Positions 1-56,534 of a stretch of 56,534 bases of DNA are shown one piece after another. Both the position numbers and the translations under genes were made by a program. Where the stretch lies: NCBI GenBank assembly GCA_020847715.1, contig JADLBM010000012.1, positions 1 through 56,534 of the forward strand, written 5' to 3'. Under the pieces are notes generated by a model. That model saw only the letters and a list, made by a program, of their open reading frames with translations. It was not told where the DNA came from and did no database searches. Numbering within the stretch: the first letter of the stretch is position 1; every line of letters begins with the position of its first letter. The stretch is from Candidatus Yanofskybacteria bacterium. GTDB lineage: Bacteria > Patescibacteriota > Minisyncoccia > 2-02-FULL-40-12 > GWA2-44-9.

Positions 1-52
1 ATTCATCAACTCTTGGTGAGGCAAGATTGCCGGCCAGGGGTCTGTCGGTAAC

Positions 53-117
53 GGGCGCTCCCCCATAAAAACCCATTACGGTTTACGGGGCACGGAGCGC
101 CCTTTCCTTTTCTTCTG
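53..117 (+). terminator. Possible stem-loop plus T-rich tract, perhaps terminating an off-window upstream gene
   Basis: GGGCGCTCC (53-61) pairs with GGAGCGCCC (94-102), followed by TTTCCTTTTCTTCTG. The loop is long. Confidence 0.3.
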
Positions 118-170
118 TTGCTTCGCGTTTCTCAGCGTGATATACATGAAGCACTAACCACCTACGTCGT

Positions 171-497
171 ATGGAAAAAATGCATGAAGAGATCTCCGGA
201 GCGGTAGAAGTTGGCGCAACGCAGCACGAATTGAGCGCCATCGAGAAGCTTCCTGAGAACACCGTTGAGGAGATGCGCAAAAAATGGTCAGCGTACAACG
301 ATTTTGCCAATAAGGTCGGCGCCCGAATCCCCATGATTCATTCTGAATCAGGCGGAAATGAGCCATTCGATAATGCTCAGGAGTTCACTGCGGACGATGA
401 AACCCAGAACCTTCTCATCTCTATGAAAGAGCGGGCCGGAAGTGAAATGGCGCGCTTGAACGACGAGATCCAGAAGCTCATGCAACTAGCCGCATAG
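171..497 (+). CDS. Hypothetical small acidic protein (108 aa)
   Basis: ATG ORF just upstream of comM. I recognise no motif and see no clear SD. Confidence 0.45.
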   Translation: MEKMHEEISGAVEVGATQHELSAIEKLPENTVEEMRKKWSAYNDFANKVGARIPMIHSESGGNEPFDNAQEFTADDETQNLLISMKERAGSEMARLNDEIQKLMQLAA

Positions 498-530
498 CCA
501 ACACTGGCGCTTGAGGGGGCGCACCCATTC

Positions 531-2051
531 GTGGCACACCAACTCCTCTCGGCAGCCCTCGGGGGCATCGATGCCCAAACCGTGCGCGTCCAGATAGACT
601 CCAACCCAGGCATTCACGCCTTTTCTATCGTCGGCCTCGGCGACAAGGCGGTGCAGGAATCCATTGACCGTATCGAAGCCGCTATCAAAAATAGCGGCTT
701 CGCTGCACCTCGGAGCAAGAACAAGCGTTTTGTCGTAAATCTGGCTCCCGCAGATGTAAAAAAGGAAGGGCCCGGCTACGACCTCCCTATCGCCATCGCA
801 TACCTCGTTGAAACGCGCCAATTGGTCATTACAGGCGAGGAAGCCATGCTCATTGGGGAATTAGGCCTCGACGGTCGTCTCGCTCATACAAACGGCATTC
901 TCGCGGCAACTATGCTTGCGCGAGACATGGGAATTCGGCAGGTCATCGTCCCCTCCTGCAATGCCGCCGAGGCGTCCGTGGTGACAGAGGTAGGTGTCAT
1001 CGGTGCTGACACCTTGTCACAGGTGGTGTCACACTTATGTCACCAGGTGCCAATACAGGTGACACGTGGTGACACCACGATGGCACCGGTGCCAAACGAC
1101 GACTCCTTTGTGCACATTAAGGGTCAACAGGCGGCAAAACGAGCCCTCATCGTCGCCGCCGCAGGAGCCCACAATGTTCTCATGAGCGGCTCTCCCGGCT
1201 CAGGAAAGACACTCCTCGCCCGCTCCATTGTTGGCCTTCTGCCTCCCCTTACGAATGAGGAGGCTATCGAAGTTGCGAAAATCCAGAGTGCGAGCGGGCT
1301 TCTCCACGGTTCTGTCAGCTCTCTCCAGCGTCCGTTTCTAGCACCTCATCACACCGCATCCCCCGCATCAATCGTTGGAGGTGGGACAACCATTCGCCCC
1401 GGACAGGTGAGCCTCGCTCACCGTGGCGTGCTATTCCTTGACGAACTTCCTGAGTTCGCGCGAAATGTACTCGAGGCCCTCCGTCAGCCCATCGAGGACG
1501 GTATCGTCTCGATATCTCGCGCATCAGGCTCGATTACCCTCCCCGCAAAGTTCATGCTCGTCGGCGCAATGAACCCGTGCCCCTGCGGAAACAGCGGGGA
1601 TCCGGCGGCAATCTGTACATGCACCGCAACATCCACGCTCAAATATGGGAAACGTATCTCGGGGCCCCTCCTCGACCGCATGGACATCCGCGTACTGGTT
1701 TCGCGAGAACATGTTTCAGCCGAAACGGCCGAGAACACACTTAACATCACCGATATTAGGCGCTCCATCCAGCACGCTCGCTCCGTCCAACGGGAGCGCC
1801 TGTCCCCCATTGGGCTCGTTACGAACAGCGAGATTCGGCACACCCACATCGATTCTCTCTGCGCGCTCTCACCAAGCGCGGAACAGCTTCTGCAGGCGGC
1901 AGTGAATCGAAACAACCTCTCGCTGAGGGCGTATCATAAAATAAAAAAGATCGCGCGAACCATTGCGGATCTTGATGACTCCTCAGCCGTACAGCAGCAC
2001 CATGTCGCCGAGGCGATGGCACTTCGTATGGCAGACCGAGCTACTTCTTAA
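531..2051 (+). CDS. comM: YifB/ComM family Mg-chelatase-like AAA+ ATPase
   Basis: GTG start. Walker A GSPGSGKTLLA, Walker B GVLFLDELPEF, Lon-like N-domain, C-terminal MgChl-like tail. Length is typical (506 aa). Confidence 0.9.
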   Translation: MAHQLLSAALGGIDAQTVRVQIDSNPGIHAFSIVGLGDKAVQESIDRIEAAIKNSGFAAPRSKNKRFVVNLAPADVKKEGPGYDLPIAIAYLVETRQLVITGEEAMLIGELGLDGRLAHTNGILAATMLARDMGIRQVIVPSCNAAEASVVTEVGVIGADTLSQVVSHLCHQVPIQVTRGDTTMAPVPNDDSFVHIKGQQAAKRALIVAAAGAHNVLMSGSPGSGKTLLARSIVGLLPPLTNEEAIEVAKIQSASGLLHGSVSSLQRPFLAPHHTASPASIVGGGTTIRPGQVSLAHRGVLFLDELPEFARNVLEALRQPIEDGIVSISRASGSITLPAKFMLVGAMNPCPCGNSGDPAAICTCTATSTLKYGKRISGPLLDRMDIRVLVSREHVSAETAENTLNITDIRRSIQHARSVQRERLSPIGLVTNSEIRHTHIDSLCALSPSAEQLLQAAVNRNNLSLRAYHKIKKIARTIADLDDSSAVQQHHVAEAMALRMADRATS

Positions 2052-3135
2052 CCAGCGGATTCTGTGCCCCGTGAACCTCGAAGTGCAGGTGGCACCCTGT
2101 GGAGCGGCCCGTCGTCCCCATGAGAGCGATCTTGTCGCCCTTTCCGACTACCTGCCCCGCCTCAACCAACAGCTTAGACGCATGCGCGTAGAGCGTTTCA
2201 GTGCCATTATCATGGGATATCTTGATGTATTTCCCAAAGCCGCCGTTGTATCCGGTCGCGTCAGAGACGGTCACTTTCCCGTCAGCGGCGGCATAGATAG
2301 GAGTTCCGCATGAATTCGCCATATCAACGCCATTTCTTCCATGAATCCGGCCCCAGTTAAACCCATACGTTGGCAGCTTAAAGAAGTCGCCAAGATCGGG
2401 AAGGTGGGCGAATTGCTTTGCCGCCTTTGCGAGACTCGCAACCGATGCCGTGCCCAGAAGCGGAACCTTTGTGGCGCCGGTAGATGTGCCTTGCAAGCGA
2501 CCATCTGGAATGATGATCTCGTCCCCAGCCTCAAGCTCCCCGTTACTTGGGAGGCGGTTGTATGCAACGATACGGCCTTCATCCGCGGCGTACTTCTTCG
2601 CGAGCACGGCAACCGTTTCTCCTGATTTCACGCGATGAATAACGCCCGTCACTGGGGGAATACGGAGCACCTGACCAGGGGAGATGCTGTCTGCATCCTT
2701 GAGGCTATTCGCCCAAATAATGGAATTCATGCTTACGCCAAAGTCAGACGCGATGAATGAAAGGAGGTCGCCCTGCTGGACGGTATATTCGATAACACCC
2801 GTCCGGCGACCCGAGATGCGGGAAAGATAGTCGGTGTCGGGAGGGGTAATAGCGACCACGGCGCTCTCGCGGATCGTCGATGCGCCAGAACTCGGAGCAG
2901 GGGAGGAGACGGCCGCGTCCCCGCCAATTCCAGCAAAAATGCTATTAATATCGGCCATCTGAGACGAGGAGAGACTGCGTGAAGAATCAAAAGCGACCGC
3001 TTTTTCTTCTATATACTGGCGGACCCAGTTATCAAGCAGGGAGGCCTGCCCCTCGTTGCTTGAGCCGTAGAAGACCAGAGCCGTAACAGCGACAAAAACT
3101 ACGGCATAGAGCTCCGTATAGCGGCTTCGAGTCAC
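2041..3135 (-). CDS. Membrane-anchored LysM-repeat / M23 family metallopeptidase
   Basis: N-terminal TM, two LysM-like repeats (YTVQQGDLLSFIA..., HRVKSGETVAVLAKKY...), and an M23 core with HxxxD-like HGRNGVDMA and the ending GCHLHFEVH. Confidence 0.9.
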   Translation of the reverse strand: MTRSRYTELYAVVFVAVTALVFYGSSNEGQASLLDNWVRQYIEEKAVAFDSSRSLSSSQMADINSIFAGIGGDAAVSSPAPSSGASTIRESAVVAITPPDTDYLSRISGRRTGVIEYTVQQGDLLSFIASDFGVSMNSIIWANSLKDADSISPGQVLRIPPVTGVIHRVKSGETVAVLAKKYAADEGRIVAYNRLPSNGELEAGDEIIIPDGRLQGTSTGATKVPLLGTASVASLAKAAKQFAHLPDLGDFFKLPTYGFNWGRIHGRNGVDMANSCGTPIYAAADGKVTVSDATGYNGGFGKYIKISHDNGTETLYAHASKLLVEAGQVVGKGDKIALMGTTGRSTGCHLHFEVHGAQNPLVKK

Positions 3136-3399
3136 TCGTCCTATGATCGCTCCGATCCGACTTTCGGCGAAAAGCCTGCGGACCTTCGAGCTAGTTCTGG
3201 AGAGGATTGTACTAATAGGCAGACTTGGCGCAAACGGTTAAACATCAACGAAACCGAGCGTTTTCGCCAAAGAAAGCAAAAATTCTCTTGCGAGAATTAC
3301 AGGCGAAGATTAGCATGTTGTGGTCTTTGGGTCAACGCTTGCCCGTACTATTGTCCACAAGGCATATTACACGTTCTATTTAGTCTATATGTCAAGTTT

Positions 3400-3759
3400 A
3401 TGAGTACCGCCGATACAATATTCGGCCTTTCCGGCGAAGAGGCCGCCTGCCACTGGCTTGTTGGGTCCGGATTTCGCATTCTCGACCGAAATTGGCGGCG
3501 TCCATGGGGAGAGCTCGATATCGTCGCGAGCAAGGACGGTACCATCCACTTCGTCGAGGTAAAGACTGCCCGTCGCCTCGTAACAGGGTTCGAGCCCTTC
3601 CTCCGCGCCAACGGACGGAAAATGCATAAAGTCATGCGAACGGCGCAAACATGGCTTTCCGCGCATCAGTATTCGCCCGACACTCCATGGCAGTTGGACA
3701 TCATCTCCGTTATTATGGAAGGGAAGGCACCTGCGATAGAGTTTTTCGAGAACATCTAA
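3400..3759 (+). CDS. yraN: YraN family (UPF0102) endonuclease-like protein
   Basis: 119 aa. The motif GF.ILDRNWR...GELDIVA....HFVEVKT is typical of UPF0102. Confidence 0.85.
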   Translation: MSTADTIFGLSGEEAACHWLVGSGFRILDRNWRRPWGELDIVASKDGTIHFVEVKTARRLVTGFEPFLRANGRKMHKVMRTAQTWLSAHQYSPDTPWQLDIISVIMEGKAPAIEFFENI

Positions 3760-3762
3760 GCA

Positions 3763-4611
3763 ATGAACAAAATCGGCGCACATGTCAGTATAGCCGGAGG
3801 CATCTTTCATGCCCCCACCCGCGCTCGCGATGGAGGGTGTGAGACATTCCAGTGCTTCAGTCGCTCCCCACAGGGAGGCCCAGCGCCAGCGCTCACCGAT
3901 GAGGTTGTCTCTCAGTTCAAGCGAAACATGGAGGAATCCTCCATCGACCGATTCGTCATTCATGCACCGTACTACATCAATCTCGCCTCACCGAACGCCC
4001 CCGTCCGCCACGCGAGTCGCCGCATCATTCGAGAGGAGCTAGAGCGGGGGAGTACGCTTGGAGCAAGCTTTGTTATGTTTCACCCCGGTTCGCACACCGG
4101 CCGACCACTGGAGGAGGGGGTAGCCGCAGTCCAGAAGGGACTTGAGGAAATATTACGGGGATATACCGGATCCTGCGAACTCCTCGTGGAAATATCAGCG
4201 GGAGCGGGCCAAGTGCTCGGAGATACCTTCCAAGAGAACGCCGACATGATACGCCCCGTTCTTGACGCCACTGGCTTTGGCGGCGTCTGCTTCGACACCT
4301 GTCACGCGTTCGCTTCAGGGTATGATTTCCGGACTACCACGGGGGTCGCCGCAGTACTTCGTGAATTCGATGCGACAATCGGTCTCAAGCATCTCCGCCT
4401 CACCCATGTGAATGACAGCAAGACCGATCTTGGGGGTCACAAGGACCGCCACGAGCACATCGGCAAGGGATTCATTGACACCGAAGGCATTGCCAGCATT
4501 CTGCAAACCCCTGCGTTCGCCCGCATCGATTGGATACTCGAAACGGAAAGCGAAGGACAAGACAAAGACATCGCGGCGCTTCGCGCTATCAGAGAAAACA
4601 CCTCGAAATAA
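3763..4611 (+). CDS. nfo: Deoxyribonuclease IV (endonuclease IV)
   Basis: Motifs HAPYYINLAS, FHPGSH, CFDTCH, HVNDSK and DRHEHIG. 282 aa. Confidence 0.9.
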   Translation: MNKIGAHVSIAGGIFHAPTRARDGGCETFQCFSRSPQGGPAPALTDEVVSQFKRNMEESSIDRFVIHAPYYINLASPNAPVRHASRRIIREELERGSTLGASFVMFHPGSHTGRPLEEGVAAVQKGLEEILRGYTGSCELLVEISAGAGQVLGDTFQENADMIRPVLDATGFGGVCFDTCHAFASGYDFRTTTGVAAVLREFDATIGLKHLRLTHVNDSKTDLGGHKDRHEHIGKGFIDTEGIASILQTPAFARIDWILETESEGQDKDIAALRAIRENTSK

Positions 4612-4636
4612 GGCACTTTTCGATACTCGAGCCATA

Positions 4637-4665
4637 TTGACTAAATATGGTATTCCTGCTATAAT
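4637..4665 (+). promoter_or_regulatory. Sigma70-like promoter with extended -10
   Basis: TTGACT (4637-4642), 17-nt spacer ending TGc, TATAAT (4660-4665). It lies about 70 nt upstream of the 4734 ATG. Confidence 0.6.
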
Positions 4666-4733
4666 TAACACGCATAGAGGGTAGAAAAAGAAAGCCCATT
4701 TCCAAGCCCCGGCAGGGGCATCAGGAGAAGAAC

Positions 4734-5522
4734 ATGAAGAAGCTGCTGCCGTTCGTGATTGCGGCCCTGCTCGCAGTGGTCGCTCTCATCATCTTTGCCC
4801 CGACCGCTAAGGCGCAGGGGCGCCAGTTCGACCGATCGAGCCTTGGTGCGGTCCTCAACCGCACCATGGACCTCGGAACGGATTCGCTCGGCCTGCTGGG
4901 TCGGCGATACTGCGAGAACCATCGCGGTACCGGCGATCAGGTGGAGGCGTCGTGGTGCTACGGCGACGTCTACGACAACAACGGACGGTACGAGGGCTAC
5001 AACCCCATGTCCGTCCGTGGCCAGCGGCGCACCGAAATGCTCCGCTGGGCCAGCAACCGCGACTACGCGGTCCCGCGTGGCAGGTACAACGGCTACGATC
5101 GTCGCTACGACGGTCGCGGCCTCTCGCACCGAGACCGCAACACCATCATCGGCGTCGCCGCGGGAGTTGGCGTGCTGTACGCCGTCAAGGAGTTCGTCAT
5201 CGACCCCCGCAACGAGAAGAAGCGGGAAGCGATGGCCGAGACCCGTCATCAGGAAGTTCTGGCGGCCCTTCGGGCCCGCGAGGCACAGATCAACGGCGAC
5301 GAAGGCTCGGAGGCCGACGCCCAAGAAGAGATCCCGCAGACCCAGGCGCCGACCAAGACGCCGAGGACCGTTTTCAAAAAGAACGGCCTCATCTGCAACA
5401 ACACGAATCAGGCCGTCGTCATCGTCGTCGATGGCGACGACGTCCACACCCTGAGCCCCGGCAAGGCAATCCGCGTGGCGGACCTGCCGCAGGGGAAGGT
5501 TGAGTGGAGGCTCGCCCGCTAG
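4734..5522 (+). CDS. Hypothetical secreted/membrane protein, R/Y/G/D-rich
   Basis: AGGAG SD 7 nt upstream. Signal peptide MKKLLPFVIAALLAVVALIIFAPTAKA, plus an internal TM TIIGVAAGVGVLYAV. The frame was chosen among several overlapping GC-rich ORFs. Confidence 0.6.
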   Translation: MKKLLPFVIAALLAVVALIIFAPTAKAQGRQFDRSSLGAVLNRTMDLGTDSLGLLGRRYCENHRGTGDQVEASWCYGDVYDNNGRYEGYNPMSVRGQRRTEMLRWASNRDYAVPRGRYNGYDRRYDGRGLSHRDRNTIIGVAAGVGVLYAVKEFVIDPRNEKKREAMAETRHQEVLAALRAREAQINGDEGSEADAQEEIPQTQAPTKTPRTVFKKNGLICNNTNQAVVIVVDGDDVHTLSPGKAIRVADLPQGKVEWRLAR

Positions 5523-5538
5523 GGCGAGAGGAGGGGAT

Positions 5539-6078
5539 ATGAAGAAGTGGCTCGCCACTGCATGCGCGGTGCTCGCGGGCATGATCGTCGGCATTCTGGT
5601 GTGGACATACTGCACCAGAAGTGGCGACGGGCCCGCCGTCGTCCAAGCCAAGGCGGATGTCGCCAAGGCAGAAGACATCCGAAAGGCCGGTGAGATTCAC
5701 AGCGCCGGCATCGCCAAGCGCGTCGAGTGCTACGACGCGATGCGCGAGCCGTTCGACTCCCACCGAGGCAAGGAGCAAGTCGAGGCCGAGCCTCGTGTGT
5801 GGATCGATGAGCTGGGAGGAGGCCGCATCCAGTGCTTCAGCGGCCCCGGCTTCAGCCGGCTCACCGGAGAGCCGCTGAAGCCGGTAACAAAAAGCATCGT
5901 CCGGCGATTCTGGGCAAGCAACCCGGAACAGCCGACGTTCAACGCACCGACCGAGTACCCGCCTCTCTACGAGGCGCGGGAGCAGCCGAGGGGTCGGCGA
6001 GCGGACCGTCCGCGCAGCAACGGCGGCGAGCTCAACCCCATCGTGGAGGTCGACTGCGCGCCCATGGGCTGCAGTTGA
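5539..6078 (+). CDS. Hypothetical N-terminally anchored protein (179 aa)
   Basis: GGAGG SD then ATG. N-terminal TM MKKWLATACAVLAGMIVGILVW. A terminator follows. Confidence 0.55.
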   Translation: MKKWLATACAVLAGMIVGILVWTYCTRSGDGPAVVQAKADVAKAEDIRKAGEIHSAGIAKRVECYDAMREPFDSHRGKEQVEAEPRVWIDELGGGRIQCFSGPGFSRLTGEPLKPVTKSIVRRFWASNPEQPTFNAPTEYPPLYEAREQPRGRRADRPRSNGGELNPIVEVDCAPMGCS

Positions 6079-6083
6079 CCAAA

Positions 6084-6121
6084 CCCCCGTACGACACGCG
6101 TCGTACGGGGGTCTTCTTTTT
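6084..6121 (+). terminator. Rho-independent terminator
   Basis: 12-bp perfect stem CCCCCGTACGAC/GTCGTACGGGGG with loop ACGC, then TCTTCTTTTT. Confidence 0.75.
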
Positions 6122-6158
6122 ATTGAATAACCGACAACAAAACGATACGATACTGCAT

Positions 6159-6605
6159 ATGCACCTCGTCTCACAGAGCCCCACCGACACGCAGGCTATC
6201 GCCGCAAAACTCGCCCAGCGCCTCCACGGCGCACTCCCACGAGCGACGGCAACCGTCGTCGCACTCTATGGGGATCTCGGAGCAGGAAAAACGACATTCA
6301 CCCAGGGATTCGCGAAGGCGCTTGGCATCACCCAACAACCAAAGAGCCCAACCTTCCTACTCGCGAAAGAGTACGCGATACCCCAGACACCGTACTCGCT
6401 CTGGCACCTCGATTGCTACCGGCTTCAGGGACATCGCGACCTCGTCACGCTGGACCTTCACCGCATATTCGAAAACCCGAACAATATTGTGCTCGTAGAG
6501 TGGCCTGAACATATAGGAGAGGGACTCCCACGGGACACCATTGAAGTACGCTTCACCCACGAAGGGCCGACCTCGCGCGGCATCACCATCAACGAGAACC
6601 CGTGA
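6159..6605 (+). CDS. tsaE: tRNA t6A37 modification protein TsaE (YjeE ATPase)
   Basis: P-loop GDLGAGKTTF, later WHLDCYRL. 148 aa from the internal ATG at 6159. Overlaps the polA GTG by 4 nt. Confidence 0.85.
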   Translation: MHLVSQSPTDTQAIAAKLAQRLHGALPRATATVVALYGDLGAGKTTFTQGFAKALGITQQPKSPTFLLAKEYAIPQTPYSLWHLDCYRLQGHRDLVTLDLHRIFENPNNIVLVEWPEHIGEGLPRDTIEVRFTHEGPTSRGITINENP

Positions 6606-9241
6606 AGAAGCTCGTCCTCATCGACTCAAATGCGCTCGTTCATCGGGCGTTCCACGCGTTGCCTCCGCTGTCATCACCCGCGGGACAGCCGACGAACGCA
6701 ATTTATGGATTTACCTCCGTTCTTTTGAAGATGATCGCGGACCTGAAACCGGATGCCATTGTCGCGACGTTCGACCTCGCCGGCCCAACATTCCGCCACG
6801 AGGAGTATGAACAGTACAAGGCTCACCGCGTAAAAGCGCCGGATGAGCTCTATGAGCAAATACCTGGGGTGAAGCGCATGCTCGGTGCATTCGGCATTCC
6901 TATCCTCGAGCAGGCGGGGCTGGAAGCCGACGACATCATCGGCACCGTCAGCGCGCAGACCCAACAGATTCCCGGACTTCAGACCATCATCGTCACCGGA
7001 GATCTCGACACACTTCAGTTGGTCCACGGACAAAAAGTCGTCGTATTCACCCTACGAAAGGGGATGAGCGACACGGTCACCTATGACGAGGACGGTGTCC
7101 GTGAGCGCTACGGTATCGCTCCGACACAGGTCCCCGACCTGAAGGGACTGAAGGGCGACCCGAGCGATAACATCCCCGGCGTCAAAGGAATCGGGGAGAA
7201 AACAGCGATGAGCCTCATCCAGGCATTCGGGTCCATCGAGCAGCTCTACACCGAACTGGAAAAGCCAGAATTCACACCGGGGAAACAAGCCGGCGTGTCC
7301 GCAAGCGTCCGTGCAAAGCTCCTCGAACAGAAGGATATGGCGCTGTTCAGTAAGAAGCTTGCAACCATCGTGCGCGATGCATCCATCTCCTACGATAGCG
7401 AGGCCGCCGATTGGCGCCAGCACCTCGACATCCCCGCGATTGAGGCGCTCTGCAGAGAATTCGGTTTCACCTCTCTCATGAAGCGTATCGGCACAACACT
7501 CGGTTCGGCCGTCAAAGAAGCCTCTGCGCAGCAGCTCGACTTCGATAGCCCCGTGGAGAAAAATGATGGAGCGCCTGTGCTTGTGGCCACAAGCCCGCAT
7601 GAGCTTCCTCAGGGTTCTGCCGCCGCGCTGCACGGAATCTTCTCGGAAGGCATACTGCAAAGCCTTTTGGTAACGGCCGATGGCCCGACCGTGTATGAAA
7701 TCCGAAACCCGTCGCCGAGCACTATCGCCGATGTCGTTGCGCGTTACCCAACTCTCATCGGACACGACCTGAAGCCGATCCTGAAGGCAACCCCTGACGC
7801 TGCTACCGCTGCTCGCGCAACTCTCGTAGACACCCAAATCGCCGCGTGGCTCGCGAACCCCGAACAGCGTGACTACAGCCTGAGCCGAGTGGCATACGAG
7901 GTCCTCGGTCAACCGATGAGCGACAATGAGCGCTCATCGGTCTCCGTCATCTGGAAACTTCGAGAACCGCTGGAGGAGCGCCTCAGGACGCTCGACCTCC
8001 TTCCCGTCTTTAGAGATATTGAATCGCCGCTTATCGCCATCCTCGCGCGGATGGAGCAGGTCGGCATTTTGGTGGACACGTCACATATCGATGACCTCAT
8101 GGCGAGCGCAAGCACAGAGGTCGCGAAGCTCGAAGAGCAGATCTACCATCACGCCGGAACGACATTCAACATTAACTCGCCCTCGCAACTCGGCGACATC
8201 CTCTTCACGACCCTCGGCATCAAGGGGAAGGTACGCCGAACCGGCGGGGGAGCGCCGTCTACCGCAGCCGCGGAATTGGAAAAACTCCGCGACGAACACC
8301 CCATCATTGACCTCATTCTGCAGTACCGCGAGCTCAACAAGCTTAAAACAACCTACATCGAGCCATTCCCGACGCTCGTTGGAGCCGACGGACGCCTCCA
8401 CACCACCTACCATCAAACGGGAACGGCAACCGGACGCCTCTCGTCGTCCGATCCGAACCTGCAAAATATCCCGACAAGAACCGAGCTTGGCTCCCGATTC
8501 CGCGCCGCCTTCATCGCACCCCCGCACACCAGCCTGCTATCGCTCGATTACTCCCAGCTTGAGCTCCGCCTTATTGCACACATCGCTCAGGACCAGACAA
8601 TGCTCGAAGCGTTCCGAAACAGAGAAGACATCCACACTCGCACCGCCTCAGAAGTATTCGGTCTAGCACCCGCGCAGGTCACCAAGGATATGCGCCGCCA
8701 AGCGAAGGTGCTGAACTTCGGCATCATCTACGGCATGGGCTCCGTCGGATTCGCGCGCGCGGCTGGTATTTCGCGTGACGCGGCAAAGCAATTCATCGAT
8801 GAGTACTTTGCCCGCTTCTCCGGTGTCGCCCGCTACATTGAACGCACGAAAGAGGAGGCGTTCACGCGTGGATTCGTCACAACGCTCCTCGGTCGTCGTC
8901 GGCCGCTTCCGGACATCTCGAGCCGAATCCCACAACTCGCCGCCCAGGCCGAGCGCATGGCAGTCAATCACCCCATCCAAGGAACAGGAGCAGACCTTGT
9001 GAAGCTGGCAATGATCGCGGTCGCGCAGCATCTTTCCGAACTTCCAGAAAGTCATCGCCCGCGACTCCTCCTCCAAGTCCACGACGAACTGGTATTCGAA
9101 GCACCCTCCGATACAGTCGTCGACGCCGCCCATGAGCTCGCTCACATCATGGAAAAGGTCTACGCGCTTGATGTCCCGCTTGTGGTCGACGCAAAAGCAG
9201 GACTGAATTGGGCGGCAATGGAGCCTATCGAACACCAGTAG
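6602..9241 (+). CDS. polA: DNA polymerase I
   Basis: 5'-nuclease domain (LIDSNALVHRAF, GDPSDNIPGV) and pol motifs DYSQLELRL, RRQAKVLNFGIIYG, QVHDELVFE. 879 aa, GTG start. Confidence 0.95.
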   Translation: MKKLVLIDSNALVHRAFHALPPLSSPAGQPTNAIYGFTSVLLKMIADLKPDAIVATFDLAGPTFRHEEYEQYKAHRVKAPDELYEQIPGVKRMLGAFGIPILEQAGLEADDIIGTVSAQTQQIPGLQTIIVTGDLDTLQLVHGQKVVVFTLRKGMSDTVTYDEDGVRERYGIAPTQVPDLKGLKGDPSDNIPGVKGIGEKTAMSLIQAFGSIEQLYTELEKPEFTPGKQAGVSASVRAKLLEQKDMALFSKKLATIVRDASISYDSEAADWRQHLDIPAIEALCREFGFTSLMKRIGTTLGSAVKEASAQQLDFDSPVEKNDGAPVLVATSPHELPQGSAAALHGIFSEGILQSLLVTADGPTVYEIRNPSPSTIADVVARYPTLIGHDLKPILKATPDAATAARATLVDTQIAAWLANPEQRDYSLSRVAYEVLGQPMSDNERSSVSVIWKLREPLEERLRTLDLLPVFRDIESPLIAILARMEQVGILVDTSHIDDLMASASTEVAKLEEQIYHHAGTTFNINSPSQLGDILFTTLGIKGKVRRTGGGAPSTAAAELEKLRDEHPIIDLILQYRELNKLKTTYIEPFPTLVGADGRLHTTYHQTGTATGRLSSSDPNLQNIPTRTELGSRFRAAFIAPPHTSLLSLDYSQLELRLIAHIAQDQTMLEAFRNREDIHTRTASEVFGLAPAQVTKDMRRQAKVLNFGIIYGMGSVGFARAAGISRDAAKQFIDEYFARFSGVARYIERTKEEAFTRGFVTTLLGRRRPLPDISSRIPQLAAQAERMAVNHPIQGTGADLVKLAMIAVAQHLSELPESHRPRLLLQVHDELVFEAPSDTVVDAAHELAHIMEKVYALDVPLVVDAKAGLNWAAMEPIEHQ

Positions 9242-9243
9242 CC

Positions 9244-10266
9244 ATGAAGCTCCGTATCCCACCACTCGATGCCGCCGTCATCGCCGCGATCGCAGGCGCA
9301 GTGTGCGTCGGAATCGTTTTCATCGCATGGATCTGGCGAGGCCCGCGCATCTCCGTCACAAACACGCGCCAACCGATGGGCGGGACGCTCGGCACCCTCA
9401 CCGGACAACCCTGCGAAACACCGACCCGAAGACCGCTCGCCATTATGCTTGCATCGGACCCAGAGGCCCGACCGCTCTCAGGCATCGGGGCCGCCGATAT
9501 GGTGTTCGAAATGCCCGTTACTCCGAACGGCATCACGCGAATGATGGCAGTCTACCAATGCGGCGAACCAACAGAGATCGGCTCCATCCGGTCTGCCCGC
9601 TCAGACTTCATCCCGCTCGCACAGGGAGTTGATGCCGTCCTCGCACATTGGGGAGGGGAGCATGACGCACTCGCCGCACTGAACAGCCACATCATCGACA
9701 ACATCGATGCGCTCGCCTATGAAGGAAGTACATTCTACCGCAAGGAACGCATCCCGCGACCCCACAACGGGTTCACAACGCCGACGCTCCTCCGTGAGCG
9801 GGCCGACCTGTTCGGATACCGGGCCTCATCAAGCCTTCTCCCATACCTGAGGACTTCTGACGCCCCGACGCGGACAACAAGCCCGCTCGGAGATACCGCG
9901 TCGGTATCATGGCCACAGAACATGGATGTCCGATTTACCTATGATCCCTCCCGGAACGCCTACGCACGGTGGCGGGGAGGGGAGCCTGAGATTGACGCGC
10001 TGACCAAGCGCCAAGTATACGCCCAGGTAGTCGTCCTCGTGCACACCGACGCATCGTTTGTGCGCGACCAATACATCCGCGTACGGACGCTCGGCAAAGG
10101 CGTTGCCACTCTTTGGCAGGGCGGACGACGCATATCAGCTCTCTGGCATAAGGAACGAGCATCCGATATGCTCACATTCACAGACGCTGCCGGAGCGCCT
10201 ATTCCGCTTGAGCCAGGTGTTCTCTGGGTTCTCATTGATGCGCCGCTCCCAAGCGTCTCGCGCTAA
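9244..10266 (+). CDS. DUF3048 (YerB-like) membrane-anchored protein
   Basis: N-terminal TM. The stretch PLSGIGAADMVFEMPV..GITRMMAVY is typical of DUF3048 as I remember it. Confidence 0.75.
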   Translation: MKLRIPPLDAAVIAAIAGAVCVGIVFIAWIWRGPRISVTNTRQPMGGTLGTLTGQPCETPTRRPLAIMLASDPEARPLSGIGAADMVFEMPVTPNGITRMMAVYQCGEPTEIGSIRSARSDFIPLAQGVDAVLAHWGGEHDALAALNSHIIDNIDALAYEGSTFYRKERIPRPHNGFTTPTLLRERADLFGYRASSSLLPYLRTSDAPTRTTSPLGDTASVSWPQNMDVRFTYDPSRNAYARWRGGEPEIDALTKRQVYAQVVVLVHTDASFVRDQYIRVRTLGKGVATLWQGGRRISALWHKERASDMLTFTDAAGAPIPLEPGVLWVLIDAPLPSVSR

Positions 10267-10270
10267 TTCT

Positions 10271-11209
10271 ATGCTCATCTCTTACGTCGGAACAGAATCG
10301 TTCGTGCTCCATGAAGCCGCGGAAGCGTGCATACGCACACTCCGTGAACAGCATGGAGCCGATGTGCCGGTCACGCGCATCGACTGCACCGACGCGGACG
10401 TGGCAGAACGCCTCGAACAGCCGCTGAAGTACCCGTCATTCTTCCATACGCACCATGTCGTCGTCGCCACGCATGCCGCATGTCCACTCATTACCGCTGC
10501 CGCGAAGAATCATCGCATCGCAAGCGCCACCGACATCACGCTCGTGGCCATCCAAGACTCCGAACACCCTGCGTACGATAAAAAATCAGCCGCCACACTC
10601 CGAGCGGCAGCGAGTGAGCATCGTTCATTCGAAGTCCTCTCCGAAGAGGACCGGATCCATTGGGCAACGCGCTTCTGCGCGGATCGCGGCTGTGAGGTTT
10701 CTCGCCCCGCCATACAGCTCCTCATCGCTCGTATCGGCAGCGACCTTCGAGCTCTCTCGCATGAGCTCGAAAAAGTCTGCGCCTATGTCCAGCGTGGACG
10801 CATTGAGCCAGCCGCCATACAGCTCCTTGCTCCACATCGCACGGAGTATGACGAGTGGGAGCTCTCGAACGCTCTTGCCGCCCGAAACAAGCGAGCAATC
10901 ATAACGACGCTCTGGAAGCGACTCCACGAAGGCGCGGCGGAGCAACTCCTCATCGGATCAATCGCCGCCGGAATGCGAAATCTTGCCATGGTGAAAGAGC
11001 TCGCAGGTCGCGGCACACCCACGGCATCCATTGCGAAACTCGCGGGACTCCACCCATTCGTCGTATCAAAGACGCTCCGCGGAGCACAAGCAACCGACGC
11101 CGACGCACTCCGCCGCGCCCACATCGCCCTCGCGACACTCGACCGCTCGGTAAAAGAGGGGACTGCTCATGCCGCAGACGAGCTCTTTTCTATTCTCCTT
11201 TCATGGTAG
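10271..11209 (+). CDS. holA: DNA polymerase III delta subunit
   Basis: 312 aa. The central LLIARIGSDLRALSHELEKVCAY resembles the HolA clamp-loader motif. Size and context fit. Confidence 0.7.
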   Translation: MLISYVGTESFVLHEAAEACIRTLREQHGADVPVTRIDCTDADVAERLEQPLKYPSFFHTHHVVVATHAACPLITAAAKNHRIASATDITLVAIQDSEHPAYDKKSAATLRAAASEHRSFEVLSEEDRIHWATRFCADRGCEVSRPAIQLLIARIGSDLRALSHELEKVCAYVQRGRIEPAAIQLLAPHRTEYDEWELSNALAARNKRAIITTLWKRLHEGAAEQLLIGSIAAGMRNLAMVKELAGRGTPTASIAKLAGLHPFVVSKTLRGAQATDADALRRAHIALATLDRSVKEGTAHAADELFSILLSW

Positions 11210-11261
11210 CTCGATTCCTTGCCGCACACTGATTTTTGTTGTATGATGAGCTTCTTCGCAT

Positions 11262-12812
11262 ATGACCGCTGAGTACCTCTCCTATGGTCGCGCCTCCGAT
11301 GTCCCGGCCGGACGCGACCGCATCATCTACCGCCTTCTCGAGCTTCAGCCGGGACTCTTTGCGTGGGGAACACTCCTCCTCGTCGTAGCGGCCTCGTATT
11401 GGATGCCGATGTGGGCGTCCATTTTCATCATCGGGTTCGACATCTACTGGCTCATCAAAACGATTTTTCTATCCCTTCACATGAGCCATTCGTTCCGCGC
11501 CATGCGAGCAAACCAGCGCGTCAACTGGCTCGACCGGTGCGAGCAGGCAACCCCCGCAGCACCCGATCTTCTCGGCCTCCGCGCAGGTGATCTCTATCAC
11601 CTCGTCATCCTTCCAATGGCCACAGAGCCCTACGATGTGGTGCGGGAAAGTTTCGACGGCCTCTTGAAAACATCATGGCCGCTGAAGCGCATGATCGTCG
11701 TATTGGCAACCGAGGGACGAATAGGGGAGTCCGCGCGGGCCATCGCCGCCCGCATTCAGAATGAGTACGGCGACCGCTTCCTCCGCTTCATCGTAACAGA
11801 GCACCCCGACGGCATCCCGGGAGAGATCCGCGGGAAGGGCTCAAATGAAACATGGGCAGGAAAGCAGGCGCTCACCGCCATCGACGAGCTTGGCATCGAA
11901 TACCGTCGCGTCATCGTCTCGGTGTTCGACATCGATACGGTCGCCCCCGCCGACTTCTTTGCCTGCCTTGCATGGCACTACCTGACCGCCCAGCACCCAC
12001 TCCGTTCGTCCTACCAGCCCATCCCCATATTCAGTAACAACATCTGGCATGCTCCGGCATTCGCCCGCGTCTTTGCCTTCTCGACGACATTCTGGCAAAT
12101 GATCCAGCAGGCACGCCCCGAACAGCTTGTCACATTCTCAAGTCAGTCTATCGGGCTCCAGGCGCTCGTTGATGTCGGATTTTGGCAAATCAATGTCGTC
12201 TCCGAGGACTCCCAGATATTCTGGAAGTGCCTCCTCCGCTACGACGGCGACTGGCGCACGGTTCCGATGCGGTTTCCGGTCTACATGGACGCAAATGTGG
12301 CTCCTACCGTATGGGGAACGCTCGTGAACCAGTATAAGCAAATCCGACGCTGGCATTACGGCGTTGAGAACAATCCGTACTTCGTCTTCGGCTTCCTGAA
12401 GAACCCGCGCATCCCGTGGCGCACGAAATGGCATCACGCCTTCAACATGATTGAAAAGACCCATTCGAGCGCCACGAATGCCCTCATCATCTTCTTGCTC
12501 GGCTGGCTTCCGGTGAACATCGGGGGAGGGGCGTTTACCCAAACGGTGCTCTCGTACAACCTGCCATTCATCACGAAGACCATCATGCTGTTGGCGATGG
12601 TAGGGCTCATCTCGTCGGCTGCCATCTCACTCGTCCTCCTCCCGCCACGCCCGCCCAGCTTCGGCCCGTTCCGCTACGCATGGATGGTCCTGCAGTGGCT
12701 CTTGTTCCCCGTAAACTTTATCCTCTTCGGCGCGATACCCGCACTCGACGCCCAAACCCGCCTCATGCTGGGGCGTTACATGGGCTTCTGGGTCACCCCA
12801 AAGTCGCGCTAG
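11262..12812 (+). CDS. Polytopic membrane family-2 glycosyltransferase (processive synthase-like)
   Basis: N- and C-terminal TM bundles. Catalytic-type motifs VSVFDIDT, VSEDSQ and QIRRWHYG (a Q(R/Q)xRW-type motif). Confidence 0.8.
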   Translation: MTAEYLSYGRASDVPAGRDRIIYRLLELQPGLFAWGTLLLVVAASYWMPMWASIFIIGFDIYWLIKTIFLSLHMSHSFRAMRANQRVNWLDRCEQATPAAPDLLGLRAGDLYHLVILPMATEPYDVVRESFDGLLKTSWPLKRMIVVLATEGRIGESARAIAARIQNEYGDRFLRFIVTEHPDGIPGEIRGKGSNETWAGKQALTAIDELGIEYRRVIVSVFDIDTVAPADFFACLAWHYLTAQHPLRSSYQPIPIFSNNIWHAPAFARVFAFSTTFWQMIQQARPEQLVTFSSQSIGLQALVDVGFWQINVVSEDSQIFWKCLLRYDGDWRTVPMRFPVYMDANVAPTVWGTLVNQYKQIRRWHYGVENNPYFVFGFLKNPRIPWRTKWHHAFNMIEKTHSSATNALIIFLLGWLPVNIGGGAFTQTVLSYNLPFITKTIMLLAMVGLISSAAISLVLLPPRPPSFGPFRYAWMVLQWLLFPVNFILFGAIPALDAQTRLMLGRYMGFWVTPKSR

Positions 12813-12885
12813 CTTTAGCTTAATAGAAAGGCCCCACATCGCGAATACGACATGGGGCTGTGGGGCAAGGCAAGAAGTGAAAAGG

Positions 12886-13620
12886 CTATCCGACTACCAC
12901 CTGCCGCGAACGCAGATCGACGTGCGCACTGCCACGGCTGCACCAGTTCACGTATAGCCTGCCGTCGCCGAAGTCCACGCTCGGCACGCCGCCATCGCGA
13001 GACAACGAACCCGAGCAGAGGGTGATGTTGCTGACGTCGAGGTGCTGGCCGGTCTCCAGGAAGTAGACGAGCTCCAGGAGTAGGCGCTCCAGCAGGGTGA
13101 TGCCGAGCACTCCGACTTCCTTCAGGTCGTTGTAGGATTTGTTGGCGTGCTCTGGGTCCGCCTCTTGGACATCGCGCACCCAGACGGCGTAGGGTCCGGC
13201 CACAGCGGAGCGGTCCGAGGTGGTGATAGTGTCGAGGTTGTCGTTGGTCCAGCGCCAGACCCTGAGACGCTTGGCGCAGACGGCCAGCACCGACTCGATG
13301 GTGAGGCCGGGAACGACCACGATGAGACGGGTGGATCCGGGCTTCGGGTCAGGGACCCGCAGGCCTGAGAGGTCCACAGTCATACCGAAGTGGTCGGCGT
13401 AGAGCTTCTCCCACGTCGCGAGGACGTCGCGGTACGGGTCCACCGCCGTGAAGACGGCGCGAACCTTTGCCGCCAACTCTCTGCCATGCCCGATCCAGTA
13501 CTGGGCCTGCGCCCAGGTGAGACGGGTCGGCAACGCCTGCACAACGATGGCCCAAACCTGCTTGAGTTGGTCTGGGGTCGCCATGCGGACAGTCTGATTG
13601 GTCTTCTGTTTGGAAGCCAT
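12886..13620 (-). CDS. Hypothetical protein (244 aa from ATG 13620; a TTG at 13677 is also possible)
   Basis: AAGGAA SD upstream of the ATG, with its own promoter. No motif recognised. Confidence 0.55.
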   Translation of the reverse strand: MASKQKTNQTVRMATPDQLKQVWAIVVQALPTRLTWAQAQYWIGHGRELAAKVRAVFTAVDPYRDVLATWEKLYADHFGMTVDLSGLRVPDPKPGSTRLIVVVPGLTIESVLAVCAKRLRVWRWTNDNLDTITTSDRSAVAGPYAVWVRDVQEADPEHANKSYNDLKEVGVLGITLLERLLLELVYFLETGQHLDVSNITLCSGSLSRDGGVPSVDFGDGRLYVNWCSRGSAHVDLRSRQVVVG

Positions 13621-13700
13621 CAGCAGTTCCTTTCTTGGCCTTGTTTTCAAGGAGCCGTCGGGCTCCGTCGCCCACAATGGGCACGCCAGCTACTGTTTCT

Positions 13701-13728
13701 ATTATAACACCTCTATAAACAAAGTCAA
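13701..13728 (-). promoter_or_regulatory. Near-consensus sigma70 promoter with extended -10
   Basis: On the minus strand: TTGACT (13723-13728), 16-nt spacer ending TGt, TATAAT (13701-13706). Confidence 0.6.
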
Positions 13729-13735
13729 TGCCTCC

Positions 13736-15889
13736 TCATTCAGAGTGGACGAGGTTCTGGAGCGCTGCGAGCTGAGCCGCGAGGAGGGGATTGCGCTTCA
13801 GCTGGGGATCAGTCCTGAGAATGGCTCGCGCCGCCGTGCGGGCTTTTTTGATGAGCACTGCGTTCCCAAGCGCTTCCATAGTCACATCCGGCATGCCGGA
13901 CTGCTTGATACCAAAGAATTCTCCCGGCCCACGGAGTTTCATGTCTGCCTCCGCGAGCGCAAAGCCATCGTCCGTTTTCTCGAGCGCAGCCAACCGCGCC
14001 CGCGCCGCTCCGTCGTCAGTCGGCAGGAGAAAGCAGTACGACGCATGCGCACCGCGCCCGACGCGTCCGCGGAACTGATGAAGCTGGGCGAGCCCGAATC
14101 GGTCAGCTCCTTCGATGAGCATGATGGTCGCATTCGGCACGTCAACACCAACCTCGATAACCGAAGTCGAAACGAGAATATCATGCCAACCCTCCTTGAA
14201 CTCGTGCATGATGGCTTGCTTCTCCTTTGCCTTCATGCGGCCATGCAACATCACGACGCGGAGGTCCGGAAATACCTCCTTCGATAGCTTCTGGTATTCG
14301 TCTTGCACCGCTTTCACCTGCGCCCAGAGCGCGCTGAGCTTCCCTTGTCTTGGAGGCCTCGGCGAGCTCGCTATGCGCTCAGCATCCGGCTGTACCGCCT
14401 CAATCACCGGACACACCACGAACACCTGCCGACCTGCCCGCACCTCATCACGGATGAAGGCATATACGCGTGGACGCTCCGCGGAAGAAACAACCTTCGT
14501 GCGCACCGGCTGCCGCCCACTCGGCTTTTCCTTGATGAGAGAGCTGTCCAGATCACCGAGCACGGTAAGCGCAAGTGTGCGGGGGATAGGGGTCGCCGTC
14601 ATCGAGAGGAGGTGAGGCACCACCCCCGACGCGTGCCGATCGGACTTCATGAGTGCAGCTCGCTGGTGAATACCAAATCGATGCTGTTCATCAATAACGA
14701 CGAGCGCCAACCGCGAAAAACGAACATCGTCGCGGATGACCGCGTGTGTCCCCACGACGATCTGCACGCCCCCCGAACTAACGGCTCGCTTGACCGCCGG
14801 CTTGGTCGCCTCCCGCCCATCCACAAGCGTCGTTGCGCCGGTCAGAAGGGCTGTGCGCACACCCATCGTGGGCCCTACCAAGGTCCGCAGCGTACGCTCA
14901 TGTTGCGCTGCCAGAACTTCAGTTGGCGCCAAAATAACCGTTTGGTGACCCTGTCGCGCGGCATGAAGCGCCGCCAGCACGGCAACGACCGTTTTGCCGC
15001 TTCCTACATCTCCCTCAAGGAGCCGGTTCATCGGGTACGGACGCTCCATATCCTTAAGTATTTCGAGCGCAGCAACACGCTGATCTCGCGTAAGCGGGAA
15101 CGGGAGCCCCTGCACCAGCGTTCGCATATACTCCGTATCCATAGGAACGCGGACGGACTTCAAGAGGTTCATCTGCCGCCGATCGCGCAGTGCTTTTAGT
15201 TGCAGAAGGAGGAGGTCGTCGAATGCGAGACGCTCCCGCGCTCGCACCGCATCCTCCGGACGATGCGGGTAGTGAACCGCTACCAGTGCGTCACTGAGTG
15301 ATTGAAGCCCGTACTGCCGACGCACCGACTCGGGAAGGGGATCAGGGAGATCGAGCTGCTCGATAATAGGCTGGATGAGGAATCGGAGGTACTTTGAGGT
15401 AACTCCCGCGGTCTCAGCGTAGATGGGAATAAGCCGCCCCGTGTGCCGGAGCCCTTCTGCTGCGGTATGTTCCGCATCGGTAACTCGTTCGTAGAGTGGG
15501 TTTGAGATTGAGAGCCCCCGCTTATCCAGCACCACTTTACCGGAGAGCGACAGGAGTGTCCCTTCGGGAATCGACTCTCCGACATACGGCTGATTGAACC
15601 AGACCGCACGGACCGCGCCGCTCTGGTCGCGAAGCGTCGCCGTTGTAATTGTCATCCGCTTCGGCCATATGAACCGACTGGAAATGGCGATGACCTCGCC
15701 TCGAATACTCTGCTTCTCGCCGGGCACGAGCTCAGCAATAGGAACCGCCGCACTGTAGTCCTCATATCGCGTCGGAAGATGCCACAGAAGCTGGCGCACC
15801 GTCGTAATTCCGAGCTTCGCCAAACGCGCGGCGCTGCGCGCCCCGACTGAGCGCACATTCATAACCGACATCGTCAGATCCAGCGGCAT
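13736..15889 (-). CDS. recG: ATP-dependent DNA helicase RecG
   Basis: Wedge domain at the N-terminus. Helicase motifs GDVGSGKT and DEQHRFG, and the C-terminal TRG-like region RGRVGRG. 717 aa. Confidence 0.95.
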   Translation of the reverse strand: MPLDLTMSVMNVRSVGARSAARLAKLGITTVRQLLWHLPTRYEDYSAAVPIAELVPGEKQSIRGEVIAISSRFIWPKRMTITTATLRDQSGAVRAVWFNQPYVGESIPEGTLLSLSGKVVLDKRGLSISNPLYERVTDAEHTAAEGLRHTGRLIPIYAETAGVTSKYLRFLIQPIIEQLDLPDPLPESVRRQYGLQSLSDALVAVHYPHRPEDAVRARERLAFDDLLLLQLKALRDRRQMNLLKSVRVPMDTEYMRTLVQGLPFPLTRDQRVAALEILKDMERPYPMNRLLEGDVGSGKTVVAVLAALHAARQGHQTVILAPTEVLAAQHERTLRTLVGPTMGVRTALLTGATTLVDGREATKPAVKRAVSSGGVQIVVGTHAVIRDDVRFSRLALVVIDEQHRFGIHQRAALMKSDRHASGVVPHLLSMTATPIPRTLALTVLGDLDSSLIKEKPSGRQPVRTKVVSSAERPRVYAFIRDEVRAGRQVFVVCPVIEAVQPDAERIASSPRPPRQGKLSALWAQVKAVQDEYQKLSKEVFPDLRVVMLHGRMKAKEKQAIMHEFKEGWHDILVSTSVIEVGVDVPNATIMLIEGADRFGLAQLHQFRGRVGRGAHASYCFLLPTDDGAARARLAALEKTDDGFALAEADMKLRGPGEFFGIKQSGMPDVTMEALGNAVLIKKARTAARAILRTDPQLKRNPLLAAQLAALQNLVHSE

Positions 15890-15923
15890 AGCTTCATATC
15901 AATACCATGGAATAGCGTCGAAC

Positions 15924-15949
15924 GAAAGCGGGCCGCGAGGCCCGCTTTC
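15924..15949 (-). terminator. Hairpin terminator at the end of the surface-protein operon
   Basis: GAAAGCGGGCC / GGCCCGCTTTC stem with a GCGA loop, 15 nt after the stop at 15964. Confidence 0.5.
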
Positions 15950-15963
15950 AGTGGCATTTCTGC

Positions 15964-17982
15964 CTAACTCCGGAAGTCCATTGGATCGCGCCCGCTCGTG
16001 ATTGTTTCCACCTCGCGGCGCTTGAAGGAAGCCGAGCGCGTATACGACACATACAGGAGCGTCATAATCGCTGACACCAGAAGAGCCGCCAGAACGGCAT
16101 CGCCAGGCCCCGTCTGCACGGTGCCAACCTGGCCCACTGCTCGATTCACAAGAACCGTAACCTGCCCGGTCCGAGCGCCGACACCGTCTGCGGTCGCCTG
16201 CACGCTAATAATCGCCTGAGACTGTCCGGTGGGGAATGACGCGCTCTGTACCGACGCCCGGAATCGCACGACCGCCTCTTGGCCGGGGCCGAGGGCGCCA
16301 ACTGCGAGGCCTCCGGTTGTGACAGAATCAACGGACGAAGGAGTCCCGTTCACCGACGTTGAACCAGCAACATAGGCAAGACCGGATGGAAGCGCCGCCC
16401 GCACGACCGCATTCCTCACAATGTCGGCATTCGCGGGAGCACTCGACACTCGCGCAATCACTTCCACCTGTTGATTTCCGGTCACCGATACCGTAGCCGC
16501 CTCGGCGCTCCCCGTGGACGCGTTCCTACCAGAGACGGTAAACCCGATGTCTCCTCCGACAGGGGAGGTGGTAGCAACTTGAATGGCAACATTCGTGCTC
16601 ATCTGGCCGAACCAACCCACCAACCCTTGGTTCATTTGCCACTGGAAATTATATGTCCCGGGCTGGGTCGGAGCGGTAATCGAGAACACAAAGGTTGCAT
16701 CTTGTCCGGGTTGAATGGGAGCGCTCGGGATTGGCACAAATCCAATGCCCCACGTGGTGTTGTCTGCTGGATTTTGACTCTTGATGCGATAGGCGTTGCC
16801 GTAGTCTCCGGGACTCCCAATCTTGTCCCACGCCTTCGTTCCGGTGTTACGGAAGGTGAGCGTCACCTGTGCGGTCGCGCCCGGAGCCATCGTCGCCGGA
16901 ACATTCTGGGAAATAAACTGCGCGTTGTTTCCAGTCCCAGCAGGCGTAGCCGTTGCGGTAACAGTAGCGGTCGGGGTCGCCGTTGCCGTTGCAGTAGCTG
17001 TCGGGGTTGCTGTGGCGCCCCCACAGTTCACGCCATTCGTCGTTACAATATATGAATTTGTCGTTCGGGTATCCGGACGGTACTTCGCCCAGTACTCATA
17101 GGTTTTGTTTGCCTGCACCAGAGAGTCTACATACTCCCAGTATGCCCCCCTGTCTACCGGTACCAGCTCCTGCATCTGCGTAGTCACCCCATCAACGCGC
17201 TTGTTCATACCATTACTGTCGGGAGTCTGACTTCCAGGGGGAGGAAGCTTTGACCAGCGAAGCGTGATGCGTGGCGTTGCGCCGCCAGTGCAGAATCCCG
17301 CGATGGTCCCTGCCGCAGGCGCATTCACATCCGGCGTGCCAGTTGGCGACACCACCGGAGTCGGCGTGCCAGTTGTTGCACCAATAATCTTCGAGCAGGT
17401 CAACGATGTGTAGCCGCGAGACCCATCGATACACCGAGCGATATGCCCCCAGAATGTAGCTCCGCTCGCCGGAGGGGATGCACGGTGCTCTTGGAACCAA
17501 GAATCAGCAAATCCATCCGTGCGATTACACCAATCCGCTTCGGTCGTAGGAACCGTCGCCCAGCTCCACTTTGTGTAATCGTCAACATGTGCCGGATTCT
17601 CAGAGAAAAGCAGGTTGTGCTCCGTGTCGTATTTCGCACCTCCCGTCCGAACTGCATACGCAAGGCTGCCGAGGCGATTACACTTCGGCGGCTGATTCGG
17701 ACAAAAGACCGTGCCAAAACACCCCTGCTTCTGGGAGTCGAACTCGTACACGCCGCCTCCAGGAGCGGGGGACCATATCTGAACATATCCAGTCGGGATT
17801 GGCTCAGCAGCAAAAAAGCGACCAATCTCGAATGTAAAGCCGAGACGGGCCCAAACGATAAGCAAAATACTAAAGACCGTGATACCACCGAGCATAACTA
17901 CGCGGTTCGCTCGATAAAACACACCCACCGCACTCGCGTTCGCTGCAACACGGTCTCGAATCCGCTGGAATAATTCGTTCAT
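15964..17982 (-). CDS. Surface protein E: N-terminal anchor motif, FN3-like and NBR1-like Ig domains, DUF11 repeat, VQTGPGD sorting signal
   Basis: N-terminus ...LGFTFEIGRFFAAE. TA/TP linker. The F..Q.VP..M..G...W...PG.Y.FQWQM segment resembles an NBR1-type Ig domain. C-terminus VQTGPGD + TM + YTRS..KRRE...DFRS. Confidence 0.8.
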   Translation of the reverse strand: MNELFQRIRDRVAANASAVGVFYRANRVVMLGGITVFSILLIVWARLGFTFEIGRFFAAEPIPTGYVQIWSPAPGGGVYEFDSQKQGCFGTVFCPNQPPKCNRLGSLAYAVRTGGAKYDTEHNLLFSENPAHVDDYTKWSWATVPTTEADWCNRTDGFADSWFQEHRASPPASGATFWGHIARCIDGSRGYTSLTCSKIIGATTGTPTPVVSPTGTPDVNAPAAGTIAGFCTGGATPRITLRWSKLPPPGSQTPDSNGMNKRVDGVTTQMQELVPVDRGAYWEYVDSLVQANKTYEYWAKYRPDTRTTNSYIVTTNGVNCGGATATPTATATATATPTATVTATATPAGTGNNAQFISQNVPATMAPGATAQVTLTFRNTGTKAWDKIGSPGDYGNAYRIKSQNPADNTTWGIGFVPIPSAPIQPGQDATFVFSITAPTQPGTYNFQWQMNQGLVGWFGQMSTNVAIQVATTSPVGGDIGFTVSGRNASTGSAEAATVSVTGNQQVEVIARVSSAPANADIVRNAVVRAALPSGLAYVAGSTSVNGTPSSVDSVTTGGLAVGALGPGQEAVVRFRASVQSASFPTGQSQAIISVQATADGVGARTGQVTVLVNRAVGQVGTVQTGPGDAVLAALLVSAIMTLLYVSYTRSASFKRREVETITSGRDPMDFRS

Positions 17983-17985
17983 GGG

Positions 17986-20304
17986 TTAGCGCCGGAAGTC
18001 GAACAGATCCTTGTCGTCATGGGCGCCCTTCGCAAGCGCTCCCGCCTCGTGACGACGATACGCATCGGTGCTCGTGTATCCGACATATAACAAGGTAATA
18101 ATCGCGGAAACGATGAGCGCAAGAAGCGTTGACTCGCCGGGACCGGTCGGCACTTGTGTAACAGGAGTCGTCGGGGTTGTGATAATGACCGGAAGCTGTG
18201 CGGTAAGAGTTCCGATACCGTCTGCGCTCGCTTGGGCCGTGTTCAGCACCGTTGTAGTTCCCGCAGGAAGCTGGCTCGCCACCGCAACACGTGCGGAGAG
18301 AAGTACGGTGACCTCTTGGCCGACCGCAAGCGTCCCGAGACTGAGTCCACTACTCGTGAGACTGTCGGGGGCAGGGGAGCCATTCACACGCACCGAACCG
18401 GCCAGTGCGGTCATGCCCTGAGGCACGATATCGCGAAGAATCACATTTGTGAGCGGTGCATTCGAGGTGTTGCGGACTCGAAGAATGAATTCGACGGTCT
18501 CTGCCGGAGAGGCGTAGACCGGCGACGCCTCGCCAGTTTGGCCACGGCTCGTGTTCCGCCCCATCTTCACGAGTGACATGCTGAGATTCTGGGATGCGTT
18601 CACGACATTCACGAAAGCAACGTCGTTCACCTCAGAAACATTTGAACCGCGCGCGTATCCGGTGTTCGTCATGACGGTCGATCCCTGCGAGAAGAATCCT
18701 GCGGCCGCAACGGACGCGCGGAATCGAATGGTCACGGTCCTTCCAGATGCGAGATCGCCGAGATTCAGTCCCGATGCAACAATGCCGTCTGCGGCAGGCG
18801 CCCCATCAATGGTCGTCGAACCTGGGATATAGGTGAGCCCAGCGGGCAAACTATCACGAACCGTCGCGGATGTGACGGCGCCAACTCCGACCGAAGAGAC
18901 GCGCAAAGAGAACTCGACCGTGTCCGAGGGGTTTGCGTTAACAGAATCGGTCTCTCCGCTTCCCTGAGTAACATTCCGCACAAGTTTCTGAAGTGTCAGC
19001 GCGGGAGCAACAGGCGTTGGCGTCGCGCTCGCGGTAGGAGTTGGTGTTAGCGTAACGCTCGCGGTCGGCGTCGGGGTAGTCGAAGGTGTTGGGGTTGGCG
19101 CAGGATTCACCACGACGGTGCATGCGGCCATATTGCCGCCACTCGCGACAACAACCACTTTCGTTCCTGGCGTTGCGAATGTTACTGCGTAGGATGCTCC
19201 GGTCGCGCTGGATGACACGCCTCCGATTGTGTACCACGCATACATTCCAGTCCCACCGGAAGCAGTGGCGTGCGCCACCGCACCGGTCACCACCATTTGC
19301 GTCGTCGGAGAACAGACGACTGGCGGCAACACGCTTCCCGTGGGCGTAGGCGTCGGAGTTGCACTCGTCGTCGGGGTCGGTGTTATTGTGACGGTCGGCG
19401 TAGGAGTCGGAGATGGAGGAGTGCTTCGTGTCGGAGCAGGGGAGGTTGTTGGGGCAACGCAGTTTGTGCCGTAATCGATAACTGCACCGAGCGCAAGCCC
19501 GCCACCAGAATCGCGGCACTCACCGGTCGCTTCATTCTTGAAGCAACCATCGATCTGAACGCGTCCGCACGTATAGCGATTCGCGTTGTAAGTGACGGTA
19601 ACCTGATGATGGGACCCGGGAGCAAAGCTCGCGTTCGTCTTCCCGATATTCACCGCAGTCCCTGCTGTCGCAGAGCACCCTTTCGTATCGTTGTGGAAAC
19701 CATTCGCAACAACGGTGTAGGTATCGGTGCTTCGATTGTACACGTCCCACGTCTGAGACATGTCGCCGTTCGCGGGTCCCTGGCACGCCTCTGTTGTAAG
19801 ATTCCCGCCTACAACTTTCCAGCAGATGCCTCCGCCCCAGTCATTGTAGCCAGCAGGACACCCAACCGTCGTCGGGAGGCAGTCGTCATTTGAGGCGCAC
19901 TGATCATCCCCAGGGCCATTAATAATGACACAGGCATTATTGGCATTGCATTCGCTGTGCTGCTCAAGAACAGTCGTCGTCGGAGTTGGCGATGGAGCAC
20001 ACCCGCCGCCAACGCACGGATCGCCATCATTACAGTCTTCGCCGCCGACGTCAGGATTCAGAAATCCATCATCGTCACAATCGTGGTCCGGAAGACAGGT
20101 CCACTGTTCTGGAGGAAGAGGACAGGAGGTGCACCCCGGATCACCGACGGTGCATGCGAAGAAGCGGTTTACATCTAGCGTAAAACCAGCCCTCCACCAG
20201 AGATAACCGAACGTAGAGAGAACGATCAACCCCGCAACAAGGAAAAAGAGGCGGTTCGCCTTAAGGAATCCACCGAATCGTACAAAAAATCCTTGAGAAT
20301 CCAT
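17986..20304 (-). CDS. Surface protein D: N-terminal anchor motif, Cys/Asp-rich region, PT linkers, Cys-bounded module, three DUF11-like repeats, VPTGPGE sorting signal
   Basis: Start placed at ATG 20304, 2 nt after the upstream stop; the ORF track extends it to 20328. Motifs AGFTLDVNRFFAC and the C-terminus VPTGPGE + TM + YTST..YRRHE...DFRR. Confidence 0.8.
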   Translation of the reverse strand: MDSQGFFVRFGGFLKANRLFFLVAGLIVLSTFGYLWWRAGFTLDVNRFFACTVGDPGCTSCPLPPEQWTCLPDHDCDDDGFLNPDVGGEDCNDGDPCVGGGCAPSPTPTTTVLEQHSECNANNACVIINGPGDDQCASNDDCLPTTVGCPAGYNDWGGGICWKVVGGNLTTEACQGPANGDMSQTWDVYNRSTDTYTVVANGFHNDTKGCSATAGTAVNIGKTNASFAPGSHHQVTVTYNANRYTCGRVQIDGCFKNEATGECRDSGGGLALGAVIDYGTNCVAPTTSPAPTRSTPPSPTPTPTVTITPTPTTSATPTPTPTGSVLPPVVCSPTTQMVVTGAVAHATASGGTGMYAWYTIGGVSSSATGASYAVTFATPGTKVVVVASGGNMAACTVVVNPAPTPTPSTTPTPTASVTLTPTPTASATPTPVAPALTLQKLVRNVTQGSGETDSVNANPSDTVEFSLRVSSVGVGAVTSATVRDSLPAGLTYIPGSTTIDGAPAADGIVASGLNLGDLASGRTVTIRFRASVAAAGFFSQGSTVMTNTGYARGSNVSEVNDVAFVNVVNASQNLSMSLVKMGRNTSRGQTGEASPVYASPAETVEFILRVRNTSNAPLTNVILRDIVPQGMTALAGSVRVNGSPAPDSLTSSGLSLGTLAVGQEVTVLLSARVAVASQLPAGTTTVLNTAQASADGIGTLTAQLPVIITTPTTPVTQVPTGPGESTLLALIVSAIITLLYVGYTSTDAYRRHEAGALAKGAHDDKDLFDFRR

Positions 20305-20306
20305 TC

Positions 20307-20801
20307 TTATTGAACAATAACCGTACACACTGCGATATCTTTGGCGGTAGAACCGTCATTTCTCCCGCTCTGCACAAGAACCTTCTTGGTTCCAGTGGTG
20401 GTATAGCGAACCGCGAACTGCGCCCCCTGTCGGTTTGTGTCGGGTGCAGATGACTCCGGACCAAGCCACGTATAGATGCCGTCTCCTCCAGCCACGGTGA
20501 GGTTCGCAAGAACACCCACGGCGACTGTCTGGGTCGCGGGGGAGCAAGAAGCAACAGCTCGATTTGTTCCCGTGGGCGGACACCATCCTCCAGCGGGCTC
20601 TGCGATGTCGCACGGAGGAGTCGCGTCAAGACATGCCGGGCGCGTCTGGCATGCCGTCGTTGTTACAACATCAGCGGCAGGCTCTGCGGCAAAGAATTTC
20701 ATGAACTCAAGACTAAATCCCGAGTACCACCAGATGCTAATGGCGCCGACAACAAGCATCAGGACTCCTCCCAGAAGCATCTTTCGAACGGTGGCATTCA
20801 T
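20307..20801 (-). CDS. Small paralogue C: N-terminal anchor motif plus one Cys-bounded Ig-like module, no sorting signal
   Basis: MNATVRKMLLGGVLMLVVGAISIWWYSGFSLEFMKFFAAE, then the module CSPATQTV...AVCTVIV. 164 aa. Confidence 0.7.
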   Translation of the reverse strand: MNATVRKMLLGGVLMLVVGAISIWWYSGFSLEFMKFFAAEPAADVVTTTACQTRPACLDATPPCDIAEPAGGWCPPTGTNRAVASCSPATQTVAVGVLANLTVAGGDGIYTWLGPESSAPDTNRQGAQFAVRYTTTGTKKVLVQSGRNDGSTAKDIAVCTVIVQ

Positions 20802-20873
20802 ATACGCACGTGCAATCTCAGTTGATTATAGTACACCGCTTGAACACTTCACAGGGACATATCCACATTTTCT

Positions 20874-22571
20874 CTACGCGCGGAAGTCGAGTGGGCCCTG
20901 GTCCTCACTCGCTTTTGTCGCCTCGCGGCGACGATACAGCGGTGAGCGCGTGTATGCCGTGTAGAGCAGGGTGAGCGTCGCTGCAAACATAAGCGCCGCA
21001 ATAACCGCATCTCCGGGCCCTGTCTGCACGCCTCCCGCGCCGCCAACGACGCCTCCACCCGTGCCAGCTCCTCCCTGAGTTGAACCGTACACCGTGACGC
21101 TCGTATCGCCGATAACATCCGCCAGCTGTTGGGCGGTCGCCACGGCGCGCGGTCGGAACATCTGCGGCCCACTGGGAAGCAGGGAAGTCTGATCTGCAAG
21201 AGCAGACCATCGCACCGTGACGACATCTCCGGCCTCAAGGCGACCTAAGAATAGGCCCGAAGTGGTAATGGTATCGATGAGAACCGGCTGACCCTCGACG
21301 GTCGTCGAGCCCTGTCGGTATGACATGCCAGATGGGATCTCATCGCGAACCAGAAGGCCGCTCGTGGGTCCACCTCCACTGTTCGTGATTCGAATGACAA
21401 ATTCCACGATCTGCCCCGGATTCACAGTGACTGCGGTCCGCTCGCTCGGATCTCCCACCGAAAGATTCCGCGCATACTTCGCCACCGTAAGCGCGGCGCT
21501 ACCCGTTTGCGTCGTGTCGTCCGTCACTGTCACTGAGCATCGAGCACTCTGCGCTCCACTGCTGACTCGAACGTTTTTGACGCCGGTAGTCGCATATGTA
21601 ATCGACACGAATTCATTCCCACCTTCTTCAAGGAGTCCACCGCCCGTGATATCCCATTGGTATACGCCCGTACCGCCACTTGCCTGTAGAAGCGCTCTTC
21701 CGGAACGCTGCACAGTCTGCGTTGTAGGCGAACAAACGAGCGGAGGCGGGGGAGGGGTCGGAGCAGTTGAGATAGTTGTGCCGATAGGAGTCGTTGACGC
21801 GCCGCCGCACAACACAGTGTTCGAAACAATGCTAGGACTAAACTTCACGCGATACTGGTAGGTTCGTCCGGCCGCAGCCGAGACATCGGTGTACGTCCCA
21901 ATACCAAAGGTATTCCAGCATCCGCCCTCACTGAAAACATCGGTCCAGCTCCCTCCGTTGATATCCATGCGCTGAATAACGTTTTGCATCGCGCGACCCG
22001 ACAACGGGTTCGTCCAAGTCAGAACATTGACGGAACCACACTGGACCGCCAGCGCGGGCGTTGACGGAGTTCCCGCATATGCGGGGCATGAATCGCCGCC
22101 TCCACCCGCGCCGCCGCCATCACACCCAGACCCACCGGCACGCGGATCGCATACTCGGATACAGAAATCGTCTCCGAATGCTGTCCAGTTCTTCGGACAA
22201 TCTTGCGGCTTCTCAACGCACATCTTCGGATACCGCTCCCACACAACACCGCTGTCAGGCTCGGGCCTGCGGTCTGTCATGTACAGGAACTCTCCCGTAC
22301 CCGTTGTCCCCCTATATGTCGGTAGGCACCCTTCATCGAGCGCATAGTCGTACTCCGGCTCTCGATTGCACACGAAATCCGGCACCCAGCTTGGCGGCTG
22401 GCTTGCGCGTCCGGGACATCGCTCTTCAGCAGCGAAGAACCTCCCGATCTCCAACTGAAAACTTCCGTAGACACCCCATATCACAAGCACCATCGCCAGG
22501 ACGGCAGCAGTAACCACAATCCACGCCTGTGGACTTTCACGGAAGAGCCGGCGAATGACTTCCCAATCCAT
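20874..22571 (-). CDS. Surface protein B: N-terminal anchor motif, Cys-rich and FN3-like regions, Cys-bounded module, DUF11 repeat, VQTGPGD sorting signal
   Basis: GSFQLEIGRFFAAE, PPPPP linker, CSPTTQTV...ARCSVTV module. C-terminus VQTGPGD + TM + YTRS..YRRRE...LDFRA. Confidence 0.8.
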   Translation of the reverse strand: MDWEVIRRLFRESPQAWIVVTAAVLAMVLVIWGVYGSFQLEIGRFFAAEERCPGRASQPPSWVPDFVCNREPEYDYALDEGCLPTYRGTTGTGEFLYMTDRRPEPDSGVVWERYPKMCVEKPQDCPKNWTAFGDDFCIRVCDPRAGGSGCDGGGAGGGGDSCPAYAGTPSTPALAVQCGSVNVLTWTNPLSGRAMQNVIQRMDINGGSWTDVFSEGGCWNTFGIGTYTDVSAAAGRTYQYRVKFSPSIVSNTVLCGGASTTPIGTTISTAPTPPPPPLVCSPTTQTVQRSGRALLQASGGTGVYQWDITGGGLLEEGGNEFVSITYATTGVKNVRVSSGAQSARCSVTVTDDTTQTGSAALTVAKYARNLSVGDPSERTAVTVNPGQIVEFVIRITNSGGGPTSGLLVRDEIPSGMSYRQGSTTVEGQPVLIDTITTSGLFLGRLEAGDVVTVRWSALADQTSLLPSGPQMFRPRAVATAQQLADVIGDTSVTVYGSTQGGAGTGGGVVGGAGGVQTGPGDAVIAALMFAATLTLLYTAYTRSPLYRRREATKASEDQGPLDFRA

Positions 22572-22620
22572 AGCAATAGTATATCAGCTTCCGCGCCCAC
22601 AGAGCACGGAGCCCTGTGTG

Positions 22621-23277
22621 TTACATCTGCACTTGCACCGCCTGGACGGCAATGCGCTTGTAATTTGTACCGACCGGATAGCAACTGATAAGCACAAGGC
22701 TACTGCCCAAAGCGTTCTCCATTTCGCTCAGACGGCTATCCTCTGAGAAAGGATTAAAAATGATTGCCTGCTTCATCTCATATACAAATGAACGATTATC
22801 CTCATACTGCACATAGAATCGATCTCCGGGTTTCAGGCGACTCAAGAGCGCGAACACCGCTCCATACTCTCCCTTATACCAAGGGTACGCTGAGCTGTGC
22901 CCAAGAATGACCGCCGCGCCGGGGTTTCCGGGTTTCGCGGTATCACTGTAGTGCACGACGCCATCTTCCAGACGCTTGTAGATGGCGTCGTTGTTGTTTG
23001 GCGCATTGAAAACGATAGGCGCGCGAACACCGATGCTGTCGATGACCAGCGTTGCCCGATCGGGTAGCGGTTTTGCCTGCACGGCACCCGCGAGCGGGAG
23101 GAGGCGAATGGCATCTCCAAGCGTGTCTCGAGTTCGGATTGTTCCGGGAGCTACAAGATACTGTGCGCTCTTTGCGACAAAACGAATATTCAGCAGCAGG
23201 AACGCCGCAGTGAATGTTACGGCGAAGATAAACACGAGCCGGAGCCAGATGGTTCGGTTCCGATTGTGAAGTCGCAT
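22621..23277 (-). CDS. Sortase family transpeptidase (218 aa)
   Basis: Start at ATG 23277 (MRLHNRN...) with an N-terminal TM. Catalytic His in AAVILGHSS, Cys in LVLISCYP, downstream Arg (NYKRIAV). Embedded among its presumed substrates. Confidence 0.85.
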   Translation of the reverse strand: MRLHNRNRTIWLRLVFIFAVTFTAAFLLLNIRFVAKSAQYLVAPGTIRTRDTLGDAIRLLPLAGAVQAKPLPDRATLVIDSIGVRAPIVFNAPNNNDAIYKRLEDGVVHYSDTAKPGNPGAAVILGHSSAYPWYKGEYGAVFALLSRLKPGDRFYVQYEDNRSFVYEMKQAIIFNPFSEDSRLSEMENALGSSLVLISCYPVGTNYKRIAVQAVQVQM

Positions 23278-23342
23278 GTCACCAGTATACCAAACAACAA
23301 CATCCCCGGTATGGGGATGTTGTTGTTTTCGGACACTCAGAC

Positions 23343-25049
23343 CTACTTGAGGAAGTTGAGTCCGGCAGACCGCGAGAGTCGTCCGACCTCCGCGAGTGCC
23401 GCGCGGCGACCGAAGGCCAGTGAGCGCGTGTACACGGCGTAGCCACCCGTCACCAATGCGGCGATGAGCAAGGCAAGCCACAGAGAGTCCGCGGGACCCG
23501 TCTGGACGCCTGATGCGTTCGTAATGCTCACATGCTGTCCGAGAGTAATCGGAAGCTGAGCAGACATCGTGCCAACCGTATCTGCTCGGACCTGCGCAGT
23601 CGCGTTGACTACCACCTGGCCCCACGAGGGGACGGATGCTTCGTCGACGCGAACCGACAGCTTAATTACCGTATCAGTAGAAGGCGAGAGCGTACCGACA
23701 GAGATACCAGCGCTCGTGATGCCGTCCGAAACCGCATACCCATTCAGTGTTGTCGAGCCTGCAATGTAGTTCACGCCGCTCGGGAGAAGCTCCGTCACGA
23801 ACGCGTTGTACAATGACGAGCCATTCATTGAGCGAACACGAAGGATGAGGTCGAGCGTGTCTCCGCCACGGGCGCGAACGCTTGCGTTCTCACCACTCTG
23901 CCCGCGCGAGACGTTGCGTCCGGTCTGGCGCAGATCGAGTCGTGCATTCGGATCGGTGTACGGGTACGCCGTCGGCGTCGGGGTCCACGCGCTACCATTC
24001 AGGACGAGCGTGGTAGTTCGAGCCTGCATATTCGCGTTCTCTGCAGTCACGGTCACTGAGTTGTAGAGCGACTGCCAGTTCGTGTATGCGGCATCAACAG
24101 TCGCATCGAACTTCACGATATAAGTGCGGTTCGCGGTCAGCGTACCGAGGCTCAGACCGCCGTTTGTGATGCCGTCGGTGTACCACGTTCCGTCGATATT
24201 CGTAGTTCCAGACAGGTAGCGAACGAACGAGGGGAGTGCGTCCGTGATGCGAACGTTGGTGAGCTGATAGGCACCGGTCGTGATGCGCGCAATGAACTGC
24301 ACGCGATCGCTCCCGTAGACATTCACCGAAGAACCCTCTCCTCCGCGCGTAACATTCCGGACGGTGTGGTCAACCGCAAGTGAGCCATACGGATACGCGG
24401 TCGGCGTCGGAGTCCAGTAGGTGGAGCCGTACACATTCACCGCGCACGAAGCCGACTGACCGGCGCTCGTGACCGTGACCGTACGATTCACCGTTGTGGA
24501 GCCATAGTTGTAGAAACGAGTCGAGAAGACGGAACCCCAACCGGACGACGGGTTGCCGTCAGTCGTGGTCCAGTAGTAGGAACCGTTACCACCCCATGCA
24601 TTCAGAGAGACCACATCACCCGAGGTGACACTCGAGTACGACGGTGCGCACTGCAGGGTCGTCCATGGGGTCGGCGTCGGGGTCCAGGTGTACGTCGGCG
24701 TAGCGCCATACACATACACCGTGCACGCGGCGGTCTGGTAACCGTCAGAAACGGTTACCGTGCGCGTCTCCGAACCGGTCACATAGAACCGGGTACCAAA
24801 TGTCGCACCATACCCATAACTCGGATTTCCACCAACCGCAGACCATGTCAGCTGGTTCGTAGTGTTCGAGGAATAGGCAGTAAAGCTCACGAAATCTCCG
24901 CTCGAAACGGACTGAACGGACGGCGCACACTGCAGGGAACCGTACCACTGCGTGGACTGCGCCTGGGCATCAACGACACCAAAGGCGCCACCGACCGAGG
25001 ACGCCAGAAGGGCCGTGAAAAGCCCGAAAATCAAGGCTTTCTTGGACAT
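23343..25049 (-). CDS. Surface protein A: classical signal peptide, two Cys-bounded modules, two DUF11-like repeats, VQTGPAD sorting signal
   Basis: Signal peptide MSKKALIFGLFTALLASSVGGAFGVVDAQA. Two LQCAPS...C.V.VYG modules. C-terminus VQTGPAD + TM + YTRS..FGRR...LNFLK. Confidence 0.8.
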   Translation of the reverse strand: MSKKALIFGLFTALLASSVGGAFGVVDAQAQSTQWYGSLQCAPSVQSVSSGDFVSFTAYSSNTTNQLTWSAVGGNPSYGYGATFGTRFYVTGSETRTVTVSDGYQTAACTVYVYGATPTYTWTPTPTPWTTLQCAPSYSSVTSGDVVSLNAWGGNGSYYWTTTDGNPSSGWGSVFSTRFYNYGSTTVNRTVTVTSAGQSASCAVNVYGSTYWTPTPTAYPYGSLAVDHTVRNVTRGGEGSSVNVYGSDRVQFIARITTGAYQLTNVRITDALPSFVRYLSGTTNIDGTWYTDGITNGGLSLGTLTANRTYIVKFDATVDAAYTNWQSLYNSVTVTAENANMQARTTTLVLNGSAWTPTPTAYPYTDPNARLDLRQTGRNVSRGQSGENASVRARGGDTLDLILRVRSMNGSSLYNAFVTELLPSGVNYIAGSTTLNGYAVSDGITSAGISVGTLSPSTDTVIKLSVRVDEASVPSWGQVVVNATAQVRADTVGTMSAQLPITLGQHVSITNASGVQTGPADSLWLALLIAALVTGGYAVYTRSLAFGRRAALAEVGRLSRSAGLNFLK

Positions 25050-25104
25050 ATGGGTGAATATAATGATTACGTAGTACCAATCCCTACTGGGATCGTGTTG
25101 ATAT

Positions 25105-25134
25105 ATTATACCATTCTAAATGGCAGAAAGTCAA
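25105..25134 (-). promoter_or_regulatory. Sigma70-like promoter of the surface-protein/sortase operon
   Basis: On the minus strand: TTGACT (25129-25134), 18-nt spacer ending TGg, TATAAT (25105-25110). Confidence 0.55.
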
Positions 25135-25177
25135 GACCCCCGAAAAACTGCTCCCGCGGCGGAATAAGGCCATATTA

Positions 25178-25206
25178 TTGAAAAAAATGCAATGTTCGGG
25201 TATACT
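25178..25206 (+). promoter_or_regulatory. Sigma70-like promoter of the tRNA-Arg locus
   Basis: TTGAAA (25178-25183), 17-nt spacer, TATACT (25201-25206). Divergent from the operon promoter. Confidence 0.55.
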
Positions 25207-25221
25207 GTCCGAGCATTGTTC

Positions 25222-25297
25222 GCTCTCGTCGTTCAAAGCCGACGCAAGAGGTCGGCTCTCCGACCCCAGCGAAGCTGGGCGTCGGAGTGGATAGGAC
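25222..25297 (+). other. Partial 5' copy of tRNA-Arg (nt 1-25) with a 51-nt structured insertion in the D-loop
   Basis: 25222-25236 equals tRNA 25334-25348, and 25288-25297 equals tRNA 25349-25358. The insert contains the hairpins GCCGAC/GTCGGC and CTCCGAC-CCCAGC GAA GCTGGG-c-GTCGGAG. Confidence 0.6.
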
Positions 25298-25333
25298 ATA
25301 CAATGCAAAGGGGAGTGGATATTCGGTGAATTT

Positions 25334-25405
25334 GCTCTCGTCGTTCAATGGATAGGACGCAAGCTTGCGGAGCTTGTAATGTAGGTTCGATTCCTACCGA
25401 GAGCA
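25334..25405 (+). tRNA. tRNA-Arg (anticodon GCG by manual fold), no encoded CCA
   Basis: Cloverleaf: acceptor GCTCTCG/CGAGAGC, D stem GTTC/GGAC, anticodon stem CAAGC/GCTTG with loop TTGCGGA, T arm GTAGG-TTCGATT-CCTAC. Confidence 0.8.
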
Positions 25406-25443
25406 CAAAAACAAATGGCCCCCTTGCGGGGCCTTTTGTTTTT
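25406..25443 (+). terminator. Rho-independent (bidirectional-looking) terminator
   Basis: GGCCCC/GGGGCC stem extended by an AAAAACAAA/TTTGTTTTT A/T-rich tract. Confidence 0.7.
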
Positions 25444-25452
25444 CATGCTTGA

Positions 25453-25614
25453 GGTAGGAATCGAACGGGGAGAAGCGGAGCGAGGCCCGGCCAAGTATGG
25501 GCGGGCCGATGTGAGCGCCAGTCGCATATCCGGTGGATATGCGACTGCTCCCCAGTACAACGAAGGCTCACCGCGACGGCGGGGAGCTGAGGCGAAATTC
25601 CTACCGAGAGTGCA
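25453..25614 (+). ncRNA. tRNA-Arg-linked satellite element (structured, about 162 nt)
   Basis: It starts with GGTAGGAATCGAAC, the reverse complement of tRNA 25385-25398. Near its 3' end, 25597-25610 (ATTCCTACCGAGAG) is a direct copy of tRNA 25390-25403. The ends pair (9 bp). Inside is a perfect 11-bp hairpin at 25520-25546. Transcription is unproven. Confidence 0.5.
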
Positions 25615-25630
25615 GGGTGATTCCTACCCT

Positions 25631-26206
25631 CTACGGCCTCCGAATGAAGACATCGAGAAGGGGGGTCGGATGCTCGCTTTCCACTATATACTGTGACAAC
25701 ACTGCGCGGATTTCCTGAGGGTCCTGCTCTCCCAGCGGAAGACGTAGTGTCGGGATGTGCCATCGCCGCGTCTGGAGGCTGAGCTCAACGGTATCGTCCG
25801 GCATTCGATGGATATCGAACGAGGCGAGATCGGCGTGAGCAATGCGTCGTCCATCAATCTCGACGCCGCGGCCGTCCACAGCTACGCTCACCGGCCTGCT
25901 GAGTCGCTCTCGAATCTCCCATGTTGCGGCGCCCAAAAGCGTGACGATCATGACTGCCACACTCGACTGCCACCACGCGACCGCACCCCCGATGAACACG
26001 AGCGTCGCCATGAGCATGTAGTGGCGCTGCCATGCACGCCCCTGAAGGGGATGGTGCGCTTCCCATGCAATTGCCTGTGCAGCGAATTCGTTGAATGACG
26101 GGGGTACAGCATCCGCGGAAACCACTTCCGGCGTCATCACATCCGCAGTTGTAGATTCGTCGACACTAACAGGTTCCGGATTCTTGAGGTCAAGCACGTT
26201 GCTCAT
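25631..26206 (-). CDS. Hypothetical two-TM membrane protein (191 aa)
   Basis: Acidic N-terminus, a TM pair (MLMATLVFIGGAVAWW / VAVMIVTLLGAATW), and a soluble C-terminal domain. No motif recognised. Confidence 0.55.
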   Translation of the reverse strand: MSNVLDLKNPEPVSVDESTTADVMTPEVVSADAVPPSFNEFAAQAIAWEAHHPLQGRAWQRHYMLMATLVFIGGAVAWWQSSVAVMIVTLLGAATWEIRERLSRPVSVAVDGRGVEIDGRRIAHADLASFDIHRMPDDTVELSLQTRRWHIPTLRLPLGEQDPQEIRAVLSQYIVESEHPTPLLDVFIRRP

Positions 26207-26243
26207 GCGGGTAGTATACCATCATTTTTCTACGCCCCAGCTC

Positions 26244-26495
26244 CTACCGATGAGGGCAGCCGGCCCAGCAGCACGGTCGCCGCATGCCTTTGCGCATCTT
26301 ATCGAGACCGACTGCAATGCGCCGCTCACGTGTTTTCGATTGCTTCGCGGAAGTCACCCAGCAGATCCATTCGTTGCGAGCCAGCGGAGTGATATCTGCC
26401 CACACGCTCCGAGCTTTCGAATCCGATTCGATCGCTGCGCGGAGGTCCGGCGGCGCCCTATGTACTGCGCCGTTTTTTGTATTCGTCTTTTTCAT
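26244..26495 (-). CDS. YdeI/OmpD-associated family protein (83 aa)
   Basis: Start at ATG 26495 (MKKTNTK...). The pattern PPDLRAAI....VWADITPLARNEWICWVTSAKQSKTRERRI is typical of the YdeI-type domain. Confidence 0.65.
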   Translation of the reverse strand: MKKTNTKNGAVHRAPPDLRAAIESDSKARSVWADITPLARNEWICWVTSAKQSKTRERRIAVGLDKMRKGMRRPCCWAGCPHR

Positions 26496-26511
26496 AAAGA
26501 ATGCGCGCTCT

Positions 26512-26635
26512 TGGCGGTGGGAGTAGGATTCACCCGCCACTCTCGGCGCGTCCGTCGGCGCGCCTCGGTTCTGGGCTCCAGCCCTCGCGGTCGCCCCTTC
26601 TGGCGCGACAGCGCTCCGGGCTTCGAATCCTACGC
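26512..26635 (-). ncRNA. tRNA-Ser(UGA)-linked satellite element (about 124 nt)
   Basis: Its 5' end GTAGGATTCGAA is an inverted copy of the T-arm. Its 3' end is a 20-nt direct copy of the tRNA 3' end including CCA (26512-26531 equals 26685-26704). It shares a 33-nt core with 27002-27035. Confidence 0.55.
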
Positions 26636-26647
26636 TCCAGCTATAGT

Positions 26648-26683
26648 ATCACCCCAGACTGCCACATGGCAGTCTGGGGTGAT
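26648..26683 (-). terminator. 17-bp perfect inverted repeat immediately 3' of tRNA-Ser(UGA)
   Basis: ATCACCCCAGACTGCCA-CA-TGGCAGTCTGGGGTGAT. No clear U-tract, so it may be a processing or termination hairpin. Confidence 0.4.
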
Positions 26684-26684
26684 A

Positions 26685-26774
26685 TGGCGGTGGGAGTAGG
26701 ATTCGAACCTACGGTACGGTTTCCCGTACAGCGGTTTTCAAGACCGCCGCTTTAGACCACTCAGCCATCCCACC
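26685..26774 (-). tRNA. tRNA-Ser (anticodon UGA), type II with long variable arm, CCA encoded
   Basis: Acceptor GGTGGGA/TCCCACC, anticodon stem GCGGT/ACCGC with loop CTTGAAA, T arm GTAGG-TTCGAAT-CCTAC, ends GCCA. Confidence 0.85.
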
Positions 26775-26797
26775 CAATGCGCCAGTGTATCGTGAAA

Positions 26798-26826
26798 TTG
26801 CCAATAACTCAAGAAAATGCTATATT
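26798..26826 (+). promoter_or_regulatory. Sigma70-like promoter for tRNA-Ser(CGA)
   Basis: TTGCCA (26798-26803), 17-nt spacer ending TGc, TATATT (26821-26826). A divergent TTGAGT-17-TACACT can be read on the other strand for tRNA-Ser(UGA). Confidence 0.5.
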
Positions 26827-26843
26827 ATTCCCGCTCCACTCCC

Positions 26844-26930
26844 GGAAGCGTGGCTGAGTGGTTGAAGGCACCACACTCGAAATGTGGCATAGGGGTAACC
26901 CTATCGGAGGTTCGAATCCTCCCGCTTCCG
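26844..26930 (+). tRNA. tRNA-Ser (anticodon CGA), type II, CCA not encoded (ends GCAA)
   Basis: Acceptor GGAAGCG/CGCTTCC, anticodon stem CCACA/TGTGG with loop CTCGAAA, long variable arm, T arm GGAGG-TTCGAAT-CCTCC. Confidence 0.85.
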
Positions 26931-26934
26931 CAAT

Positions 26935-26970
26935 ACCAAAACGGATTGCCGTGTGGTAACCCGTTTTGGT
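26935..26970 (+). terminator. 10-bp hairpin 3' of tRNA-Ser(CGA)
   Basis: ACCAAAACGG / CCGTTTTGGT with a 16-nt loop. The U-tract lies inside the stem only. Confidence 0.4.
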
Positions 26971-26984
26971 GCCGTCGTCGAAAA

Positions 26985-27104
26985 GGGAGGATTCGAAGGA
27001 CGGAGCGATGTCGCGCCAGAAGGGGCGACCGCGAGTCCGTGGTCAGCCCGAGGGTTGTCGACGGACAACCCAAGAGGCGAGACCGAATCCTCCCGCTTCC
27101 GCCA
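26985..27104 (+). ncRNA. tRNA-Ser(CGA)-linked satellite element (120 nt)
   Basis: GGGAGGATTCGAA (26985-26997) is the reverse complement of tRNA 26911-26923. 27084-27102 is a 19-nt direct copy of tRNA 26913-26931, and the element continues 2 nt further to end GCCA (27104). There is an 11-bp closing stem plus two internal hairpins. Confidence 0.55.
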
Positions 27105-27125
27105 GGATTCAGAAAGAGAGGAATC

Positions 27126-27317
27126 GTGACAACGCTACTGCTGGACGACTTGGACGACGACACGCGCCGGCGACTCACCGAGCGCAAGCGGTACTCGTGT
27201 GCACACTGCCAGTACCGGTGGGAGATTCCCGCGCTCCAGAGCTCGACCGAGTGCCCGTCATGCGGCGGCCACTGGATCGTCTTCGACACCGCGCCGGATA
27301 GCCAGCGGGACCCGTGA
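27126..27317 (+). CDS. Small zinc-ribbon protein (63 aa, GTG start)
   Basis: AGAGAGGA SD then GTG. Acidic N-terminus, then CAHC...(16 aa)...CPSC. The stop codon sits in the terminator loop. Confidence 0.5.
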   Translation: MTTLLLDDLDDDTRRRLTERKRYSCAHCQYRWEIPALQSSTECPSCGGHWIVFDTAPDSQRDP

Positions 27318-27332
27318 GGGTCCCGTTTTCTT
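27307..27332 (+). terminator. Rho-independent terminator shared by convergent genes
   Basis: GGGACCC-GTGA-GGGTCCC followed by GTTTTCTT. Confidence 0.7.
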
Positions 27333-28059
27333 AGTAGTAGAGCTCTTTGCGAGGAGGGGAGGCTTTGATGATATCAAATGCCTCCTGCGCAGTATCGACG
27401 AGGTGGTAAAGCTGCATGTCTTCCTTATCGATGGCGCGATATTTCTCGTACACCATGTCGTTGATATAGGAGAGGAGCGGTGTCCAGAATTCTTTGCCAA
27501 CAAGAATGAGCGGAACCGTTTCGCGGTCGACCTTCTTGGTCTGAACCAGCGTCACCATCTCGAAGAACTCGTCGAGCGTCCCGAAGCCGCCGGGGAAAAA
27601 CACGTACGCCTGCGCCGTGTAGAACAGCATCACCTTGCGTACAAAGAAATAGTAGAAGGGCTGCTTCTTGGTGAGGTAGGGGTTCTCCCGCTGCTCGAAC
27701 GGAAGCTTGATGTTGATGCCAATACTTTCGCCACCCGCCTCGAATGCGCCACGGTTGCCACCCTCCATAATGCCCGGCCCGCCACCGGTCACGACGCCAA
27801 TCTTCGCCTTTGCCAGCAACGCACCGAGCTCACGGGCAACTTGGTACCATTTATTACTCTCTTCGAACCGTGCGGAACCGAGAATAGAAATCGTGTTCTT
27901 GTAGTCCGTGACAAACTGCCACCCATCAACGAACTCCGCCATGATGCGGAACACGCGCCAGTGAAAACTGGAGCGGAAGTCGAGCGGCATCTCCTGCGTC
28001 TGCTCCCAGGGGAGCTTGGATGCGGGAACATTGAGTGAGCCTTTTGGATCGTCTCCCAT
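27331..28059 (-). CDS. LOG family protein (TIGR00730-type nucleotide phosphoribohydrolase)
   Basis: Start at ATG 28059 with a GGAGGG SD. Motifs GGGPGIMEGGNRGA and PGGFGTLDEFFE. The ORF-track extension to 28359 runs across two tRNA genes and is not coding. Confidence 0.85.
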   Translation of the reverse strand: MGDDPKGSLNVPASKLPWEQTQEMPLDFRSSFHWRVFRIMAEFVDGWQFVTDYKNTISILGSARFEESNKWYQVARELGALLAKAKIGVVTGGGPGIMEGGNRGAFEAGGESIGINIKLPFEQRENPYLTKKQPFYYFFVRKVMLFYTAQAYVFFPGGFGTLDEFFEMVTLVQTKKVDRETVPLILVGKEFWTPLLSYINDMVYEKYRAIDKEDMQLYHLVDTAQEAFDIIKASPPRKELYY

Positions 28060-28073
28060 TCCCTCCAGTATAT

Positions 28074-28100
28074 CACAGCACCGCCGATGGCGGTGCTGTG
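28074..28100 (-). other. 12-bp perfect hairpin between tRNA-Ala(GGC) and the LOG SD
   Basis: CACAGCACCGCC-GAT-GGCGGTGCTGTG with no U-tract. Possibly a processing site or a partial terminator. Confidence 0.4.
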
Positions 28101-28103
28101 TAG

Positions 28104-28179
28104 TGGTGGACCCAACCGGACTCGAACCGGTCACCTCATCCATGCCATGGATGCGCTCTACCAGATGAGCTATGGGCCC
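28104..28179 (-). tRNA. tRNA-Ala (anticodon GGC), CCA encoded
   Basis: Acceptor GGGCCCA/TGGGTCC with G3:U70, anticodon stem CATCC/GGATG with loop ATGGCAT, ends ACCA. Confidence 0.85.
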
Positions 28180-28230
28180 AAGGCGTCTGGAAAAATAGCA
28201 CGAAAATGGTAGTATCGCAAGGTATTGCCT

Positions 28231-28302
28231 GCCCCCGTAGCTCAACGGATAGAGCAAATTCGTCCTAAGAATGAGATGGGGGTTCGATTCCCTCCGGGGG
28301 CA
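28231..28302 (+). tRNA. tRNA-Arg (anticodon CCU), no CCA
   Basis: Acceptor GCCCCCG/CGGGGGC, D stem GCTC/GAGC, anticodon loop GTCCTAA, T loop TTCGATT. Confidence 0.8.
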
Positions 28303-28388
28303 CACACCTGACCACTCCTCATACTGCAGGAAGTGGCCGGCCAAGTGTCCTGAGCGCATAGACGCGAAGGACTACAGAAAAAATACTT

Positions 28389-29825
28389 ATGCTGGAAATC
28401 CATCCGAAGGTAGGGGAGGTCCTACGGACACTCGAGGAGAACGGCCACCGCGCATATGCGGTGGGTGGCTGCGTGCGCGACATCATGATGGAGCGACATC
28501 CAACCGATTGGGATGTCACCACCGACGCTCGCCCCGAGCGCATCCAAGAGCTGTTCCCCGATAACTTTTACGACAACGCATTTGGAACTGTCACCGTGAA
28601 GACGCGCGACGACGACCCCATCGTGCGCACCATTCAGATTACCCCGTTCCGCATCGAAGGACGGTACACCGACCAGCGGCACCCCGACGAGGTCACATTC
28701 GCGAAAACAATCGAAGAAGACCTCTCGCGCCGTGACTTCACCGTGAACGCAATGGCGATGAGTGCTGACGGGACACTGGTTGACCCCTACGGCGGACGAG
28801 ACGACCTCTCCGCAAAAATAATCCGCGCGGTCGGGGATGCCGATACTCGCATCACGGAAGATGCGCTCCGCATGATGCGCGCGGTTCGATTCGCGACCAC
28901 GCTCGATTTCAGCATTCACGACGACACTCTGCGGGCGCTCACGCGCCACGCCGCACTGCTCGAGCGCATCTCGGCAGAGCGCATTCGCGATGAACTCACA
29001 AAGATCCTGAATGCTCCGCGCGCAATGCATGGCATCCAACTCCTCGAAGATACCGGCCTCCTCCGGTTCATCCTTCCGGAGTTGCGCGAGGGCGTAGGAG
29101 TCGAGCAGAACCTCCACCACATCTACACGGTGTGGGAGCATAATTTGCGCACCATGCACTACGCTGCGCAGAAGGGATATTCATTCCCCGTGCGAATGGC
29201 GTGCCTCCTCCATGATGTGGGGAAGCCGCGCACCAAGCGGGGAGAGGGCCGCCACTGCACGTTCTACGCACACGATGCCGTGGGTGCCACGATGGCTCGA
29301 AAGATCATGGAGCGCCTCAAATACCCCGGCGAGACCGTCGATGCGGTCGTGCGCTTGGTTCGTTACCATATGTTCTACTACAGTGTTGGCGAAGTCACCG
29401 AGTCCTCGGTTCGCCGCCTCATCGCGAACGTCGGGCTCGAACACATTGACGACCTCCTCAGGCTCCGCGAGGGAGATCGCATCGGCTCCGGAACGCCCAA
29501 GGCGGTACCCTATAAACTCCGCCACCTCAAGTACATGATCGACAAGGTCAGCCATGACCCCATTTCAGTAAAGATGCTCAAGGTGAACGGGCAGGATATT
29601 ATGGAAGTCCTCGGAATTCCGCCCGGGCCGAAGATTGGCCTCATCCTCAACACGCTCCTCGCCGAGGCACTCGACGATCCGACCATCAACACCCGCGAGC
29701 TCCTCTTAAAGCGAGCGGGAGAGCTTGATGCGGCATCCGCTGCCGACCTCAAAAGCGCGCTTGAACGCATCGAACAGGCTCGGGATTCGGAAGAGAAGGA
29801 GCGGATGAAGAAATACTACGTGTAA
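28389..29825 (+). CDS. cca: CCA-adding enzyme (tRNA nucleotidyltransferase with HD domain)
   Basis: The GGCVRD motif (AVGGCVRDIMM), RRDFTVNAMA, and HD region LLHDVGKP. 478 aa. Confidence 0.9.
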   Translation: MLEIHPKVGEVLRTLEENGHRAYAVGGCVRDIMMERHPTDWDVTTDARPERIQELFPDNFYDNAFGTVTVKTRDDDPIVRTIQITPFRIEGRYTDQRHPDEVTFAKTIEEDLSRRDFTVNAMAMSADGTLVDPYGGRDDLSAKIIRAVGDADTRITEDALRMMRAVRFATTLDFSIHDDTLRALTRHAALLERISAERIRDELTKILNAPRAMHGIQLLEDTGLLRFILPELREGVGVEQNLHHIYTVWEHNLRTMHYAAQKGYSFPVRMACLLHDVGKPRTKRGEGRHCTFYAHDAVGATMARKIMERLKYPGETVDAVVRLVRYHMFYYSVGEVTESSVRRLIANVGLEHIDDLLRLREGDRIGSGTPKAVPYKLRHLKYMIDKVSHDPISVKMLKVNGQDIMEVLGIPPGPKIGLILNTLLAEALDDPTINTRELLLKRAGELDAASAADLKSALERIEQARDSEEKERMKKYYV

Positions 29826-29854
29826 CCAAAAGACCTCTCGGAGGGGTCTTTTGG
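29826..29854 (+). terminator. Rho-independent terminator of cca
   Basis: CCAAAAGACC-TCTCGGAG-GGGTCTTTTGG starts directly after the stop. Confidence 0.7.
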
Positions 29855-29859
29855 TATCT

Positions 29860-29979
29860 GTCGGGCTGCTGGGAATCCCGTACGCGTCAAACCTCGCCGT
29901 CGCTCGGTTCGCGCTTCCGGCCGGGGCTCGCGGCGCCTCCTACTGTCGACGTATCGCTCCGCCCTTCGCTTCCCGGCAG
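29860..29979 (-). ncRNA. tRNA-Pro-linked satellite element (120 nt, more degenerate)
   Basis: 18-nt direct copy of the tRNA-Pro 3' part (29860-29877 equals 30031-30048). Degenerate inverted T-arm CTGCCGGGAAGCGAA. Shares the core ...CGAAG-GGGC-GGAGCGAT...CGCGAG-CCC with the Ser elements. Confidence 0.45.
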
Positions 29980-29993
29980 GCAATCTGCGCGCA

Positions 29994-30024
29994 ACAAAAA
30001 GACCCCACTGCGGGGTCTTTTTGT
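29994..30024 (-). terminator. Rho-independent terminator after tRNA-Pro
   Basis: AAAAAGACCCC-GCAG-GGGGTCTTTTT on the minus strand. Confidence 0.7.
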
Positions 30025-30031
30025 TTATGGG

Positions 30032-30102
30032 TCGGGCTGCTGGGAATCGAACCCAGTCTTTATGAACCCGAATCATACGTACTACCGGTATACTACAGCC
30101 CG
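30032..30102 (-). tRNA. tRNA-Pro (anticodon CGG), no CCA
   Basis: C1:G72 acceptor CGGGCTG/CAGCCCG with A73, anticodon stem TATGA/TCATA with loop TTCGGGT, T arm CTGGG-TTCGATT-CCCAG. Confidence 0.8.
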
Positions 30103-30146
30103 CACCGCTACGATGCGAACTCGACAATACCACAGAAATACCAGAA

Positions 30147-30755
30147 TTACAATGAGATGCTGGCTTCTCCGGCGGCCTCCTCTTCGTCGCCGAGATCGCG
30201 TTCGATGCGGCGAGCTTCTTCGAGGTCGGCGTCTGCGGTTCGGTCGTCTTCCTCATCGCCCCGCCGCAAGCTCTGCGTATCTTCTTTATCCTCGCCGCCA
30301 TCCGTTTCGTCGCTCTGGTCACGGGCATCGTTCAAGAGCTCTTCGTCACCGTTCTGCTCATCGAGACGCTCCTGCTCGTCGGCCTCAAACTCGTCGGACA
30401 CGAACACCTCGTCATTGAGCTGTCGTTCCATCTGGCGCACCTGAACATCGAACCACGCATCGTCGTCGCGGGCGAGCGCCTCTTCGATGCGGTCATTCAC
30501 CTGAGTGCGAAATCCGTACAACGCATCCTCTGGATGCGCAGAGCTGGCAGATACCGCCACACCCCCAACCATGAGAAGGACGGCAAGCGAGCCGGTCGCG
30601 AACGCGTGCCGCAAAACCCACGTCCGCGTGCTCACGGCATGTGAAGTGGGTGTCGTGACGGCGACTCGCAGGAAGTGGCCGATGCGTGCGCGCTCACCAT
30701 CCGTCATGCGCACGGTGGCCAATTCATTCTTCAATTGTTCGAAAGAATCGTTCAT
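30147..30755 (-). CDS. Putative membrane-spanning anti-sigma factor with hyperacidic extracytoplasmic tail
   Basis: Overlaps the sigma gene by 4 nt. Single TM (GSLAVLLMVGGVAVSA). The C-terminal half is D/E-rich. Function is inferred from context only. Confidence 0.45.
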   Translation of the reverse strand: MNDSFEQLKNELATVRMTDGERARIGHFLRVAVTTPTSHAVSTRTWVLRHAFATGSLAVLLMVGGVAVSASSAHPEDALYGFRTQVNDRIEEALARDDDAWFDVQVRQMERQLNDEVFVSDEFEADEQERLDEQNGDEELLNDARDQSDETDGGEDKEDTQSLRRGDEEDDRTADADLEEARRIERDLGDEEEAAGEASISL

Positions 30756-31249
30756 AGATGCAGGAGTTCTCGCAATTTCTGGAGACCTCTGGTGATACGC
30801 ACGGAAATAACGTTCTCACTCTCTCCGATAACTTCCGCGATCTCACGCGGCATGAGGTCGCTCACATATCGCAACGCGACTGCCTCACGATACGGTTCGT
30901 CGAGACGCGCAATACAGCGGATTACACGAGCGACCTCTGTGGAGAGAAGGGGATCAAGCGTCTGCTCATCCGCTACATCGAACCCGTCCTCCTGAAGCCG
31001 CTCAAGCGACTCTGTCGCCGGTCTCCGCGCGGCATCAATACAGGCGTGCCGGGCGGTCGTATAGAGAAAAGGGCGTATGCGCTCGATGACGGTGCCGCCC
31101 GAGAGGGCCCGCCAGACTCGTACGAACGTCTCTTGGGTCAAATCGAGTGCACGCTCGCGGTCTCCGGTATGGGCGTAGCAAAACCGGAAGATCGCATCCC
31201 CATGCTCGTCATACGCTGAAGTGAGCTGCTGTTCTGTCGGACGGTCCAT
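30752..31249 (-). CDS. ECF-type RNA polymerase sigma-70 family factor
   Basis: 165 aa. Region 2 (FRFCYAHTGDRERALDLTQETFVRVW) and region 4 HTH (REIAEVIGESENVISVRITRGLQKLR). Confidence 0.85.
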   Translation of the reverse strand: MDRPTEQQLTSAYDEHGDAIFRFCYAHTGDRERALDLTQETFVRVWRALSGGTVIERIRPFLYTTARHACIDAARRPATESLERLQEDGFDVADEQTLDPLLSTEVARVIRCIARLDEPYREAVALRYVSDLMPREIAEVIGESENVISVRITRGLQKLRELLHL

Positions 31250-31338
31250 AGTATATGACGCACAATACCTTCACGTCTTACCGAAGGCAACGCCAGAGAG
31301 CGGAGTACTCCGCTCTCTGGCGTATGCGCGTATCGCTC

Positions 31339-32031
31339 CTACTGACTCGGAGTGGGCGTCGGAGACACAGAAGGAGATGCTGTCGGGGATACTGAAGGGG
31401 ATGCGGTTGGCGAAGTGCTTGCGGTCGGGGTCGGCGTCGGACTGCCGCCTCCAATGCCACGGGTCGACACGATGACCCGAACCAGTGCCTGATGCGCCTC
31501 GCGAATCTTTCCGGTTACCTCTTTATGCAGGTCCCGAATCTTCCGCATTGCATCCGCGGGGGTGTTGTTCGTAATGATTGAGGCGATCTGAGCACTCGCA
31601 TCATCAAGAGCCTTCTTCGCGGCATCGATCTTCGTTCGTGCCGCCGCGAGGTCGGCCTTCTGCGTGGTCACATTCTTTCCGTTCGCCTCAGCTCGCTTCA
31701 GACGATCTTCAATACGGTCGGCAAGCTTCCGCTGGCGTTCAATGAGCTTCGCGAGGCGCTCGCTCGTCTTTCTCCAAAACTTTTCAAGTCGCTTCGTTTG
31801 CTCTTCTGCTCTCTTTTGCTCGCGCTCTTGGCGAAGCTCTGCGCTCTTGGAGGCAATCTCGTCACGGCGCTCGTCGCGCTTCTGTTCCTGCTCTTCGCGC
31901 TTATCCTGTCGCTCCTGACGGATACGCTCAAAAAATCCTTTCGAGGAGGACTTGTCGTCGGCAAGCGCCGGAGAGGCGACTCCGCTCAACAGGATAGCCA
32001 CCGCTACTGCTGTCGTGAGATGTTTGTTCAT
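31339..32031 (-). CDS. Secreted coiled-coil protein with S/P/T-rich C-terminal repeats
   Basis: Signal peptide MNKHLTTAVAVAILLSGVASPALA, a K/E/R-rich helical body, and the repeats SPTASPSVSPTASPSVSPT at the C-terminus. Confidence 0.6.
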   Translation of the reverse strand: MNKHLTTAVAVAILLSGVASPALADDKSSSKGFFERIRQERQDKREEQEQKRDERRDEIASKSAELRQEREQKRAEEQTKRLEKFWRKTSERLAKLIERQRKLADRIEDRLKRAEANGKNVTTQKADLAAARTKIDAAKKALDDASAQIASIITNNTPADAMRKIRDLHKEVTGKIREAHQALVRVIVSTRGIGGGSPTPTPTASTSPTASPSVSPTASPSVSPTPTPSQ

Positions 32032-32137
32032 GCGTATAGTATATACAATACTGCGTACACCAAGTATGACGGCTCCACGGAAGATTCCTTACGCCTCTGG
32101 CAAAAACCGGCGTTTTATGGTATGTTTCCTCCGATTT

Positions 32138-32210
32138 GGGCCCATAGCTCAGCTGGTAGAGCGCGTCATTCGCATTGACGAGGTCAGGAGTTCGAATCTC
32201 CTTGGGTCCA
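32138..32210 (+). tRNA. tRNA-Ala (anticodon CGC), no CCA
   Basis: Acceptor GGGCCCA/TGGGTCC with G3:U70, anticodon stem CGTCA/TGACG with loop TTCGCAT. Confidence 0.85.
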
Positions 32211-32244
32211 CACCTGAAAACCAGTTCGCAATCGCGGTCACCCC

Positions 32245-34227
32245 ATGAATCCCATCCTCGACGGCCTCAATGAAAAACAGGTCGAGGCCGTTACCACCAC
32301 CGAAGGTCCGGTTCTCGTCATCTCCGGACCCGGCTCCGGCAAAACGCGCGCGCTGACGCATCGCATCGCGCACCTCATCGCATCGGGCGTGCAACCGTCA
32401 TCCATTCTCGCGGTTACATTCACCAACAAAGCGGCGGGGGAGATCAAGCAGCGTGTTGCCACCCTCCTTGGTCAGCGCGCCGCGCATCCTGCGGGACGGG
32501 CACTGCCGACCATCGGTACCTTCCACTCCGTCGGCCTCCGCATTCTCCGACGCTACGCCGAGCGCATCGGCTACGGAACGGATTTCACGATTCTCGACTC
32601 GGGCGATCAACAAACCCTCATGCGCCGCATTATCGCGGAGCTGGAACTCGACTCGAAACGATACAGCCCCGGCTCTCTGCTGGGCAAGGTTCAGAAACTG
32701 AAAACCGAGCTCGTCGGACACCATCAGTATGTCGGCACCGGACACACGGAGAAAATCCTCGAACGCGTGTACCGCACATACCAGACGAAATTAGAATCTA
32801 TGAACGCCGTTGATTTCGGCGACCTCATCTTCCTGACCGTACGACTGTTCCGTGAATGTCCCGATGTGCTCGAGGCGTACCACACCCTATGGCGCTACTT
32901 GCTGGTGGACGAATATCAGGACACGAGCCACGACCAGTACACGCTCATCAGTATGCTCGCCTCCCGCCACGGCAACCTGTTCTGCATCGGCGATGACGCA
33001 CAGTCTATCTACCTGTTCCGTCAGGCAGATATCCGCAACATCCTAAACTTTCAGCGCGATTGGCCGCAGGGAAAAGTGATACTCCTCGAACAGAACTACC
33101 GTTCCACAAAGACCATTCTCGCTGCGGCGCAGGCGGTCATTTCCAACAATGCGGCGCAGATCCCGAAAGAGCTCTGGACCGAAAACGCGGATGGTGATGC
33201 CATCACAATCACCGAGACGGTCAGCGAGCGACACGAAGCCCAGCAACTCATCGACACACTCCGCGCACTCCAGCGAAAACGGTACACGCTTTCGGATTGC
33301 GCGGTCTTGTACCGCACGCACGCACAGAGCCGCGCGCTTGAAGAGCAGTTGGTGCGCGCGGGCATCCCGTATCGCATCGTTGGGGGTATCCGATTCTACG
33401 AGCGCAGAGAGGTGAAGGACATCCTCGCGTACGCGCGACTCCTCGCAAACCCGTGCGATGCTGTCAGCTTCGAGCGTATCGCAAATGTCCCCGCGCGCGG
33501 CATCGGCCCCACAACCATCGACCGCCTCCTTGCTGTTGACGCCCCCGACCGCATCTCCGCCGTCGGCCTGCTGTCGCACGACTACCCGCCGACCGGCAGG
33601 GCAGGGAAGTCGCTGAGCGCGTTGCATGCGCTCCTTGTTCGTCTTCAGCGATTCGCGGCTGAAAAGAAACCGAGCGAAGTCATTCGCGCCATCATCCGGC
33701 ACACGAACTACGAGGAATACCTGCGGGCCCAGAAAGGCAACGACGCAGAGAGCGCCGAGGAGCGCATCGAAAACATCCGAGAGCTTCTCACGGTCGCCAA
33801 GAAGTACGACTCGGGAGAATCGAGCGGCATGGGAAAGTTCCTCGAGGAGGTTGCCCTCCTCCAAGACGCCGACCAGCTCACTACTGGAGACACTGCGGTC
33901 ACACTCATGACCATGCACGCGGCAAAGGGGCTCGAATTTCCGGTCGTATTCGTCTGCGGTATGGAGGAGGGCCTCTTTCCGCATAGCCGCACCGTCTGGG
34001 CGCCTCATGAGCTAGAAGAAGAGCGGCGACTTTGCTACGTTGCCATCACGCGAGCCAAGGAGCGCCTCTTTATGAGTCTCGCAAAATGGCGCAACATCTA
34101 CGGCTCCCGCCAAGCCAACATTCCATCTCGCTTCATCGCCGAAATCCCAGACCATCTCCTCTCGTGGCAACGCATCGACATGGACGCCGGAATCGGAGAT
34201 GACGAACACATCGACTACGATGCATAA
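32245..34227 (+). CDS. pcrA: UvrD/PcrA family ATP-dependent DNA helicase
   Basis: GPGSGKT, TFHS, LVDEYQDT, NYRS, VLYRT, TMHAAKGLEF, YVAITRAK. 660 aa. Confidence 0.9.
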   Translation: MNPILDGLNEKQVEAVTTTEGPVLVISGPGSGKTRALTHRIAHLIASGVQPSSILAVTFTNKAAGEIKQRVATLLGQRAAHPAGRALPTIGTFHSVGLRILRRYAERIGYGTDFTILDSGDQQTLMRRIIAELELDSKRYSPGSLLGKVQKLKTELVGHHQYVGTGHTEKILERVYRTYQTKLESMNAVDFGDLIFLTVRLFRECPDVLEAYHTLWRYLLVDEYQDTSHDQYTLISMLASRHGNLFCIGDDAQSIYLFRQADIRNILNFQRDWPQGKVILLEQNYRSTKTILAAAQAVISNNAAQIPKELWTENADGDAITITETVSERHEAQQLIDTLRALQRKRYTLSDCAVLYRTHAQSRALEEQLVRAGIPYRIVGGIRFYERREVKDILAYARLLANPCDAVSFERIANVPARGIGPTTIDRLLAVDAPDRISAVGLLSHDYPPTGRAGKSLSALHALLVRLQRFAAEKKPSEVIRAIIRHTNYEEYLRAQKGNDAESAEERIENIRELLTVAKKYDSGESSGMGKFLEEVALLQDADQLTTGDTAVTLMTMHAAKGLEFPVVFVCGMEEGLFPHSRTVWAPHELEEERRLCYVAITRAKERLFMSLAKWRNIYGSRQANIPSRFIAEIPDHLLSWQRIDMDAGIGDDEHIDYDA

Positions 34228-34987
34228 CATCGATATCCCAGCGAAGCGCTCCCTCGGGCAGAACTTCCTTATCAACGAAGGCGTGCTGGATCGCATCGTC
34301 GAGGCAGCAGACATCACCCCGAGCGATACTATTCTAGAAGTCGGGCCGGGAAAGGGAGCGCTCACTCAACGACTCGCGAAGACCGGTGCGCGCATCATCG
34401 CCATCGAAAAAGACCGCCGCCTTATCGCTCCGCTCAGAGCGTTGTTTGCTGCGCATCCTACGGTCACCATCGAAGAAGGGGATATCCTCGGCTTGGAACT
34501 GAGCTCCTGGAACTTAGCCGCTGGCTCCTATAAGGTCGTCGCGAATATCCCATACTACCTGACAGGGCAGCTGTTCCGTCGCATGCTTGAACTGTGGCCG
34601 TCGCCGTCCCGCGCTATCCTTATGGTCCAACGAGAAGTTGCGGATCGCCTTCTCGCAACGCCTCCCAATATGAACCTCCTCGCTCTTTCCGTCCGCCTGT
34701 TCGCCGAGCCATCTATCGTCATGCAGGTATCTCGCGGAAGTTTCCGGCCCATTCCGGAGGTAGATTCGACGGTCGTACGGCTCGACATACGGAATACAGA
34801 TGAGGCAACGCGCCGCATGAACGCTGCCGTCCTCACACTCGCAAAGAAGGCATTTGGTCAAAAACGAAAACAGCTTACGGCAACCATCCCACTCGAGACG
34901 CTTCTCCAGGCTGGAATCGCTCCGACAGTGCGCCCGCAGGAGCTTTCTGTGGAGGACTGGCTACGCATCGCCTCCACTGTTCAGTAG
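34199..34987 (+). CDS. rsmA: 16S rRNA (adenine1518/1519-N6)-dimethyltransferase
   Basis: LGQNFL, SAM motif LEVGPGKGALT, NIPYY. The true start may be the in-frame ATG at 34220 (ATGCATAA overlap with the pcrA stop). Confidence 0.9.
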   Translation: MTNTSTTMHNIDIPAKRSLGQNFLINEGVLDRIVEAADITPSDTILEVGPGKGALTQRLAKTGARIIAIEKDRRLIAPLRALFAAHPTVTIEEGDILGLELSSWNLAAGSYKVVANIPYYLTGQLFRRMLELWPSPSRAILMVQREVADRLLATPPNMNLLALSVRLFAEPSIVMQVSRGSFRPIPEVDSTVVRLDIRNTDEATRRMNAAVLTLAKKAFGQKRKQLTATIPLETLLQAGIAPTVRPQELSVEDWLRIASTVQ

Positions 34988-35042
34988 ATATACACACGAA
35001 GCCTCGATTTTCTGCGCAGAAAGAATGCTAGAATGAGGCCAT

Positions 35043-35960
35043 ATGAGCGGGAGACTCAAATTCCTTCTCGCTGTTTTGGCCGTGGGTGCCGGCTCGCTCT
35101 TTTGGTACTTCGCAAGCTACGGACCAACATCCTCGAGTAGCACCTTCTCAGCGTCTCTATACGAAAAAACAACCGCAACACTCCAGGATACCGACAATGA
35201 CGGCCTCGGTGACCGTGAAGAAACCTATTGGGGAACAGATTTTAAGACCGCCGACACCGACGGAGACGGCTTCACCGACGGGGAAGAGGTGCTGAGCGGG
35301 CACAACCCGGCGAAGAAGGGGCCCGACGACCTCTTGAACGAGCGCCGAAACCTCACCGAGCGCACCAGCACCCTTTTGTTGGGCGGATTAGTCGCGGGCG
35401 ACCTCGATCCTGAGAGTCCAAAGTACGAGGCGTCCATCACCGCGCTGGTCGACCAGATCTTCGATCAGTACACCACAAACACTTCCGTCGAGCTTGATTC
35501 GCTCGCAACGACCGACGACTCGACCGACGCCCTCATTCGCTATGGCCTCGCGATGAGTCGCGCGCTTCCGGAGTTATTCTCGGACACCGCGAAGGGATTT
35601 GTAGCGACGCTCGGCGTTGTCGGGAACACCCCCATCGACTCGCTCTCGAAACTTCAGAAAGAAGAACCGGAAACCTACCGCGCATTCGCAGCTTCCATTG
35701 ATGGCCAAATCGCGATGCTCGAGAAGCACGCAACTACTTTGAAAGGAATCCGCGTTCCTCCCTCTCTGCGCACAGCCCACCAGAATGCGCTCCTATTCGC
35801 GCGAGGCGCTCAGCAGCAGTACCGCGCAGTACGCGACATCAGCCGCGACCCGCTCCAGGGTATTATTGCACTGCAAGTCCTCGAATCACTCGCCACCGAC
35901 ACTTCAGCGCAAATCAGCGCCGACTTCTCGAGTCGGCTCGCAAAAGCATTCCAGCAATGA
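35043..35960 (+). CDS. Membrane-anchored protein with two thrombospondin-type-3-like DxDxDG calcium-binding motifs
   Basis: N-terminal TM, then DTDNDGLGD and DTDGDGFTDGEE, followed by a helical domain. First gene of the T4SS-like cluster. Confidence 0.6.
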   Translation: MSGRLKFLLAVLAVGAGSLFWYFASYGPTSSSSTFSASLYEKTTATLQDTDNDGLGDREETYWGTDFKTADTDGDGFTDGEEVLSGHNPAKKGPDDLLNERRNLTERTSTLLLGGLVAGDLDPESPKYEASITALVDQIFDQYTTNTSVELDSLATTDDSTDALIRYGLAMSRALPELFSDTAKGFVATLGVVGNTPIDSLSKLQKEEPETYRAFAASIDGQIAMLEKHATTLKGIRVPPSLRTAHQNALLFARGAQQQYRAVRDISRDPLQGIIALQVLESLATDTSAQISADFSSRLAKAFQQ

Positions 35961-37621
35961 CTATTCGCGCATCATCCATCCAATTCGCTCTCGTCGCCAC
36001 AGCGATGTTCGCCCTCGCCCTCGTGGCACGGCCGACACTTGCTGCATTCGATACGACCCAGCTCTCTCCCGGCCAACCGATTGGAGGAGAGACCAGCACC
36101 ACACTCTCGGATATCATCAAAAATCGCGGCCTCACGAGCGCTACATATAAGCAAATCTGTGTTACCGGAAATATTTTCACCCTCTTCAAAGGAAGTCTCG
36201 ACGAGATCGGGAAGCGCCTTCTGAGTCAGATCGGCGGCATCATTACCGACCTCTTCAATATCGTCAAAAAGAAGCTTATCGCCTGCGCAGTGTCGGGCAT
36301 CATCAATAAGTACACGGGAGCGGGATTTCAGTGCACCATGCCGGTCGCATCCGATTTCACCGCGTACATAAAACTCAAGGCTGAACAAGAAGCGAAGCAA
36401 AACTTTATTGCCCGATGCGTGGTGGACCAGCAGATCAACGACATCACAAACACCGTCGACCGGATGATCCAGGAGCAGGGGCCGGAAGGCGGCCCCGCAT
36501 GGGCAACCGACTGGATTACCAACTCCTATGTGAATCCCGACCGTCAGGCATACCGTCGATTCTGGACGCTTCTTGTGAACACCGATGTGTGCGAGTACAT
36601 GCGCACCGATGTGTACAACTATTTCGAAGTTCCTCAGTCGTACCGCGACAACCCGCCGTCCATCAAAGCATACGAGCTCAGTGTCGACGCTGATACGCCA
36701 TTCCCGTTGAAAGCCGCCTGCACCGCAAAAGGATGGACTCCTGGTAAAATAACGGACGCGAAAACCTTCGCCCAGTCCGGCGGGTTTGATCTCCTTGGGC
36801 GCCTCGCGGAACCGCAGAACAACTTCAATGGATTTATCCGCCTCGCAAAAGATGAACTCGCGAAACAGCGAGCGGTGCTGGTGAATTCGGTCACGAACCA
36901 GCTCATCAGCGGGGGAGGCGTGCTTCCCATCTACGGCACAAAGGAGGAGAGCTGCAAAGTTGATGCGGACGGCAACTGCATCACGAACGGTCGCATCCGG
37001 CAGGCTCCCGGCGTCGCTCGCGACCTCATCAACTCTTCTTACGATGCGCAGCTTACATTCCTGAATAACACCAACGGGACCACCGCCAAAGCGATGGAGG
37101 ACATCTCCGCGCGCATCCGTGCACGCATGATCGACATGGCAAACCAACCACTCCCCATCAAGCTCGAGCTTGGCCTCGAGGACGAGCCGGACAATGTCGT
37201 TACCCCAACACCAACCCCCAGCGTATCGCCCGGAACATATCCGCCCGACGATCCGTCGTGCACGGGAGGGAACCCGCAATGCACCTGTGTAAGGAGCGAG
37301 CCAAACGCAATGGCACTGGTTGGCTCTGTCGTCCGGAGCGCCGTCGAGCAGGTCATGCAGACGAGCACGGCATTGTTCGACCCTCCCGGCAGTAATCGCA
37401 TCGCCCCCGGCGTGAACTACCGCACCGTTCTGCAGGCGGTCTGCGACCGCATGCAGCCGCCGCAGGGCATCATCTGTAAGCCACACCCCGGGCAAGATGA
37501 TGAGATTGTCCTCGTCACTCAGACCATGAGCATCTCCGTGGATGTTATTACCGGTGACGGAGGGCTGCGCTCGAATGGCGGCAACGCGGTAGCCGCCTGC
37601 GAGCTTGGCGTTCAAGACTAA
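35957..37621 (+). CDS. Large secreted Cys-containing hypothetical protein (554 aa)
   Basis: Signal peptide ...ALALVARPTLAA, PT linker, 4-nt overlap with the upstream gene. The GC3 pattern favours this strand over the 547-aa antisense ORF. Confidence 0.6.
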   Translation: MTIRASSIQFALVATAMFALALVARPTLAAFDTTQLSPGQPIGGETSTTLSDIIKNRGLTSATYKQICVTGNIFTLFKGSLDEIGKRLLSQIGGIITDLFNIVKKKLIACAVSGIINKYTGAGFQCTMPVASDFTAYIKLKAEQEAKQNFIARCVVDQQINDITNTVDRMIQEQGPEGGPAWATDWITNSYVNPDRQAYRRFWTLLVNTDVCEYMRTDVYNYFEVPQSYRDNPPSIKAYELSVDADTPFPLKAACTAKGWTPGKITDAKTFAQSGGFDLLGRLAEPQNNFNGFIRLAKDELAKQRAVLVNSVTNQLISGGGVLPIYGTKEESCKVDADGNCITNGRIRQAPGVARDLINSSYDAQLTFLNNTNGTTAKAMEDISARIRARMIDMANQPLPIKLELGLEDEPDNVVTPTPTPSVSPGTYPPDDPSCTGGNPQCTCVRSEPNAMALVGSVVRSAVEQVMQTSTALFDPPGSNRIAPGVNYRTVLQAVCDRMQPPQGIICKPHPGQDDEIVLVTQTMSISVDVITGDGGLRSNGGNAVAACELGVQD

Positions 37622-37623
37622 CC

Positions 37624-39960
37624 ATGCGACGCTTCCGCTTTATCTCAGCAATACTCATCGCCCTCTGTGTCGCCTCGGCGATGATTCCTCAGGCCGCACA
37701 CGCAGAAAATGGTACGAGCGGCATCGCGGGACTTGTAGGAAACCTCATCGGCATCAATGTGCTCGACCTCGTCGAGCGCTCCCTCACCCTCGTGAAGGAC
37801 ATCATTGTCACCACAATGAACTGGCTCGGCCAGCTGATTCAGCAGGCGCTTGCCCTTCCACTGACCACCGGCGGACCCGCCGTGTACTCCGTATGGAAAC
37901 TCCTCCGCGACATGTGCAACCTGCTCTTTATTGTTGCATTCATTGTTATGTCGTTCGCCACCATTTTTGGCATATTCCTGAAGGGGGACTACTACTACAG
38001 CAACGCCATCAAAGGCGTTCTCATCGCGGCCATCAGTATTAATTTTAGCCTCGCCATCGGTCAGACAGTTATCTGGGTCGGCAACGAAGCGAGTAAGAAG
38101 GTCATTGAACTGATGCCATCCGGTATCAGCGGCAGCATCACAGCGGCCCTGCAGCTGGACAGACGCATCACAGGCGACACAACTCCGAGCATCGATGCCG
38201 TACCGGGCGCCGACACCCCGGAAGAATTCCTCACCGAGCGTGAGCGCGTTGCTGTTGCGGCGTGGAAAAGGGAGGGATACGCCAAAGCGCTCACCGTCTT
38301 CAGAGACTGCCTCGAACACAACGAGAGCCAGCATGCGTGCTTCCTGAAAGTGTCACTCTCCTCCACGCTGAAGGAGGATATTATCGCTGCAGCATCGCGT
38401 CCACGCGGTGCATCCCAAGAAGTCGATGAGAGCTTCTGGGAGTCCTTCCTGAGCGGATCGTATGGGAAAAAGCTCTGGGCGTATGCGGCGACAAGAAGTG
38501 CTACACAGAACGAGACCGTCCTCGACCAAGCAGCTAAAATCGGGAGTCTTCTGCTCACTATTCTGATTCTGCTCGTTGTTGTGCTGTCATACCTTACCAT
38601 CATTGTATTCATGGTCATCCGACTGCCGGCAATGTGGCTTCTGCTATCGGTCTCATCGCTCGCATTCTTTACCTACGCTGTGCCCGGGAAAAGCATGCTG
38701 AAGAACTGGTTCAATGGAGTCCTTGCGTGGTCTATTTTCTCACCACTGTACTTGTTCATTATCTATCTCGGCTTGTATATGTTCTCGCAACGAAGCACCC
38801 TTCTCGCAACCGTCCTCGCGAGTGGCGGAAGCGCTTCTTTCGCAAGCGGATTCATCGCGAGCGCACTGTACCTTCTTATCATCGCGGCCATCTTCATCGG
38901 CGGCGCGGGATGGGCGCTCAAGTTTTCGTTCTCCCTCGGAAAAGGAGCTGGCCAGCTCTCGGTCGGCACATGGTTTGGAGCAACCGCGGGAAAGTGGTTT
39001 GGCATCTCGGAAAAAACTCCGTATGCGACCCGCATCCCTGGGGCTGCCGCCCTTGGACGCATCTCCGGGATTACGCCTGCGTATAAAGCCGGCCGCGAGA
39101 GAGTTCAGCAGTTCGGCTCCGATGTTGTTGCCGGCGCTCGTGGACGCCTCCCATCACTCCTAAAGACGGAGGAGGAGGCGCTTGCCCTCCGTCGTCGACA
39201 GTTCGGGGTTCGCGGAGGAGCCGAAGGAGTCGCAAAGGTTACCGGCGACGCGATCCGTAAGGAGCAGGACATACTGAGCGCCGCAATCAAGGCACGAGAA
39301 GCCGAGGCTGCTGCGCGAGGCAAAACATTCGATGAAACCGCATTCCTCCGTGAGAAGGCGGGGAGCGGGAACCGGCAAATTGCCTTCGCCGCAAAAGAGA
39401 TCCTCACAACAAAAGGCAAACTCGATGCCGCTAGCATGAAGCAGACCGCTGAGGAGTACGCGGGAATCTCCGCGATCGCCCGCCAGAGCTACCTCGAACG
39501 AGTGAGCAAGCAGCTCAGCGAGAAAGCGGAAAAGAAAGAATACAAAGACGCAGCCGATGTCCTCTCTTCTCTTGATATTCTGACAAAGCCACAGCAAGAC
39601 AAGCTGCTGAAATCCCTTGAGCGAAACCAGCCGCTCATCGCTGCGGCGCTCGCCGATAAGTTCTACACGAGACCGGACGGCTCAAAGGCGCGCGCGAGCG
39701 ACATCCTCGAACGGAACGCCCGGGCGATTTCGAATAGCGACTGGGCAAAAATACTCGAAGAGGCAAAGGCCGGAAATGTCACCCTCACGAAACCCCTCGA
39801 AGAGATTCTCACCGAGCGTACGAAAAAACTCACCGATTACCTAGAAATGGTGCGCACCGCAAAACCGGATCAACAAGTCGAAATCGCTCATATCGCCGCG
39901 CTCGCAGAAAATCTGCGGCGCCAAAAGGGAAACCGAAAGCAGAGTAAAAAGCAGAGATAA
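37624..39960 (+). CDS. VirB6/TrbL-like polytopic membrane protein with long charged C-terminal domain
   Basis: Signal peptide, a roughly 60-aa exposed segment, then multiple TM helices, and a K/E/A-rich tail of about 300 aa. The architecture and its position upstream of VirB3/VirB4-like genes fit. Confidence 0.6.
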   Translation: MRRFRFISAILIALCVASAMIPQAAHAENGTSGIAGLVGNLIGINVLDLVERSLTLVKDIIVTTMNWLGQLIQQALALPLTTGGPAVYSVWKLLRDMCNLLFIVAFIVMSFATIFGIFLKGDYYYSNAIKGVLIAAISINFSLAIGQTVIWVGNEASKKVIELMPSGISGSITAALQLDRRITGDTTPSIDAVPGADTPEEFLTERERVAVAAWKREGYAKALTVFRDCLEHNESQHACFLKVSLSSTLKEDIIAAASRPRGASQEVDESFWESFLSGSYGKKLWAYAATRSATQNETVLDQAAKIGSLLLTILILLVVVLSYLTIIVFMVIRLPAMWLLLSVSSLAFFTYAVPGKSMLKNWFNGVLAWSIFSPLYLFIIYLGLYMFSQRSTLLATVLASGGSASFASGFIASALYLLIIAAIFIGGAGWALKFSFSLGKGAGQLSVGTWFGATAGKWFGISEKTPYATRIPGAAALGRISGITPAYKAGRERVQQFGSDVVAGARGRLPSLLKTEEEALALRRRQFGVRGGAEGVAKVTGDAIRKEQDILSAAIKAREAEAAARGKTFDETAFLREKAGSGNRQIAFAAKEILTTKGKLDAASMKQTAEEYAGISAIARQSYLERVSKQLSEKAEKKEYKDAADVLSSLDILTKPQQDKLLKSLERNQPLIAAALADKFYTRPDGSKARASDILERNARAISNSDWAKILEEAKAGNVTLTKPLEEILTERTKKLTDYLEMVRTAKPDQQVEIAHIAALAENLRRQKGNRKQSKKQR

Positions 39961-39984
39961 AGCACACTGTAACGTCCCGCCACT

Positions 39985-40479
39985 ATGACCGCACTAAACG
40001 AGACTGAGGATTTTCTCTACAGCCCCTACATAGCTGCAATCGCCGATAAAGACGACGCCCAGCTTCGTGCATTCGCAGAAAAATTTGCTGCGCAAAACGA
40101 ATCTGATCGCACATTCTTAACGTCACCCGAAACTGCGTTGGCGATCAAGCGCCTCGTTGAAGAGGGAGTTATTCCAGAAGAGTACGCCATTGCGACAGCA
40201 AAGATCGTTGCTTTTGTTGTTCTTCGCGAAGTCCCGTTATCCTCCGTGCCGCAGCTTCTCGAGCGCATTGGACTAGCCTCCCCACAAGCGCAAAATGCCG
40301 CAACGGCAATCACGCAACTCCTCCAACCACTCATCGCCGCACGAGCCGCGGCCGAAACACCGGAGCAGCTCCCCGAACTTCCGCCGATGACAACGAAGAT
40401 TCCGCCCGCCCCACAGCAGCATTCGTCGAACACGCCACCGCGTAATATAATAGACCTACGCAACAAACCGGCCGCATGA
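39985..40479 (+). CDS. Hypothetical soluble protein (164 aa)
   Basis: ORF in the cluster, 4-nt overlap with the next gene, no motif recognised. Confidence 0.5.
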   Translation: MTALNETEDFLYSPYIAAIADKDDAQLRAFAEKFAAQNESDRTFLTSPETALAIKRLVEEGVIPEEYAIATAKIVAFVVLREVPLSSVPQLLERIGLASPQAQNAATAITQLLQPLIAARAAAETPEQLPELPPMTTKIPPAPQQHSSNTPPRNIIDLRNKPAA

Positions 40480-40787
40480 AGTTTCAGGTTCCACAATTCA
40501 TTGAAACGGAAACGAAGCTTATCGGACCGCTCACGCTCCGGCAGTTTCTATTCGTCGCCGGTGGCGTCAGTATGACCGCAATGGCATACATCCTCCTCAA
40601 CGGCGTGTTCTTCGCCATCGCCGCACTTCTTATTCTTGGATTCTTCGGCGCGCTCGCCTTCGCTCGCATCGACGGACAACCATTCTTCAACTACCTCGCC
40701 TACATGCTGGCATACACGCTCGGTGCAAAACGCTACATCTATCGAACCGGAAGCACGCAGAACCAATTCACACCACCTCATGCCTGA
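40476..40787 (+). CDS. PrgI/VirB3-like small two-TM protein
   Basis: MKFQVPQFIETETKLIGPLTLRQFLFVAGG... followed by two TMs. This N-terminal pattern is typical of the PrgI family of Gram-positive-type T4SS. Confidence 0.65.
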   Translation: MKFQVPQFIETETKLIGPLTLRQFLFVAGGVSMTAMAYILLNGVFFAIAALLILGFFGALAFARIDGQPFFNYLAYMLAYTLGAKRYIYRTGSTQNQFTPPHA

Positions 40788-41421
40788 GCCCTCGACCACA
40801 GAGCTTATCCAGCTTGAATCCATCACCGATGGCGTCATCATTCTGAAGGACGGCTCGCTTCGCGCCCTCGTCGAGGTAACCGCCATCAACTTCGAGCTCC
40901 GGAGCGGTGAGGAGCAGGCGGCTATCCTCCAGCAATTCGCCGCGTTCCTCAACTCTGTCGACTTTCCCGTTCAGCTCGTTGTGCACTCGCGCCGATTCGA
41001 TATCAGCACCTACCTCGCATCCGTCCGGCAGGCGACCGAGTCGCTCACGAACGACCTCCTCAAAGTCCAAGCGGGGGAGTACATCCGATTCGTGTCCGAA
41101 CTCTCTGAGTTGGCGAACATCATGGCAAAGCGCTTCTACATCGTCCTTCCGCTGTCTGTCATCGCGACGGCCGAGGGGGGAGGATTCTTCTCGGGCATTA
41201 CCAGCCTATTCAAGAAGAAGCCCGCCCAGCAAGCGGGCATCGCTCCCGAGCGCCTCGCATCATACAAGGCTCAACTCCAGCAGCGAGCAGAGCTGGTCAT
41301 CGGCGGCATCTCGGGCATGGGACTCAAGGGCCACATGCTCTCACAGGAAGAGATTCTCGTCGTATTCAATGCCCTCTACAACCCCGTTATCCCGCCAACA
41401 AAAAAGCCGGTAACACCGTAA
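40780..41421 (+). CDS. VirB4-like protein, N-terminal domain fragment (213 aa)
   Basis: ITDGVIILKDGSLRALVEVTAINFELRSGEEQ..FAAFLNSVDFPVQLV matches the N-domain of Gram-positive-type VirB4. Ends at TAA, in frame with the next ORF. Confidence 0.65.
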   Translation: MPEPSTTELIQLESITDGVIILKDGSLRALVEVTAINFELRSGEEQAAILQQFAAFLNSVDFPVQLVVHSRRFDISTYLASVRQATESLTNDLLKVQAGEYIRFVSELSELANIMAKRFYIVLPLSVIATAEGGGFFSGITSLFKKKPAQQAGIAPERLASYKAQLQQRAELVIGGISGMGLKGHMLSQEEILVVFNALYNPVIPPTKKPVTP

Positions 41422-41424
41422 TCC

Positions 41425-43167
41425 ATGGAAGAACCCTCCTCACTCGCACAAGCTCTCGCACCATCAGCGCTCCACATCACCCCGAACTACCTTCAGGTGG
41501 GGGACAAGTACGCGCGGACAATTGTTATCGCGTCGTATCCGCGCTACCTGAACGCGAGCTGGCTCTCTCCCATCATCAACCTCGATAAAGTTCTCGATGT
41601 CGCTCTCTTTGTAAACCCTCAGCCGACCGCGACCGTCCTCAAGCAGCTGCGCGACAAGCTTGCACATGTGCAGGCGCAGATTATGGAAGAAGAAGCCGCC
41701 GGCAAGGTTCGTAATCCAGTCCTCGAGACGGCGGCTCAGGACATCGAGGCGCTCCGTGACGAGCTCCAGCAGGGGACCGAGCGATTCTTCCAGATGGGGC
41801 TCTACCTCACCATCTACGAGAATAGTCCGCAGGAACTCGACGAAACAGAAAAGACCATCCGCAGCATTCTCGAGGGTCAACTGGTTGTCTCGAAGCAGGC
41901 GACATTCCGTATGCTCGAAGGATTTTTGACGACCTCGCCGCTTGCCGATGATCGCATTCAGGCGCTTACCGCACTAAATACCCAGCCAGTTGCATCCACG
42001 TTCCCATTCATCTCAAGCGACCTCACAAGCGATTCGGGTATCCTCTACGGCATCAACACCACGAATAATTCCCTCGTGCTATTCGACCGCTTCTCGCTCG
42101 AAAACGCGAACTCTGTGTTGTTCGCAAAGTCTGGAGCCGGAAAGAGCTACACCGTAAAGCTCGAGATTTTGCGCTCGCTTATCCTCGGCACTCAAATCCT
42201 CGTCATCGATCCGGAGGATGAGTACAAGTACCTCAGCGATACGGTCGGAGGAACGAATGTGAAGATCTCTATCAACTCCGACCAACACATCAATCCGTTC
42301 GATTTGCCAACCCCGAAGGATGAGGAGTCGTGGAGCGATGTGTTCAATTCGCATATTCTCGGACTCGCCGGGCTCATCAAGCTCCTCATGGGAGGTGCGC
42401 TGTCGCCTGAAGAGGAGTCCCTCATCGACCAGGCGCTCATCCAGACGTACGCCCTCAAAGACATCGTGCCCGATACGGATTTCTCAAACCTGCCACCACC
42501 CGTCCTGAGCGACCTCCAAAGCATTCTCGAAGGCACTGCCGGAGCGGAACGCATGGCAACACGGTTAAAGAAATTCACCGAGGGAACCTTTGCAGGATTC
42601 CTTAACAATCCGACCAACGTCCCGCTGGATAACCAACTCGTCGTCTTTGGCATCCGCGATCTCGAGGATGAACTTCGTCCCGTCGCGATGTATTCCGTAC
42701 TCAACTACATCTGGACACAGGTTCGCCGCGACCGAAAGAAACGCATTCTCGTTGTTGATGAAGCGTGGTGGATTATGAAGTTTCCGGTAGGAGCCGACTT
42801 CCTCTTCAACATCGCGAAGCGCGGCCGTAAATACTATGTCGGGCTCACGACCATTAGTCAGGACATTCCGGACTTCATGAGCGCACCTCAAGGAAAAGCC
42901 ATTGTCACAAACTCGTCCATCCAGGTGCTTATGAAGCAGTCTCCCGCGGCAATCGACGTCATCCAACAGACATTCAACCTGACCGACTCAGAAAAATACT
43001 ACCTCCTCGAAGCTCGCGTCGGGTTTGGCCTATTCTTCCTCGGCGCAAACCATGTCGGCCTTCGGGTGCTTGCCTCGTATGCGGAGGATCAGATTATCAC
43101 CTCAGACCCGAAACAACTCCTCGAGATCGAAAAGGCAAAACAGGAGTGGGCGAAACTAAACACATAG
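41425..43167 (+). CDS. VirB4/TrbE-like T4SS ATPase (central and ATPase domains)
   Basis: YARTIVIASYPRYLNASWLSPII, Walker A FAKSGAGKSYT, Walker B ILVVDEAWW. 580 aa. Same frame as 40780-41421. Confidence 0.85.
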   Translation: MEEPSSLAQALAPSALHITPNYLQVGDKYARTIVIASYPRYLNASWLSPIINLDKVLDVALFVNPQPTATVLKQLRDKLAHVQAQIMEEEAAGKVRNPVLETAAQDIEALRDELQQGTERFFQMGLYLTIYENSPQELDETEKTIRSILEGQLVVSKQATFRMLEGFLTTSPLADDRIQALTALNTQPVASTFPFISSDLTSDSGILYGINTTNNSLVLFDRFSLENANSVLFAKSGAGKSYTVKLEILRSLILGTQILVIDPEDEYKYLSDTVGGTNVKISINSDQHINPFDLPTPKDEESWSDVFNSHILGLAGLIKLLMGGALSPEEESLIDQALIQTYALKDIVPDTDFSNLPPPVLSDLQSILEGTAGAERMATRLKKFTEGTFAGFLNNPTNVPLDNQLVVFGIRDLEDELRPVAMYSVLNYIWTQVRRDRKKRILVVDEAWWIMKFPVGADFLFNIAKRGRKYYVGLTTISQDIPDFMSAPQGKAIVTNSSIQVLMKQSPAAIDVIQQTFNLTDSEKYYLLEARVGFGLFFLGANHVGLRVLASYAEDQIITSDPKQLLEIEKAKQEWAKLNT

Positions 43168-43168
43168 C

Positions 43169-44230
43169 ATGCCGGAAACGCTCCCACCAACGCAACCACA
43201 CACTCCTCCCGTGCCATCGACACGGGGGTCTGTCCCGCTCTACAACTTGGGAGACAAGGTGTGGCAGGGAGCGTCAGCGAAGTCGGTCGGAGAGATCAGC
43301 GGGGAGGGCATCCAAGAAGCGGGGATGAACATCGCCGAAAGCCGGAGGATTAAAAGAGACGTCCGGGAAACGCGTCGCGTCTACGATATTGCGTCCACTT
43401 CCGGAGCGACCACTCGAGCGCAGGGGGTGAGAACAGCGGGAGCGGCGCTCTCACTACCAAACCTTCCCCAAGAGATGCGCAGACTCGCCGAGCGGCTCCG
43501 CTGGCTCGTTTCGGACAACAAGCGAAAGAGCGGAGAGCGGGCAAAAGAGTTCGCCGCTATTCAAAAAGCGATCAAACGATCGTTCATCGGTATCACCGGA
43601 CTCGCCCTCTACATTGCGGTTGCCGCCGATATTCTCAGCATCTTTGATGCGGGGTGGATTATTTCATGGGCAATCCCGATCGTCTTATTCTTCGTTGCTC
43701 GGCGTATTGGAACGATCAACAAGGGCGCTGAACGCGCACAAAAGGCATACGCGGCAACCGTACGAGAGCTTCAGCTCATCAATCAGCGCCTCGGCGGCAT
43801 CCCTGGACAACAACGCCGCCCAGTTCTTGCTGGTCTCGCCGAGCAGCTCCAAGGAAAAGTCGGCCCGTATATGACCAGATTCATTCTCGAAACTGCGGGC
43901 ATCCAGGGATTTGAGCTCATACCGATTCTCGATTGGCTTCCCGCATATACCGGGGGAGTTGTGAAAGTCGCCATCGACCAGTACAACGCATACAAGAAAG
44001 CTCAGCGCATGCTCCCTCCACTCCAGACTGCTTTCGCTCGCCTCGAACAACTCGAGACGGAAGAGGTCGCGGCGCTCGAAGCTCAGCTCCGTGAAGCGCT
44101 CGCCCTGTACGAGCCCGAGTTCTTCGAGCAGCCGTATGTGCCAGAAGCGGCTCCCCGCATCACAGACATCGCCCAGCCATCGACGCGAGCATTCGAAGCG
44201 CCGCCGCTTGTACCCGAACCAGCGCTATGA
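43169..44230 (+). CDS. Hypothetical membrane protein (353 aa)
   Basis: Starts 1 nt after the VirB4 stop. Central TM pair (ITGLALYIAVAADILSIF / IISWAIPIVLFFVA). Confidence 0.5.
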   Translation: MPETLPPTQPHTPPVPSTRGSVPLYNLGDKVWQGASAKSVGEISGEGIQEAGMNIAESRRIKRDVRETRRVYDIASTSGATTRAQGVRTAGAALSLPNLPQEMRRLAERLRWLVSDNKRKSGERAKEFAAIQKAIKRSFIGITGLALYIAVAADILSIFDAGWIISWAIPIVLFFVARRIGTINKGAERAQKAYAATVRELQLINQRLGGIPGQQRRPVLAGLAEQLQGKVGPYMTRFILETAGIQGFELIPILDWLPAYTGGVVKVAIDQYNAYKKAQRMLPPLQTAFARLEQLETEEVAALEAQLREALALYEPEFFEQPYVPEAAPRITDIAQPSTRAFEAPPLVPEPAL

Positions 44231-45384
44231 CCACATTCCACTCAGAACTAAACTTCGCCAGTCCGCAGGGACTTCGTCCTCGAAGACTTATGCCGTTCGC
44301 ACTCACAGCCGTTCTCTCTGTGGTCGTCGGTGGCGCTCTTGTATGGAACACGGCGACGCGCAACACCACCGCAACGATATCCAATGCAACGATAAGCGCG
44401 ACCCCCTCGCCAACCTCTTCACCTGGTATTTCGCGGGCGCTCCCGAAAACTATCAGCGAACATGCGGTGAGCTCGGTCGCTCACGGCCTCGCACAAGATA
44501 CGGTTAGGTACTACGAACAGGAAACCGGCCGCGCATTTCTCATCGATCTTCGCACTCTCAAGACCGAGACACTCTCAGATCGGAAGCTCCCTGGATTTAT
44601 TCAGTCGTACTGGGTACCGAACGCGAACCGCGTCATCTCATTATTCTCGGAATCTCGCGGATCTCAGTATCGCTACTACGATTACCAAACGAAGGAAACG
44701 CGCACCATCGGCTCGTCGATCTCGACGCTCGCTATCTCGCCGAACGGTCGCCGCATCGCGTTCATCGACACCGCAGGGGAGGACCAGGCGCTCTACATCG
44801 CAGATACCAATGGAACATCAGTACGCAAGGTGCTTGGCACGCGCGCCCAACAGGTCGCCCTCACCTGGCCGCGTGAGGACGCGCTCGTACTCACCTCAAA
44901 GCGCCCTGACCGCGCAGGAAGCGACATGGCCATCATCGGCCTGAGCGGAGAACTCCGTGTACTCATGTCGAACCGAGAAAATCTGGAGTATGCTTGGTCA
45001 CCGGACGGATCTCGTCTACTGTTCTCATACTTCTACCCGGGGAGGGGAATCACGCTGTGGTATCGGACACTCGACCGCGACCTCGATATTGCGGTCCCAC
45101 TCTCAACGAGCGCGCGAAAATGCGCATGGCACACGTCGCTTGAGAAAATCACCTGCGGCATCCCGACGACGACCACACTCTCCCGAGACACCCCTTCCGA
45201 CCGCACTGCAACCATCGACGATATTGCGACCTTTGATCTGCAGGCCGGGACCCTCACGACACACTATCAGGGGACGACAACAAATCTCCTCGGGGTCATT
45301 GACCCCTCACTCTCTTCGTCGGAACGCTACTTCCTTTTTACGAACATCTTCGACCGCCGACTTTCGATGGTAGAGCTTCCGTAG
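44227..45384 (+). CDS. N-terminally anchored TolB-like (PD40/WD40-like) beta-propeller protein
   Basis: TM, then repeated motifs ISPNGRRIAFID...LYIADTNG and WSPDGSRLLFSY. Confidence 0.6.
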   Translation: MTTFHSELNFASPQGLRPRRLMPFALTAVLSVVVGGALVWNTATRNTTATISNATISATPSPTSSPGISRALPKTISEHAVSSVAHGLAQDTVRYYEQETGRAFLIDLRTLKTETLSDRKLPGFIQSYWVPNANRVISLFSESRGSQYRYYDYQTKETRTIGSSISTLAISPNGRRIAFIDTAGEDQALYIADTNGTSVRKVLGTRAQQVALTWPREDALVLTSKRPDRAGSDMAIIGLSGELRVLMSNRENLEYAWSPDGSRLLFSYFYPGRGITLWYRTLDRDLDIAVPLSTSARKCAWHTSLEKITCGIPTTTTLSRDTPSDRTATIDDIATFDLQAGTLTTHYQGTTTNLLGVIDPSLSSSERYFLFTNIFDRRLSMVELP

Positions 45385-45387
45385 AAG

Positions 45388-45846
45388 CTAGAGCGGCTTA
45401 ATGACGACACGGCGATGCGGGTCTTGCCCGACACTTTCAGTTGTGAGGTCGCTGTACGCAGCGAGTTCTGTGTGAACGATTCGACGTTCGTATGAGCTCA
45501 TCGGATTGAGCGCCTCGGAGCGGCGCGTTTCCCGAACGCGATCGGCGGCGTTTTTCACTGCGGTCACAAAAAGCTGCATCTGCTCGGCGTGGTAATCGTT
45601 CACATCCAGCGCGATGGCGTGATTGGTAGGATTCTTCCGCGCCCACATCGCACGAACGATATGTTCGAGTGCTTTGAGATTCTGCCCACCCTTCCCGATT
45701 AAAAGCTTCCCGTGCTCTTCCGAGCGTATCGTAACGGCGATCGGACCCTGTTCTGAGGGTGTCACCGTGATATCACACGGGATTTGAAGATACCCCGTGA
45801 GCTCCTTCACGAATGCGGTCAGTGTATCGATATCGCTTGCTTGCAT
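45388..45846 (-). CDS. jag: Jag/SpoIIIJ-associated RNA-binding protein (KH + R3H)
   Basis: Start at ATG 45846. KH GKGGQNLKALEH and R3H SYERRIVHTEL. Lies downstream of yidC. Confidence 0.8.
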   Translation of the reverse strand: MQASDIDTLTAFVKELTGYLQIPCDITVTPSEQGPIAVTIRSEEHGKLLIGKGGQNLKALEHIVRAMWARKNPTNHAIALDVNDYHAEQMQLFVTAVKNAADRVRETRRSEALNPMSSYERRIVHTELAAYSDLTTESVGQDPHRRVVIKPL

Positions 45847-45860
45847 GGAGGTAGTATGAA

Positions 45861-46532
45861 TTATCGCCGCCTCAAATACAACTGTTCTCCCAATGACCAA
45901 AGCGTTGTCACAACCCAGTACAGTGCGAGTCCGGCGGGGAGGTTCCAACTCACCACAATAATGATAACCGGAAGGAGGTAGGTCATCTGCTGGTTCAGTG
46001 CGGTTGCCTGCGGGGAACCCGCCTGCTGCCGCATGGAAACGCGTGCCTGAACAAACTGCGCAACACCGGCGGTAATCGCGAGAATAGGGCTCCTCTTACT
46101 GATATCGAGCACGCCGAGCATAATGTGATTCACCGTTCCCGGATCGGGGACAAAGCGGTAGAGGAGGTCGAGCGTCTCCGGCTTGAAGATATTCAAAAAT
46201 ACGCGGTAGACACCGAATAAAACGGGAAGCTGGAGAACGAGGGGGAGGCATCCCGCAAGCGGACTCACTCCTTTCTCCCGATAGAGCGCCATCACCGCTT
46301 CGGATTGTGCCTGTGTGTCGCCTTTGTGCTTCGCTTTAATAGCCTCGATATCCGGCGCAAGCTCAGCCATCGCTTTCTGTGACTTCGCCGTCTTCAGAGA
46401 GAGGGGGAGTAACACAGCACGCACCAAGACCGTCATCGCGATAATAGCAACACCGAGATCGCCCACCGCAACCGTTCCATACAAATAGATGGTTAAGTTC
46501 AGAATTGGCCGATAGATGATTTCGGTAAACAT
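45861..46532 (-). CDS. yidC: Membrane protein insertase YidC (short form)
   Basis: 223 aa. LPLSLKTAKSQKAM, GCLPLVLQLPVLFGVY, and the rnpA-yidD-yidC synteny. Confidence 0.9.
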   Translation of the reverse strand: MFTEIIYRPILNLTIYLYGTVAVGDLGVAIIAMTVLVRAVLLPLSLKTAKSQKAMAELAPDIEAIKAKHKGDTQAQSEAVMALYREKGVSPLAGCLPLVLQLPVLFGVYRVFLNIFKPETLDLLYRFVPDPGTVNHIMLGVLDISKRSPILAITAGVAQFVQARVSMRQQAGSPQATALNQQMTYLLPVIIIVVSWNLPAGLALYWVVTTLWSLGEQLYLRRR

Positions 46533-46538
46533 GAGTGG

Positions 46539-46772
46539 CTATGAGTGAGTGGTCTTTCCGAGCGGCACAAATGGGCTACACCGGAGGAATCGCATCAAAG
46601 CCGCACCAGAACCGCGAATTGGACCTCGGGTCTCAATTGCTTGGACGGCATACTCGGAGCATGTCGGCCACGAACGGCATCCGGAAACAGGGACGAAAAA
46701 TGGGTTGCCGCTCATCATATGCCTACTTACCCACTGGTAGAACCGAATGCCTTGTATGAGCACGCTCTTCAT
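46539..46772 (-). CDS. yidD: Membrane protein insertion efficiency factor YidD
   Basis: YQ...S......C...PTCSEYA......G...G..L...R..RC.PF pattern. 77 aa. Confidence 0.85.
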   Translation of the reverse strand: MKSVLIQGIRFYQWVSRHMMSGNPFFVPVSGCRSWPTCSEYAVQAIETRGPIRGSGAALMRFLRCSPFVPLGKTTHS

Positions 46773-47122
46773 CGGGAAAGGATACCAGATTTTTCCATGA
46801 GAATCAGTAGCTCGTGCTCGAGCGTCTTTCCCGAGGGAAGCGGAAGTTGCTTCACCGAAAATACCGCCGCAACATCTGGTCTTACCGTGCGCTGCTGCAT
46901 AATCCGCCGAATCGCTTCCGAGACCCTGCGCCGCGCCCCACTCCGTAGGACGGCCGTCGGGGCAACCTTCACAGGAACTGTAACACTGTATCGCATCGCA
47001 GAGGAAGGATTGCTGCGCTGCGCACGGATAGAGAGGTGCGCCGAGGAGGTGGGGCGAACTGTACGAAAGATCGCGGCAAATGCCCGCACTCCTCGAATCT
47101 TATTTTTCGCTGGAATCGCCAT
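46769..47122 (-). CDS. rnpA: Ribonuclease P protein component
   Basis: 117 aa basic protein between rpmH and yidD, with a 4-nt overlap with yidD. Confidence 0.8.
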   Translation of the reverse strand: MAIPAKNKIRGVRAFAAIFRTVRPTSSAHLSIRAQRSNPSSAMRYSVTVPVKVAPTAVLRSGARRRVSEAIRRIMQQRTVRPDVAAVFSVKQLPLPSGKTLEHELLILMEKSGILSR

Positions 47123-47133
47123 ACGTGGTACGG

Positions 47134-47166
47134 AAAACCGCCCCGACGGTGTGCCGGGGCGGTTTT
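47134..47166 (-). terminator. Hairpin (attenuator/terminator) between rpmH and rnpA
   Basis: 11-bp stem AAAACCGCCCC/GGGGCGGTTTT directly after the rpmH stop codon. Confidence 0.5.
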
Positions 47167-47303
47167 TATACGGAAAGCTTCGCCCGTCCTCTGCTCCTTC
47201 GTCGTGCGATTACTTTTCGTCCTGACTTCTTATGCATACGGGAAAGAAACCCGTGTTTCCTGCTCCGCTTTGCCTTCTTTGGGCGATAGCGCGTTATTTT
47301 CAT
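47166..47303 (-). CDS. rpmH: 50S ribosomal protein L34 (45 aa, below the ORF-track cutoff)
   Basis: My own translation: [45 protein letters not shown]. Classical position upstream of rnpA. Confidence 0.9.
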
Positions 47304-47439
47304 AATGTGGTCTGCCGGTGCGAAGCACTCGGCGCTGAGTAATGAGCAGTCTACTATGTTTGAGAATGCAAGTCAATATTTACCCGATTTCTCCACTTGT
47401 TATAAACACTCTATCAACTTATTCGGGCTTTCTGCCCGC

Positions 47440-47467
47440 TTGAGCGAGGTGCACCGAACGGTATACT
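47440..47467 (+). promoter_or_regulatory. Candidate dnaA promoter (would give a near-leaderless mRNA)
   Basis: TTGAGC, 16-nt spacer, TATACT. The -10 ends 10 nt before the ATG at 47478. Confidence 0.35.
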
Positions 47468-47477
47468 TGCGGCACAC

Positions 47478-48866
47478 ATGTCCTCCATTCCTCCCGAAGA
47501 TATTTGGAAAGCGGTGCTTGGAGAAATGGAACTTTCTCTTTCTCGCGCTCATTTCACAACGTGGTTCAAGAACACATCCATTGTTTCTCGTGATACAAAT
47601 TCGGCAACCGTCAGCGTTCCTAATGGTTTCGTGAAGGAATGGCTTGAGAATAAGTTCAACCGACAAATCCTCACATCGGTCCGGAAGCTTTGCAATGAAA
47701 TCCGCGAGATTCGGTATGTCGTTGGCCAGCCAAAGCCGGAACCTCTCCGCCAAGACATCTCGAAGATTATTATTGAGAAAGAGTTCCAAGAGCAAACAAC
47801 CGCAGACCAAAGTCAGGAGATCGACAAGGTTACGCATTTGAACAAGAAATACTCGTTTGACTCATTTATTGTCGGCTCGTCCAATGAATTAGCGTTCGCG
47901 TGTGCGCAATCAGTCGCCGCGAATCCGGGGAAAAACTACAACCCACTCTTTATTTACGGGGGAGTCGGCCTTGGAAAAACCCACCTCATCCAGTCGATCG
48001 GCAACAAACTCCTTTCTGATGTCCCCGAGCGAAAGGTGCTGTATACCTCCGGCGAAAAACTAACCGCGATTATCGTAGAGGCCATCCGAAATCGAACCAT
48101 CGAGGATATTAAGTCGGTTTACTCCCGTCTCGATCTTCTCGTCATCGACGACATTCAGTTTATTGCTGGAAAAGATAAGACACAGGAAGTTGTGTTCACC
48201 ATCTTCAATGAACTCCACAACCACAACAAGCAGGTCGTCTGCACTTCGGATCGTCCTCCGAAAGCGATACCCGCCATCGAAGAACGCCTTCAGTCGCGCC
48301 TCGAAGGGGGGATGTTGGTAGATATTAATATGCCAGACTTCGAGACTCGTCTCGCTATTTTGAAGCAAAAGGCGGCAGAACGCTCATCACCACTCACCGA
48401 CGAGGTGCTTTCGTATATCGCTACACACATCCAAAAGAATGTTCGGGAGCTTGAAGGAGCACTAAACCGCGTTATTGCACTCGCTCAGATCTACAACAGG
48501 ACCCCCGATCTAAAAGAGGTGAAAAACATTCTCACCGCCTACCTCTCGGTTCCATACCGAAAAACATCTCCGCAGGTCATTTTGAAAACGGTCGCTGATT
48601 TCTACAATATCTCCTCAGCGGACCTCACGAAGCGGAGTCGGAAAAAAGAGGTGGTAAAACCACGCCAAGTCGCCATGTTCCTCCTCCGTGAAGAGATTAA
48701 GCTTTCGTTCCCCGAGATTGGGCAAAAACTCGGCGGACGTGACCACTCAACGGTCATCCATGCCTGCGAGAAAATAAAGAAGGAGGAGGGAATTGATGAG
48801 CCGCTCAAGAATGAGATCACGATGATCCGCCAGCGTATTTATGACTCATTCGAGCACACTGGGTAG
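47478..48866 (+). CDS. dnaA: Chromosomal replication initiator DnaA
   Basis: AAA+ GGVGLGKTHL, LLVIDDIQF, and the C-terminal DNA-binding region (RQVAMFLLRE...GGRDHSTV). 462 aa. Confidence 0.95.
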   Translation: MSSIPPEDIWKAVLGEMELSLSRAHFTTWFKNTSIVSRDTNSATVSVPNGFVKEWLENKFNRQILTSVRKLCNEIREIRYVVGQPKPEPLRQDISKIIIEKEFQEQTTADQSQEIDKVTHLNKKYSFDSFIVGSSNELAFACAQSVAANPGKNYNPLFIYGGVGLGKTHLIQSIGNKLLSDVPERKVLYTSGEKLTAIIVEAIRNRTIEDIKSVYSRLDLLVIDDIQFIAGKDKTQEVVFTIFNELHNHNKQVVCTSDRPPKAIPAIEERLQSRLEGGMLVDINMPDFETRLAILKQKAAERSSPLTDEVLSYIATHIQKNVRELEGALNRVIALAQIYNRTPDLKEVKNILTAYLSVPYRKTSPQVILKTVADFYNISSADLTKRSRKKEVVKPRQVAMFLLREEIKLSFPEIGQKLGGRDHSTVIHACEKIKKEEGIDEPLKNEITMIRQRIYDSFEHTG

Positions 48867-49094
48867 GTGTGGAGAAGACTGTGGGAAAAGTGTTACTTTC
48901 TTGTGTCCGGATTCGCGATTACTTCCGTTCTCACCAATTCATCAACAATTGCCCCGCTGTAATCCGCTCGGAATCCACACTTCAAAAACGCTATTTTGTG
49001 AGGAGATACCAGAGAGAATTAGGTGCCCGTCCCCATATCAACAGCTCTAATAAGATATAGTAATATAGTTAGATTATAAGAGAGAAAAACAGAC
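48867..49094. promoter_or_regulatory. Candidate oriC segment: degenerate DnaA boxes plus AT-rich unwinding tract
   Basis: TGTGGAGAA (48868-48876, one mismatch to TGTGGATAA), TGTGGGAAA (48880-48888), GAATCCACA (48971-48979). AT-rich tract at about 49045-49090. Confidence 0.45.
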
Positions 49095-50186
49095 ATGAAG
49101 ATTACTGTGCACAAAGATAGATTAAGCCGAGCACTGGGGTTCGTCGAACGAATCACCTCAAAGAACGCGTCGCTCCCTATATTGAACAATGTCCTCTTAA
49201 AGACCGAGCATGGGCGATTAAAAGTTTCTGCGACGAATCTCGAGATTGGGGTAAGCTCTGTTATTGGTGCGAACATCGAGGAAGAAGGGCAAGTTGCTGT
49301 TCCCGGGCGAACACTCGCGGATTTTGTGAAGGGTATTCCTGGGGATACGCTTGAGATGGTGGTTCGCCAGAACACGCTCACCGTTTCGTCTGGTTCCTAC
49401 CAAACATCGATTCTCTGTTTTGATGCCGCGGAGTATCCGATCATCCCGAGAATAGAGGATGGGAAGCAGTATACAGTCCCCACAGAGACCCTTCAGCGCC
49501 TCATAGAGACGGTTGGAGACTCTATTGCGACCTCCGACTCGCGACCAGAGCTTTCGGGGGCTCTCCTGCGTTTTAACGGGGACTCTGTTTCGATGGCAGC
49601 GACCGATATCTTTCGACTTGCCGAACAAAAAGAGCTCGGTTCGTATGAGCCGTCATTTGCGGCGATTATTCCACGGGGGACGGTGTATGAGTTGCGGCGG
49701 GTGCTCGGGAGTCTTACCGGAGAGATACATATCCACGCAACAGAAAACCAGATTGCGTTTGTCCACGATGAGTGCGAGGTTGTTTCTCGTATAATCGACG
49801 GGAAATACCCCGACTACGCGAAAATTATTCCCGAACGCTCGGTCGCCAGAGTATTGGTCCGAAAAGACGAAGCCGAGAATGCAGTGAAGACGGCGGCGCT
49901 CTTTTCGTCGAGTATCTCCGATATTAAGCTGGAATGTGCTGGCGCAGAACTTACGATCACTGGGAAGAATTCGAATAAGGGAGAGGCGTACGCAGGTATC
50001 GAAGCAAATCTAAAAGGGGACCCGTTCGATGTGTCCATGAACTACCATTATTTCCTCGACGGGCTAAAAGCAATACCAACGGAGAAGGTGGTTCTTGAAT
50101 TCACAGGCAAAGGAAGTCCATTCGTTCTCAGGCCGAATAGTGATGACCACCATACGGTGTACCTCATTATGCCGCTCCGCAGTTGA
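49095..50186 (+). CDS. dnaN: DNA polymerase III beta sliding clamp
   Basis: 363 aa, three-domain clamp pattern (LPILNNVLL..., ...VYLIMPLR), located downstream of dnaA. Confidence 0.9.
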   Translation: MKITVHKDRLSRALGFVERITSKNASLPILNNVLLKTEHGRLKVSATNLEIGVSSVIGANIEEEGQVAVPGRTLADFVKGIPGDTLEMVVRQNTLTVSSGSYQTSILCFDAAEYPIIPRIEDGKQYTVPTETLQRLIETVGDSIATSDSRPELSGALLRFNGDSVSMAATDIFRLAEQKELGSYEPSFAAIIPRGTVYELRRVLGSLTGEIHIHATENQIAFVHDECEVVSRIIDGKYPDYAKIIPERSVARVLVRKDEAENAVKTAALFSSSISDIKLECAGAELTITGKNSNKGEAYAGIEANLKGDPFDVSMNYHYFLDGLKAIPTEKVVLEFTGKGSPFVLRPNSDDHHTVYLIMPLRS

Positions 50187-50190
50187 TTGT

Positions 50191-50466
50191 ATGTTCAAAT
50201 CAATACAAAGAACCCTTGAACAACGGGGAGCGTCTCTCCGACAACAAGAAGAAGCGGCGACGCGGGTGCAACGATGTACTACGGAGTTTATCCGAGAACG
50301 CTATCCTGGAGCGGTATTTTCGGTAACCTACCAGAAGCCGCAACGACGGGTGCTGGTTTCGGTAAAAGGGAAAGCTCTTGCTGGTGAACTCTTACTCCAG
50401 AGCATCGATCTTCGCGCTCATCTGCGCGAAAATAGAGTCGACGTCGATCGCGTTGTTATTCAGTAG
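50191..50466 (+). CDS. DUF721 (DciA-like) protein
   Basis: 91 aa from ATG 50191, immediately after dnaN. Size and position are typical of DUF721. The sequence call is weak. Confidence 0.55.
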   Translation: MFKSIQRTLEQRGASLRQQEEAATRVQRCTTEFIRERYPGAVFSVTYQKPQRRVLVSVKGKALAGELLLQSIDLRAHLRENRVDVDRVVIQ

Positions 50467-50477
50467 GCGAACGCGTC

Positions 50478-52616
50478 CTACGGGTTTATCGCACGCTCCC
50501 AATTCAGGAACTGAGGGTCATTTCCAGGGTTGGCAGGAACCGGTCCGGTTGGATCGCTTGGGTCAACATACCAAAGAATAGAATGTGGTTGAGGGTATTC
50601 TGTGGAAACATAAGATCCGTTCAACATAATCTTATTCGTAATGACCGGATCTGGTTTTACAAACGCTTCTGCGGGCGTATCCCTTAACGCCGCCACCATG
50701 AATGCGTTCCAGAGAGGACCCGATGCGCTAATACCGGCCCCGGCGGCGGTCATTGATTGGTTCCGGTTGTTTCCGGTCCATACCGCAACAGCAATCGAGG
50801 GTGTGTACCCGACAACCCATGCGTCTCGATTCTCTTGTGTTGTTCCGGTTTTTGCGGCGACCTCTCGACCAGGAATAACGAGGGAGTTGTTCACGCCAAA
50901 CGCCGGCGAACGGGCGTTATTATCGCTGAGAACATCTGTGACGAGGCGCGCAGTTTGGGCGTCGAGAACACGCTCCTGAGTAATGTGACGCTCTTCGAGG
51001 ATGGTGCCGTCGTTCGTTTCAATCTTCTGAATCATTCCCCACGGGGATCGGATGCCATTGTTTGCGAACACACCGTACGCTGATACAAGGTCGATTGGGC
51101 GAACCTCGGCGCCTCCGAGAACAAGAGAGAGCCCGAACCGAGAGCGATCGCCGAGAGTAGTGATACCGAGGCGCGTTGCGAGGTCGAGTGTTGTATCAAC
51201 GCCGGCAAGATAGAGTGTCTTTACCGATGTGACGTTCAGTGATCGCGCAAGCGACTGCCGCATGGTGACTGGTCCGGAATATTTTCCATTATAGTTTTGG
51301 GGATGGTAGCAATCCTGTCCATTCGAATCTTTTTTTGCTGACGCATTGGCGGGGCACAGTGGGTTGAACTCAGTCCTCATATCCCAAAGGACGGTAGTAT
51401 CCGGATACCCTTTTGCAAAAGCAGCGGCATACGCGAACGGCTTAAATGCGGAACCCGGCTGGCGCTGTGCGGTGACAACGTTGTAGTTACCCTCGTTCTC
51501 TGTGTCGAAATAGTTTGCGGATCCGACAAGGGCGAGCACATCACCGCTTTTCGGGTGTATCGCGACGAGCGCCGCATTCGACGCTTTGTATTTTTCTTTG
51601 TTGATTACCGCATACTTTGCGACAAGTTCTTCGGCTTTCTTCTGGAGCTCAGCATCGAGGGTGGTGATAATCTTGAACCCTCCCGACGAGACAATGTCGC
51701 TCCCGTATTTCTGCACAACATACTCACGCGCCATTGCAACAAAGTGCGGGGCAACAAGCCCGGTGGATTTCGGTTTGAATGCAAGCGACTCGCGAAGCGC
51801 GGAGACTTTCTCTTGCTCAGTGATGAATCCCAACTGGAACATGCGACCGATAACATAATCCTTTCGAGCCATGAGTTCGGCCACGTGGCTTCCATAGGGC
51901 GAGAGGTATGATGGGCGCTGTACGAGCGATGCGAGGAGCGCTGCCTGCGCGATAGTGAGATCCGAGGCTGGGATGCCGAAATATGTTTGACTCGCCGCCT
52001 CCACCCCGTACGCGTTTGAACCATACGGAACTTGGTTGAGGTACATCTCAAAGATTTGGTCTTTGGTGAATCTGCGCTCGACTTCGATTGCCAGAATAAG
52101 CTCCTCGACCTTGCGGGTAAGATTCTTTTCTCGTCCAACGAGAGCATTCCCGACGAGCTGCTGAGTGAGGGTTGAACCGCCGCCAGAGCCGTACCCTCGT
52201 TCAACGTTTCGGAGGAGTGAGCGCGCGATGCCGCGGAGGTCGAATCCCTTATGCTCATAGAACCCACTGTCTTCAACGGCAAGCGTTGCGTGTTTAATGT
52301 TCTCGCTCATCTTGTCCCACGAAACCACAGTCCGCCTTTCTTCATCGAAGATGTCGTACAAGACGACTGTTCCTGTGCGGTCATAGATCTTCGTTGACTC
52401 TTTGATCTGACGAGAAACAATTGACTCTGGATCGGGGGTGCGACTCTTTGCGTACAGGACAAACAAAGAGACGCTAATGAGTCCGAGTGTTGTGCACCAG
52501 ACGGCAACCGTCAAAAGCCCGTGGAGGCGAGTCTTCCACGGAGTCGGTGAGCGGTAGGATCGGCGATCCGTGGGAATCACACGAAGGAGACGGCGGAGGA
52601 GTTGGGGGAGTTTCAC
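50478..52616 (-). CDS. Class A penicillin-binding protein (PBP1A: transglycosylase/transpeptidase)
   Basis: GT51 motifs EDSGFYEHKGFD, GGSTLTQQL and RKVEE. Transpeptidase motifs SAFKPF (SxxK) and KTGT. Confidence 0.9.
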   Translation of the reverse strand: MKLPQLLRRLLRVIPTDRRSYRSPTPWKTRLHGLLTVAVWCTTLGLISVSLFVLYAKSRTPDPESIVSRQIKESTKIYDRTGTVVLYDIFDEERRTVVSWDKMSENIKHATLAVEDSGFYEHKGFDLRGIARSLLRNVERGYGSGGGSTLTQQLVGNALVGREKNLTRKVEELILAIEVERRFTKDQIFEMYLNQVPYGSNAYGVEAASQTYFGIPASDLTIAQAALLASLVQRPSYLSPYGSHVAELMARKDYVIGRMFQLGFITEQEKVSALRESLAFKPKSTGLVAPHFVAMAREYVVQKYGSDIVSSGGFKIITTLDAELQKKAEELVAKYAVINKEKYKASNAALVAIHPKSGDVLALVGSANYFDTENEGNYNVVTAQRQPGSAFKPFAYAAAFAKGYPDTTVLWDMRTEFNPLCPANASAKKDSNGQDCYHPQNYNGKYSGPVTMRQSLARSLNVTSVKTLYLAGVDTTLDLATRLGITTLGDRSRFGLSLVLGGAEVRPIDLVSAYGVFANNGIRSPWGMIQKIETNDGTILEERHITQERVLDAQTARLVTDVLSDNNARSPAFGVNNSLVIPGREVAAKTGTTQENRDAWVVGYTPSIAVAVWTGNNRNQSMTAAGAGISASGPLWNAFMVAALRDTPAEAFVKPDPVITNKIMLNGSYVSTEYPQPHSILWYVDPSDPTGPVPANPGNDPQFLNWERAINP

Positions 52617-52680
52617 GAAGGAAAATATACCACAAAAAGTACGTATTTACAATGATTTCGGGAACCGTTACAATACCAAA

Positions 52681-53820
52681 ATGAATTCGCAGGAACGGAT
52701 ACTCTATACCGAGCGACTCTTACAACGGCGGACCGAAGCGCGGTATCCGTCTGACGGGGATGTCCGCGACCGGATTGCAGCGGACAAGAGACTCACAATC
52801 TACTTCGGCATCGACCCAACCGGAGCCGATATTCATCTTGGGCACACGGTAGCACTCCTTCTTTTGAAGGGACTCGCCGAGCTTGGACACGATATTGTGC
52901 TACTGATTGGGGATTTTACCGCGCGCATCGGGGACCCCACCGGAAAAGATGCTGCTCGGGTTGCGTTATCTGATGAGCAGATAGCTGAGCATATGAAAAC
53001 GTACACGGATCAAGTTGCGAAGATCCTTCCGGTGTCTATGTTCCGCGTTGCATACAATAGCGAGTGGCTCGCGGCGTTGACCATGGAACAAGTCCTGAAA
53101 CTTACAAGCATGGTGACGGTTCAGCAGATGATGCAGCGGGACATGTTTCAGCGCAGACACGCCGAAGCGAAGCCGATCTATGTGAGCGAATTTCTGTACC
53201 CGCTGATGCAGGGGTATGATTCAGTGGCGCTTCAGACCGATGGCGAGGTCGGCGGGAACGATCAGACGTTCAACATGCTTGTGGGACGAGAACTTGAGCG
53301 AGAGATCATCGGAAAAGACAAAATAGTCATCACAACGCCACTGTTGGTCGACACGACAACGGGTAAGAAGATGAGTAAGTCGGAGGGGAGTCTTATCGCT
53401 GTCGGCGATACACCGCAAGAGATACGGCGAAAGGTGCTCGATATAGACGACAACATGGTGCGGACACTGTTTGAGCTGTGTACCGAACGCGACCAGCGGT
53501 GGATCGACGAGAATTGCCCGGCAGGTGAGCCACCCCGAAACCCTCGAGAAGCGAAAGAAGAGCTCGCCGCGGAGTTGGTTCGTATGTACCACGGCGCGGA
53601 GGCGGTCGGACAGGCCACTGGGCCAATGGAAGCGGGCGCCGGAAAACTCACGGATATTCTTGTGGCGACGGGAGCCGCATCATCATCCACGGGCGCAAAA
53701 GCTCTCATCGAGCAGGGAGCTGTTTCTGTGAACGGAGAGAAGCAGACACGATGGGATGTTGTGCTGGAAAAAGGGGATGAGCTGAAGGTTGGAAAAGGGA
53801 GATTTATAAAGATTCTCTAA
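52681..53820 (+). CDS. tyrS: Tyrosine--tRNA ligase
   Basis: Start at ATG 52681. HIGH-type HLGH, KMSKS (KKMSKSEG), and a C-terminal S4-like domain. Confidence 0.85.
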   Translation: MNSQERILYTERLLQRRTEARYPSDGDVRDRIAADKRLTIYFGIDPTGADIHLGHTVALLLLKGLAELGHDIVLLIGDFTARIGDPTGKDAARVALSDEQIAEHMKTYTDQVAKILPVSMFRVAYNSEWLAALTMEQVLKLTSMVTVQQMMQRDMFQRRHAEAKPIYVSEFLYPLMQGYDSVALQTDGEVGGNDQTFNMLVGRELEREIIGKDKIVITTPLLVDTTTGKKMSKSEGSLIAVGDTPQEIRRKVLDIDDNMVRTLFELCTERDQRWIDENCPAGEPPRNPREAKEELAAELVRMYHGAEAVGQATGPMEAGAGKLTDILVATGAASSSTGAKALIEQGAVSVNGEKQTRWDVVLEKGDELKVGKGRFIKIL

Positions 53821-53850
53821 CACAACACCCGGCGTATGCCGGGTGTTGTG
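53821..53850. terminator. Bidirectional hairpin terminator between tyrS and the acidic ORF
   Basis: 13-bp stem CACAACACCCGGC/GCCGGGTGTTGTG with loop GTAT. Confidence 0.6.
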
Positions 53851-53855
53851 TGTTC

Positions 53856-54020
53856 CTACTCAACAACCTCTTCGTCCTCATCTGTATCGGTGTCCTTGTC
53901 TTCCTTCTCCTCCTCCTCTTCTTCATCGTCTTCCTCCTCCTCCTCGTCCTCATCTTCGTCTTCGTAGTCGGGGTATTCTGGCTCTTCTGCCTCGGCAATC
54001 AGCATTCTTGTGTCGTCCAT
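53856..54020 (-). CDS. Possible hyperacidic small protein (54 aa from ATG 54020; 70 aa from TTG 54068)
   Basis: MDDTRMLIAEAEEPEYPDYEDEDEDEEEEEDDEEEEEEKEDKDTDTDEDEEVVE. Last ORF of the ruvB-yebC-ruvC transcription unit. Low complexity, so coding status is uncertain. Confidence 0.35.
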   Translation of the reverse strand: MDDTRMLIAEAEEPEYPDYEDEDEDEEEEEDDEEEEEEKEDKDTDTDEDEEVVE

Positions 54021-54124
54021 ACGGATGGCTGCATGGTGGCTGTCGTCGCGTCTCAGGAAAAGACGCAAGACATCTCACACGCAACGCGATTATGGGGACT
54101 ATTGTATCTGCGGAGGGGGTGGTG

Positions 54125-54604
54125 TCAACGGGGGTCTTGGGCTGTCGCACAGCAGAGGGCAATTGCGAGGGCATCGGCGGCGTCGTCGGGCGTAATGCGT
54201 TCTTGAATACGGAGGATGAGGCGGACCATCTGCTCGACCTGCGCCTTCTTGGCGCCCCCATGGCCGCACACACGCTGCTTCACCTGAAGGGGAGTGAATT
54301 CATGAACGGGGATTTGGTGCGTTGCGAGCGCGAGCATAAGTACTCCGCGCATCTCGCTCACGGACATTGCGGAGCGCTTATTGTTCATAAAGAACAACCG
54401 CTCAACTCCTGCCGCATGCGGTTTCCATGTGGCCAAGAGATCAGCGAGCTGGCGCGCGGCAGACTGCTTATCGGCCTGCGAGTCCTTCCCTGGGGTCCCG
54501 ATGATGCCCCACGCGAGTGGGTGGAGGGTTCCTGCTCGCTCCTCGATGACCCCGTATCCGATGCGGGTGGTTCCAGGGTCGATGCCAAGGAAAATGCGGT
54601 TCAC
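54125..54604 (-). CDS. ruvC: Holliday junction resolvase RuvC
   Basis: ILGIDPG-type start (IFLGIDPGTTRIGYGVIE) and the C-terminal DAADALAIA. Confidence 0.9.
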   Translation of the reverse strand: MNRIFLGIDPGTTRIGYGVIEERAGTLHPLAWGIIGTPGKDSQADKQSAARQLADLLATWKPHAAGVERLFFMNNKRSAMSVSEMRGVLMLALATHQIPVHEFTPLQVKQRVCGHGGAKKAQVEQMVRLILRIQERITPDDAADALAIALCCATAQDPR

Positions 54605-55308
54605 GATTCTTGATCTCTATTTGAGTACACCGTCTGCACGTCGTCATGTTCTTCAAGAGAGGCGATGAGGGTATCGAGGGAGCGCTGGTCGTGTTCACTT
54701 GTGACCGGGACGCTCGTCGTCGGAAGAAGAGTTAGCTCGGCAGATTCGATGATATCTTCCCCGAGCGCTCGCCGCACCACATCAAGTTTCTCCGGAGGCG
54801 TGAGAATAACAGCAGAGCTATCTTCCTCGATAACATCGTCGGCGCCCGCATCGATGGCAGCGAGCTGAAGTTCTGGTGATGCAGCTGTTTTGAGTATGAT
54901 GAGCCCGGCTTTTTTGAACATCCACAGTACCGAGCCTTGTCCTGCCATGCGGCCTCCGTGGGATGCGGCAAGTTGTCGTAACTCTGAGATGGTTCGGTTA
55001 CTTGAGTCGGTGATGGCTTGAGCAACGATACCGGTGTTTCCTGGGCCGATGAATTCAAGTGTCAGCTCGTCGAGCGTCGAGGAGGTGTCGGTGGTACGGC
55101 GGATGGCTCGTTCGATGTTCTCGAGTGGCATATTCACCGCTCGGGCGCGCTCAATTTCCGATTTTAGCCTGATGTTGGTTGTGGGGTCGGGATTTCCGCG
55201 GGCGGCAACGGTGATGGCGCGAGAAAGCTTGCTGAATGCCTTTCCCTTTTTAGCATCAGCAATCGCTTTCTTGTGTTTGATCTGTGACCACTTTGAGTGT
55301 CCGGACAT
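54601..55308 (-). CDS. yebC: YebC/PmpR family transcriptional regulator
   Basis: MSGHSKWSQIKHKKA..., 235 aa. Confidence 0.9.
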   Translation of the reverse strand: MSGHSKWSQIKHKKAIADAKKGKAFSKLSRAITVAARGNPDPTTNIRLKSEIERARAVNMPLENIERAIRRTTDTSSTLDELTLEFIGPGNTGIVAQAITDSSNRTISELRQLAASHGGRMAGQGSVLWMFKKAGLIILKTAASPELQLAAIDAGADDVIEEDSSAVILTPPEKLDVVRRALGEDIIESAELTLLPTTSVPVTSEHDQRSLDTLIASLEEHDDVQTVYSNRDQES

Positions 55309-55356
55309 GACGAAAAAGGTCGATGGGGTGAGCTCAGACTATACTGCGGGACCCAC

Positions 55357-56379
55357 CTAAAAGTCCAGCTTCAGAGAATCAGGATCAGGAACGCCGATAT
55401 GCTCGCGTCCCGCCTGTGTGATGACGCGTCCCTTCGTGGTCCGTGCAAGGAATCCGAGGCGCATGAGGTACGGCTCATACACATCCTCGATGGTTGCTTC
55501 TTCTTCGGCAACGGTTGCCGCGATAGACTTGAGGCCGACGGGGCCGCCGGAAAATGTTGTGGCGATGGCGTGTAGAATGCGTCGGTCGGTTTCTTCGAGG
55601 CCCTGAGGGTCGACCTCGAGTAGGTGGAGCGCCGATGTGGCAGTGGCATCGGTGATGGTGTCGACGCCATGAACTTGCGCATAATCACGGACGCGCTTGA
55701 GAAGGCGATTCGCGACGCGAGGGGTTGCTCGCGACGATCGTGCAATACGGGCAAGCGCTGTTGGTTCAATGGAGACACCCAAGAGGTTCGCCGAGCGCAC
55801 AAGAATGCGCTCGATTTCTTCTGGTGTGTAGTATTCGAGCCGGAAGCTCGACCCGAATCGTGAGCGGAACGGGGCGGACAGCATGGAGATCTTTGTGGTC
55901 GCGGCGACGAGCGTGAAGTGGGGGAGGTCAATCTGGAGTGTCTTTGCGGCATTTCCTTTGCCGATGACGATGTCGAGCTTGAAGTTCTCCATCGCGGGGT
56001 AGATGACCTCCTCGATGGTCTTATTGAGGCGGTGGACCTCGTCGATGAAGAGCACGTCGCCGTCCTGAAGTCCGGTCAGGATGGAGCCAACATCGCCAGC
56101 CTTCTCGAGGGCGGTTCCGGAGGTCATGCGGACATTCGTATTCAACTCTCGGGCGATGAGGTAGGCGAGGGTTGTCTTCCCAAGCCCAGACGGCCCATGA
56201 AGGAGGACGTGCTCCGGGGTCTCATTGCGTTTCTTAGCCGCACCTAATACAATACGGAGATTCTCCTTCGTTTTTTCCTGCCCGATATACTCCTCGAAGG
56301 TTCGGGGGCGAAGGGTTAGATCGAGTACCTGGTCGTCCGGGCCGCTCTGTTGCCCAGTTTGGTGGCTCTTGACATCCAT
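55357..56379 (-). CDS. ruvB: Holliday junction branch migration helicase RuvB
   Basis: LRPRTFEEYIGQ, Walker A GPSGLGKTTLA, Walker B LFIDEVHRL, sensor region, winged-helix C-terminus. Confidence 0.95.
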   Translation of the reverse strand: MDVKSHQTGQQSGPDDQVLDLTLRPRTFEEYIGQEKTKENLRIVLGAAKKRNETPEHVLLHGPSGLGKTTLAYLIARELNTNVRMTSGTALEKAGDVGSILTGLQDGDVLFIDEVHRLNKTIEEVIYPAMENFKLDIVIGKGNAAKTLQIDLPHFTLVAATTKISMLSAPFRSRFGSSFRLEYYTPEEIERILVRSANLLGVSIEPTALARIARSSRATPRVANRLLKRVRDYAQVHGVDTITDATATSALHLLEVDPQGLEETDRRILHAIATTFSGGPVGLKSIAATVAEEEATIEDVYEPYLMRLGFLARTTKGRVITQAGREHIGVPDPDSLKLDF

Positions 56380-56534
56380 TACAAAATAGAATAAAATAGG
56401 TTTACGCGAGTAGTGAGAAAGGACCTCTATAATCTGTAGGCAACTGAGCTCAGTGCCCTTAGCACCCCGGGCTCAGTCGGGATATTATCTTAGCTTGGAA
56501 GTTCTGGTTCCGACTGGATCTCTCCTCGGAATTA

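Follow-up and report, generated by a model that had tools for sequence, protein, structure and literature searches.

Substrates of the LPXTG type, handled by S. aureus SrtA (class A or E), carry a tripartite C-terminal signal in which a T-G motif, with acidic residues shortly past its Gly, is followed by a helix of ~20 residues and by basic residues. The tails of canonical LPXTG signals measure roughly 5–10 residues. The enzyme, anchored in the membrane by its N-terminus, is a Cys transpeptidase with a His/Cys/Arg triad, and a single sortase serves several substrates, at least one of them encoded elsewhere. In the FCT pilus of S. pyogenes, a dedicated sortase gene lies among the substrate genes, and the pilins carry EVPTG, QVPTG, VPPTG or VVPTG, which the class B sortase Spy0129 cuts between Thr and Gly (PMC3019223). 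Class C sortases, such as SrtC1 of A. oris (2xwg) and SrtC1 of group B Streptococcus, belong to operons with several substrates built of Ig-like isopeptide domains. The PEP-CTERM/exosortase, PGF-CTERM/archaeosortase, GlyGly-CTERM/rhombosortase and MYXO-CTERM/myxosortase pairs likewise combine a lineage-specific C-terminal domain with one enzyme and are discoverable by co-occurrence. At the other end of the protein, YSIRK/GXXS signal peptides form a specialised, conserved N-terminal export leader on staphylococcal and streptococcal LPXTG proteins (PMC5962339). More than half of the bacteria of the candidate phyla radiation encode a sortase (PMC6744442).

The window analysed here is a stretch of 56.5 kb, in which positions 25049 to 15964 of the minus strand form a tight operon in the order P6, sortase, P4, P3, P2, P1 (Table 1), with intergenic gaps of 65, 49, 72, 2 and 3 nt from P6 to P1. 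The six genes are probably one transcript, and the promoter-like site matches 11 of 12 consensus positions, a consensus match only. The sortase start was set at MRLH..., from which 120 homologues of 217–230 aa align, rather than at 23625, to which the ORF lister runs on; for P2, the ATG was taken instead of the lister's GTG at 20328. The first-pass annotation had described a sortase gene inside an operon of five large exported proteins; the operon holds, but P3 is too small for that description. Genes of peptidoglycan metabolism, encoding a class A penicillin-binding protein and a LysM/M23 peptidase, are also present in the window.

Table 1. Features of the sortase operon and their positions in the window
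Feature	Position	Strand	Description
Promoter-like site	25105..25134	-	TTGACT-18-TATAAT with extended TG, ahead of the first gene; consensus match only
P6, 568 aa	23343..25049	-	candidate substrate upstream of the sortase
P6 sorting signal	23343..23507	-	VQTGPAD, helix to YAVYT (YAVYTRS), then RSLAFGRRAALAEVGRLSRSAGLNFLK; GRRA ... LNFLK
Sortase, 218 aa	22621..23277	-	N-terminal membrane anchor and catalytic domain (H127, C199, R208)
P4, 565 aa	20874..22571	-	candidate substrate: N-leader, Cys-rich and Ig-like domains, one DUF11, C-terminal signal
P4 N-leader	22422..22571	-	basic start, membrane helix, then GSFQLEIGRFFAAE
P4 sorting signal	20874..21029	-	VQTGPGD, helix to YTAYT (YTAYTRS), then RSPLYRRREATKASEDQGPLDFRA; RRRE ... 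LDFRA
P3, 164 aa	20307..20801	-	N-leader (residues 1–40) and one two-Cys Ig-like domain; without C-terminal signal
P3 N-leader, residues 1–40	20682-20801	-	within a small protein without C-terminal signal
P2, 772 aa from ATG	17986..20304	-	N-leader, Cys-rich region, Ig-like domain, two DUF11, C-terminal signal
P2 N-leader	20155..20304	-	membrane helix, then GFTLDVNRFFA
P2 sorting signal	17986..18153	-	(Q)VPTGPGE, helix to YVGYT (YVGYTST), then STDAYRRHEAGALAKGAHDDKDLFDFRR; RRHE ... FDFRR
P1, 672 aa	15964..17982	-	N-leader, NBR1-like Ig domain, weak below-cut-off DUF11 match, C-terminal signal
P1 N-leader	17803..17982	-	membrane helix, then GFTFEIGRFFAAE
P1 sorting signal	15964..16119	-	VQTGPGD, helix to YVSYT (YVSYTRS), then RSASFKRREVETITSGRDPMDFRS; KRRE ... 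MDFRS

The C-termini of P1, P2, P4 and P6 share a single design, V(Q/P)TGP(G/A)(D/E) followed by a 20-residue helix running to Y-x-x-Y-T, a basic cluster and a tail to (D/N)F. In each of the four, 48–52 residues separate the Gly from the C-terminus, and the cytoplasmic tail past the helix measures 24–28 residues. Translated in all six frames, the window contains four matches to V[QP]TGP[GA][DE], each at one of these C-termini, against a chance expectation of 0.01 matches (mean over 100 shuffles); matches of a tail HMM in the window were limited to the same four ORFs. In the AF2 model of P6, residues 508–517 form a disordered, flexible linker that holds VQTG, and helices are predicted at 519–541 and 544–560. 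A T-G motif, a hydrophobic helix, basic residues at the extreme C-terminus and a sortase in the genome, which together characterise sortase substrates generically, are all present.

A profile of the four tails, searched against 1.84 billion proteins, retrieved 247 cluster representatives at E≤1e-3 (164 at E≤1e-10); of the best 150 matches, 149 stop no more than 9 residues short of the C-terminus, and 140 no more than one. Across 199 unique tails, the motif columns are V 83%, T 98%, G 100%, P 87%, G 76% and D/E 87%, the helix ends with Y 95% and Y 98%, and the tail, with the consensus (F/Y)(R/K)(R/K)(R/H/K)E ... (D/N)F(R/K) at the C-terminus, closes on (D/N) 96% and F 94%. The ends are under purifying selection (97 synonymous versus 27 nonsynonymous codon differences, counted over the final 50 codons in four pairs of orthologues) and sit on proteins of about 130–1075 aa with varied ectodomains, from many samples. 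No Pfam or NCBIfam model matched the long-tail V-x-T-G signal, and no description of it was found in the literature; TIGR01167, the LPXTG anchor model with 34 positions in all, misses the tails of P1, P2 and P4 and scores 15.5 bits on that of P6 (cut-off 15.9). Judged by conservation across these sequences, V-x-T-G-P-G-D/E with its helix and long tail is a real signal family, previously undescribed.

Several points of the first-pass annotation stand: the tripartite ends (VQTGPGD, VPTGPGE or VQTGPAD, helix, basic cluster) read as it gave them, the tail is long and conserved, and its guess of an organism from the candidate phyla radiation is correct. Across the family (D/N)F stands at ~95%, the motif keeps its C-terminal place in proteins beyond the window, and TIGRFAM/NCBIfam lacks a sorting-signal model for it. 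Its view that no known motif resembles V-x-T-G was overstated, given the S. pyogenes pilins (PMC3019223), in which Val occupies -3 and Pro -2 ahead of the Thr-Gly bond; the QVPTG of P2 is itself the T3 pilin motif. Position -2 in the present family is, however, mostly Q, S, K or A, the system has long conserved tails and an N-leader, and the operon lacks a SipA-like gene. Compared with LPXTG signals, -3 is Val (83%) or Ile instead of Pro, -4 is not Leu, a conserved Pro-Gly-(Asp/Glu) follows the Gly, the helix ends in Y-x-x-Y-T, and the median tail length is 24 residues, with a conserved (D/N)F end. The PEP-CTERM-type pairs differ in their short tails and in their enzyme, an intramembrane protease, whereas that of the present locus is a true sortase.

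Signal and enzyme are strictly paired across genomes. Wherever the sortase is at least 40% identical, a signal-bearing ORF lies directly upstream on the same strand (29/29 loci), and in the clade at ≥57–67% sortase identity two to five extra substrates follow downstream. Loci retrieved by the signal alone held this sortase in all four cases with enough flank, and further such loci were found. An orphan substrate (L061) lies more than 7 kb from any sortase, with the operon on another contig of the same assembly, and fits the many-to-one pattern typical of sorting signals. Because signal and sortase clade co-occur in 29/29 loci, an association already proposed from the window, P1, P2, P4 and P6 are very probably substrates of the operon's sortase. 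For the extra cytoplasmic recognition step or partner that the first-pass annotation had suggested, a search of the loci turned up no conserved partner gene.

The enzyme scores 72.7 bits with Pfam Sortase PF04203 (cut-off 26.6; residues 77–215) and 40.7 with TIGR01076 (cut-off 39.35). The His, Cys and Arg motifs noticed at first reading are confirmed, H127 (LGHSS), C199 (SCYPVG) and R208 (RIAV) being invariant in an alignment of 17 homologues and the triad being retained to ~33% identity. Its AF2 model shows the sortase fold, with the triad on the eight-stranded barrel; in Foldseek it matched over 100 PDB chains (E≤1e-3), and 50/50 among the matches listed are sortases. The protein belongs to a patescibacterial "GHSSAYPWY" family. 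It falls below every NCBIfam class cut-off (class F 43.5/166, SrtD 38.2/140, class D 37.8/165, class C 35.1/160, class E 33/160, class GN 26.9/158), and neither class A nor class B models appear among its matches at E≤1, in which it differs from SrtA and Spy0129; specificity and acceptor are therefore not transferable from a characterised enzyme. The closest solved structures in both sequence and fold are the pilus-specific class C enzymes 2xwg, 5k9a and 3o0p (27 bits for the top match by sequence; E=2e-11 and a TM-score of about 0.5–0.6 for the top matches by fold), although class A, D and E structures fit almost equally in Foldseek. In contrast to class C enzymes, the lid motif DP[FWY] was not found in residues 43–72 and a C-terminal membrane anchor is absent, as the protein stops at residue 218, right after the last strand (208–216, AF2 model). 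The short cytoplasmic stub of the sortase varies in clades that retain the (D/N)F tail end.

The cargo resembles fibrillar adhesins, of which DUF11/CLIPPER domains are the stalk domains (PMC12617251). Matches above the cut-off of PF01345 or TIGR01451, which define CLIPPER/DUF11 stalk proteins, are present: DUF11 (PF01345, cut-off 24.6 bits) scores 66.2 in P2, 37.9 in P6 and 27.8 in P4, with P1 below at 16.5, and P2 has a weak match to RrgB_K2N_iso_D2 (26.8 bits, cut-off 30). P6 combines an ordinary Sec-type signal peptide with four Ig-like domains, two of them DUF11/CLIPPER, and the C-terminal signal; its homologues carry only the names DUF11 or TIGR01451 repeat protein. Foldseek searches with the P6 model matched only generic strings of Ig domains, and PDB sequence searches with P1, P2 and P4 returned nothing. 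P1–P4 share a conserved N-terminal leader, a membrane helix followed by a GF[ST][LF][ED]xx[RK]FFA block. Leader and C-terminal signal occur together on P1, P2, P4 and the orphan substrate, and P3, with orthologues in four loci (L001, L002, L005, L029), has the leader without the signal. A specialised leader that travels with a sortase signal recalls YSIRK/GXXS (PMC5962339), but the sequence is unrelated and the conserved block lies past the hydrophobic segment, not before it. The leader has no obvious signal-peptidase site, so mature P1–P4 might remain membrane-bound at the N-terminus, a point that counts against the explanation favoured below.

Given the pairing of signal and sortase, the conservation of the signal, the sortase domain, triad and fold, the peptidoglycan genes, the DUF11/CLIPPER cargo and the (E/Q)VPTG precedent, we consider it likely, taking the explanation as a whole, that the operon serves to sort surface proteins in a tiny, uncultured bacterium of the Parcubacteria group (Yanofskybacteria/Paceibacterota-like), and its function is most likely the sortase-mediated surface attachment of putative isopeptide-domain adhesins. 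P6 would be exported by its signal peptide and P1–P4 by the family-specific leader; the C-terminal helix and basic cluster would then halt export, leaving V-x-T-G-P-G-(D/E) ~5 residues outside the membrane. There, we infer, the membrane-anchored sortase (His127/Cys199/Arg208) would cut between Thr and Gly and join the carboxyl of Thr to an amine, most likely one on a peptidoglycan precursor and possibly one on a neighbouring subunit, so that Ig-like/CLIPPER (DUF11) fibrillar-adhesin-like proteins would be displayed on the cell surface. The 24–28-residue tail would be part of the signal, acting before cleavage (retention, positioning) or after it (as a peptide-clearing handle). Such a system exposes an annotation blind spot: the substrates of candidate-phyla-radiation sortases escape LPXTG models and survey regular expressions, and the motif list of PMC12617251 would not catch V-x-T-G. 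The signal profile could predict the surface proteome of ultra-small, probably host-attached bacteria and flag adhesin candidates, and a sortase with V-x-T-G-P specificity could serve protein ligation orthogonal to existing sortases. The sortase mechanism of the textbooks does not account for the long conserved tail and the paired N-leader; should a partner read the tail, sorting by sortases would include a new step.

A variant of surface sorting, rather than its opposite, is the covalent heteromeric fibre, assembled as in sortase-built pili, in which the sortase would link the Thr of each subunit to an amine on the following one, with P6, P4, P2 and P1 as subunits and P3 as terminal acceptor or membrane base; we regard this as a tentative possibility. 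A dedicated sortase among its own substrates in conserved order, as in pilus islands, is consistent with it, as are the class C nearest neighbours, the pilin-type QVPTG and weak RrgB match of P2, and the conservation of signal-less P3-type proteins in four loci. Against a fibre, the sortase lacks the class C lid and C-terminal anchor and stays far below the class C cut-off, and across 60 substrates the domain before the signal contains no Lys conserved at 70% or more; K463 is nearly invariant, within P6-type proteins only. Distant loci (sortase 40–61% identical; L010, L011, L015–L018, L020–L028) show a single, upstream signal-bearing ORF where flank is available, some substrates have long Pro/Thr-rich spacers before the signal, as in wall-anchored proteins, and the orphan substrate lies far from the operon.

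Two further points count against the favoured explanation: the sortase matches no curated class model, and strong conservation is unexpected in a tail that cleavage would discard, fitting better with one that is retained in the mature protein or read. An extended pathway of the Paceibacteria-type (GHSSAYPWY) sortases in which both ends are read, the leader together with the V-x-T-G signal, seems unlikely to us. A putative cytoplasmic or membrane factor, perhaps part of the translocon or an AAA protease clearing the cleaved peptide, would read the clade-specific, (D/N)F-ending tail; assembly of host-attachment fibres would be gated or ordered, and P3-type proteins would be membrane-anchored acceptors. 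If true, sortase biology would gain a checkpoint in the cytoplasm.

Retention is the core of a further, quite improbable reading, in which helix and tail are a permanent membrane anchor, V-x-T-G is merely a conserved juxtamembrane linker, the tail does its work once the protein is mature, for instance in contact with a cytoplasmic factor, and the sortase has its targets elsewhere. Conservation through the very last residues, the predicted helicity of the tail (AF2 model of P6) and even longer conserved tails of ~47 residues at more distant sortase loci would suit an anchor, but T (98%) and G (100%) are conserved and keep the canonical spacing to the helix, the signal strictly adjoins the sortase in 29/29 loci, no other LPXTG-like candidate substrate was seen in the loci scanned (L030–L054), and the tail HMM finds the four ORFs alone in the window. 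Recent within-genome gene duplication as the sole cause of the shared ends, with no signal function, could draw on the DUF11 and Ig-like modules common to the four proteins but is extremely improbable, being contradicted by the same 55–60-residue end, under purifying selection, on 199 unique tails from many samples, on proteins of about 130 to 1075 aa whose ectodomains differ, and beside sortases down to 40% identical.

The six genes of the operon are transcribed from the minus strand in the order P6, sortase, P4, P3, P2 and P1, with intergenic gaps of 65, 49, 72, 2 and 3 nt, and a strong promoter-like site is predicted from the nucleotide sequence 5' of P6. The sortase gene is the only one in the window. 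The ends of P6, P4, P2 and P1 agree with the first-pass annotation: each has a V(Q/P)TGP(G/A)(D/E) motif, a 20-residue hydrophobic segment ending in Y-x-x-Y-T, and a basic cluster. Beyond the helix, all four proteins continue for 24-28 residues and terminate in MDFRS, FDFRR, LDFRA or LNFLK. Six-frame translation of the window yields four occurrences of the heptapeptide, one at each of these C-termini and none elsewhere, against 0.01 expected from shuffles. AF2 modeling of P6 (34-sequence alignment, pLDDT 77.9) yielded four β-sandwich domains on TPTPTP linkers, a disordered stretch at residues 508-517 that holds VQTG, a helix at 519-541, and the tail as a second helix at 544-560.

Coordinates of the operon and of other features in the window and in related genomic loci (L numbers)
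Feature	Position	Strand
P6	23343-25049	minus
Sortase, 218 aa	22621-23277	minus
P4	20874-22571	minus
P3	20307-20801	minus
P2	17986-20304	minus
P1	15964-17982	minus
N-leaders of P1-P4	17803-17982, 20155-20304, 20682-20801, 22422-22571	minus
Promoter-like site (predicted)	25134-25105
191-aa membrane protein (predicted)	25631-26206	minus
tRNA genes Arg-GCG, Ser-TGA, Ser-CGA, Ala-GGC, Arg-CCT, Pro-CGG, Ala-CGC	25334-32211	both
Class A penicillin-binding protein	50478-52646	minus
LysM + M23 peptidase	2041-3237	minus
VirB4/TraG-like ATPase	41422-43167	plus
Two ORFs, DnaA-like and DnaN-like in length and order	47406-50186	plus
Secreted-looking protein	35037-35960	plus
Secreted-looking protein	31339-32088	minus
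P3-type proteins, conserved	L001 12417-12932; L002 6795-7493; L005 12704-13249; L029 6189-6665
Orphan substrate with N-leader	L061 6888-10175
Protein with internal signal	L012 3736-7986
GA(A/S)T(V/I)xTG substrates	L034 1879-4578; L041 10542-12680; L044 10625-13132; L046 10667-12892
Genes for ~300-aa products resembling CAP/SCP by eye	L011 672-1607; L013 9034-9990; L014 9068-9985; L016-L021; L026 8990-9988; L028 8462-9466

Consensus column frequencies were computed over 199 unique tails. The motif reads V (83%), a variable position (P/Q/S/K/A), T (98%), G (100%), P (87%), G (76%) and D/E (87%). The helix carries A (89%) and L (80%) and, further on, L-L-Y (95%), two free positions, Y (98%), T (87%), (R/H/S) and (T/S) (98%); after two more free positions, the basic cluster consists of (F/Y) (88%), (R/K) (80%), (R/K) (88%), (R/H/K) (94%) and E (82%). 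Some 10-15 variable residues then lead to (D/N) (96%), F (94%) and (R/K) (74%), usually with one residue more before the stop. Beyond the helix, the tails have a median length of 24 residues. Between the window and the related locus L001, the last 50 codons of four orthologue pairs show 97 synonymous versus 27 nonsynonymous codon differences, which shows that the tail is translated and evolves under purifying selection. Overlap with a ribosome-binding site of the next gene was rejected as the cause of this conservation, since the changes are mostly synonymous and the downstream contexts differ among the four genes. The first-pass annotation had raised the possibility that an existing sorting-signal model already describes the tails, but no NCBIfam (June 2026) or Pfam model matches them; the LPXTG_anchor model TIGR01167 reached the P6 tail only, at 15.5 bits, under its cut-off of 15.9. 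In two proteins, one from locus L012 and the other P0213, the signal lies internally, ~50 and ~140 residues from the end, which may reflect read-through, gene fusion or an assembly artefact.

An HMM built from the four tails was iterated on the six-frame ORFs of 54 genomic loci retrieved with the sortase alignment. The tail profile and co-occurrence count, both proposed in the first-pass annotation, bore out the pairing: a signal-bearing ORF lies immediately upstream of the sortase gene, on the same strand, in 29 of 29 loci whose sortase is at least 40% identical to that of the window. In the clade with at least 57-67% identity, two to five more signal-bearing ORFs follow downstream of the sortase, in the order seen in the window. 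As a reverse test, a metagenome scan with the tail alignment confirmed only six loci, since it relied on one narrow peptide pattern, and a sortase of this family was found in all four signal-retrieved loci with enough flank. A contig was retrieved for three representative substrates; two of these substrates lie within a sortase operon, and the third contig was too short to judge. An orphan substrate of 1075 aa is encoded next to MurJ, with no sortase within 7 kb, in an assembly that carries the operon on contig 1 (L005), so signal and sortase stand in a many-to-one relation, as is usual for sorting signals. When the four-tail profile was searched exhaustively against 1.84 billion cluster representatives, 247 matched at E<=1e-3 (164 at E<=1e-10); among the best 150 of these 247, the match lay at most 9 residues from the C-terminus in 149 and at most 1 residue in 140. 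A word-indexed search for homologues of the four-tail alignment, which had found two proteins, was superseded by this one.

The sortase matches the Pfam Sortase domain at 72.7 bits, and His127, Cys199 and Arg208 are invariant in 17 homologues. Homologues of the sortase, 835 at E<=1e-5, were detected in Yanofskybacteria, Paceibacterota and Patescibacteria genome assemblies, and the related genomic loci have the same origin; the lineage is the Parcubacteria group. The NCBIfam class models that matched it (C, D, E, F and GN) were all under cut-off, the best being class F (43.5 bits vs 166), with no class A or B model among these matches. Among solved structures, A. oris SrtC1 comes closest in sequence, with a score of only 27 bits. 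The AF2 model of the sortase (pLDDT 78.8) matches sortase structures, class C first and classes A, D and E close behind (TM-score ~0.5-0.6). A class C lid motif and a C-terminal anchor are both missing. The whole patescibacterial family, to ~33% identity, shares LGHSSAYPWYxGxYGS(V/I)F following the catalytic His and (L/F)NxRF(V/I)xA directly past the membrane anchor. Nearly all members of the clade with at least 40% identity, which is the clade paired with (D/N)F tails, have F(N/S)P(F/L) in the loop preceding the Cys strand; more distant sortases have a different sequence there.

Downstream of sortases of the same family below 40% identity (33-35%) lie substrates in which GA(A/S)T(V/I)xTG and a helix precede another, even longer conserved cytoplasmic tail of ~47 residues, YC(R/K)xRE(E/T)KL..E...YF(K/R)..L.(F/L)...K.VY(W/F/L); loci L037 and L040 combine VQTGPAE with other tails. 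As the distant loci have long tails of their own, long clade-specific cytoplasmic tails look general for this sortase family. The more distant sortase clades that include L011, L013, L014, L016-L021, L026 and L028 encode, between the upstream substrate and the sortase, a ~300-aa product with an N-terminal membrane helix, a domain resembling CAP/SCP (YkwD-like) by eye and two C-terminal helices; the gene is missing from the window.

DUF11/TIGR01451 domains score above cut-off in P2, P4 and P6 and match P1 weakly, and the substrates bear the public names "DUF11 domain-containing", "TIGR01451 repeat" or "hypothetical". DUF11, since renamed CLIPPER, is a CnaA-like isopeptide domain from which fibrillar-adhesin stalks are built (PMC12617251). 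P2 additionally shows a sub-threshold match to the RrgB isopeptide domain, and P1 contains an NBR1-like Ig domain. The domain preceding the signal has no Lys conserved to 70%, and some distant substrates carry long Pro/Thr/Ser spacers before the signal. A Foldseek search with the P6 model gave generic Ig-like domain strings only (TM-scores <0.2), from which nothing is concluded about pilins, and PDB sequence searches with P1, P2 and P4 gave no match.

P1-P4 share an N-leader composed of a basic start, a membrane helix of ~20 residues and W...GF(S/T)(L/F)(E/D)xx(R/K)FFA, in place of which P6 has an ordinary signal peptide. The N-leader was also found in 37 ORFs of related loci (L001-L029) and in the orphan substrate; it accompanies the C-terminal signal even where the substrate gene is remote from the sortase gene. 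It is matched by no model in Pfam or NCBIfam and contains no A-x-A-like or other obvious signal-peptidase site. Its GF[ST]L[ED] motif was rejected as a prepilin-peptidase site, because it lies past the hydrophobic segment and would sit outside the membrane. P3-type proteins (158-232 aa) consist of the N-leader and one two-Cys Ig-like domain, without the C-terminal signal; they could act as acceptor, terminator or chaperone.

Sortase-dependent surface attachment is the best-supported reading of the system. The substrates would be exported, their transfer would be arrested by the C-terminal helix and basic cluster, the sortase would cleave between T and G, and the Thr would be passed to a wall precursor. 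The window encodes a class A penicillin-binding protein (transglycosylase + transpeptidase) and a LysM + M23 peptidase, which suggest that this organism synthesizes and remodels peptidoglycan and therefore make a peptidoglycan acceptor plausible. A variant of surface attachment, in which the substrates form a covalent fibre, is plausible but less likely. Within surface attachment, we consider two roles of the tail most likely: a retention or positioning element before cleavage, or a cytoplasmic handle by which the left-over peptide is cleared once cleavage has taken place. For FtsH to start degrading a membrane protein, a cytosolic tail of ~20 residues is required. Docking of the tail on the cytoplasmic stub of the sortase (MRLHxRxR) was rejected as a general role, as the stub is missing in the 40-57% identity clade, which keeps the (D/N)F end; nor does the stub covary with the tail.

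In full-text literature searches, VQTGP, VPTGP and V-x-T-G did not appear as a sortase signal in any paper, and no description of sorting signals in the candidate phyla radiation was found. In Méheust et al., the remark on this subject is limited to the presence of a sortase family in more than half of these bacteria (PMC6744442). In a recent survey of isopeptide domains, sortase motifs were annotated by regular expressions, which would miss V-x-T-G (PMC12617251). The pilins of S. pyogenes carry EVPTG, QVPTG, VPPTG or VVPTG, cleaved between T and G by the class B sortase Spy0129 (PMC3019223), and their QVPTG is identical to that of P2. The first-pass annotation, whose observation is confirmed and whose interpretation is largely right, had overlooked this (E/Q)VPTG precedent in stating that LPXTG, LAXTG and other known motifs do not match V-Q-T-G-P. 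The novelty lies in a previously undescribed sortase-signal variant and its pairing with a sortase in Patescibacteria; with its long conserved tail and paired N-leader it goes beyond a motif variant, yet is no new kind of system.

No partner gene specific to the system is conserved around the operon; RecG, a 191-aa membrane protein and tRNAs recur by phylogenetic synteny. The 191-aa protein, a predicted membrane protein, has no family match, and homologues of it adjoin the operon in 11 related loci. Simple synteny is the probable cause, as RecG is conserved too, although no other unknown neighbour recurs. Seven tRNA genes are scattered just upstream of the operon. Elsewhere in the window, a P-loop ATPase with TraG P-loop, AAA_10 and weak CagE/TrbE/VirB matches suggests that a type IV secretion or conjugation-like system lies close by. 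Two ORFs, DnaA-like and DnaN-like by length and order alone, adjoin a change of GC-skew sign at ~46-50 kb, where the chromosomal replication origin may lie. Two more proteins look secreted and have no V-x-T-G signal, one with a bacterial TSP3 repeat and the other with a Ser/Pro/Thr-rich C-terminus.

Follow-up and report, generated by a model that had tools for sequence, protein, structure and literature searches.

Introduction

What is the role of a motif that four neighboring proteins of a sortase locus share directly behind their N-terminal membrane helix, and does it stay on the mature proteins? The question is raised by a contig of Candidatus Yanofskybacteria (JADLBM010000012.1), of which a stretch of 56,534 nucleotides, hereafter the window, was analyzed. 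Four proteins encoded on the minus strand (B, C, D, and E) start with a basic segment, continue as a hydrophobic helix of 18–24 residues and then read G-F-[ST]-[LF]-[ED]-x-x-[RK]-F-F-A. A previous sequence-only reading took this string for a prepilin-like sequence in an inverted order and suggested a family-specific export or sorting leader. Here, we find a leader that is strongly conserved and previously undescribed. We tentatively favor a lineage-specific, extended Sec-type leader, which would tether the precursors beside the sortase and then be clipped after an invariant Ala.

Results

The Locus and Its Leaders

The four open reading frames and their shared N-termini read as previously given, save for two details (table 1). 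The motif is present in D and B as claimed; yet the start of D is most likely the ATG at 20304 (MDSQ..), 2 nt past the stop of C, rather than the GTG at 20328, and in B the Phe of the motif directly follows a Ser, the Gly lying one position further upstream instead of adjoining it. The leaders span 38–59 residues, with a basic N-terminal segment of 7–27 residues (up to ~70 in relatives). In the six frames of the whole 56.5-kb window, the core expression F-x-[LFIVM]-[DENQ]-[IVLFM]-x-[RKQ]-F-[FY]-A has four matches only, those of B, C, D, and E; in called open reading frames, these four compare with 2e-4 expected, and 2000 shuffles returned none. The tryptic peptide FFAAEPIPTGYVQIWSPAPGGGVYEFDSQK of E spans the putative cleavage site, the residues past the invariant Ala being AEPIPTGY...

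Gene A was correctly described as having an ordinary signal peptide (..VVDAQA|QS). Equally, the C-terminal sortase signal attributed to three of the leader proteins is found in B, D, and E, as [V][QP]TGP[GA][DE] followed by a transmembrane (TM) segment and a basic tail; A also carries one, and C does not. The sorting motif of A, B, D, and E is the variant x-T-G-P, with an R-rich tail and the sortase gene adjacent. The sortase scores above the cut-off of the general model TIGR01076, no class model reaching its own, and has an unusually conserved TM segment with an invariant F-x3-F-x3-F stripe. By domain match, CnaA/CnaB-type stalks are present, as DUF11/CLIPPER domains in A, B, and D, with a weaker match in E, CLIPPER being a CnaA-like fold (PMC12617251). 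The cargo is laid out like a fibrillar adhesin: its N-terminal part is variable, a DUF11/CLIPPER stalk follows, and a sorting signal closes the protein (PMC12617251). Two features expected of a Gram-positive, sortase-assembled pilus are lacking: there is no conserved pilin-motif lysine (YPKN), and the sortase scores 35 bits with the class C model, whose cut-off is 160. The string YPK occurs once, in B, and again in its close relative P0072, being found in 0/10 other B-type relatives checked.

Table 1. Coordinates of the features of the sortase locus in the window
Feature	Nucleotides	Strand	Residues	Remarks
Promoter-like site upstream of A	25105..25134	minus		TTGACT-18-TATAAT with TG; 11/12 consensus match, 56 nt before A ATG
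Gene A	23343..25049	minus		Plain Sec signal peptide; PKD-like Ig and DUF11/CLIPPER domains, two of each
A sorting signal	23507..23346	minus	515-568	VQTGPAD+TM
RNA hairpin between A and sortase gene	23293..23327	minus		14-bp stem, -32.4 kcal/mol, z = -5.4; possible attenuator
Sortase gene	22621..23277	minus	218 in all	Between A and B; N-terminal TM anchor; Pfam Sortase 2.6e-20
Gene B	20874..22571	minus	565 in all	Cys-rich region, FN3-like, PKD-like, DUF11 domains
B leader	22571..22428	minus	1-48	Invariant Ala47
Motif in B	22463..22425	minus		
B sorting signal	21029..20877	minus	515-565	
Gene C	20307..20801	minus	164 in all	4-Cys linker, one Ig/PKD-like domain; no sorting signal
C leader	20801..20685	minus	1-39	Invariant Ala38
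Motif in C	20720..20682	minus		
Gene D	17986..20304	minus	772 in all, from ATG 20304	Cys-rich region, PKD-like, two DUF11/CLIPPER domains
D leader	20304..20152	minus	1-51	Invariant Ala50
Motif in D	20187..20149	minus		
D sorting signal	18153..17989	minus	718-772	VPTGPGES
Gene E	15964..17982	minus	672 in all	FN3-like, NBR1-type Ig, DUF11-like domains
E leader	17982..17806	minus	1-59	Invariant Ala58
Motif in E	17841..17803	minus		
E sorting signal	16119..15967	minus	622-672	
Hairpin directly past E stop	15924..15949	minus		-28.8 kcal/mol, z = -4.0; likely operon end

Conservation of the Motif

No part of the leader proteins is better conserved than the motif. Pairwise identity within a type is 66–77% in the motif versus 16–36% in the ectodomains, and the motif is retained across orthologues with ectodomains less than 40% identical. 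The four genes specify the same motif residues with different codons (e.g. 6/10 between B and E); thus, conservation is exerted at the protein level, rather than being the product of recent duplication or gene conversion. The TM cores show 45–53% identity within types B, D, and E versus 11–17% between types, and the TM segment and tail of the sorting signal are conserved at 64–74%, on par with the leader.

Position by position, Gly precedes Phe in 107/112 leaders, [TS]-[LF]-[EDQ] following; counted from the G-F junction, position +4 is E, D, or Q (41, 34, and 26 of 112, respectively) and +5 is F, I, V, or L in 110. The first Ala of the F-F-A block, taken as position -1, is invariant in every true leader inspected. 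Upstream of it, Phe occupies -3 in 106/112 leaders (Ser in the other 6) and S, G, or N occupies -5 in 82/112; downstream, +1 is A, S, or G in 100/112 (89%), +2 is often Glu or Asp and +3 often Pro, beyond which conservation collapses. Where the Phe pair has been lost, the sequence is S-S-A, S-F-A, or S-Q-A, and A-P-A in P0021, all of them canonical -3/-1 sites.

Distribution in Patescibacteria

The sequence-only reading held that confinement to these four paralogues would speak against a dedicated leader. A 44-position leader profile, searched against 1.84 billion proteins at E<=1e-3, matched 105 representative clusters, almost all at residues 1–65; the leader is carried by ~100 clusters of Patescibacteria proteins (clustered at 50% identity), nearly all of which belong to four orthologous types of a single locus. 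The locus is syntenic, its gene order being A, sortase, B, (C), D, E, recG, also on contigs of 0.56–0.65 Mb. C is absent from loci L033, L042, L069, and L015, and L020 differs in composition. Scanning GTDB genomes with the back-translated motif recovered 20 leaders in 10 loci, from Patescibacteria only; all 20 matches are N-terminal, each after a TM helix. A metagenome scan for Gly-less leaders added only one family, of GH5-like proteins, with neither a sorting signal nor a sortase neighbor.

Known signal models do not describe this element. TIGR02532 and Pfam N_methyl give no match to the isolated leaders even at E<=10 (Pfam, NCBIfam), and none of the YSIRK, SipW-cognate, or Tat models matches them; a YSIRK-G/S motif was found neither by eye nor as an NCBIfam match at E<=10. 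The leader is absent from the family libraries searched, and we found no description of it in the literature. The earlier proposal of a family-specific leader is therefore upheld: some 100 clusters, a syntenic locus, a motif conserved above the ectodomains, and no match to a known signal-peptide model.

Predicted Shape and Topology

In the AlphaFold2 predictions, the membrane helix extends, still helical, into the motif and ends at the invariant Ala. In C, a helix covers residues 3–38 (mean pLDDT 86), unbroken through the putative site; in E, helix 27–53 breaks at Gly54, the F-F-A following, and the cytoplasmic N-terminal segment is predicted helical at 2–25. At the N-terminus, the leader has one TM helix of ~20 residues preceded by positive charges, as expected of a signal anchor. 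Given the positive-inside rule and a motif that follows the helix, the motif would lie outside the membrane. Prepilin peptidases have their active site at the cytoplasmic face. The hydrophobic moment of the motif helix is no greater than in shuffles, with hydrophobic residues on all sides.

Discussion

The evidence is, in our view, best accommodated by a lineage-specific leader of extended Sec type, a reading that we hold tentatively. The n-, h-, and c-regions of a Sec signal are all recognizable: basic, hydrophobic, and polar ([ED]-x-x-[RK]-F-F-A), respectively. The basic segment and the 18–24-residue helix would place the protein with its N-terminus inside, as judged from the positive-inside rule and the Cys-rich passenger domains. 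As modeled by AlphaFold2, the helix would pass an aromatic belt (W-[WA]-x-x-G-F), continue as the motif, and reach a turn residue and then [RK]-F-F-Ala. The leader would hold the precursor, B, D, and E being held at the other end too by the TM segment of the sorting signal, and the tethered precursor would adjoin the membrane-anchored sortase, which by homology to sortase systems would cut [VI]-x-T|G-P. Removal, the least certain step, may then take place past the invariant Ala (FFA|A-E-P), through signal peptidase I or another peptidase, perhaps slowly because of the Phe at -3. Clipping would free the variable N-terminal domain of what appear to be CLIPPER-stalked, wall-anchored adhesins. The fibrillar-adhesin layout, with its need for a free distal N-terminus, counts for clipping. 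The invariant Ala, the S, G, or N at -5, the small residue at +1, and the loss of conservation past +3 are likewise hints of a cut here. The earlier remark that F-F-A does not fit the -3/-1 rule of signal peptidase I holds for 95% of leaders, which combine a small neutral residue at -1 with Phe at -3; yet the Ala is invariant and the Phe-less variants read S-x-A or A-x-A, which makes cleavage at this Ala a live possibility.

Part of the evidence points the other way. The leader might never be removed, the TM helices of B–E and their extensions packing with that of the sortase into a lasting membrane complex, and B, D, and E being membrane-tied at the N-terminus while their C-terminus is on the wall or a partner after sortase action. 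We regard this permanent anchor as the main rival, only somewhat less likely than clipping. The uncharged hydrophobic run of 18–24 residues has the length of a signal anchor, versus ~7–15 residues, with the site 3–7 residues further on, for a Sec signal cut by signal peptidase I, and is followed by Phe at both -3 and -2; the putative site lies 7 residues past the end of this run in types B and C, Arg46 coming earlier in type E. Other exported proteins of the window use A-x-A (A, AQA|Q; 31339..32031, ALA|D; 37624..39960, AHA|E), and no peptidase gene was found inside the conserved locus or up to 10 kb away. The unbroken helix predicted for C also suits an anchor, as do the long conserved cytoplasmic segments, helical in E and ~70 residues long in some relatives, and hydrophobic residues all round the motif helix suit burial in a bundle better than a position on the membrane surface. 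Finally, the type-specific conservation of the TM cores, together with that of the sortase TM segment and its Phe stripe, is at least as compatible with a lasting complex inside the membrane as with clipping.

Conversely, with a permanent anchor, the variable N-terminal domains would be kept below the wall, close to the membrane; known sortase-anchored adhesins have the opposite arrangement. The sorting-signal TM segment, which the sortase would remove, is just as conserved as the leader, so conservation of a membrane segment is no proof of its retention. Several lineages turned F-F-A into a cleavable S-x-A or A-x-A and yet kept the gene; these Ser and Ala variants at -3 amount to only a handful of independent events. 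The loss of C or altered composition in some loci also indicates that a fixed four-part complex is not obligatory.

If the extended leader is indeed clipped, the new N-terminus could itself be put to use. The leader might be an N-terminal sorting signal, with the sortase complex or a partner peptidase recognizing the GF..RFFA helix and cutting past the Ala, the new Ala serving as sortase nucleophile, and A, B/D/E, and C being joined head to tail into a covalent surface fibre. This is improbable in our estimation, and would imply a sortase polymer built without a pilin-motif lysine. We see slightly less chance of a mere acceptor signal for head-to-tail ligation, in which the cut exposes an N-terminal Ala-Glu that the sortase takes as its nucleophile, each subunit being linked through its C-terminal Thr to the N-terminus of its neighbor. 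The gene set would fit such donors and acceptors, A having the sorting signal only, B, D, and E both ends, and C the leader only; the small residue at +1 in 89% of leaders, the acceptance by sortases of N-terminal Gly or Ala amines in vitro, and the lack of a conserved YPK lysine agree with it. Yet the chain would have no attachment to the cell once C is cleaved, the leader also occurs on GH5-like enzymes with neither sorting signal nor sortase neighbor, and the idea is purely inferential; we know of no natural precedent.

An inherited relic, shared only by descent of B–E from one gene and with no function beyond that of a generic anchor or signal, is just as hard to credit. Nearly all profile matches do fall in the four orthologous types of one locus, and the Gly-less scan extended them by the GH5-like family only; but a generic TM or signal sequence would diverge, as is seen for the TM cores from one type to another (11–17%), whereas the motif has remained the best-conserved part through synonymous change and across ectodomains below 40% identity. 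Least credible of all is an inverted class III signal cut at G|F by prepilin peptidase: G-F-[TS]-[LF]-[EDQ] does resemble G|FTLIE and CPR bacteria commonly have type IV pilus genes (PMC6744442), but here the acidic residue occupies +4, with +5 hydrophobic in 110/112, the motif lies outside the membrane and so away from the cytoplasmic-face active site, a prepilin peptidase (peptidase A24) gene is found neither in the window nor in the loci, and the cut would leave the F-F-A block on a mature protein devoid of the hydrophobic helix.

Comparison with Known Systems

The prepilin-like reading of the earlier analysis was discarded since the motif follows the helix, on the outer face, in all four proteins and all relatives, the acidic residue is at +4 and not +5, and TIGR02532 and N_methyl do not match. 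The leader does share with type IV prepilins a G-F-[TS]-L-acidic string by a single N-terminal helix, and several adjacent genes have a common N-terminus, like minor pilin genes; it departs from them in placing the helix first, in its extra R-F-F-A block, and in its cargo of large sortase-signal proteins rather than pilins.

The analogy in concept with YSIRK, also drawn before, is reasonable. Like YSIRK/GS signals and the ESPR of autotransporters, this is a long family-specific leader of large adhesin-like proteins, conserved beyond what export needs, and, as with YSIRK/GS, most carriers also have a sortase signal. In those systems, however, the motif is part of the n-region or opens the h-region, and the signal ends in A-x-A, whereas here it lies past the helix and ends in F-F-A. 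SipW-cognate signal peptides (TasA/CalY class) are cut by a dedicated signal peptidase. Their cleavage site, like the putative one here, is embedded in a conserved motif, and they too sit on surface-structure proteins; unlike them, the leader has other motif sequences, no NCBIfam match at E<=10, and no signal peptidase gene in the locus.

Uncleaved type II signal anchors, the sortase's own included, similarly have one N-in TM segment of ~20 residues and no canonical -3/-1 site, yet in ordinary signal anchors no conserved motif with an invariant Ala at its end follows just outside the membrane. The N-I-R-F-V-A of the sortase resembles R-F-F-A in a minority of orthologues only, the position being Glu in 29/35. 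The C-terminal sorting signal (LPXTG, TM segment, and basic tail) is found on the same proteins with the same degree of conservation, and the leader, with its basic segment, TM helix, and conserved extracytoplasmic motif right at the membrane, is its mirror image; it differs in being N-terminal, in having no T-G dipeptide, and in occurring also on C and on GH5-like proteins that have no sorting signal.

The Leader and Its Conservation

The leader shared by proteins B, C, D and E, encoded with A and a sortase in one operon, is real, under strong selection and linked to a sortase locus that is core in a clade of Patescibacteria. Each of the four N-termini consists of a basic segment, a hydrophobic run of 18-24 residues closing in an aromatic belt, and then the motif (B, SFQLEIGRFFAAE; C, GFSLEFMKFFAAE; D, GFTLDVNRFFACT; E, GFTFEIGRFFAAE), in which the first Ala after the Phe pair is invariant; directly behind this Ala follow AEPIPTGYVQIW.. 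in E, AEERCPGR in B, AEPAADVV.. in C and CTVGDPG.. in D. The sequence-only reading had proposed that the four share this segment, and all of them do: 2e-4 matches were expected by chance in the called ORFs, 2000 shuffles produced none, and across all six reading frames of the window the core regular expression matched nowhere beyond these four places. Since the common residues carry different codons between genes (e.g. 6/10 for B versus E), the similarity has been kept by protein-level selection and not by recent duplication or gene conversion.

The consensus drawn from 112 leaders reads W-[WA]-[RYQ]-x-G-F-[TS]-[LF]-[EDQ]-[FIV]-[SMGN]-[RKQ]-F-F-A-[A]-[E]-[P], several positions of which were fixed by the regular expression that anchored the alignment; the invariant Ala also recurs in profile matches outside the reach of that expression. 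Identity over the 17 residues around the motif is 66-77% within orthologous types and 41-56% between them, as against 27-53% and 11-17% for the transmembrane (TM) core and 16-36% within type for the rest of the protein. The C-type alignment (n=30 proteins) has 11 invariant columns behind the start Met, 7 of them in the leader. AlphaFold2 predicted a single helix in C, residues 3-38, comprising the TM segment and the motif up to F-F-A (30-sequence alignment, mean pLDDT 86); in E (residues 1-100) it predicted a cytoplasmic helix at 2-25 and a second helix at 27-53 running through G-F-T-F-E-I, followed by a break at Gly54 and a short F-F-A turn. Since hydrophobic side chains of the motif point to all sides (hydrophobic moment 0.17-0.32, not above shuffles), it is no classic amphipathic helix of the kind that lies on the membrane surface. 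An amphipathic beta strand, which the alternation in F-T-F-E-I would allow, was also rejected: the segment is helical in both models and the 170-degree moment is lower still.

Distribution beyond the Four Paralogues

A short alignment of the four leaders retrieved no match from an index of 5.8 billion proteins, whose word index is blind to a 45-residue query; a full HMMER scan was therefore made, with a 44-position profile built from 15 leaders, over 1.84 billion representative proteins. It returned 105 proteins at E<=1e-3 and 25 at E<=1e-10, nearly all matched within residues 1-65; among the matches, P0126, P0143 and P0149 are false positives or doubtful. The same leader precedes differing ectodomains in many relatives of E, and one protein from the searches, P0039, has a precomputed Pfam match (PF27854). 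A back-translated motif scan of one genome for each of 185,579 GTDB species gave 77 loci, with Patescibacteria contributing 20 matches in 10 loci, all N-terminal behind a TM helix. Most of the other matches (in the range L001-L077) were GFSF[DE]FVNFFAA, a TM segment inside one permease-like protein of Enterobacteriaceae, presumably of ABC type as judged by eye; the resemblance is a coincidence passed down across genera. The remainder comprised a few other conserved internal segments, for instance from Spirochaetales/Sphaerochaeta and from myxobacteria, as well as isolated matches that no TM helix precedes, some interrupted by stop codons; none of these is a leader.

The leaders matched sort into four orthologous types, corresponding to B, C, D and E, and the loci preserve the order A-sortase-B-(C)-D-E-recG, two contigs of 0.56 and 0.65 Mb among them; the locus is a core syntenic block of ~9 kb. 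The motif is thus not confined to the four paralogues, and the broader idea of a family-specific sorting leader, also put forward from the sequence, is upheld by these matches and by synteny with the sortase locus. A variant, Y-F-[DG]-[LV]-[DN]-x-x-R-F-F-A-A-E, occurs on GH5-like enzymes devoid of a sorting signal, whose genes lie beside dnaK/grpE/hrcA or groES/groEL, outside the sortase locus. A metagenome scan without Gly at -1 found 13 loci, only 2 of them real and both GH5-like, so that the leader does not serve many cargoes in general and is nearly, not wholly, specific to the sortase locus.

In three related loci (L033, L042 and L093), paralogues of one genome (D/E or B/D) are near-identical just past the leader, e.g. 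..FFAASPGPTVVINSSLPIKYGQTL in both, a pattern not seen among the window's own B-E. These sequences suggest that recombination at the leader junction has swapped N-terminal passenger cassettes among paralogues. Three further loci (L025, L069 and L071) are on metagenome-assembled contigs labelled 'uncultured Candidatus Saccharibacteria'. In L025, E is followed by a RecG 67% identical to that of the window; L069 and L071 stop ahead of recG, and their sortases, 70% and 78% identical, respectively, show the relationship. The labels are probably misplaced, with a true placement near Paceibacteria/Yanofskybacteria.

The Operon, Its Sortase and the Sorting Signal

The six genes are tightly packed (table). 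The hairpin between A and the sortase gene could act by read-through attenuation, leaving A in excess over the leader-bearing proteins. The closest public relatives of E, 92% and 77% identical, are Candidatus Yanofskybacteria by annotation, which places the window in a CPR bacterium of Parcubacteria/Paceibacteria type; no record matched protein C exactly, and Foldseek with its model gave only generic Ig/PKD-like matches.

Features of the operon, of the rest of the window and of related GH5-like loci
Feature	Coordinates	Strand	Remarks
Sigma-70-like site	25134..25105		Upstream of A; strong, 11/12 matches
Gene A	25049..23343	minus	Ordinary signal peptide ..VVDAQA|QS; DUF11/CLIPPER domains
Sorting signal of A	23507..23346
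Hairpin, 14 bp	23327..23293		Between A and sortase gene; stable, z = -5.4
Sortase gene	23277..22621	minus	Pfam Sortase, 2.6e-20
Gene B	22571..20874	minus	DUF11/CLIPPER domains
Sorting signal of B	21029..20877
Gene C	20801..20307	minus	No C-terminal sorting signal
Gene D	20304..17986	minus	ATG 2 nt past C stop; DUF11/CLIPPER domains
Sorting signal of D	18153..17989
Gene E	17982..15964	minus	Start 3 nt past D stop; NBR1-type Ig domain, weak DUF11 repeat
Sorting signal of E	16119..15967
Hairpin, 12 bp	15949..15924		After E; stable, z = -4.0
Seven tRNA genes	25334..32211	both	Arg x2, Ser x2, Ala x2, Pro; directly upstream of operon
Secretion- or conjugation-like cluster (possible)	35043..45384	plus	Several large proteins
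VirB4/TraG-like ATPase	41425..43167	plus	Within this cluster
yidC	45861..46532
dnaA (presumed)	47478..48866		By eye, from N-terminus
dnaN (presumed)	49095..50186		By eye, from N-terminus
GH5-like glycoside hydrolase, L078	106-2652		P0036; NBR1-type Ig domain, variant leader Y-F-D-V-D-F-S-R-F-F-A-A-E
GH5-like glycoside hydrolase, L079	4198-6024		P0031; same domain and leader
GH5-like glycoside hydrolase, L086			Same domain and leader
GH5-like glycoside hydrolase, L092			Same domain and leader

As the sequence alone had indicated, A has an ordinary signal peptide, and three of the leader proteins carry a sortase signal at the other end. The C-termini of A, B, D and E show [V][QP]-T-G-P-[GA]-[DE], then a hydrophobic stretch and a tail rich in Arg; C lacks this arrangement. 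Sorting signals of this kind read [VI]-x-T-G-P-[GA]-[DE], unlike LPXTG, and their TM segment is highly conserved (..TLLY[VT][SAG]YT[RHS]..). Ordinary sorting signals have a short basic tail only; here the cytoplasmic tail is near-fixed in length (21 residues in 10/10 B-type and 27/31 E-type relatives), its closing residues being [ML]-D-F-R-[SN], or F-D-F-K-R for type D and L-N-F-x-K for type A. The sortase matched 833 clusters, the best 119 of which (the window protein left out) are 63-80% identical and nearly all 218 aa long; no NCBIfam class A-F cut-off was reached. Its TM anchor is conserved as R-L-x-x-I-F-x-x-T-F-x-x-A-F-x-L-L-N, with Phe at every fourth residue. A possible docking motif, R-F-[FV]-A, is common to this anchor and the leader in the window and in L033; the family at large has R-F-V-Glu-Lys in the anchor (Glu in 29/35), and the motif was rejected as a general feature.

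Cleaved or Retained

We tentatively favor, at somewhat under an even chance, a leader that is a transient tether, clipped in the end; that it stays as a permanent anchor is a smaller but serious possibility. Numbered around a putative cut after the invariant Ala, which is present in every true leader inspected, position -5 is S/G/N in 73% of leaders (with a predicted helix break there in E), -3 is only Phe or Ser, and +1 is A/S/G in 89%, often followed by Glu/Asp and then Pro, with conservation stopping abruptly at that point. Leaders without the Phe pair read S-S-A, S-F-A, S-Q-A or A-P-A, canonical sites (P0022, P0074, P0077, P0110, P0138, P0152, P0021 and the B-type leader of L069). The cargo resembles fibrillar adhesins, with a variable Cys-rich N-terminal part and, beside the sorting signal, a stalk of CLIPPER domains, which are CnaA-like (PMC12617251); such a cargo would need a free distal N-terminus, which, like the residues and variants above, we count in favor of cleavage. 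A permanent anchor, on the other hand, would account for the Phe at -3 in 95% of leaders, contrary to the signal peptidase I rule, a misfit already remarked on in the sequence-only reading, while other exported proteins of the window have A-x-A sites. It would also fit a hydrophobic run as long as that of a signal anchor and a locus with no peptidase gene. Type-specific TM cores and a conserved sortase TM, with its F-x3-F-x3-F stripe, likewise speak against cleavage, as signs that helices pack specifically within the membrane. Strong conservation is in itself no proof of retention, given that the sorting-signal TM and 21-residue tail, by definition removed by the sortase, are 64-74% identical within type. 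The tryptic peptides spanning the putative site would be FFAAEPIPTGY..K in E and FFAAEER in B.

Other Features of the Window

Window G+C is 50-62%, mostly 55-60%, which is high for a CPR genome. The plus-strand cluster with the VirB4/TraG-like ATPase also encodes several large proteins that matched no family and that begin with canonical signal peptides or N-terminal TM segments; it is a possible type IV secretion-like or conjugation-like system. Cumulative GC skew has its minimum at about 46-48 kb, at yidC and the putative dnaA and dnaN; 45861..50186 is probably the replication origin region.

Significance and Comparison with Known Systems

The specialized N-terminal leaders form a short list: prepilin, lipobox, Tat, YSIRK, ESPR and SipW-cognate. 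The present leader is previously undescribed in the literature searched (sortase in Patescibacteria/Parcubacteria; motif strings), which likewise held no description of the locus; there, sortase is reported only as a CPR-enriched family (PMC6744442). CPR/Patescibacteria are ultrasmall, and every cultivated member is attached to other microbes (PMC11623550). The leader offers a specific handle on how they build their surface and a searchable signature marking the clients of the sortase, and is possibly an export, docking or processing signal of a new class, which would add to that short list. With Phe at -3 beside an invariant Ala, it lends itself clearly to testing the specificity of signal peptidase. 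Retention of the leader would make these proteins the first sortase substrates held at both ends; cleavage by a non-canonical activity would mean that a processing enzyme awaits discovery in genomes with very few proteases.

In type IV pilins, G|F-T-L-I-E (Glu at +5) stands in front of the hydrophobic helix and is cut at the cytoplasmic face. The likeness to prepilins drawn from the sequence does not hold: counted from the G-F junction, the acidic residue is at +4 and +5 is hydrophobic in 110/112 leaders, and the motif follows the helix, so that by the positive-inside rule it lies outside the membrane. At a threshold as loose as E<=10, the leaders matched no signal model of Pfam or NCBIfam, whether for prepilin, YSIRK, SipW-cognate, Tat or any other class; the window has no class III signal, and its larger ORFs, when scanned, included neither a prepilin peptidase nor a signal peptidase. 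From a Gram-positive sortase pilus operon the locus differs in having no conserved pilin-motif lysine (YPK occurs only in B and the nearest relative of B) and a sortase below every class-specific cut-off. Nearest in working are YSIRK/GS and ESPR, the extended family-specific signal peptides of large adhesins, although the leader belongs to neither group; in form, it mirrors the sortase sorting signal that these proteins carry at their opposite end.

Follow-up and report, generated by a model that had tools for sequence, protein, structure and literature searches.

Genomic islands and prophages that reside in tRNA genes rely on tyrosine integrases and are bounded by attL and attR sites, and a class of tRNA-gene integration with its sublocation in the T-loop was reportedly delineated by Williams in 2002. 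Another relevant class is that of miniature repeats (MITEs, Correia elements, REP/BIME, Rickettsia palindromic elements), which are short, devoid of ORFs, present in many copies and apt to form hairpins; they may supply promoters or terminators, and the Rickettsia palindromic elements can sit within genes without destroying them. The terminal inverted repeats of such elements are fixed, as are their short target duplications, and tRNA ends are not known to be among their targets. A further type of relevant object is RNA: the Escherichia coli 3'ETS-leuZ sponge and the t-elements of plant mitochondria are cases of non-coding RNA located in tRNA trailers or forming processing signals. We know of no instance where these RNAs carry antisense and sense copies of the tRNA 3' end, nor where they are gained and lost as insertions are. 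All this has to be placed in the context of CPR bacteria, which have very small genomes where tRNA genes are mostly single-copy. For islands in general, the work on the Islander database describes how the tRNA gene that is split is restored, a displaced fragment being left behind (PMC4383910). Genes for tRNAs that are split, permuted or interrupted by multiple introns are found in archaea and red algae (Nanoarchaeum, Thermoproteales, Cyanidioschyzon; PMC3241643, PMC9602550), and group I introns located in bacterial tRNA genes have an internal guide sequence (10.1101/2020.01.27.920355).

The window considered here is a whole stretch of 56,534 nucleotides of core chromosomal DNA from a Patescibacteria/CPR bacterium, encoding dnaA, dnaN, polA, recG, ruvB, tyrS, yidC and one penicillin-binding protein. 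A Pfam scan of 40 window proteins found no integrase, transposase or reverse transcriptase, be it in the elements discussed below or in the whole 56 kb. The seven tRNAs of the window are syntenic in its nearest relatives (L001-L005, in a comparison set of 160 related loci labelled in this way). In the middle of the tRNA cluster sits the gene of the CCA-adding enzyme (28389-29825), whose best matches, at most 76% identical, belong to Paceibacterota and Yanofskybacteria-like metagenome-assembled genomes; no relative with a CCA-adding enzyme more than 76% identical was found in the genome or metagenome collections searched. Four of the seven tRNAs (Arg-GCG, Ser-TGA, Ser-CGA and Pro-CGG) are followed by an element, and the features of the Arg locus are not a matter of chance, since their architecture is shared by the three other tRNAs and by dozens of related loci. 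A first-pass annotation of this DNA had described tRNA-Arg(GCG) as flanked on both sides by partial self-copies carrying structured insertions. The sequence bears this out, and all the sequence features then listed were found where they had been placed. Our preferred reading, held with a probability of about 0.5, is that of miniature insertion elements targeted to tRNA loops, which restore the gene end that they displace. The gene of tRNA-Arg(GCG) would have been struck at both ends by small ORF-less insertions, each carrying a replacement gene end, and the locus would combine, at the same even odds, a decayed 3' copy with a lineage-specific 5' event.

The intact tRNA-Arg(GCG) gene (25334-25406, plus strand, as are all features of this locus) was identified with ARAGORN and scores 63.8 bits with the Rfam tRNA model; it does not encode CCA. 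It is followed by a bidirectional intrinsic terminator (25407-25443, hairpin stem 25417-25433) with T-runs on both strands. Beyond it begins the 3' element with a 5' arm, antiT (25447-25466), recognized by its sequence and fold and carrying GGTAGGAATCGAAC at 25453-25466, the exact reverse complement of the T-loop, of the T-stem 3' strand and of C66 of tRNA-Arg. In the predicted fold, GGTAGGAATCGAAC forms a closing helix, P1, with downstream copies of ATTCCTACC. Alignment to related elements then delineates a degenerate core (25467-25596), whose canonical counterpart is the tRNA-Arg(GCG) element of L082. This core keeps the CGGAGCGA..TG motif, interrupted at about 25484-25509 by a hairpin of 26 nt, the stem P3, the loop of which carries a 41-nt insert (about 25522-25562) comprising the perfect hairpin at 25520-25546, and CCGCGAC (25571-25577). 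When compared with canonical members, it has mostly lost arm B. The first-pass annotation had further proposed two mutually exclusive folds, with GGGGAG at 25467-72 or at 25581-86 pairing with CTCCCC at 25548-53; the sequence involved is missing from canonical members, so that these folds are not conserved. Downstream of the core, a 14-nt direct copy of the tRNA 3' end (A58 to G71, ATTCCTACCGAGAG) occupies 25597-25610. It consists of ATTCCTA fused to a family-conserved CCGAGAG that coincidentally equals the Arg acceptor 3' strand, and the copied acceptor strand departs from the tRNA at positions 72-73. The alignment places the canonical tail, CCGAGAG-TGCAGGGTG followed by a boundary copy ATTCCTACC (T-loop and T-stem 3' strand of tRNA-Arg), at 25604-25628. 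Both the 14-nt copy and what had been called a third copy are thus present as noted earlier, the latter (25620-25628) being the canonical boundary. The Arg tail matches that of the Ser(TGA) element at 88%, and the fold of the whole 3' element has z = -7.6 with respect to shuffled sequences.

On the strength of its sequence, we treat the Arg element as a probable member, decayed and rearranged, of a family named here fam1. The family appears to be undescribed: full-text literature searches retrieved no description of these elements, and Rfam 15, scanned over 25100-27200 and over the L001 locus that carries a second family, fam2, matched only tRNAs, with nothing credible up to E = 10. Known RNA families (group I introns, self-cleaving ribozymes, T-box, tmRNA, Y RNA) were rejected on that ground. 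The 3' elements as a whole span about 100-170 nt and have no ORFs; those of fam1, about 100-125 nt long and ORF-less, lie directly 3' of tRNA genes in many CPR genomes, their hosts in the 160 related loci being Arg, Ser, Ala, Pro, Lys, Glu and Ile tRNAs. The unit is ordered as tRNA, hairpin or terminator, arm antisense to the tRNA's own T-loop and T-stem 3' strand, two-armed core of about 100 nt, and copy of the tRNA 3' end from T-loop position 56-58 onwards. The family is defined by P1, which associates the antiT arm and the tRNA 3'-end copy, by arm A, GGAGCGAUG..CCGCGAG, and by arm B, CCGAG-hairpin-CGAGAG. Three canonical members are present in the window, behind tRNA-Ser(TGA) (26512-26641, minus strand, 20-nt copy of the tRNA 3' end), tRNA-Ser(CGA) (26978-27102, plus strand, 19-nt copy) and tRNA-Pro(CGG) (29860-29986, minus strand, 18-nt copy). 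They score 99.5, 125.4 and 92.2 bits, respectively, with R1, a covariance model of fam1. The Arg element reaches 11.8 bits only (E = 0.0075 in 1 kb), well below these three; it is placed as family members are and keeps P1, the motifs of arm A and a CCGAGAG-N9-copy tail, and the kinship with the Ser- and Pro-linked elements that had been perceived at first reading is borne out by the family alignment. The distal copy of the Ser(CGA) element is followed by CCA, which its tRNA gene lacks, and that of the Pro(CGG) element by the native flank and a terminator.

A common structure was obtained with RNAalifold from ten copies: it comprises the closing helix P1 and two composite arms, with 34 pairs in total, and compensatory changes affect 24 of them. 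In an alignment of 20 sequences, double changes are present at 31 of the 34 pairs, and 90.8% of the pair cells are paired, as compared with 62.6% in shuffles and 37-45% when partners are slid. G-U pairs outnumber A-C pairs (30 versus 10), which identifies the tRNA-sense strand as the folding strand. R1 has 27 matches; with a single exception, each of them immediately follows a tRNA and has its orientation. The fam2 elements have an unrelated core, which covaries as well, within an identical outer architecture.

The arms are tailored to the tRNA that the element follows. We used a complementarity test anchored on the reverse-complemented T-loop, comparing the 12 nt upstream of the anchor (the unanchored test was too noisy). 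The 5' arm matches at 7.7 of these 12 positions with the cognate tRNA versus 6.3 with non-cognate ones (permutation p < 0.0002). These nucleotides pair with the T-stem and the acceptor 3' strand of the cognate tRNA: the T-stem part comprises 100 Watson-Crick and 9 G-U pairs out of 120, and pairing is modest in the acceptor part. Variants of the T-loop are mirrored in the arm (TTCGATT as AATCGAA, TTCGACT as AGTCGAA, TTCAATT as AATTGAA), exactly so in 19 cases out of 29. At tRNA-Arg(GCG) of L082, the 5' arm of the fam1 element pairs at 11 of the 12 positions. That arm differs from the acceptor 5' strand and pairs through wobbles, which led us to reject the idea that the 5' arm is a copy of this strand, as a minihelix formed by internal deletion would be. 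The direct repeat measures 14-22 nt (14-20 nt in the window), and always starts in the T-loop (position 56-57 for fam1, 60 for fam2); its end is the discriminator or a point up to 3 nt beyond. The distal copy is usually a perfect match of 17-22 nt to the tRNA; its identity extends beyond the paired region, which hints at a function. CCA follows the distal copy in about 8 of 28 cases, versus 3 of 32 for the genes themselves and a background of 23% (p = 0.08). A retro-origin from mature tRNA was not retained, since a distal copy that is the native gene end explains CCA equally well.

The competing readings of the locus overlap in part. A possible account, if a somewhat unlikely one, is that the elements are not selfish DNA and would be host-functional, cis-acting RNA modules of tRNA transcription units. 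The 3' trailer would fold as P1 and two arms, pairing with or mimicking the T-arm and the 3' strand, and would in this way control the folding of the linked tRNA, the processing of its 3' end, its CCA addition or its turnover, or else serve as a decoy; in the Arg copy, such a function would be in the course of being lost. The strong covariation speaks for it, as it is maintained across genomes whose CCA-adding enzymes are about 55-75% identical, and so do the G-U pairs in the tRNA sense, expected of an RNA-level fold, the maintained complementarity to the cognate tRNA and the perfection of distal copies even where unpaired. To this one may add a leader hairpin, GCAAAC-UNN-UUUGC, which is conserved ahead of the 5' arm in one subgroup where it is not a terminator, and the minimum-energy fold of the read-through transcript, in which the 5' arm pairs with its own T-arm and the tRNA body uses the distal copy. 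However, an element is found at only about 5% of the tRNAs of the 160 related loci and is missing at the same tRNA in close relatives, so that it is dispensable. This reading must also cope with two unrelated core families found at one tRNA in different genomes, with the strong terminators that stand between tRNA and element in three of the four window cases, and with decayed copies (Arg in the window, Glu in L133). As with 3'ETS-leuZ and t-elements, here too a trailer RNA might be released by tRNA-processing enzymes, but fam1 carries both antisense and sense copies of the 3' end of the tRNA located upstream. Should the elements be host regulators of tRNA maturation, they would make a new type of cis-acting tRNA trailer.

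Tailored arms also bring to mind the internal guide of group I introns. The arm straddles the insertion point: the sequence 3' of that point pairs with the 5' part of the arm, and GUUCGA, 5' of it, is complementary to UCGAAC, the 3' part of the arm. By contrast with group I introns, there is no Rfam match and no P3-P9 core, the core being only about 100 nt long; the site is the T-loop, not the anticodon loop, no U-G pair is present at the putative junction, and the tRNA is intact without splicing. It is nevertheless conceivable, and we think it quite improbable, that fam1, fam2 and their 5' counterparts are new nucleic-acid-guided mobile elements, with the 5' arm as a programmable guide to the T-loop and T-stem. 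The element, as folded RNA or single-stranded DNA, would pair through this arm with the tRNA gene or its transcript and direct insertion, a few mutations in the arm being enough to send the element to a different tRNA. The role of the two-armed core would then be either catalysis, as by a new small ribozyme, or the recruitment of proteins, for instance as a scaffold on which a recombinase or reverse transcriptase of the host would act.

The reading that we favour, tRNA-loop-targeted insertion with restoration of the gene end, supposes that the elements are or were mobile. They would enter by recombination across the segment identical to the tRNA, as integrative islands do, and their fold would be kept for their own propagation or for neutralizing the spare 3' end. 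The most direct observations come from tRNA-Arg(GCG) itself. At this gene, the window has a decayed fam1 element, L082 a canonical one and L001 a fam2 element, and L002-L005 as well as L081 have nothing at all. Orthologous genes that carry fam1, fam2 or no element argue for both gain and loss, and it is from the same comparison that the window copy is seen as decayed and rearranged. The Pro locus of L004 has no element, and its native flank is the orthologue of the sequence found past the distal copy of the window Pro element. Similarity of the flanks beyond the tRNA end is significant for the window Pro element only, for which reason long target duplications, as in target-primed reverse transcription, were discarded.

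Sites have been used repeatedly. Tandem units are present in L031, and in L039 a nested 770-nt cargo, accompanied by a decayed intermediate copy, has tRNA-Glu on one side and an older fam1 element on the other; the cargo contains an ORF, ORF142, that has no Pfam or PHROG hit. Extending the search for distal copies to 10 kb yielded L039 and one false positive only, and large autonomous relatives were dismissed on this basis. Extra decayed copies are seen in L053 and, in the window, at 25620-25628; contigs break inside elements in L082 and L084. There are three copies in the genome of L004, two in that of L133, and three canonical copies with a decayed one in the window. Near-identical cores coexist within one genome in L004, in L133 and in the window Ser pair. 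In L004 the cores are about 97% identical and the hairpin regions are wholly different, which implies that whole units are not simply pasted; and, since both arms are specific to each tRNA, a mechanism of retargeting is needed. In the window Ser elements, arm A is shared at 94% and arm B has diverged with compensatory changes, a pattern that suggests long residence with gene conversion rather than a recent jump.

Patchy presence, the two families at one tRNA, tandem and nested units and broken contigs are all in favour of mobility, as are the near-identical cores and the native flank distal to the Pro element. Against it count the lack of a nearby recombinase and of any copy in IMG/VR, where pattern scans of viral contigs gave 74 hits, every one of them rejected by R1; a viral origin was not accepted for that reason. 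Neither an excised form nor a strain-level polymorphism was seen. Much is shared with tRNA-gene islands: an intact tRNA, foreign DNA and then a displaced copy of the 3' end that starts in the T-loop, as a direct repeat of 14-22 nt; native sequence past the distal copy (Pro in the window); patchy presence, with tRNA-Arg(GCG) empty in the five loci named above; and reuse of sites. Unlike islands, the insert is about 100-170 nt long and encodes neither a recombinase nor any ORF, it has a conserved, RNA-like folded structure with an arm antisense to the cognate T-arm, near-identical cores occur at different tRNAs of one genome, and a mirror-image version exists at the tRNA 5' end, in the D-loop. 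With miniature repeats fam1 has in common that it is short, ORF-less, hairpin-forming and multi-copy, with several near-identical copies per genome; it departs from them in that its inverted arms are re-tailored for each tRNA and its direct repeat is set by the T-loop-to-discriminator segment, where MITEs would display family-wide terminal inverted repeats and a fixed target duplication. If the preferred reading is correct, CPR bacteria carry tiny protein-less elements that land in tRNA loops and repair the gene they interrupt. We would also have a structured RNA family with clear covariation, new to Rfam, and an account of tRNA fragments that can confuse tRNA annotation in metagenome-assembled genomes. 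This would raise the question of how a 100-nt element with a target-complementary arm moves without an enzyme of its own.

The 3' insertion at tRNA-Arg(GCG) would thus be a decayed fam1 element occupying the T-loop-to-3'-end position of the gene. On the 5' side, the native sigma-70-like promoter of the gene, TTGAAA-17-TATACT, is recognized at 25178-25206 by its hexamers and gap, which are those of relatives. Where promoter and tRNA directly abut, the gap to tRNA +1 is 15 nt in L001, 13 nt in L004 and 18 nt in L082; in the window, it is a displaced 5' fragment that begins 15 nt past the -10 box, with the spacing of L001. This native spacing from a native promoter identifies the fragment as what was once the gene start, now 112 nt farther upstream. 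It spans 25222-25297, as seen from sequence and fold, and consists of a copy of tRNA nucleotides 1-15 (25222-25236), a 51-nt double-hairpin insert in the D-loop (25237-25287) and a copy of nucleotides 16-25 (25288-25297). A 36-nt spacer (25298-25333) separates it from the intact gene; it holds a TACAAT box and GGGGAGTGGA, predicted to pair back onto the displaced acceptor strand. The fold of this 5' leader has z = -3.6 with respect to shuffles. Since no second full promoter was found in the spacer ahead of the intact tRNA, the fragment is probably transcribed as a long structured leader. The original nucleotides 1-25 would still be on their promoter, pushed 112 nt upstream and having gained the D-loop double hairpin, and the intact tRNA would be transcribed from there through the fragment, ending at the terminator; the 3' element would then be made only by read-through.

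None of the seven orthologous tRNA-Arg(GCG) loci that were compared has the 5' fragment or its 51-nt insert, and BLAST finds no other copy of the 51-mer in the window or in the 160 loci; being single-copy, the insert was rejected as a repeated mini-element. This uniqueness to the lineage is what would be expected if the locus were mere debris, made of eroded partial tandem duplications of the tRNA and of a mutational process that inserts GC-rich hairpins, with neither family nor function at this place. The 3' element, with arm B gone and two perfect, apparently recent hairpins, fits such a picture, and comparable hairpins break the loops of displaced tRNA fragments in L016, L066, L104, L122 and L155. 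We consider this unlikely. The 3' piece aligns to fam1 at both ends, through the 5' arm with CGGAGCGA..CCGCGAC and through the CCGAGAG-N9-copy tail, and the boundaries are not those of random duplication, as every upstream piece starts with tRNA nucleotide 1 and every downstream piece stops with the 3' end of the tRNA. A comparison of orthologous loci, proposed in the first-pass annotation as a possible refutation, gives a divided answer: the 5' fragment, missing from seven loci out of seven, goes the way of the refutation, and the 3' element does not, being a decayed copy from a family in which pairing is strongly conserved.

The same annotation had suggested that the two satellites could form an anticodon-less, tRNA-like duplex. 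Between them the pieces supply the two acceptor strands, a D-stem and a helix resembling a T-stem, and L066 has a similar pair at its tRNA-Arg(TCG), so that they might be the halves of a split RNA joined by acceptor strands. We regard this as extremely improbable. RNAcofold predicts no intermolecular acceptor helix, and when the 5' leader is co-folded with either the 3' trailer or the 3' element, the energy changes by just -0.1 to -2.3 kcal/mol relative to separate folds. Both acceptor strands are held locally, GCUCUC by GGGGAGUGGA in the spacer and the 3' strand by an extension of P1. Moreover, the copied acceptor 3' strand differs at positions 72-73, a terminator separates the pieces, and the 5' half is missing from all orthologous loci. 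Nor does the locus qualify as a split or permuted tRNA gene: the outer pieces lack nucleotides 26-57, they do not form an intermolecular helix, and an intact gene stands between them. To be sure, the resemblance to such genes is real, in that pieces are parted by sequence located in the D-loop, T-loop or anticodon loop, and complementary segments join. It ends with the complete, contiguous tRNA seen here, which needs neither splicing nor joining, with the bacterial host and with outer pieces devoid of an anticodon arm.

Coming back to an insertion at each end of the gene, the 5' fragment is, from the sequences compared, lineage-specific, with similar cases in other CPR genomes. A comparable 5' architecture is found in L066 (Arg-TCG), L104, L122, L078 and L155, with a recurrent layout: the tRNA is copied from nucleotide 1 to about 13-20, the D-loop holds an insert rich in hairpins, the 3' strand of the D-stem follows, and a short spacer leads to the intact tRNA. 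Satellites on both sides had been noted, for the window, at tRNA-Arg(GCG) only. This holds; beyond the window, tRNA-Arg(TCG) of L066 combines a 5' satellite with a 3' fam1 element. The equivalent 5' spacers of L078 and L104 contain -10-like boxes, and such boxes in 5' spacers mirror the terminators brought by 3' elements.

A second family of elements, fam2, has the outer layout of fam1, the family of folded elements without ORFs found directly 3' of tRNA genes, and a core unrelated to that of fam1: GGGGUCGGGA-hairpin-UCCCGU..GGA..AAACCG. The direct repeat of fam2 begins at T-loop position 60. Members are found in five of the loci compared with the window, at L001:7742-7905, L044:7180-7307, L052:327-454, L053:11568-11713 and L034:11590-11729; in L001, one of the nearest relatives, it is tRNA-Arg(GCG) that carries the fam2 element. 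Whole units, each made of a tRNA 3' end, a hairpin, an antisense arm and a mini-core, stand in tandem at L034:11486-11790, where the end of the second unit falls exactly on the junction between arm and core, and at L031:9429-9900, where the repeat includes scaffold Ns.

CCA follows the distal copy of the tRNA 3' end in about 8 of 28 elements, among them those in the window (27084-27105) and in loci L026, L025, L062, L066, L004 and L039. The adjacent tRNA gene usually lacks an encoded CCA (3 of 32 have one); the background frequency is 23%. The triplet may mark either the native end or a copy made from mature tRNA. Locus L039 (788-1752) also has 770 nt of AT-rich cargo after tRNA-Glu, followed by a decayed copy of the tRNA 3' end, a fam1 element, then a 26-nt distal copy with CCA. 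This cargo contains a 142-aa ORF that has no match in Pfam or PHROG, and a gene for a small GIY-YIG nuclease (515-745) lies immediately upstream of the tRNA.

Perfect GC-rich hairpins recur as loop inserts in tRNA pieces that are displaced or pseudo copies, in the window (25237-25287, 25484-25509 and 25520-25546) and in L016, L066, L104, L122 and L155, the pseudo-tRNA-Ala of L155 having inserts in both its D-loop and its T-loop. A leader hairpin, GCAAAC-UNN-UUUGC, conserved in sequence and devoid of a T-run, leads one subgroup of fam1, between the tRNA and the 5' antisense arm (L014, L031, L039, L047, L062, L084, L139 and L152); in that subgroup it is a component of the element, not a terminator. 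Some tRNA genes are also nested, at L072:5740-5990, L033 (tRNA-Pro, 3547-3618), L044 (9565-9636), L016 (2769-2840) and L028 (13723-13795). Here an outer copy of the tRNA is split in its anticodon-loop region by a second, intact gene for the same tRNA, which is bordered by a complementary leader and trailer of 11-13 bp; the outer copy's 5' half is upstream of the intact gene and its 3' half is downstream.

In the closest relatives (L001-L003), Ser(CGA)-Ser(TGA) and Pro-Ala(CGC) form tight tandem pairs; relative to these genomes, tRNA-Ser(CGA) and tRNA-Pro(CGG) are inverted in the window (stretches 26685-26931 and 30030-30102), and both rearranged genes have fam1 elements. An ORF for a zinc ribbon of 63 aa (27126-27317, + strand), preceded by a good Shine-Dalgarno sequence, begins 24 nt past the Ser(CGA) element, which therefore lies within the 5' leader of that ORF. 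Farther along, most genes of the 35043-45384 block lack Pfam domains; a VirB4/TraG-like ATPase encoded there (41425-43167) points to a type IV secretion or pilus-like system. Genes for sortase and for DUF11 surface proteins are found at 17986-25049.

Follow-up and report, generated by a model that had tools for sequence, protein, structure and literature searches.

The serine tRNA locus and further copies in the window

Within the window (the whole stretch of 56,534 nt analysed here), two serine tRNA genes lie head to head, and each is followed on its own strand by a hairpin, hp1, and then by an element of about 120 nt. This layout, proposed in the original prediction, was recovered by ARAGORN, Rfam and a repeat search. 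The features are listed below; the two protein genes are given as context only, and R1 denotes the covariance model of the element.

26244-26495, minus strand: OmdA/YdeI-family gene (Pfam PF13376, E 8e-19), starting 16 nt past the Ser(UGA) element on the same strand
26512-26635, minus strand: element 3' of tRNA-Ser(UGA) (R1, 76.1 bits, E 5e-18; predicted fold; repeats)
26647-26684, minus strand: hp1 hairpin of the Ser(UGA) unit, an inverted repeat with an 18-bp perfect stem and apex UGCCAUGUGGCA, without a U tract
26685-26774, minus strand: tRNA-Ser(UGA) gene (ARAGORN; Rfam tRNA, 64.2 bits)
26798-26826, plus strand: promoter-like site (TTGCCA, 17 nt, TG-TATATT), lying 17 nt ahead of the tRNA-Ser(CGA) gene, a consensus match only (10/12 positions)
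26844-26931, plus strand: tRNA-Ser(CGA) gene (ARAGORN; Rfam tRNA, 58 bits)
26935-26970, plus strand: hp1 hairpin of the Ser(CGA) unit, an inverted repeat with 16-nt arms (88% complementary) and apex UGCCGUGUGGUA, without a U tract
26985-27104, plus strand: element 3' of tRNA-Ser(CGA) (R1, 111.4 bits, E 1.6e-27; predicted fold)
27126-27317, plus strand: 63-aa zinc-ribbon gene, starting 21 nt past the Ser(CGA) element

The same zinc-ribbon gene stands behind the element in locus L003.

As had been claimed, the termini of both elements copy their own tRNA. The last 20 nt of tRNA-Ser(UGA) (26685-26704) recur as a direct repeat at 26512-26531 and the last 19 nt of tRNA-Ser(CGA) (26913-26931) at 27084-27102, each with 100% identity. 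Inverted copies of the T arm are found towards the opposite end of the elements, where 26622-26633 is 100% complementary to 26696-26707 over 12 nt and 26980-26997 is 89% complementary to 26911-26928 over 18 nt. The interiors of the two elements have a 48-nt stretch in common (26584-26631 and 26988-27035, 94% identity), and the 26-nt core occurred exactly twice in the window compared with zero expected from 100 shuffles.

The predicted minimum-energy folds of both Ser elements comprise a closing helix, a three-way junction and a free acceptor-strand tail, in agreement with the pairing of the ends that had been put forward from the sequence. The Ser(CGA) element folds at -69.3 kcal/mol (z -5.3), with P1 formed by 26985-26994 and 27085-27094, P1b/P2 by 26998-27038, P3 by 27041-27084 and the free tail GCUUCCGCCA at 27095-27104. 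For the Ser(UGA) element (-61.3 kcal/mol, z -2.5), P1 pairs 26624-26633 with 26523-26531, the P2 core lies at 26584-26609 and the free tail UCCCACCGCCA at 26512-26522. The hp1 hairpins behind both tRNA-Ser genes have no T run and received no terminator call in a consensus scan for promoters and terminators. Among copies of the window's lineage the apex of hp1 is kept while its stems covary; hp1 therefore belongs to the conserved unit in this lineage, which corrects the original prediction. The whole unit is about 170 nt long and consists of hp1, a short linker and an RNA of about 125 nt that folds as a three-way junction.

The core pattern itself matches just two copies in the window, and R1 adds two more, outside the region that the original prediction had covered, giving four in total:

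29859-29985, minus strand: third copy, 3' of tRNA-Pro(CGG) (30030-30102) (R1, 71.8 bits)
~25453-25614, plus strand: fourth copy, 3' of tRNA-Arg(GCG) (25334-25406), diverged and enlarged, a weak match (R1, 15.8 bits, E 0.009-0.08)

The tRNA-Pro copy carries the direct repeat GATTCCCAGCAGCCCGAC (29860-29877 and 30031-30048, 18 nt, 100% identity) and sits between two terminator hairpins (~29993-30026 and ~29825-29855), the distal one being a match to the native terminator found at the empty sites of L009 and L007. No inverted repeats were found at the edges of the flipped tRNA-Pro segment, and across the flip only the 72-nt tRNA is conserved. The tRNA-Arg copy lies past the tRNA-Arg terminator (25417-25433), with an inverted copy, GGTAGGAATCGAA, at 25453-25465 and the repeat ATTCCTACCGAGAG at 25597-25610, and compared with its L003 orthologue it shows two double changes, both compensatory. 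The hairpins flanking these two copies have T runs, as called by the terminator scan for tRNA-Arg and as read in the sequence for tRNA-Pro. The mirror-image Ser pair, which had been presented as a special arrangement, is simply two of the four window copies placed around a shared promoter region, and it has no special meaning.

A covarying RNA family of Parcubacteria

The core pattern matched in at least 120 metagenomic loci, and R1, with a cut-off of E<1e-3, detected 133 copies in 108 metagenomic loci, so that the further copies anticipated from a covariance model do exist. Whether copies always lie 3' of tRNA genes had also been raised: 88 of the 133 are at most 120 nt 3' of a same-strand tRNA and a further 14 stand in arrays behind one, but 17 have no same-strand tRNA within 700 nt. 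The linked tRNAs cover 17 amino-acid specificities and 34 anticodons. Some of the copies lacking a tRNA come after protein-gene terminators and have no direct repeat, which indicates that the core does not require a copy of the tRNA 3' end. Tandem arrays are present in L098, L068, L054 and L096, one array in L096 being upstream of 23S rRNA. The hosts are Paceibacterota (Parcubacteria), including Yanofskybacteria, Kaiserbacteria and AT-rich Paceibacterota. A strict core pattern gave two matches in genome contigs, both attributable to chance (within coding sequence, with no tRNA near). A scan of viral contigs gave one match, likewise by chance and not a family member.

No Rfam family reached threshold over the elements in a permissive E-value scan of the window and nine other copy-bearing loci. 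The permissive matches were tRNA, tRNA-antisense artefacts (Plastid-psbI, ycf2), weak miRNA/sX4 noise and sub-threshold RtT. ARAGORN and the Rfam tRNA/tmRNA models (clan CL00001) reported seven tRNA genes in the window, none of them over the elements, and a literature search on CPR/Patescibacteria found no prior description of the element. The original statement that it could not be placed in a familiar RNA family stands as far as Rfam is concerned, but is wrong for its layout, which matches that of the E. coli TLR/RtT repeats discussed below.

In the consensus architecture, the closing helix P1 is made by the 5' inverted copy (T loop and 3' strand of the T stem) paired with the 3' direct copy of the same tRNA, and the discriminator together with the acceptor 3' strand stays free as a tail. 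A near-invariant CGGAGCGAUG...CCGCGAG motif is found in P2, and the long hairpin P3 has the apex CGACGG and contains tandem G·A pairs. In a MAFFT alignment of 36 distinct sequences (A3), 81% of the cells assigned to helices were paired compared with 64% after shuffling and 35-43% in slid controls, and both sides changed in 34 of 42 pairs. With 104 distinct sequences (A4), the corresponding values were 85% against 61% for shuffled cells, and 41 of 42 pairs changed on both sides. This strong covariation bears out the claim of homologous, covarying interiors and supports the conclusion that the elements are under selection for secondary structure and are not decaying debris.

The types of mismatch distinguish the strands. 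Read on the tRNA-sense strand, G·U cells outnumber A·C cells (147 vs 89 overall, p 2e-4; 30:6 in P2 and 39:11 in P3b), although fitting an alignment to the model in part favours such a G·U excess. Among the mismatches G·A is the most frequent, with 320 G·A/A·G cells. The G·U excess and the frequent G·A mismatches favour the tRNA-sense strand, acting as RNA. Separately, a small ORF beginning at the conserved AUG of CGGAGCGAUG was considered and rejected: two copies have CUG at this position, and many copies with the loop CAGUAG have an in-frame TAG at codon 5.

Tailoring to the tRNA and insertion at tRNA genes

Among 74 tRNA-adjacent matches to the core pattern, 43 shared an exact stretch of at least 12 nt, which in two of these 43 was not a copy of a tRNA 3' end. 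Essentially all repeat-bearing copies have a direct repeat whose first position corresponds to T-loop nucleotide 56/57. As for the 5' inverted copy, its match to the T loop and T stem of the tRNA next to it is far closer than to those of permuted partners (z 6.4 and 7.3); for the T stem, 139 of 165 cells were paired with the neighbour, compared with 109.8±4.0 with permuted partners. A full minihelix would require the 5' flank to pair with the acceptor 3' strand, but their complementarity was no higher than expected by chance (z 1.6). The GCCA ending originally noted for the two Ser elements is not characteristic of the family. Element 3' ends copy the gene sequence, related copies end in GCAG, CACA and others, those in L003 and L004 have no CCA in their DNA, and the CCA encoded at an element end is incidental. 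A CCA-adding enzyme is encoded near the elements, at 28389-29825. Retro-copying from a mature tRNA with CCA was rejected on the same grounds, since the repeats follow the gene sequence, usually without CCA, and often reach 2-40 nt past the tRNA end.

Comparison of orthologous sites revealed an insertion polymorphism. In L005, L007 and L008 the sites are empty, with tandem tRNA-Ser genes 4-6 nt apart, and in the window, L003 and L004 they are filled. Between filled and empty sites, the difference is an inserted block flanked by a duplication that begins at T-loop nucleotide 56/57 and is 19 to at least 59 nt long; the distal copy retains the original flank or the native terminator. These sites trace the mode of spread in part, whereas its enzymology is what we infer. 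A new copy would arise as an inserted block of hp1, linker, inverted copy and core, flanked by a target duplication running from the T loop to the insertion point, and tandem units would be gained or lost through unequal exchange between the duplicated copies.

Such a pattern could also be left by non-autonomous mobile DNA of a MITE-, REP- or PATE-like kind, whose hairpins, in single-stranded DNA, would be recognised by a transposase encoded elsewhere, the fold serving transposition. Presence and absence vary between close relatives, the target is duplicated, there are several copies per genome as well as tandem arrays, and some copies follow protein-gene terminators, all of which would suit such an element. 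One IS200-like Y1 transposase gene was indeed located about 650 nt from the copy in L044 (Y1_Tnp Pfam, E 7e-9), but tblastn searches with this protein against the window and 131 loci recovered no further one. Against mobile DNA also speak the RNA-like signature (G·U over A·C on the tRNA-sense strand, with G·A as the commonest mismatch), ends that are tailored to each tRNA with no terminal inverted repeats common to the copies, and duplication lengths (19 to at least 59 nt) that are too variable for a staggered cut of fixed width. Compared with REP/REPIN or IS200/IS605-derived palindromes, the element is a 125-nt three-way junction rather than a simple palindrome. We regard this account as unlikely, yet compatible with the one we prefer, because a mobile element can also be a functional RNA.

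A broader reading would join mobility and tailoring: the element would be a mobile module of structured RNA or DNA, homing to tRNA genes and acting as a tRNA-tailored, isoacceptor-specific RNA. Its 3' end would join the T loop at nucleotide 55/56, either through copy-choice at the microhomology that T loops universally offer or through target-primed reverse transcription, and since the 3' part of the tRNA would be duplicated, the gene would stay intact. Because the free tail would be the host's acceptor 3' strand, each copy would become an isoacceptor-specific partner, with a tail that could base-pair to the acceptor 5' strand in its own pre-tRNA or in tRNA fragments. We hold this reading to be speculative and unlikely.

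Much less can be said for a cis-regulatory leader (an attenuator, riboswitch or SD-sequestering switch) of the downstream OmdA or Zn-ribbon gene. Both window Ser elements end 16-21 nt before a same-strand start codon with no promoter-like site between, and the CCUCC of the Ser(CGA) T-stem copy, as read in the sequence, resembles an anti-SD. Elsewhere, however, the element is followed by a terminator, another tRNA (L004, L087), 23S rRNA (L096) or unrelated genes, with no recurring downstream gene family and no match to an Rfam cis-regulatory family, which makes this function very improbable.

It has also to be asked whether the true tRNA is formed from the gene's 5' portion together with the distal 3' copy, the sequence between them being an intron-like insertion in the T loop that is removed or tolerated. 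In minimum-energy folds of whole co-transcripts the 5' acceptor and T-stem 5' strands do pair with the distal copy, and the proximal 3' half with the inverted copy (-133.4 and -144.6 kcal/mol, z ~ -7.6). By construction, though, there is little difference in energy between the two foldings, and co-transcriptional folding favours the proximal tRNA, which is a complete cloverleaf in every case according to ARAGORN and Rfam. Copies without a direct repeat exist, and we know of no splicing at T-loop positions in bacteria. We give this possibility hardly any credence. T-loop-type integrases leave direct repeats of 19-25 nt that extend from the T loop as far as the tRNA 3' end. The direct repeats of tRNA 3' ends at the elements would fit attL/attR scars of integrase-mediated island insertion and decay in tRNA genes, but such an origin is barely tenable with merely ~150 non-coding nt between the repeats, the same covarying core at 34 tRNA anticodon types, structural selection on that core and no integrase among the called genes of the syntenic loci examined.

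Relation to E. coli tRNA-linked repeats and a proposed role

The tRNA-linked repeats (TLRs) of E. coli have been known since 1978, and we take them to include the RtT RNA of the tyrT-tyrV operon (Rfam RF00391) and RrA/RrB/RrF behind 5S rRNA. In E. coli TLRs the 3' 18-19 bp are identical to the upstream tRNA, read-through produces RrB, which has terminators T1 and T2 on either side, and no function has been assigned apart from the 5S-linked RrA/RrB/RrF (PMC8144298). The literature searched contained no TLRs outside enterobacteria.

The Parcubacteria elements resemble TLRs in many respects. All four window copies are directly 3' of a stable-RNA gene on the same strand, and the last 18-20 nt equal the 3' end of the linked gene (20, 19 and 18 nt for the Ser(UGA), Ser(CGA) and Pro copies). 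The element is closed through an inverted copy, at its 5' end, of the T arm's 3' half, and the acceptor strand remains free; a like closing helix, followed by a free ...CCACCA tail, is present in the Rfam RtT consensus. The order of parts is the same, with a unit period of 178 nt in E. coli and 171-173 nt in the window family. Both families form tandem arrays, are linked to several different tRNAs and have some copies between two terminators, the tRNA-Pro copy being placed like RrB between T1 and T2. A variant, GAUGAGAA, is found in both, with tandem G·A pairs to T-loop G57 A58.

By contrast, the interiors show no detectable homology. The Rfam RtT model (RF00391) scored 14.2 bits on 26512-26649 of the minus strand (E 1.8-9.6), compared with a gathering threshold of 45, and had no match at E<=1 in nine other copy-bearing loci; in the reverse direction, R1 scored 12-13 bits on E. 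coli rtT units (E ~0.5). The resemblance to E. coli RtT may have arisen by convergence. The Parcubacteria family also differs in belonging to a Candidate Phyla Radiation lineage rather than to Enterobacteria, in its own near-invariant core (CGGAGCGAUG...CCGCGAG...CGACGG), in having copies behind protein genes without a tRNA repeat and in lacking a conserved in-frame peptide like E. coli tpr.

Two other systems are comparable in part. Like tRNA-like processing modules (mascRNA at the MALAT1 3' end; minihelix substrates of RNase P, RNase Z and the CCA-adding enzyme), the element has a T-arm helix followed by the acceptor 3' strand and discriminator, and in principle it would likewise borrow the tRNA end-maturation machinery, but it has no cloverleaf and no paired acceptor stem. 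As in target-site-duplicating insertions at tRNA genes (att sites of T-loop-type integrases; retroelements and SINEs), the edge of the duplication is fixed in the T loop, the duplication runs to or past the gene 3' end and the tRNA gene is regenerated. Unlike in those, no recombinase or reverse transcriptase is associated with the Parcubacteria element, and the inserted block is ~150 nt of structured non-coding sequence plus a target-matched inverted copy.

We consider it reasonably probable, all this taken together, that the Parcubacteria elements are a co-transcribed, tRNA-tailored family of trailer RNAs built like E. coli TLR/RtT. The transcription, processing and core function that we infer for them are as follows. 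The unit would be transcribed from the tRNA promoter by read-through of hp1. In line with one transcription unit, there is a single promoter-like site upstream of tRNA-Ser(CGA) and, in the consensus scan, no second one before the Zn-ribbon gene; no U tract follows hp1, and the first terminator-like site after that promoter-like site (27304-27327) comes only at the end of the Zn-ribbon gene. Several copies, among them those of tRNA-Pro and tRNA-Arg in the window, stand behind hairpins with good U tracts and would thus need read-through, which counts against co-transcription. As the element ends in the tRNA's own 3' sequence, it could be excised by the same 3'-end maturation steps. The working part would then be the conserved P2/P3 core, probably a binding site for a protein or another RNA.

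As a trailer RNA family, the Parcubacteria elements are a second, independent family with the layout of E. coli TLRs, undescribed and widespread, and the existence of a second family shows that this layout is selected and did not come about by chance in the history of E. coli. With more than 100 diverse copies, strong covariation and natural filled and empty sites in very small Parcubacteria genomes, the family provides a comparative data set for structure, essential nucleotides and insertion rules, and its model gives annotators a means to label ~125 nt behind many Parcubacteria tRNA genes that are at present unannotated. Should the homing-module reading be true, E. coli TLRs and the Parcubacteria elements would both belong to a single system, ancient or convergent, of RNAs that target tRNA genes and are tailored to the tRNAs. 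If the elements are mobile or tRNA-specific in their action, they would represent a new kind of tRNA-gene-associated RNA.

Structure of the serine units and matching to the neighbouring tRNA

The two tRNA-Ser genes of the window and the hairpins that follow them (hp1, counted as part of the repeat unit) lie at the following positions.

26685-26774, minus strand: tRNA-Ser(UGA) gene (ARAGORN, Rfam)
26844-26931, plus strand: tRNA-Ser(CGA) gene (ARAGORN, Rfam)
26647-26684, minus strand: strong hairpin (hp1) 3′ of tRNA-Ser(UGA) (repeat finder)
26935-26970, plus strand: strong hairpin (hp1) 3′ of tRNA-Ser(CGA) (repeat finder)

Every part of the originally described layout, namely the repeats, inverted copies, hairpins and shared interiors, was confirmed by the repeat finder. 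The last 20 nt of tRNA-Ser(UGA) (26685-26704) recur exactly at 26512-26531, 173 nt downstream, and the last 19 nt of tRNA-Ser(CGA) (26913-26931) at 27084-27102, 171 nt downstream. At its 5′ end each element repeats the T loop and T-stem 3′ strand in inverted orientation (12 nt at 100% for Ser(UGA), 18 nt at 89% for Ser(CGA)). Two occurrences of a 26-nt core were counted in the window and none in 100 shuffles. Folded alone, each element is predicted to form a three-way junction closed by its tRNA-derived ends, with the acceptor 3′ strand unpaired (-69.3 kcal/mol, z -5.3, for Ser(CGA) and -61.3 kcal/mol, z -2.5, for the other). At the base of the core helix P3 the two represent different sub-types, the UGA copy having an additional GGCUGGAGCC hairpin, as in the metagenomic loci L014, L026 and L086. 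That their 5′ halves nevertheless have 48 nt in common at 94% (26584-26631 and 26988-27035) suggests gene conversion between these inverted neighbours.

The fold tested across the family comprised P1 (closing helix), P1b, P2a/P2b and P3. In a plain MAFFT alignment, 81% of cells were paired (column shuffles gave 64%, and none of 500 came as high), pairing dropped to 35-43% when partners were slid by 1-3 columns, and both sides changed in 34 of 42 pairs. Among 104 distinct model-aligned copies, an alignment biased towards the model, the corresponding values were 85% versus 61%, with 41 of 42 pairs varying on both sides. The original view that the elements are under structural selection, and are not debris, was thus borne out. 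G·U cells outnumbered A·C cells (147 versus 89), most clearly in P2, a helix of fixed length (30:6), and P3b (39:11), and the most frequent non-standard cell was G·A/A·G (320 cells), with tandem G·A replacing Watson-Crick pairs at set positions of P3 and, in one sub-variant, in P1. The G·U excess and the frequent G·A mismatches favour an RNA of the tRNA-sense strand. As a start codon, the conserved AUG in CGGAGCGAUG was rejected, since an in-frame TAG follows four codons later in many copies.

Matching to the tRNA was scored in 43 copies with an exact common run of ≥12 nt. In all but a few, the shared stretch starts at T-loop nucleotide 56 or 57, and its other edge ranges from a few nt before the tRNA end to >40 nt past it. 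The inverted copy paired with its own neighbour at 143 of 165 T-loop cells (positions 56-60; 123.7±3.0 with permuted partners) and 139 of 165 cells of the T-stem 3′ strand (109.8±4.0), levels reached by 0 of 5000 permutations. Opposite the acceptor strand, pairing of its extension was not above chance (z 1.6), so that the free acceptor-like tail, described earlier for the serine pair, is a feature of the family. The GCCA with which both serine elements were said to finish does not generalize, encoded CCA not being a family feature.

Family extent and likeness to tRNA-linked repeats

The host is a Parcubacterium; the CCA-adding enzyme encoded at 28389-29825 has 90% identity to its counterpart from a Candidatus Yanofskybacteria. 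A cluster of large surface proteins, rich in Thr and Ser and anchored to the membrane at the C terminus, lies with a sortase-like ORF at 20874-25049 (minus); it is laid out as in relatives (CLIPPER and Sortase Pfam matches in L004 and L005) and appears ordinary for Parcubacteria.

Elements lie behind four of the seven tRNA genes of the window. A third copy (29859-29985, minus) follows tRNA-Pro(CGG), with an 18-nt repeat and 72 bits against R1, a covariance model built on 36 copies. The fourth, behind tRNA-Arg(GCG) (~25453-25614), is diverged and enlarged (R1 only 15.8 bits) and carries a 14-nt repeat besides a perfect 13-nt inverted copy of the T arm; its orthologue in L003 (~1700-1880) shows two double substitutions relative to it, both compensatory and located in two hairpins. 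A core pattern independent of the T loop matched at least 120 metagenomic loci, and the search for relatives envisaged originally yielded 133 copies spread over 108 loci (R1, E<1e-3). The expected position 3′ of a tRNA holds for 88 copies (≤120 nt, same strand) and 14 more farther back in arrays, but not for 17 that have no nearby tRNA; a further 14 are at contig edges. The tRNAs concerned carry 34 different anticodons for 17 amino-acid specificities. The hosts vary in G+C content between 0.34 and 0.69, and marker proteins assigned two other host contigs to Kaiserbacteria and to AT-rich Paceibacterota. Complete units form tandem arrays in L098 (period 177), L068 (period 137), L054 and L096. 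In L096, two tandem elements (16-262, plus) precede a 23S rRNA gene (756-4062, plus), so the family is present inside an rRNA operon too. This 23S gene has a weak group I intron match (3521-3674). L087, a contig with elements 257 nt apart behind tRNA-Lys and tRNA-Arg, contains another group I intron (6418-6645, minus; 81 bits with Rfam) in a region rich in tRNA genes.

Rfam scans of the elements, as originally proposed, returned no family at threshold. The sole suggestive match was to RtT (RF00391), at full length with 14.2 bits versus a threshold of 45; its consensus has the same design, GGGAAGGAUGAGAA paired with AAUCCUUCCC and then unpaired CCACCACCA. RtT is one of the tRNA-linked repeats of E. 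coli. Ten loci there hold 22 of these, and in every one the 3′-terminal 18-19 bp are identical to the upstream tRNA or 5S rRNA (PMC8144298). Function is known only for RrA/B/F, which bind Hfq and CsrA and are produced by read-through between two terminators (PMC8144298). The tyrT-tyrV region of E. coli has its parts in the same order as the Parcubacteria unit (period 178 nt), and the Pro copy of the window sits between two terminator hairpins, like RrB. In the reverse test, E. coli rtT units scored 12-13 bits with R1. The two groups thus appear to be of the same kind by layout and not of the same sequence family. The first reading, sound on structural selection, did not hold where it considered the element impossible to place. 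No prior description was found in Rfam 15 or the literature searched, and the element is a variant, in Parcubacteria, of the tRNA-linked-repeat kind, new to both.

Filled and empty sites

Syntenic contigs of relatives were compared with the window. Both tRNA-Ser genes lie in tandem, 4-6 nt apart and without an element, in L005, L007 and L008; in L004 a hairpin and element are inserted between them. L003, the closest relative of the window, has the divergent arrangement with an element behind Ser(CGA) only, and another copy 3′ of tRNA-Ala(GGC) whose ends match that tRNA (T loop TTCGACT, 25-nt repeat).

Filled and empty orthologous sites agreed in three cases. At Ser(CGA), the flank of the distal copy in L004 and L003 (...CCGCAGG, ...CCGCAG) equals the empty-site flank in L005 (...CCGCAGG), and hp1 directly abuts the proximal tRNA copy. 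At Ala(GGC), the L003 hairpin past the distal copy is similar to the terminator native to the empty site of the window. At Pro(CGG), the distal hairpin of the window (~29825-29855) and the subsequent GGTTACACGTAGTA match the empty-site terminators in L009 and L007. The inserted block thus consists of hp1, linker, inverted copy and core between two target copies, the distal one being original. In the window's lineage the hp1 apex UGCC-N-U-N-UGGCA is constant and the stem shows covariation in the units at Ser(CGA), Ser(UGA) and Ala(CGC); hp1 moves together with the element. One edge fixed at a microhomology that is universally conserved, with the far edge variable, may point to copy-choice template switching or target-primed reverse transcription. 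No enzyme was implicated in the spread, and neither mechanism accounts for the matched inverted copy unless selection acted later.

Other rearrangements were observed at these loci. tRNA-Pro(CGG) beside cca (window 30030-30102) is on the minus strand in the window, L004, L007 and L009 and on the plus strand in L003, L005, L006 and L008, with the 72-nt tRNA alone conserved (97%) across this flip. Compared with the other syntenic relatives, the window and L003 have tRNA-Ser(CGA) (window 26844-26931, plus) in reverse orientation. An HNH endonuclease gene (L003 4545-5040, minus) lies between the divergent tRNA-Ser genes and is missing from the 70-nt spacer of the window. In L003 (2493-4347) two additional genes (AHSA1-like and short-chain dehydrogenase) separate OmdA from tRNA-Ser(UGA); in their place the window has the Ser(UGA) element, adjoining the OmdA gene (26244-26495).

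Probable transcription, the second form and proposed working

The only promoter-like site near tRNA-Ser(CGA) lies upstream of it (26798-26826), hp1 has no U tract, and the earliest terminator-like site comes after the Zn-ribbon gene. On these grounds tRNA-Ser(CGA), hp1, the element and the Zn-ribbon gene are probably a single transcript. An alternative fold predicted for the whole co-transcript, pairing the tRNA 5′ half with the distal copy, is treated here as a by-product of the repeats rather than the working form.

Kaiserbacteria-like contigs carry a second form, with the same core at a distance of ~48 nt behind tRNAs and the direct repeat absent; instead, the 5′ flank repeats in inverted form the final 4-9 nt before the terminator hairpin. 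This form also follows terminators of protein-coding genes, with neither tRNA nor direct repeat (L039/L044/L109 and L101/L125), and at these sites the 5′ flank inverts the final ~9 nt of the coding sequence.

L039 684-810: core copy behind a protein gene
L044 1463-1589: core copy behind a protein gene
L109 262-388: core copy behind a protein gene
L101 963-1088: core copy behind a protein gene
L125 1310-1435: core copy behind a protein gene

In L044, an IS200-like Y1 transposase (RAYT-like) gene (2234-2938, plus) lies between grpE and dnaK, ~650 nt from the copy of the second form; no homologue was recovered by tblastn from the window or the other loci.

We infer both the function of the element and its way of spreading. 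As the element shows the same sequence after a helix, tRNA 3′-end maturation enzymes would release it, and the long hp1 may serve as a processing site. Since the second form lacks the direct repeat, the core is able to exist without the tRNA 3′ copy. The functional part of the element would be this conserved P2/P3 core.
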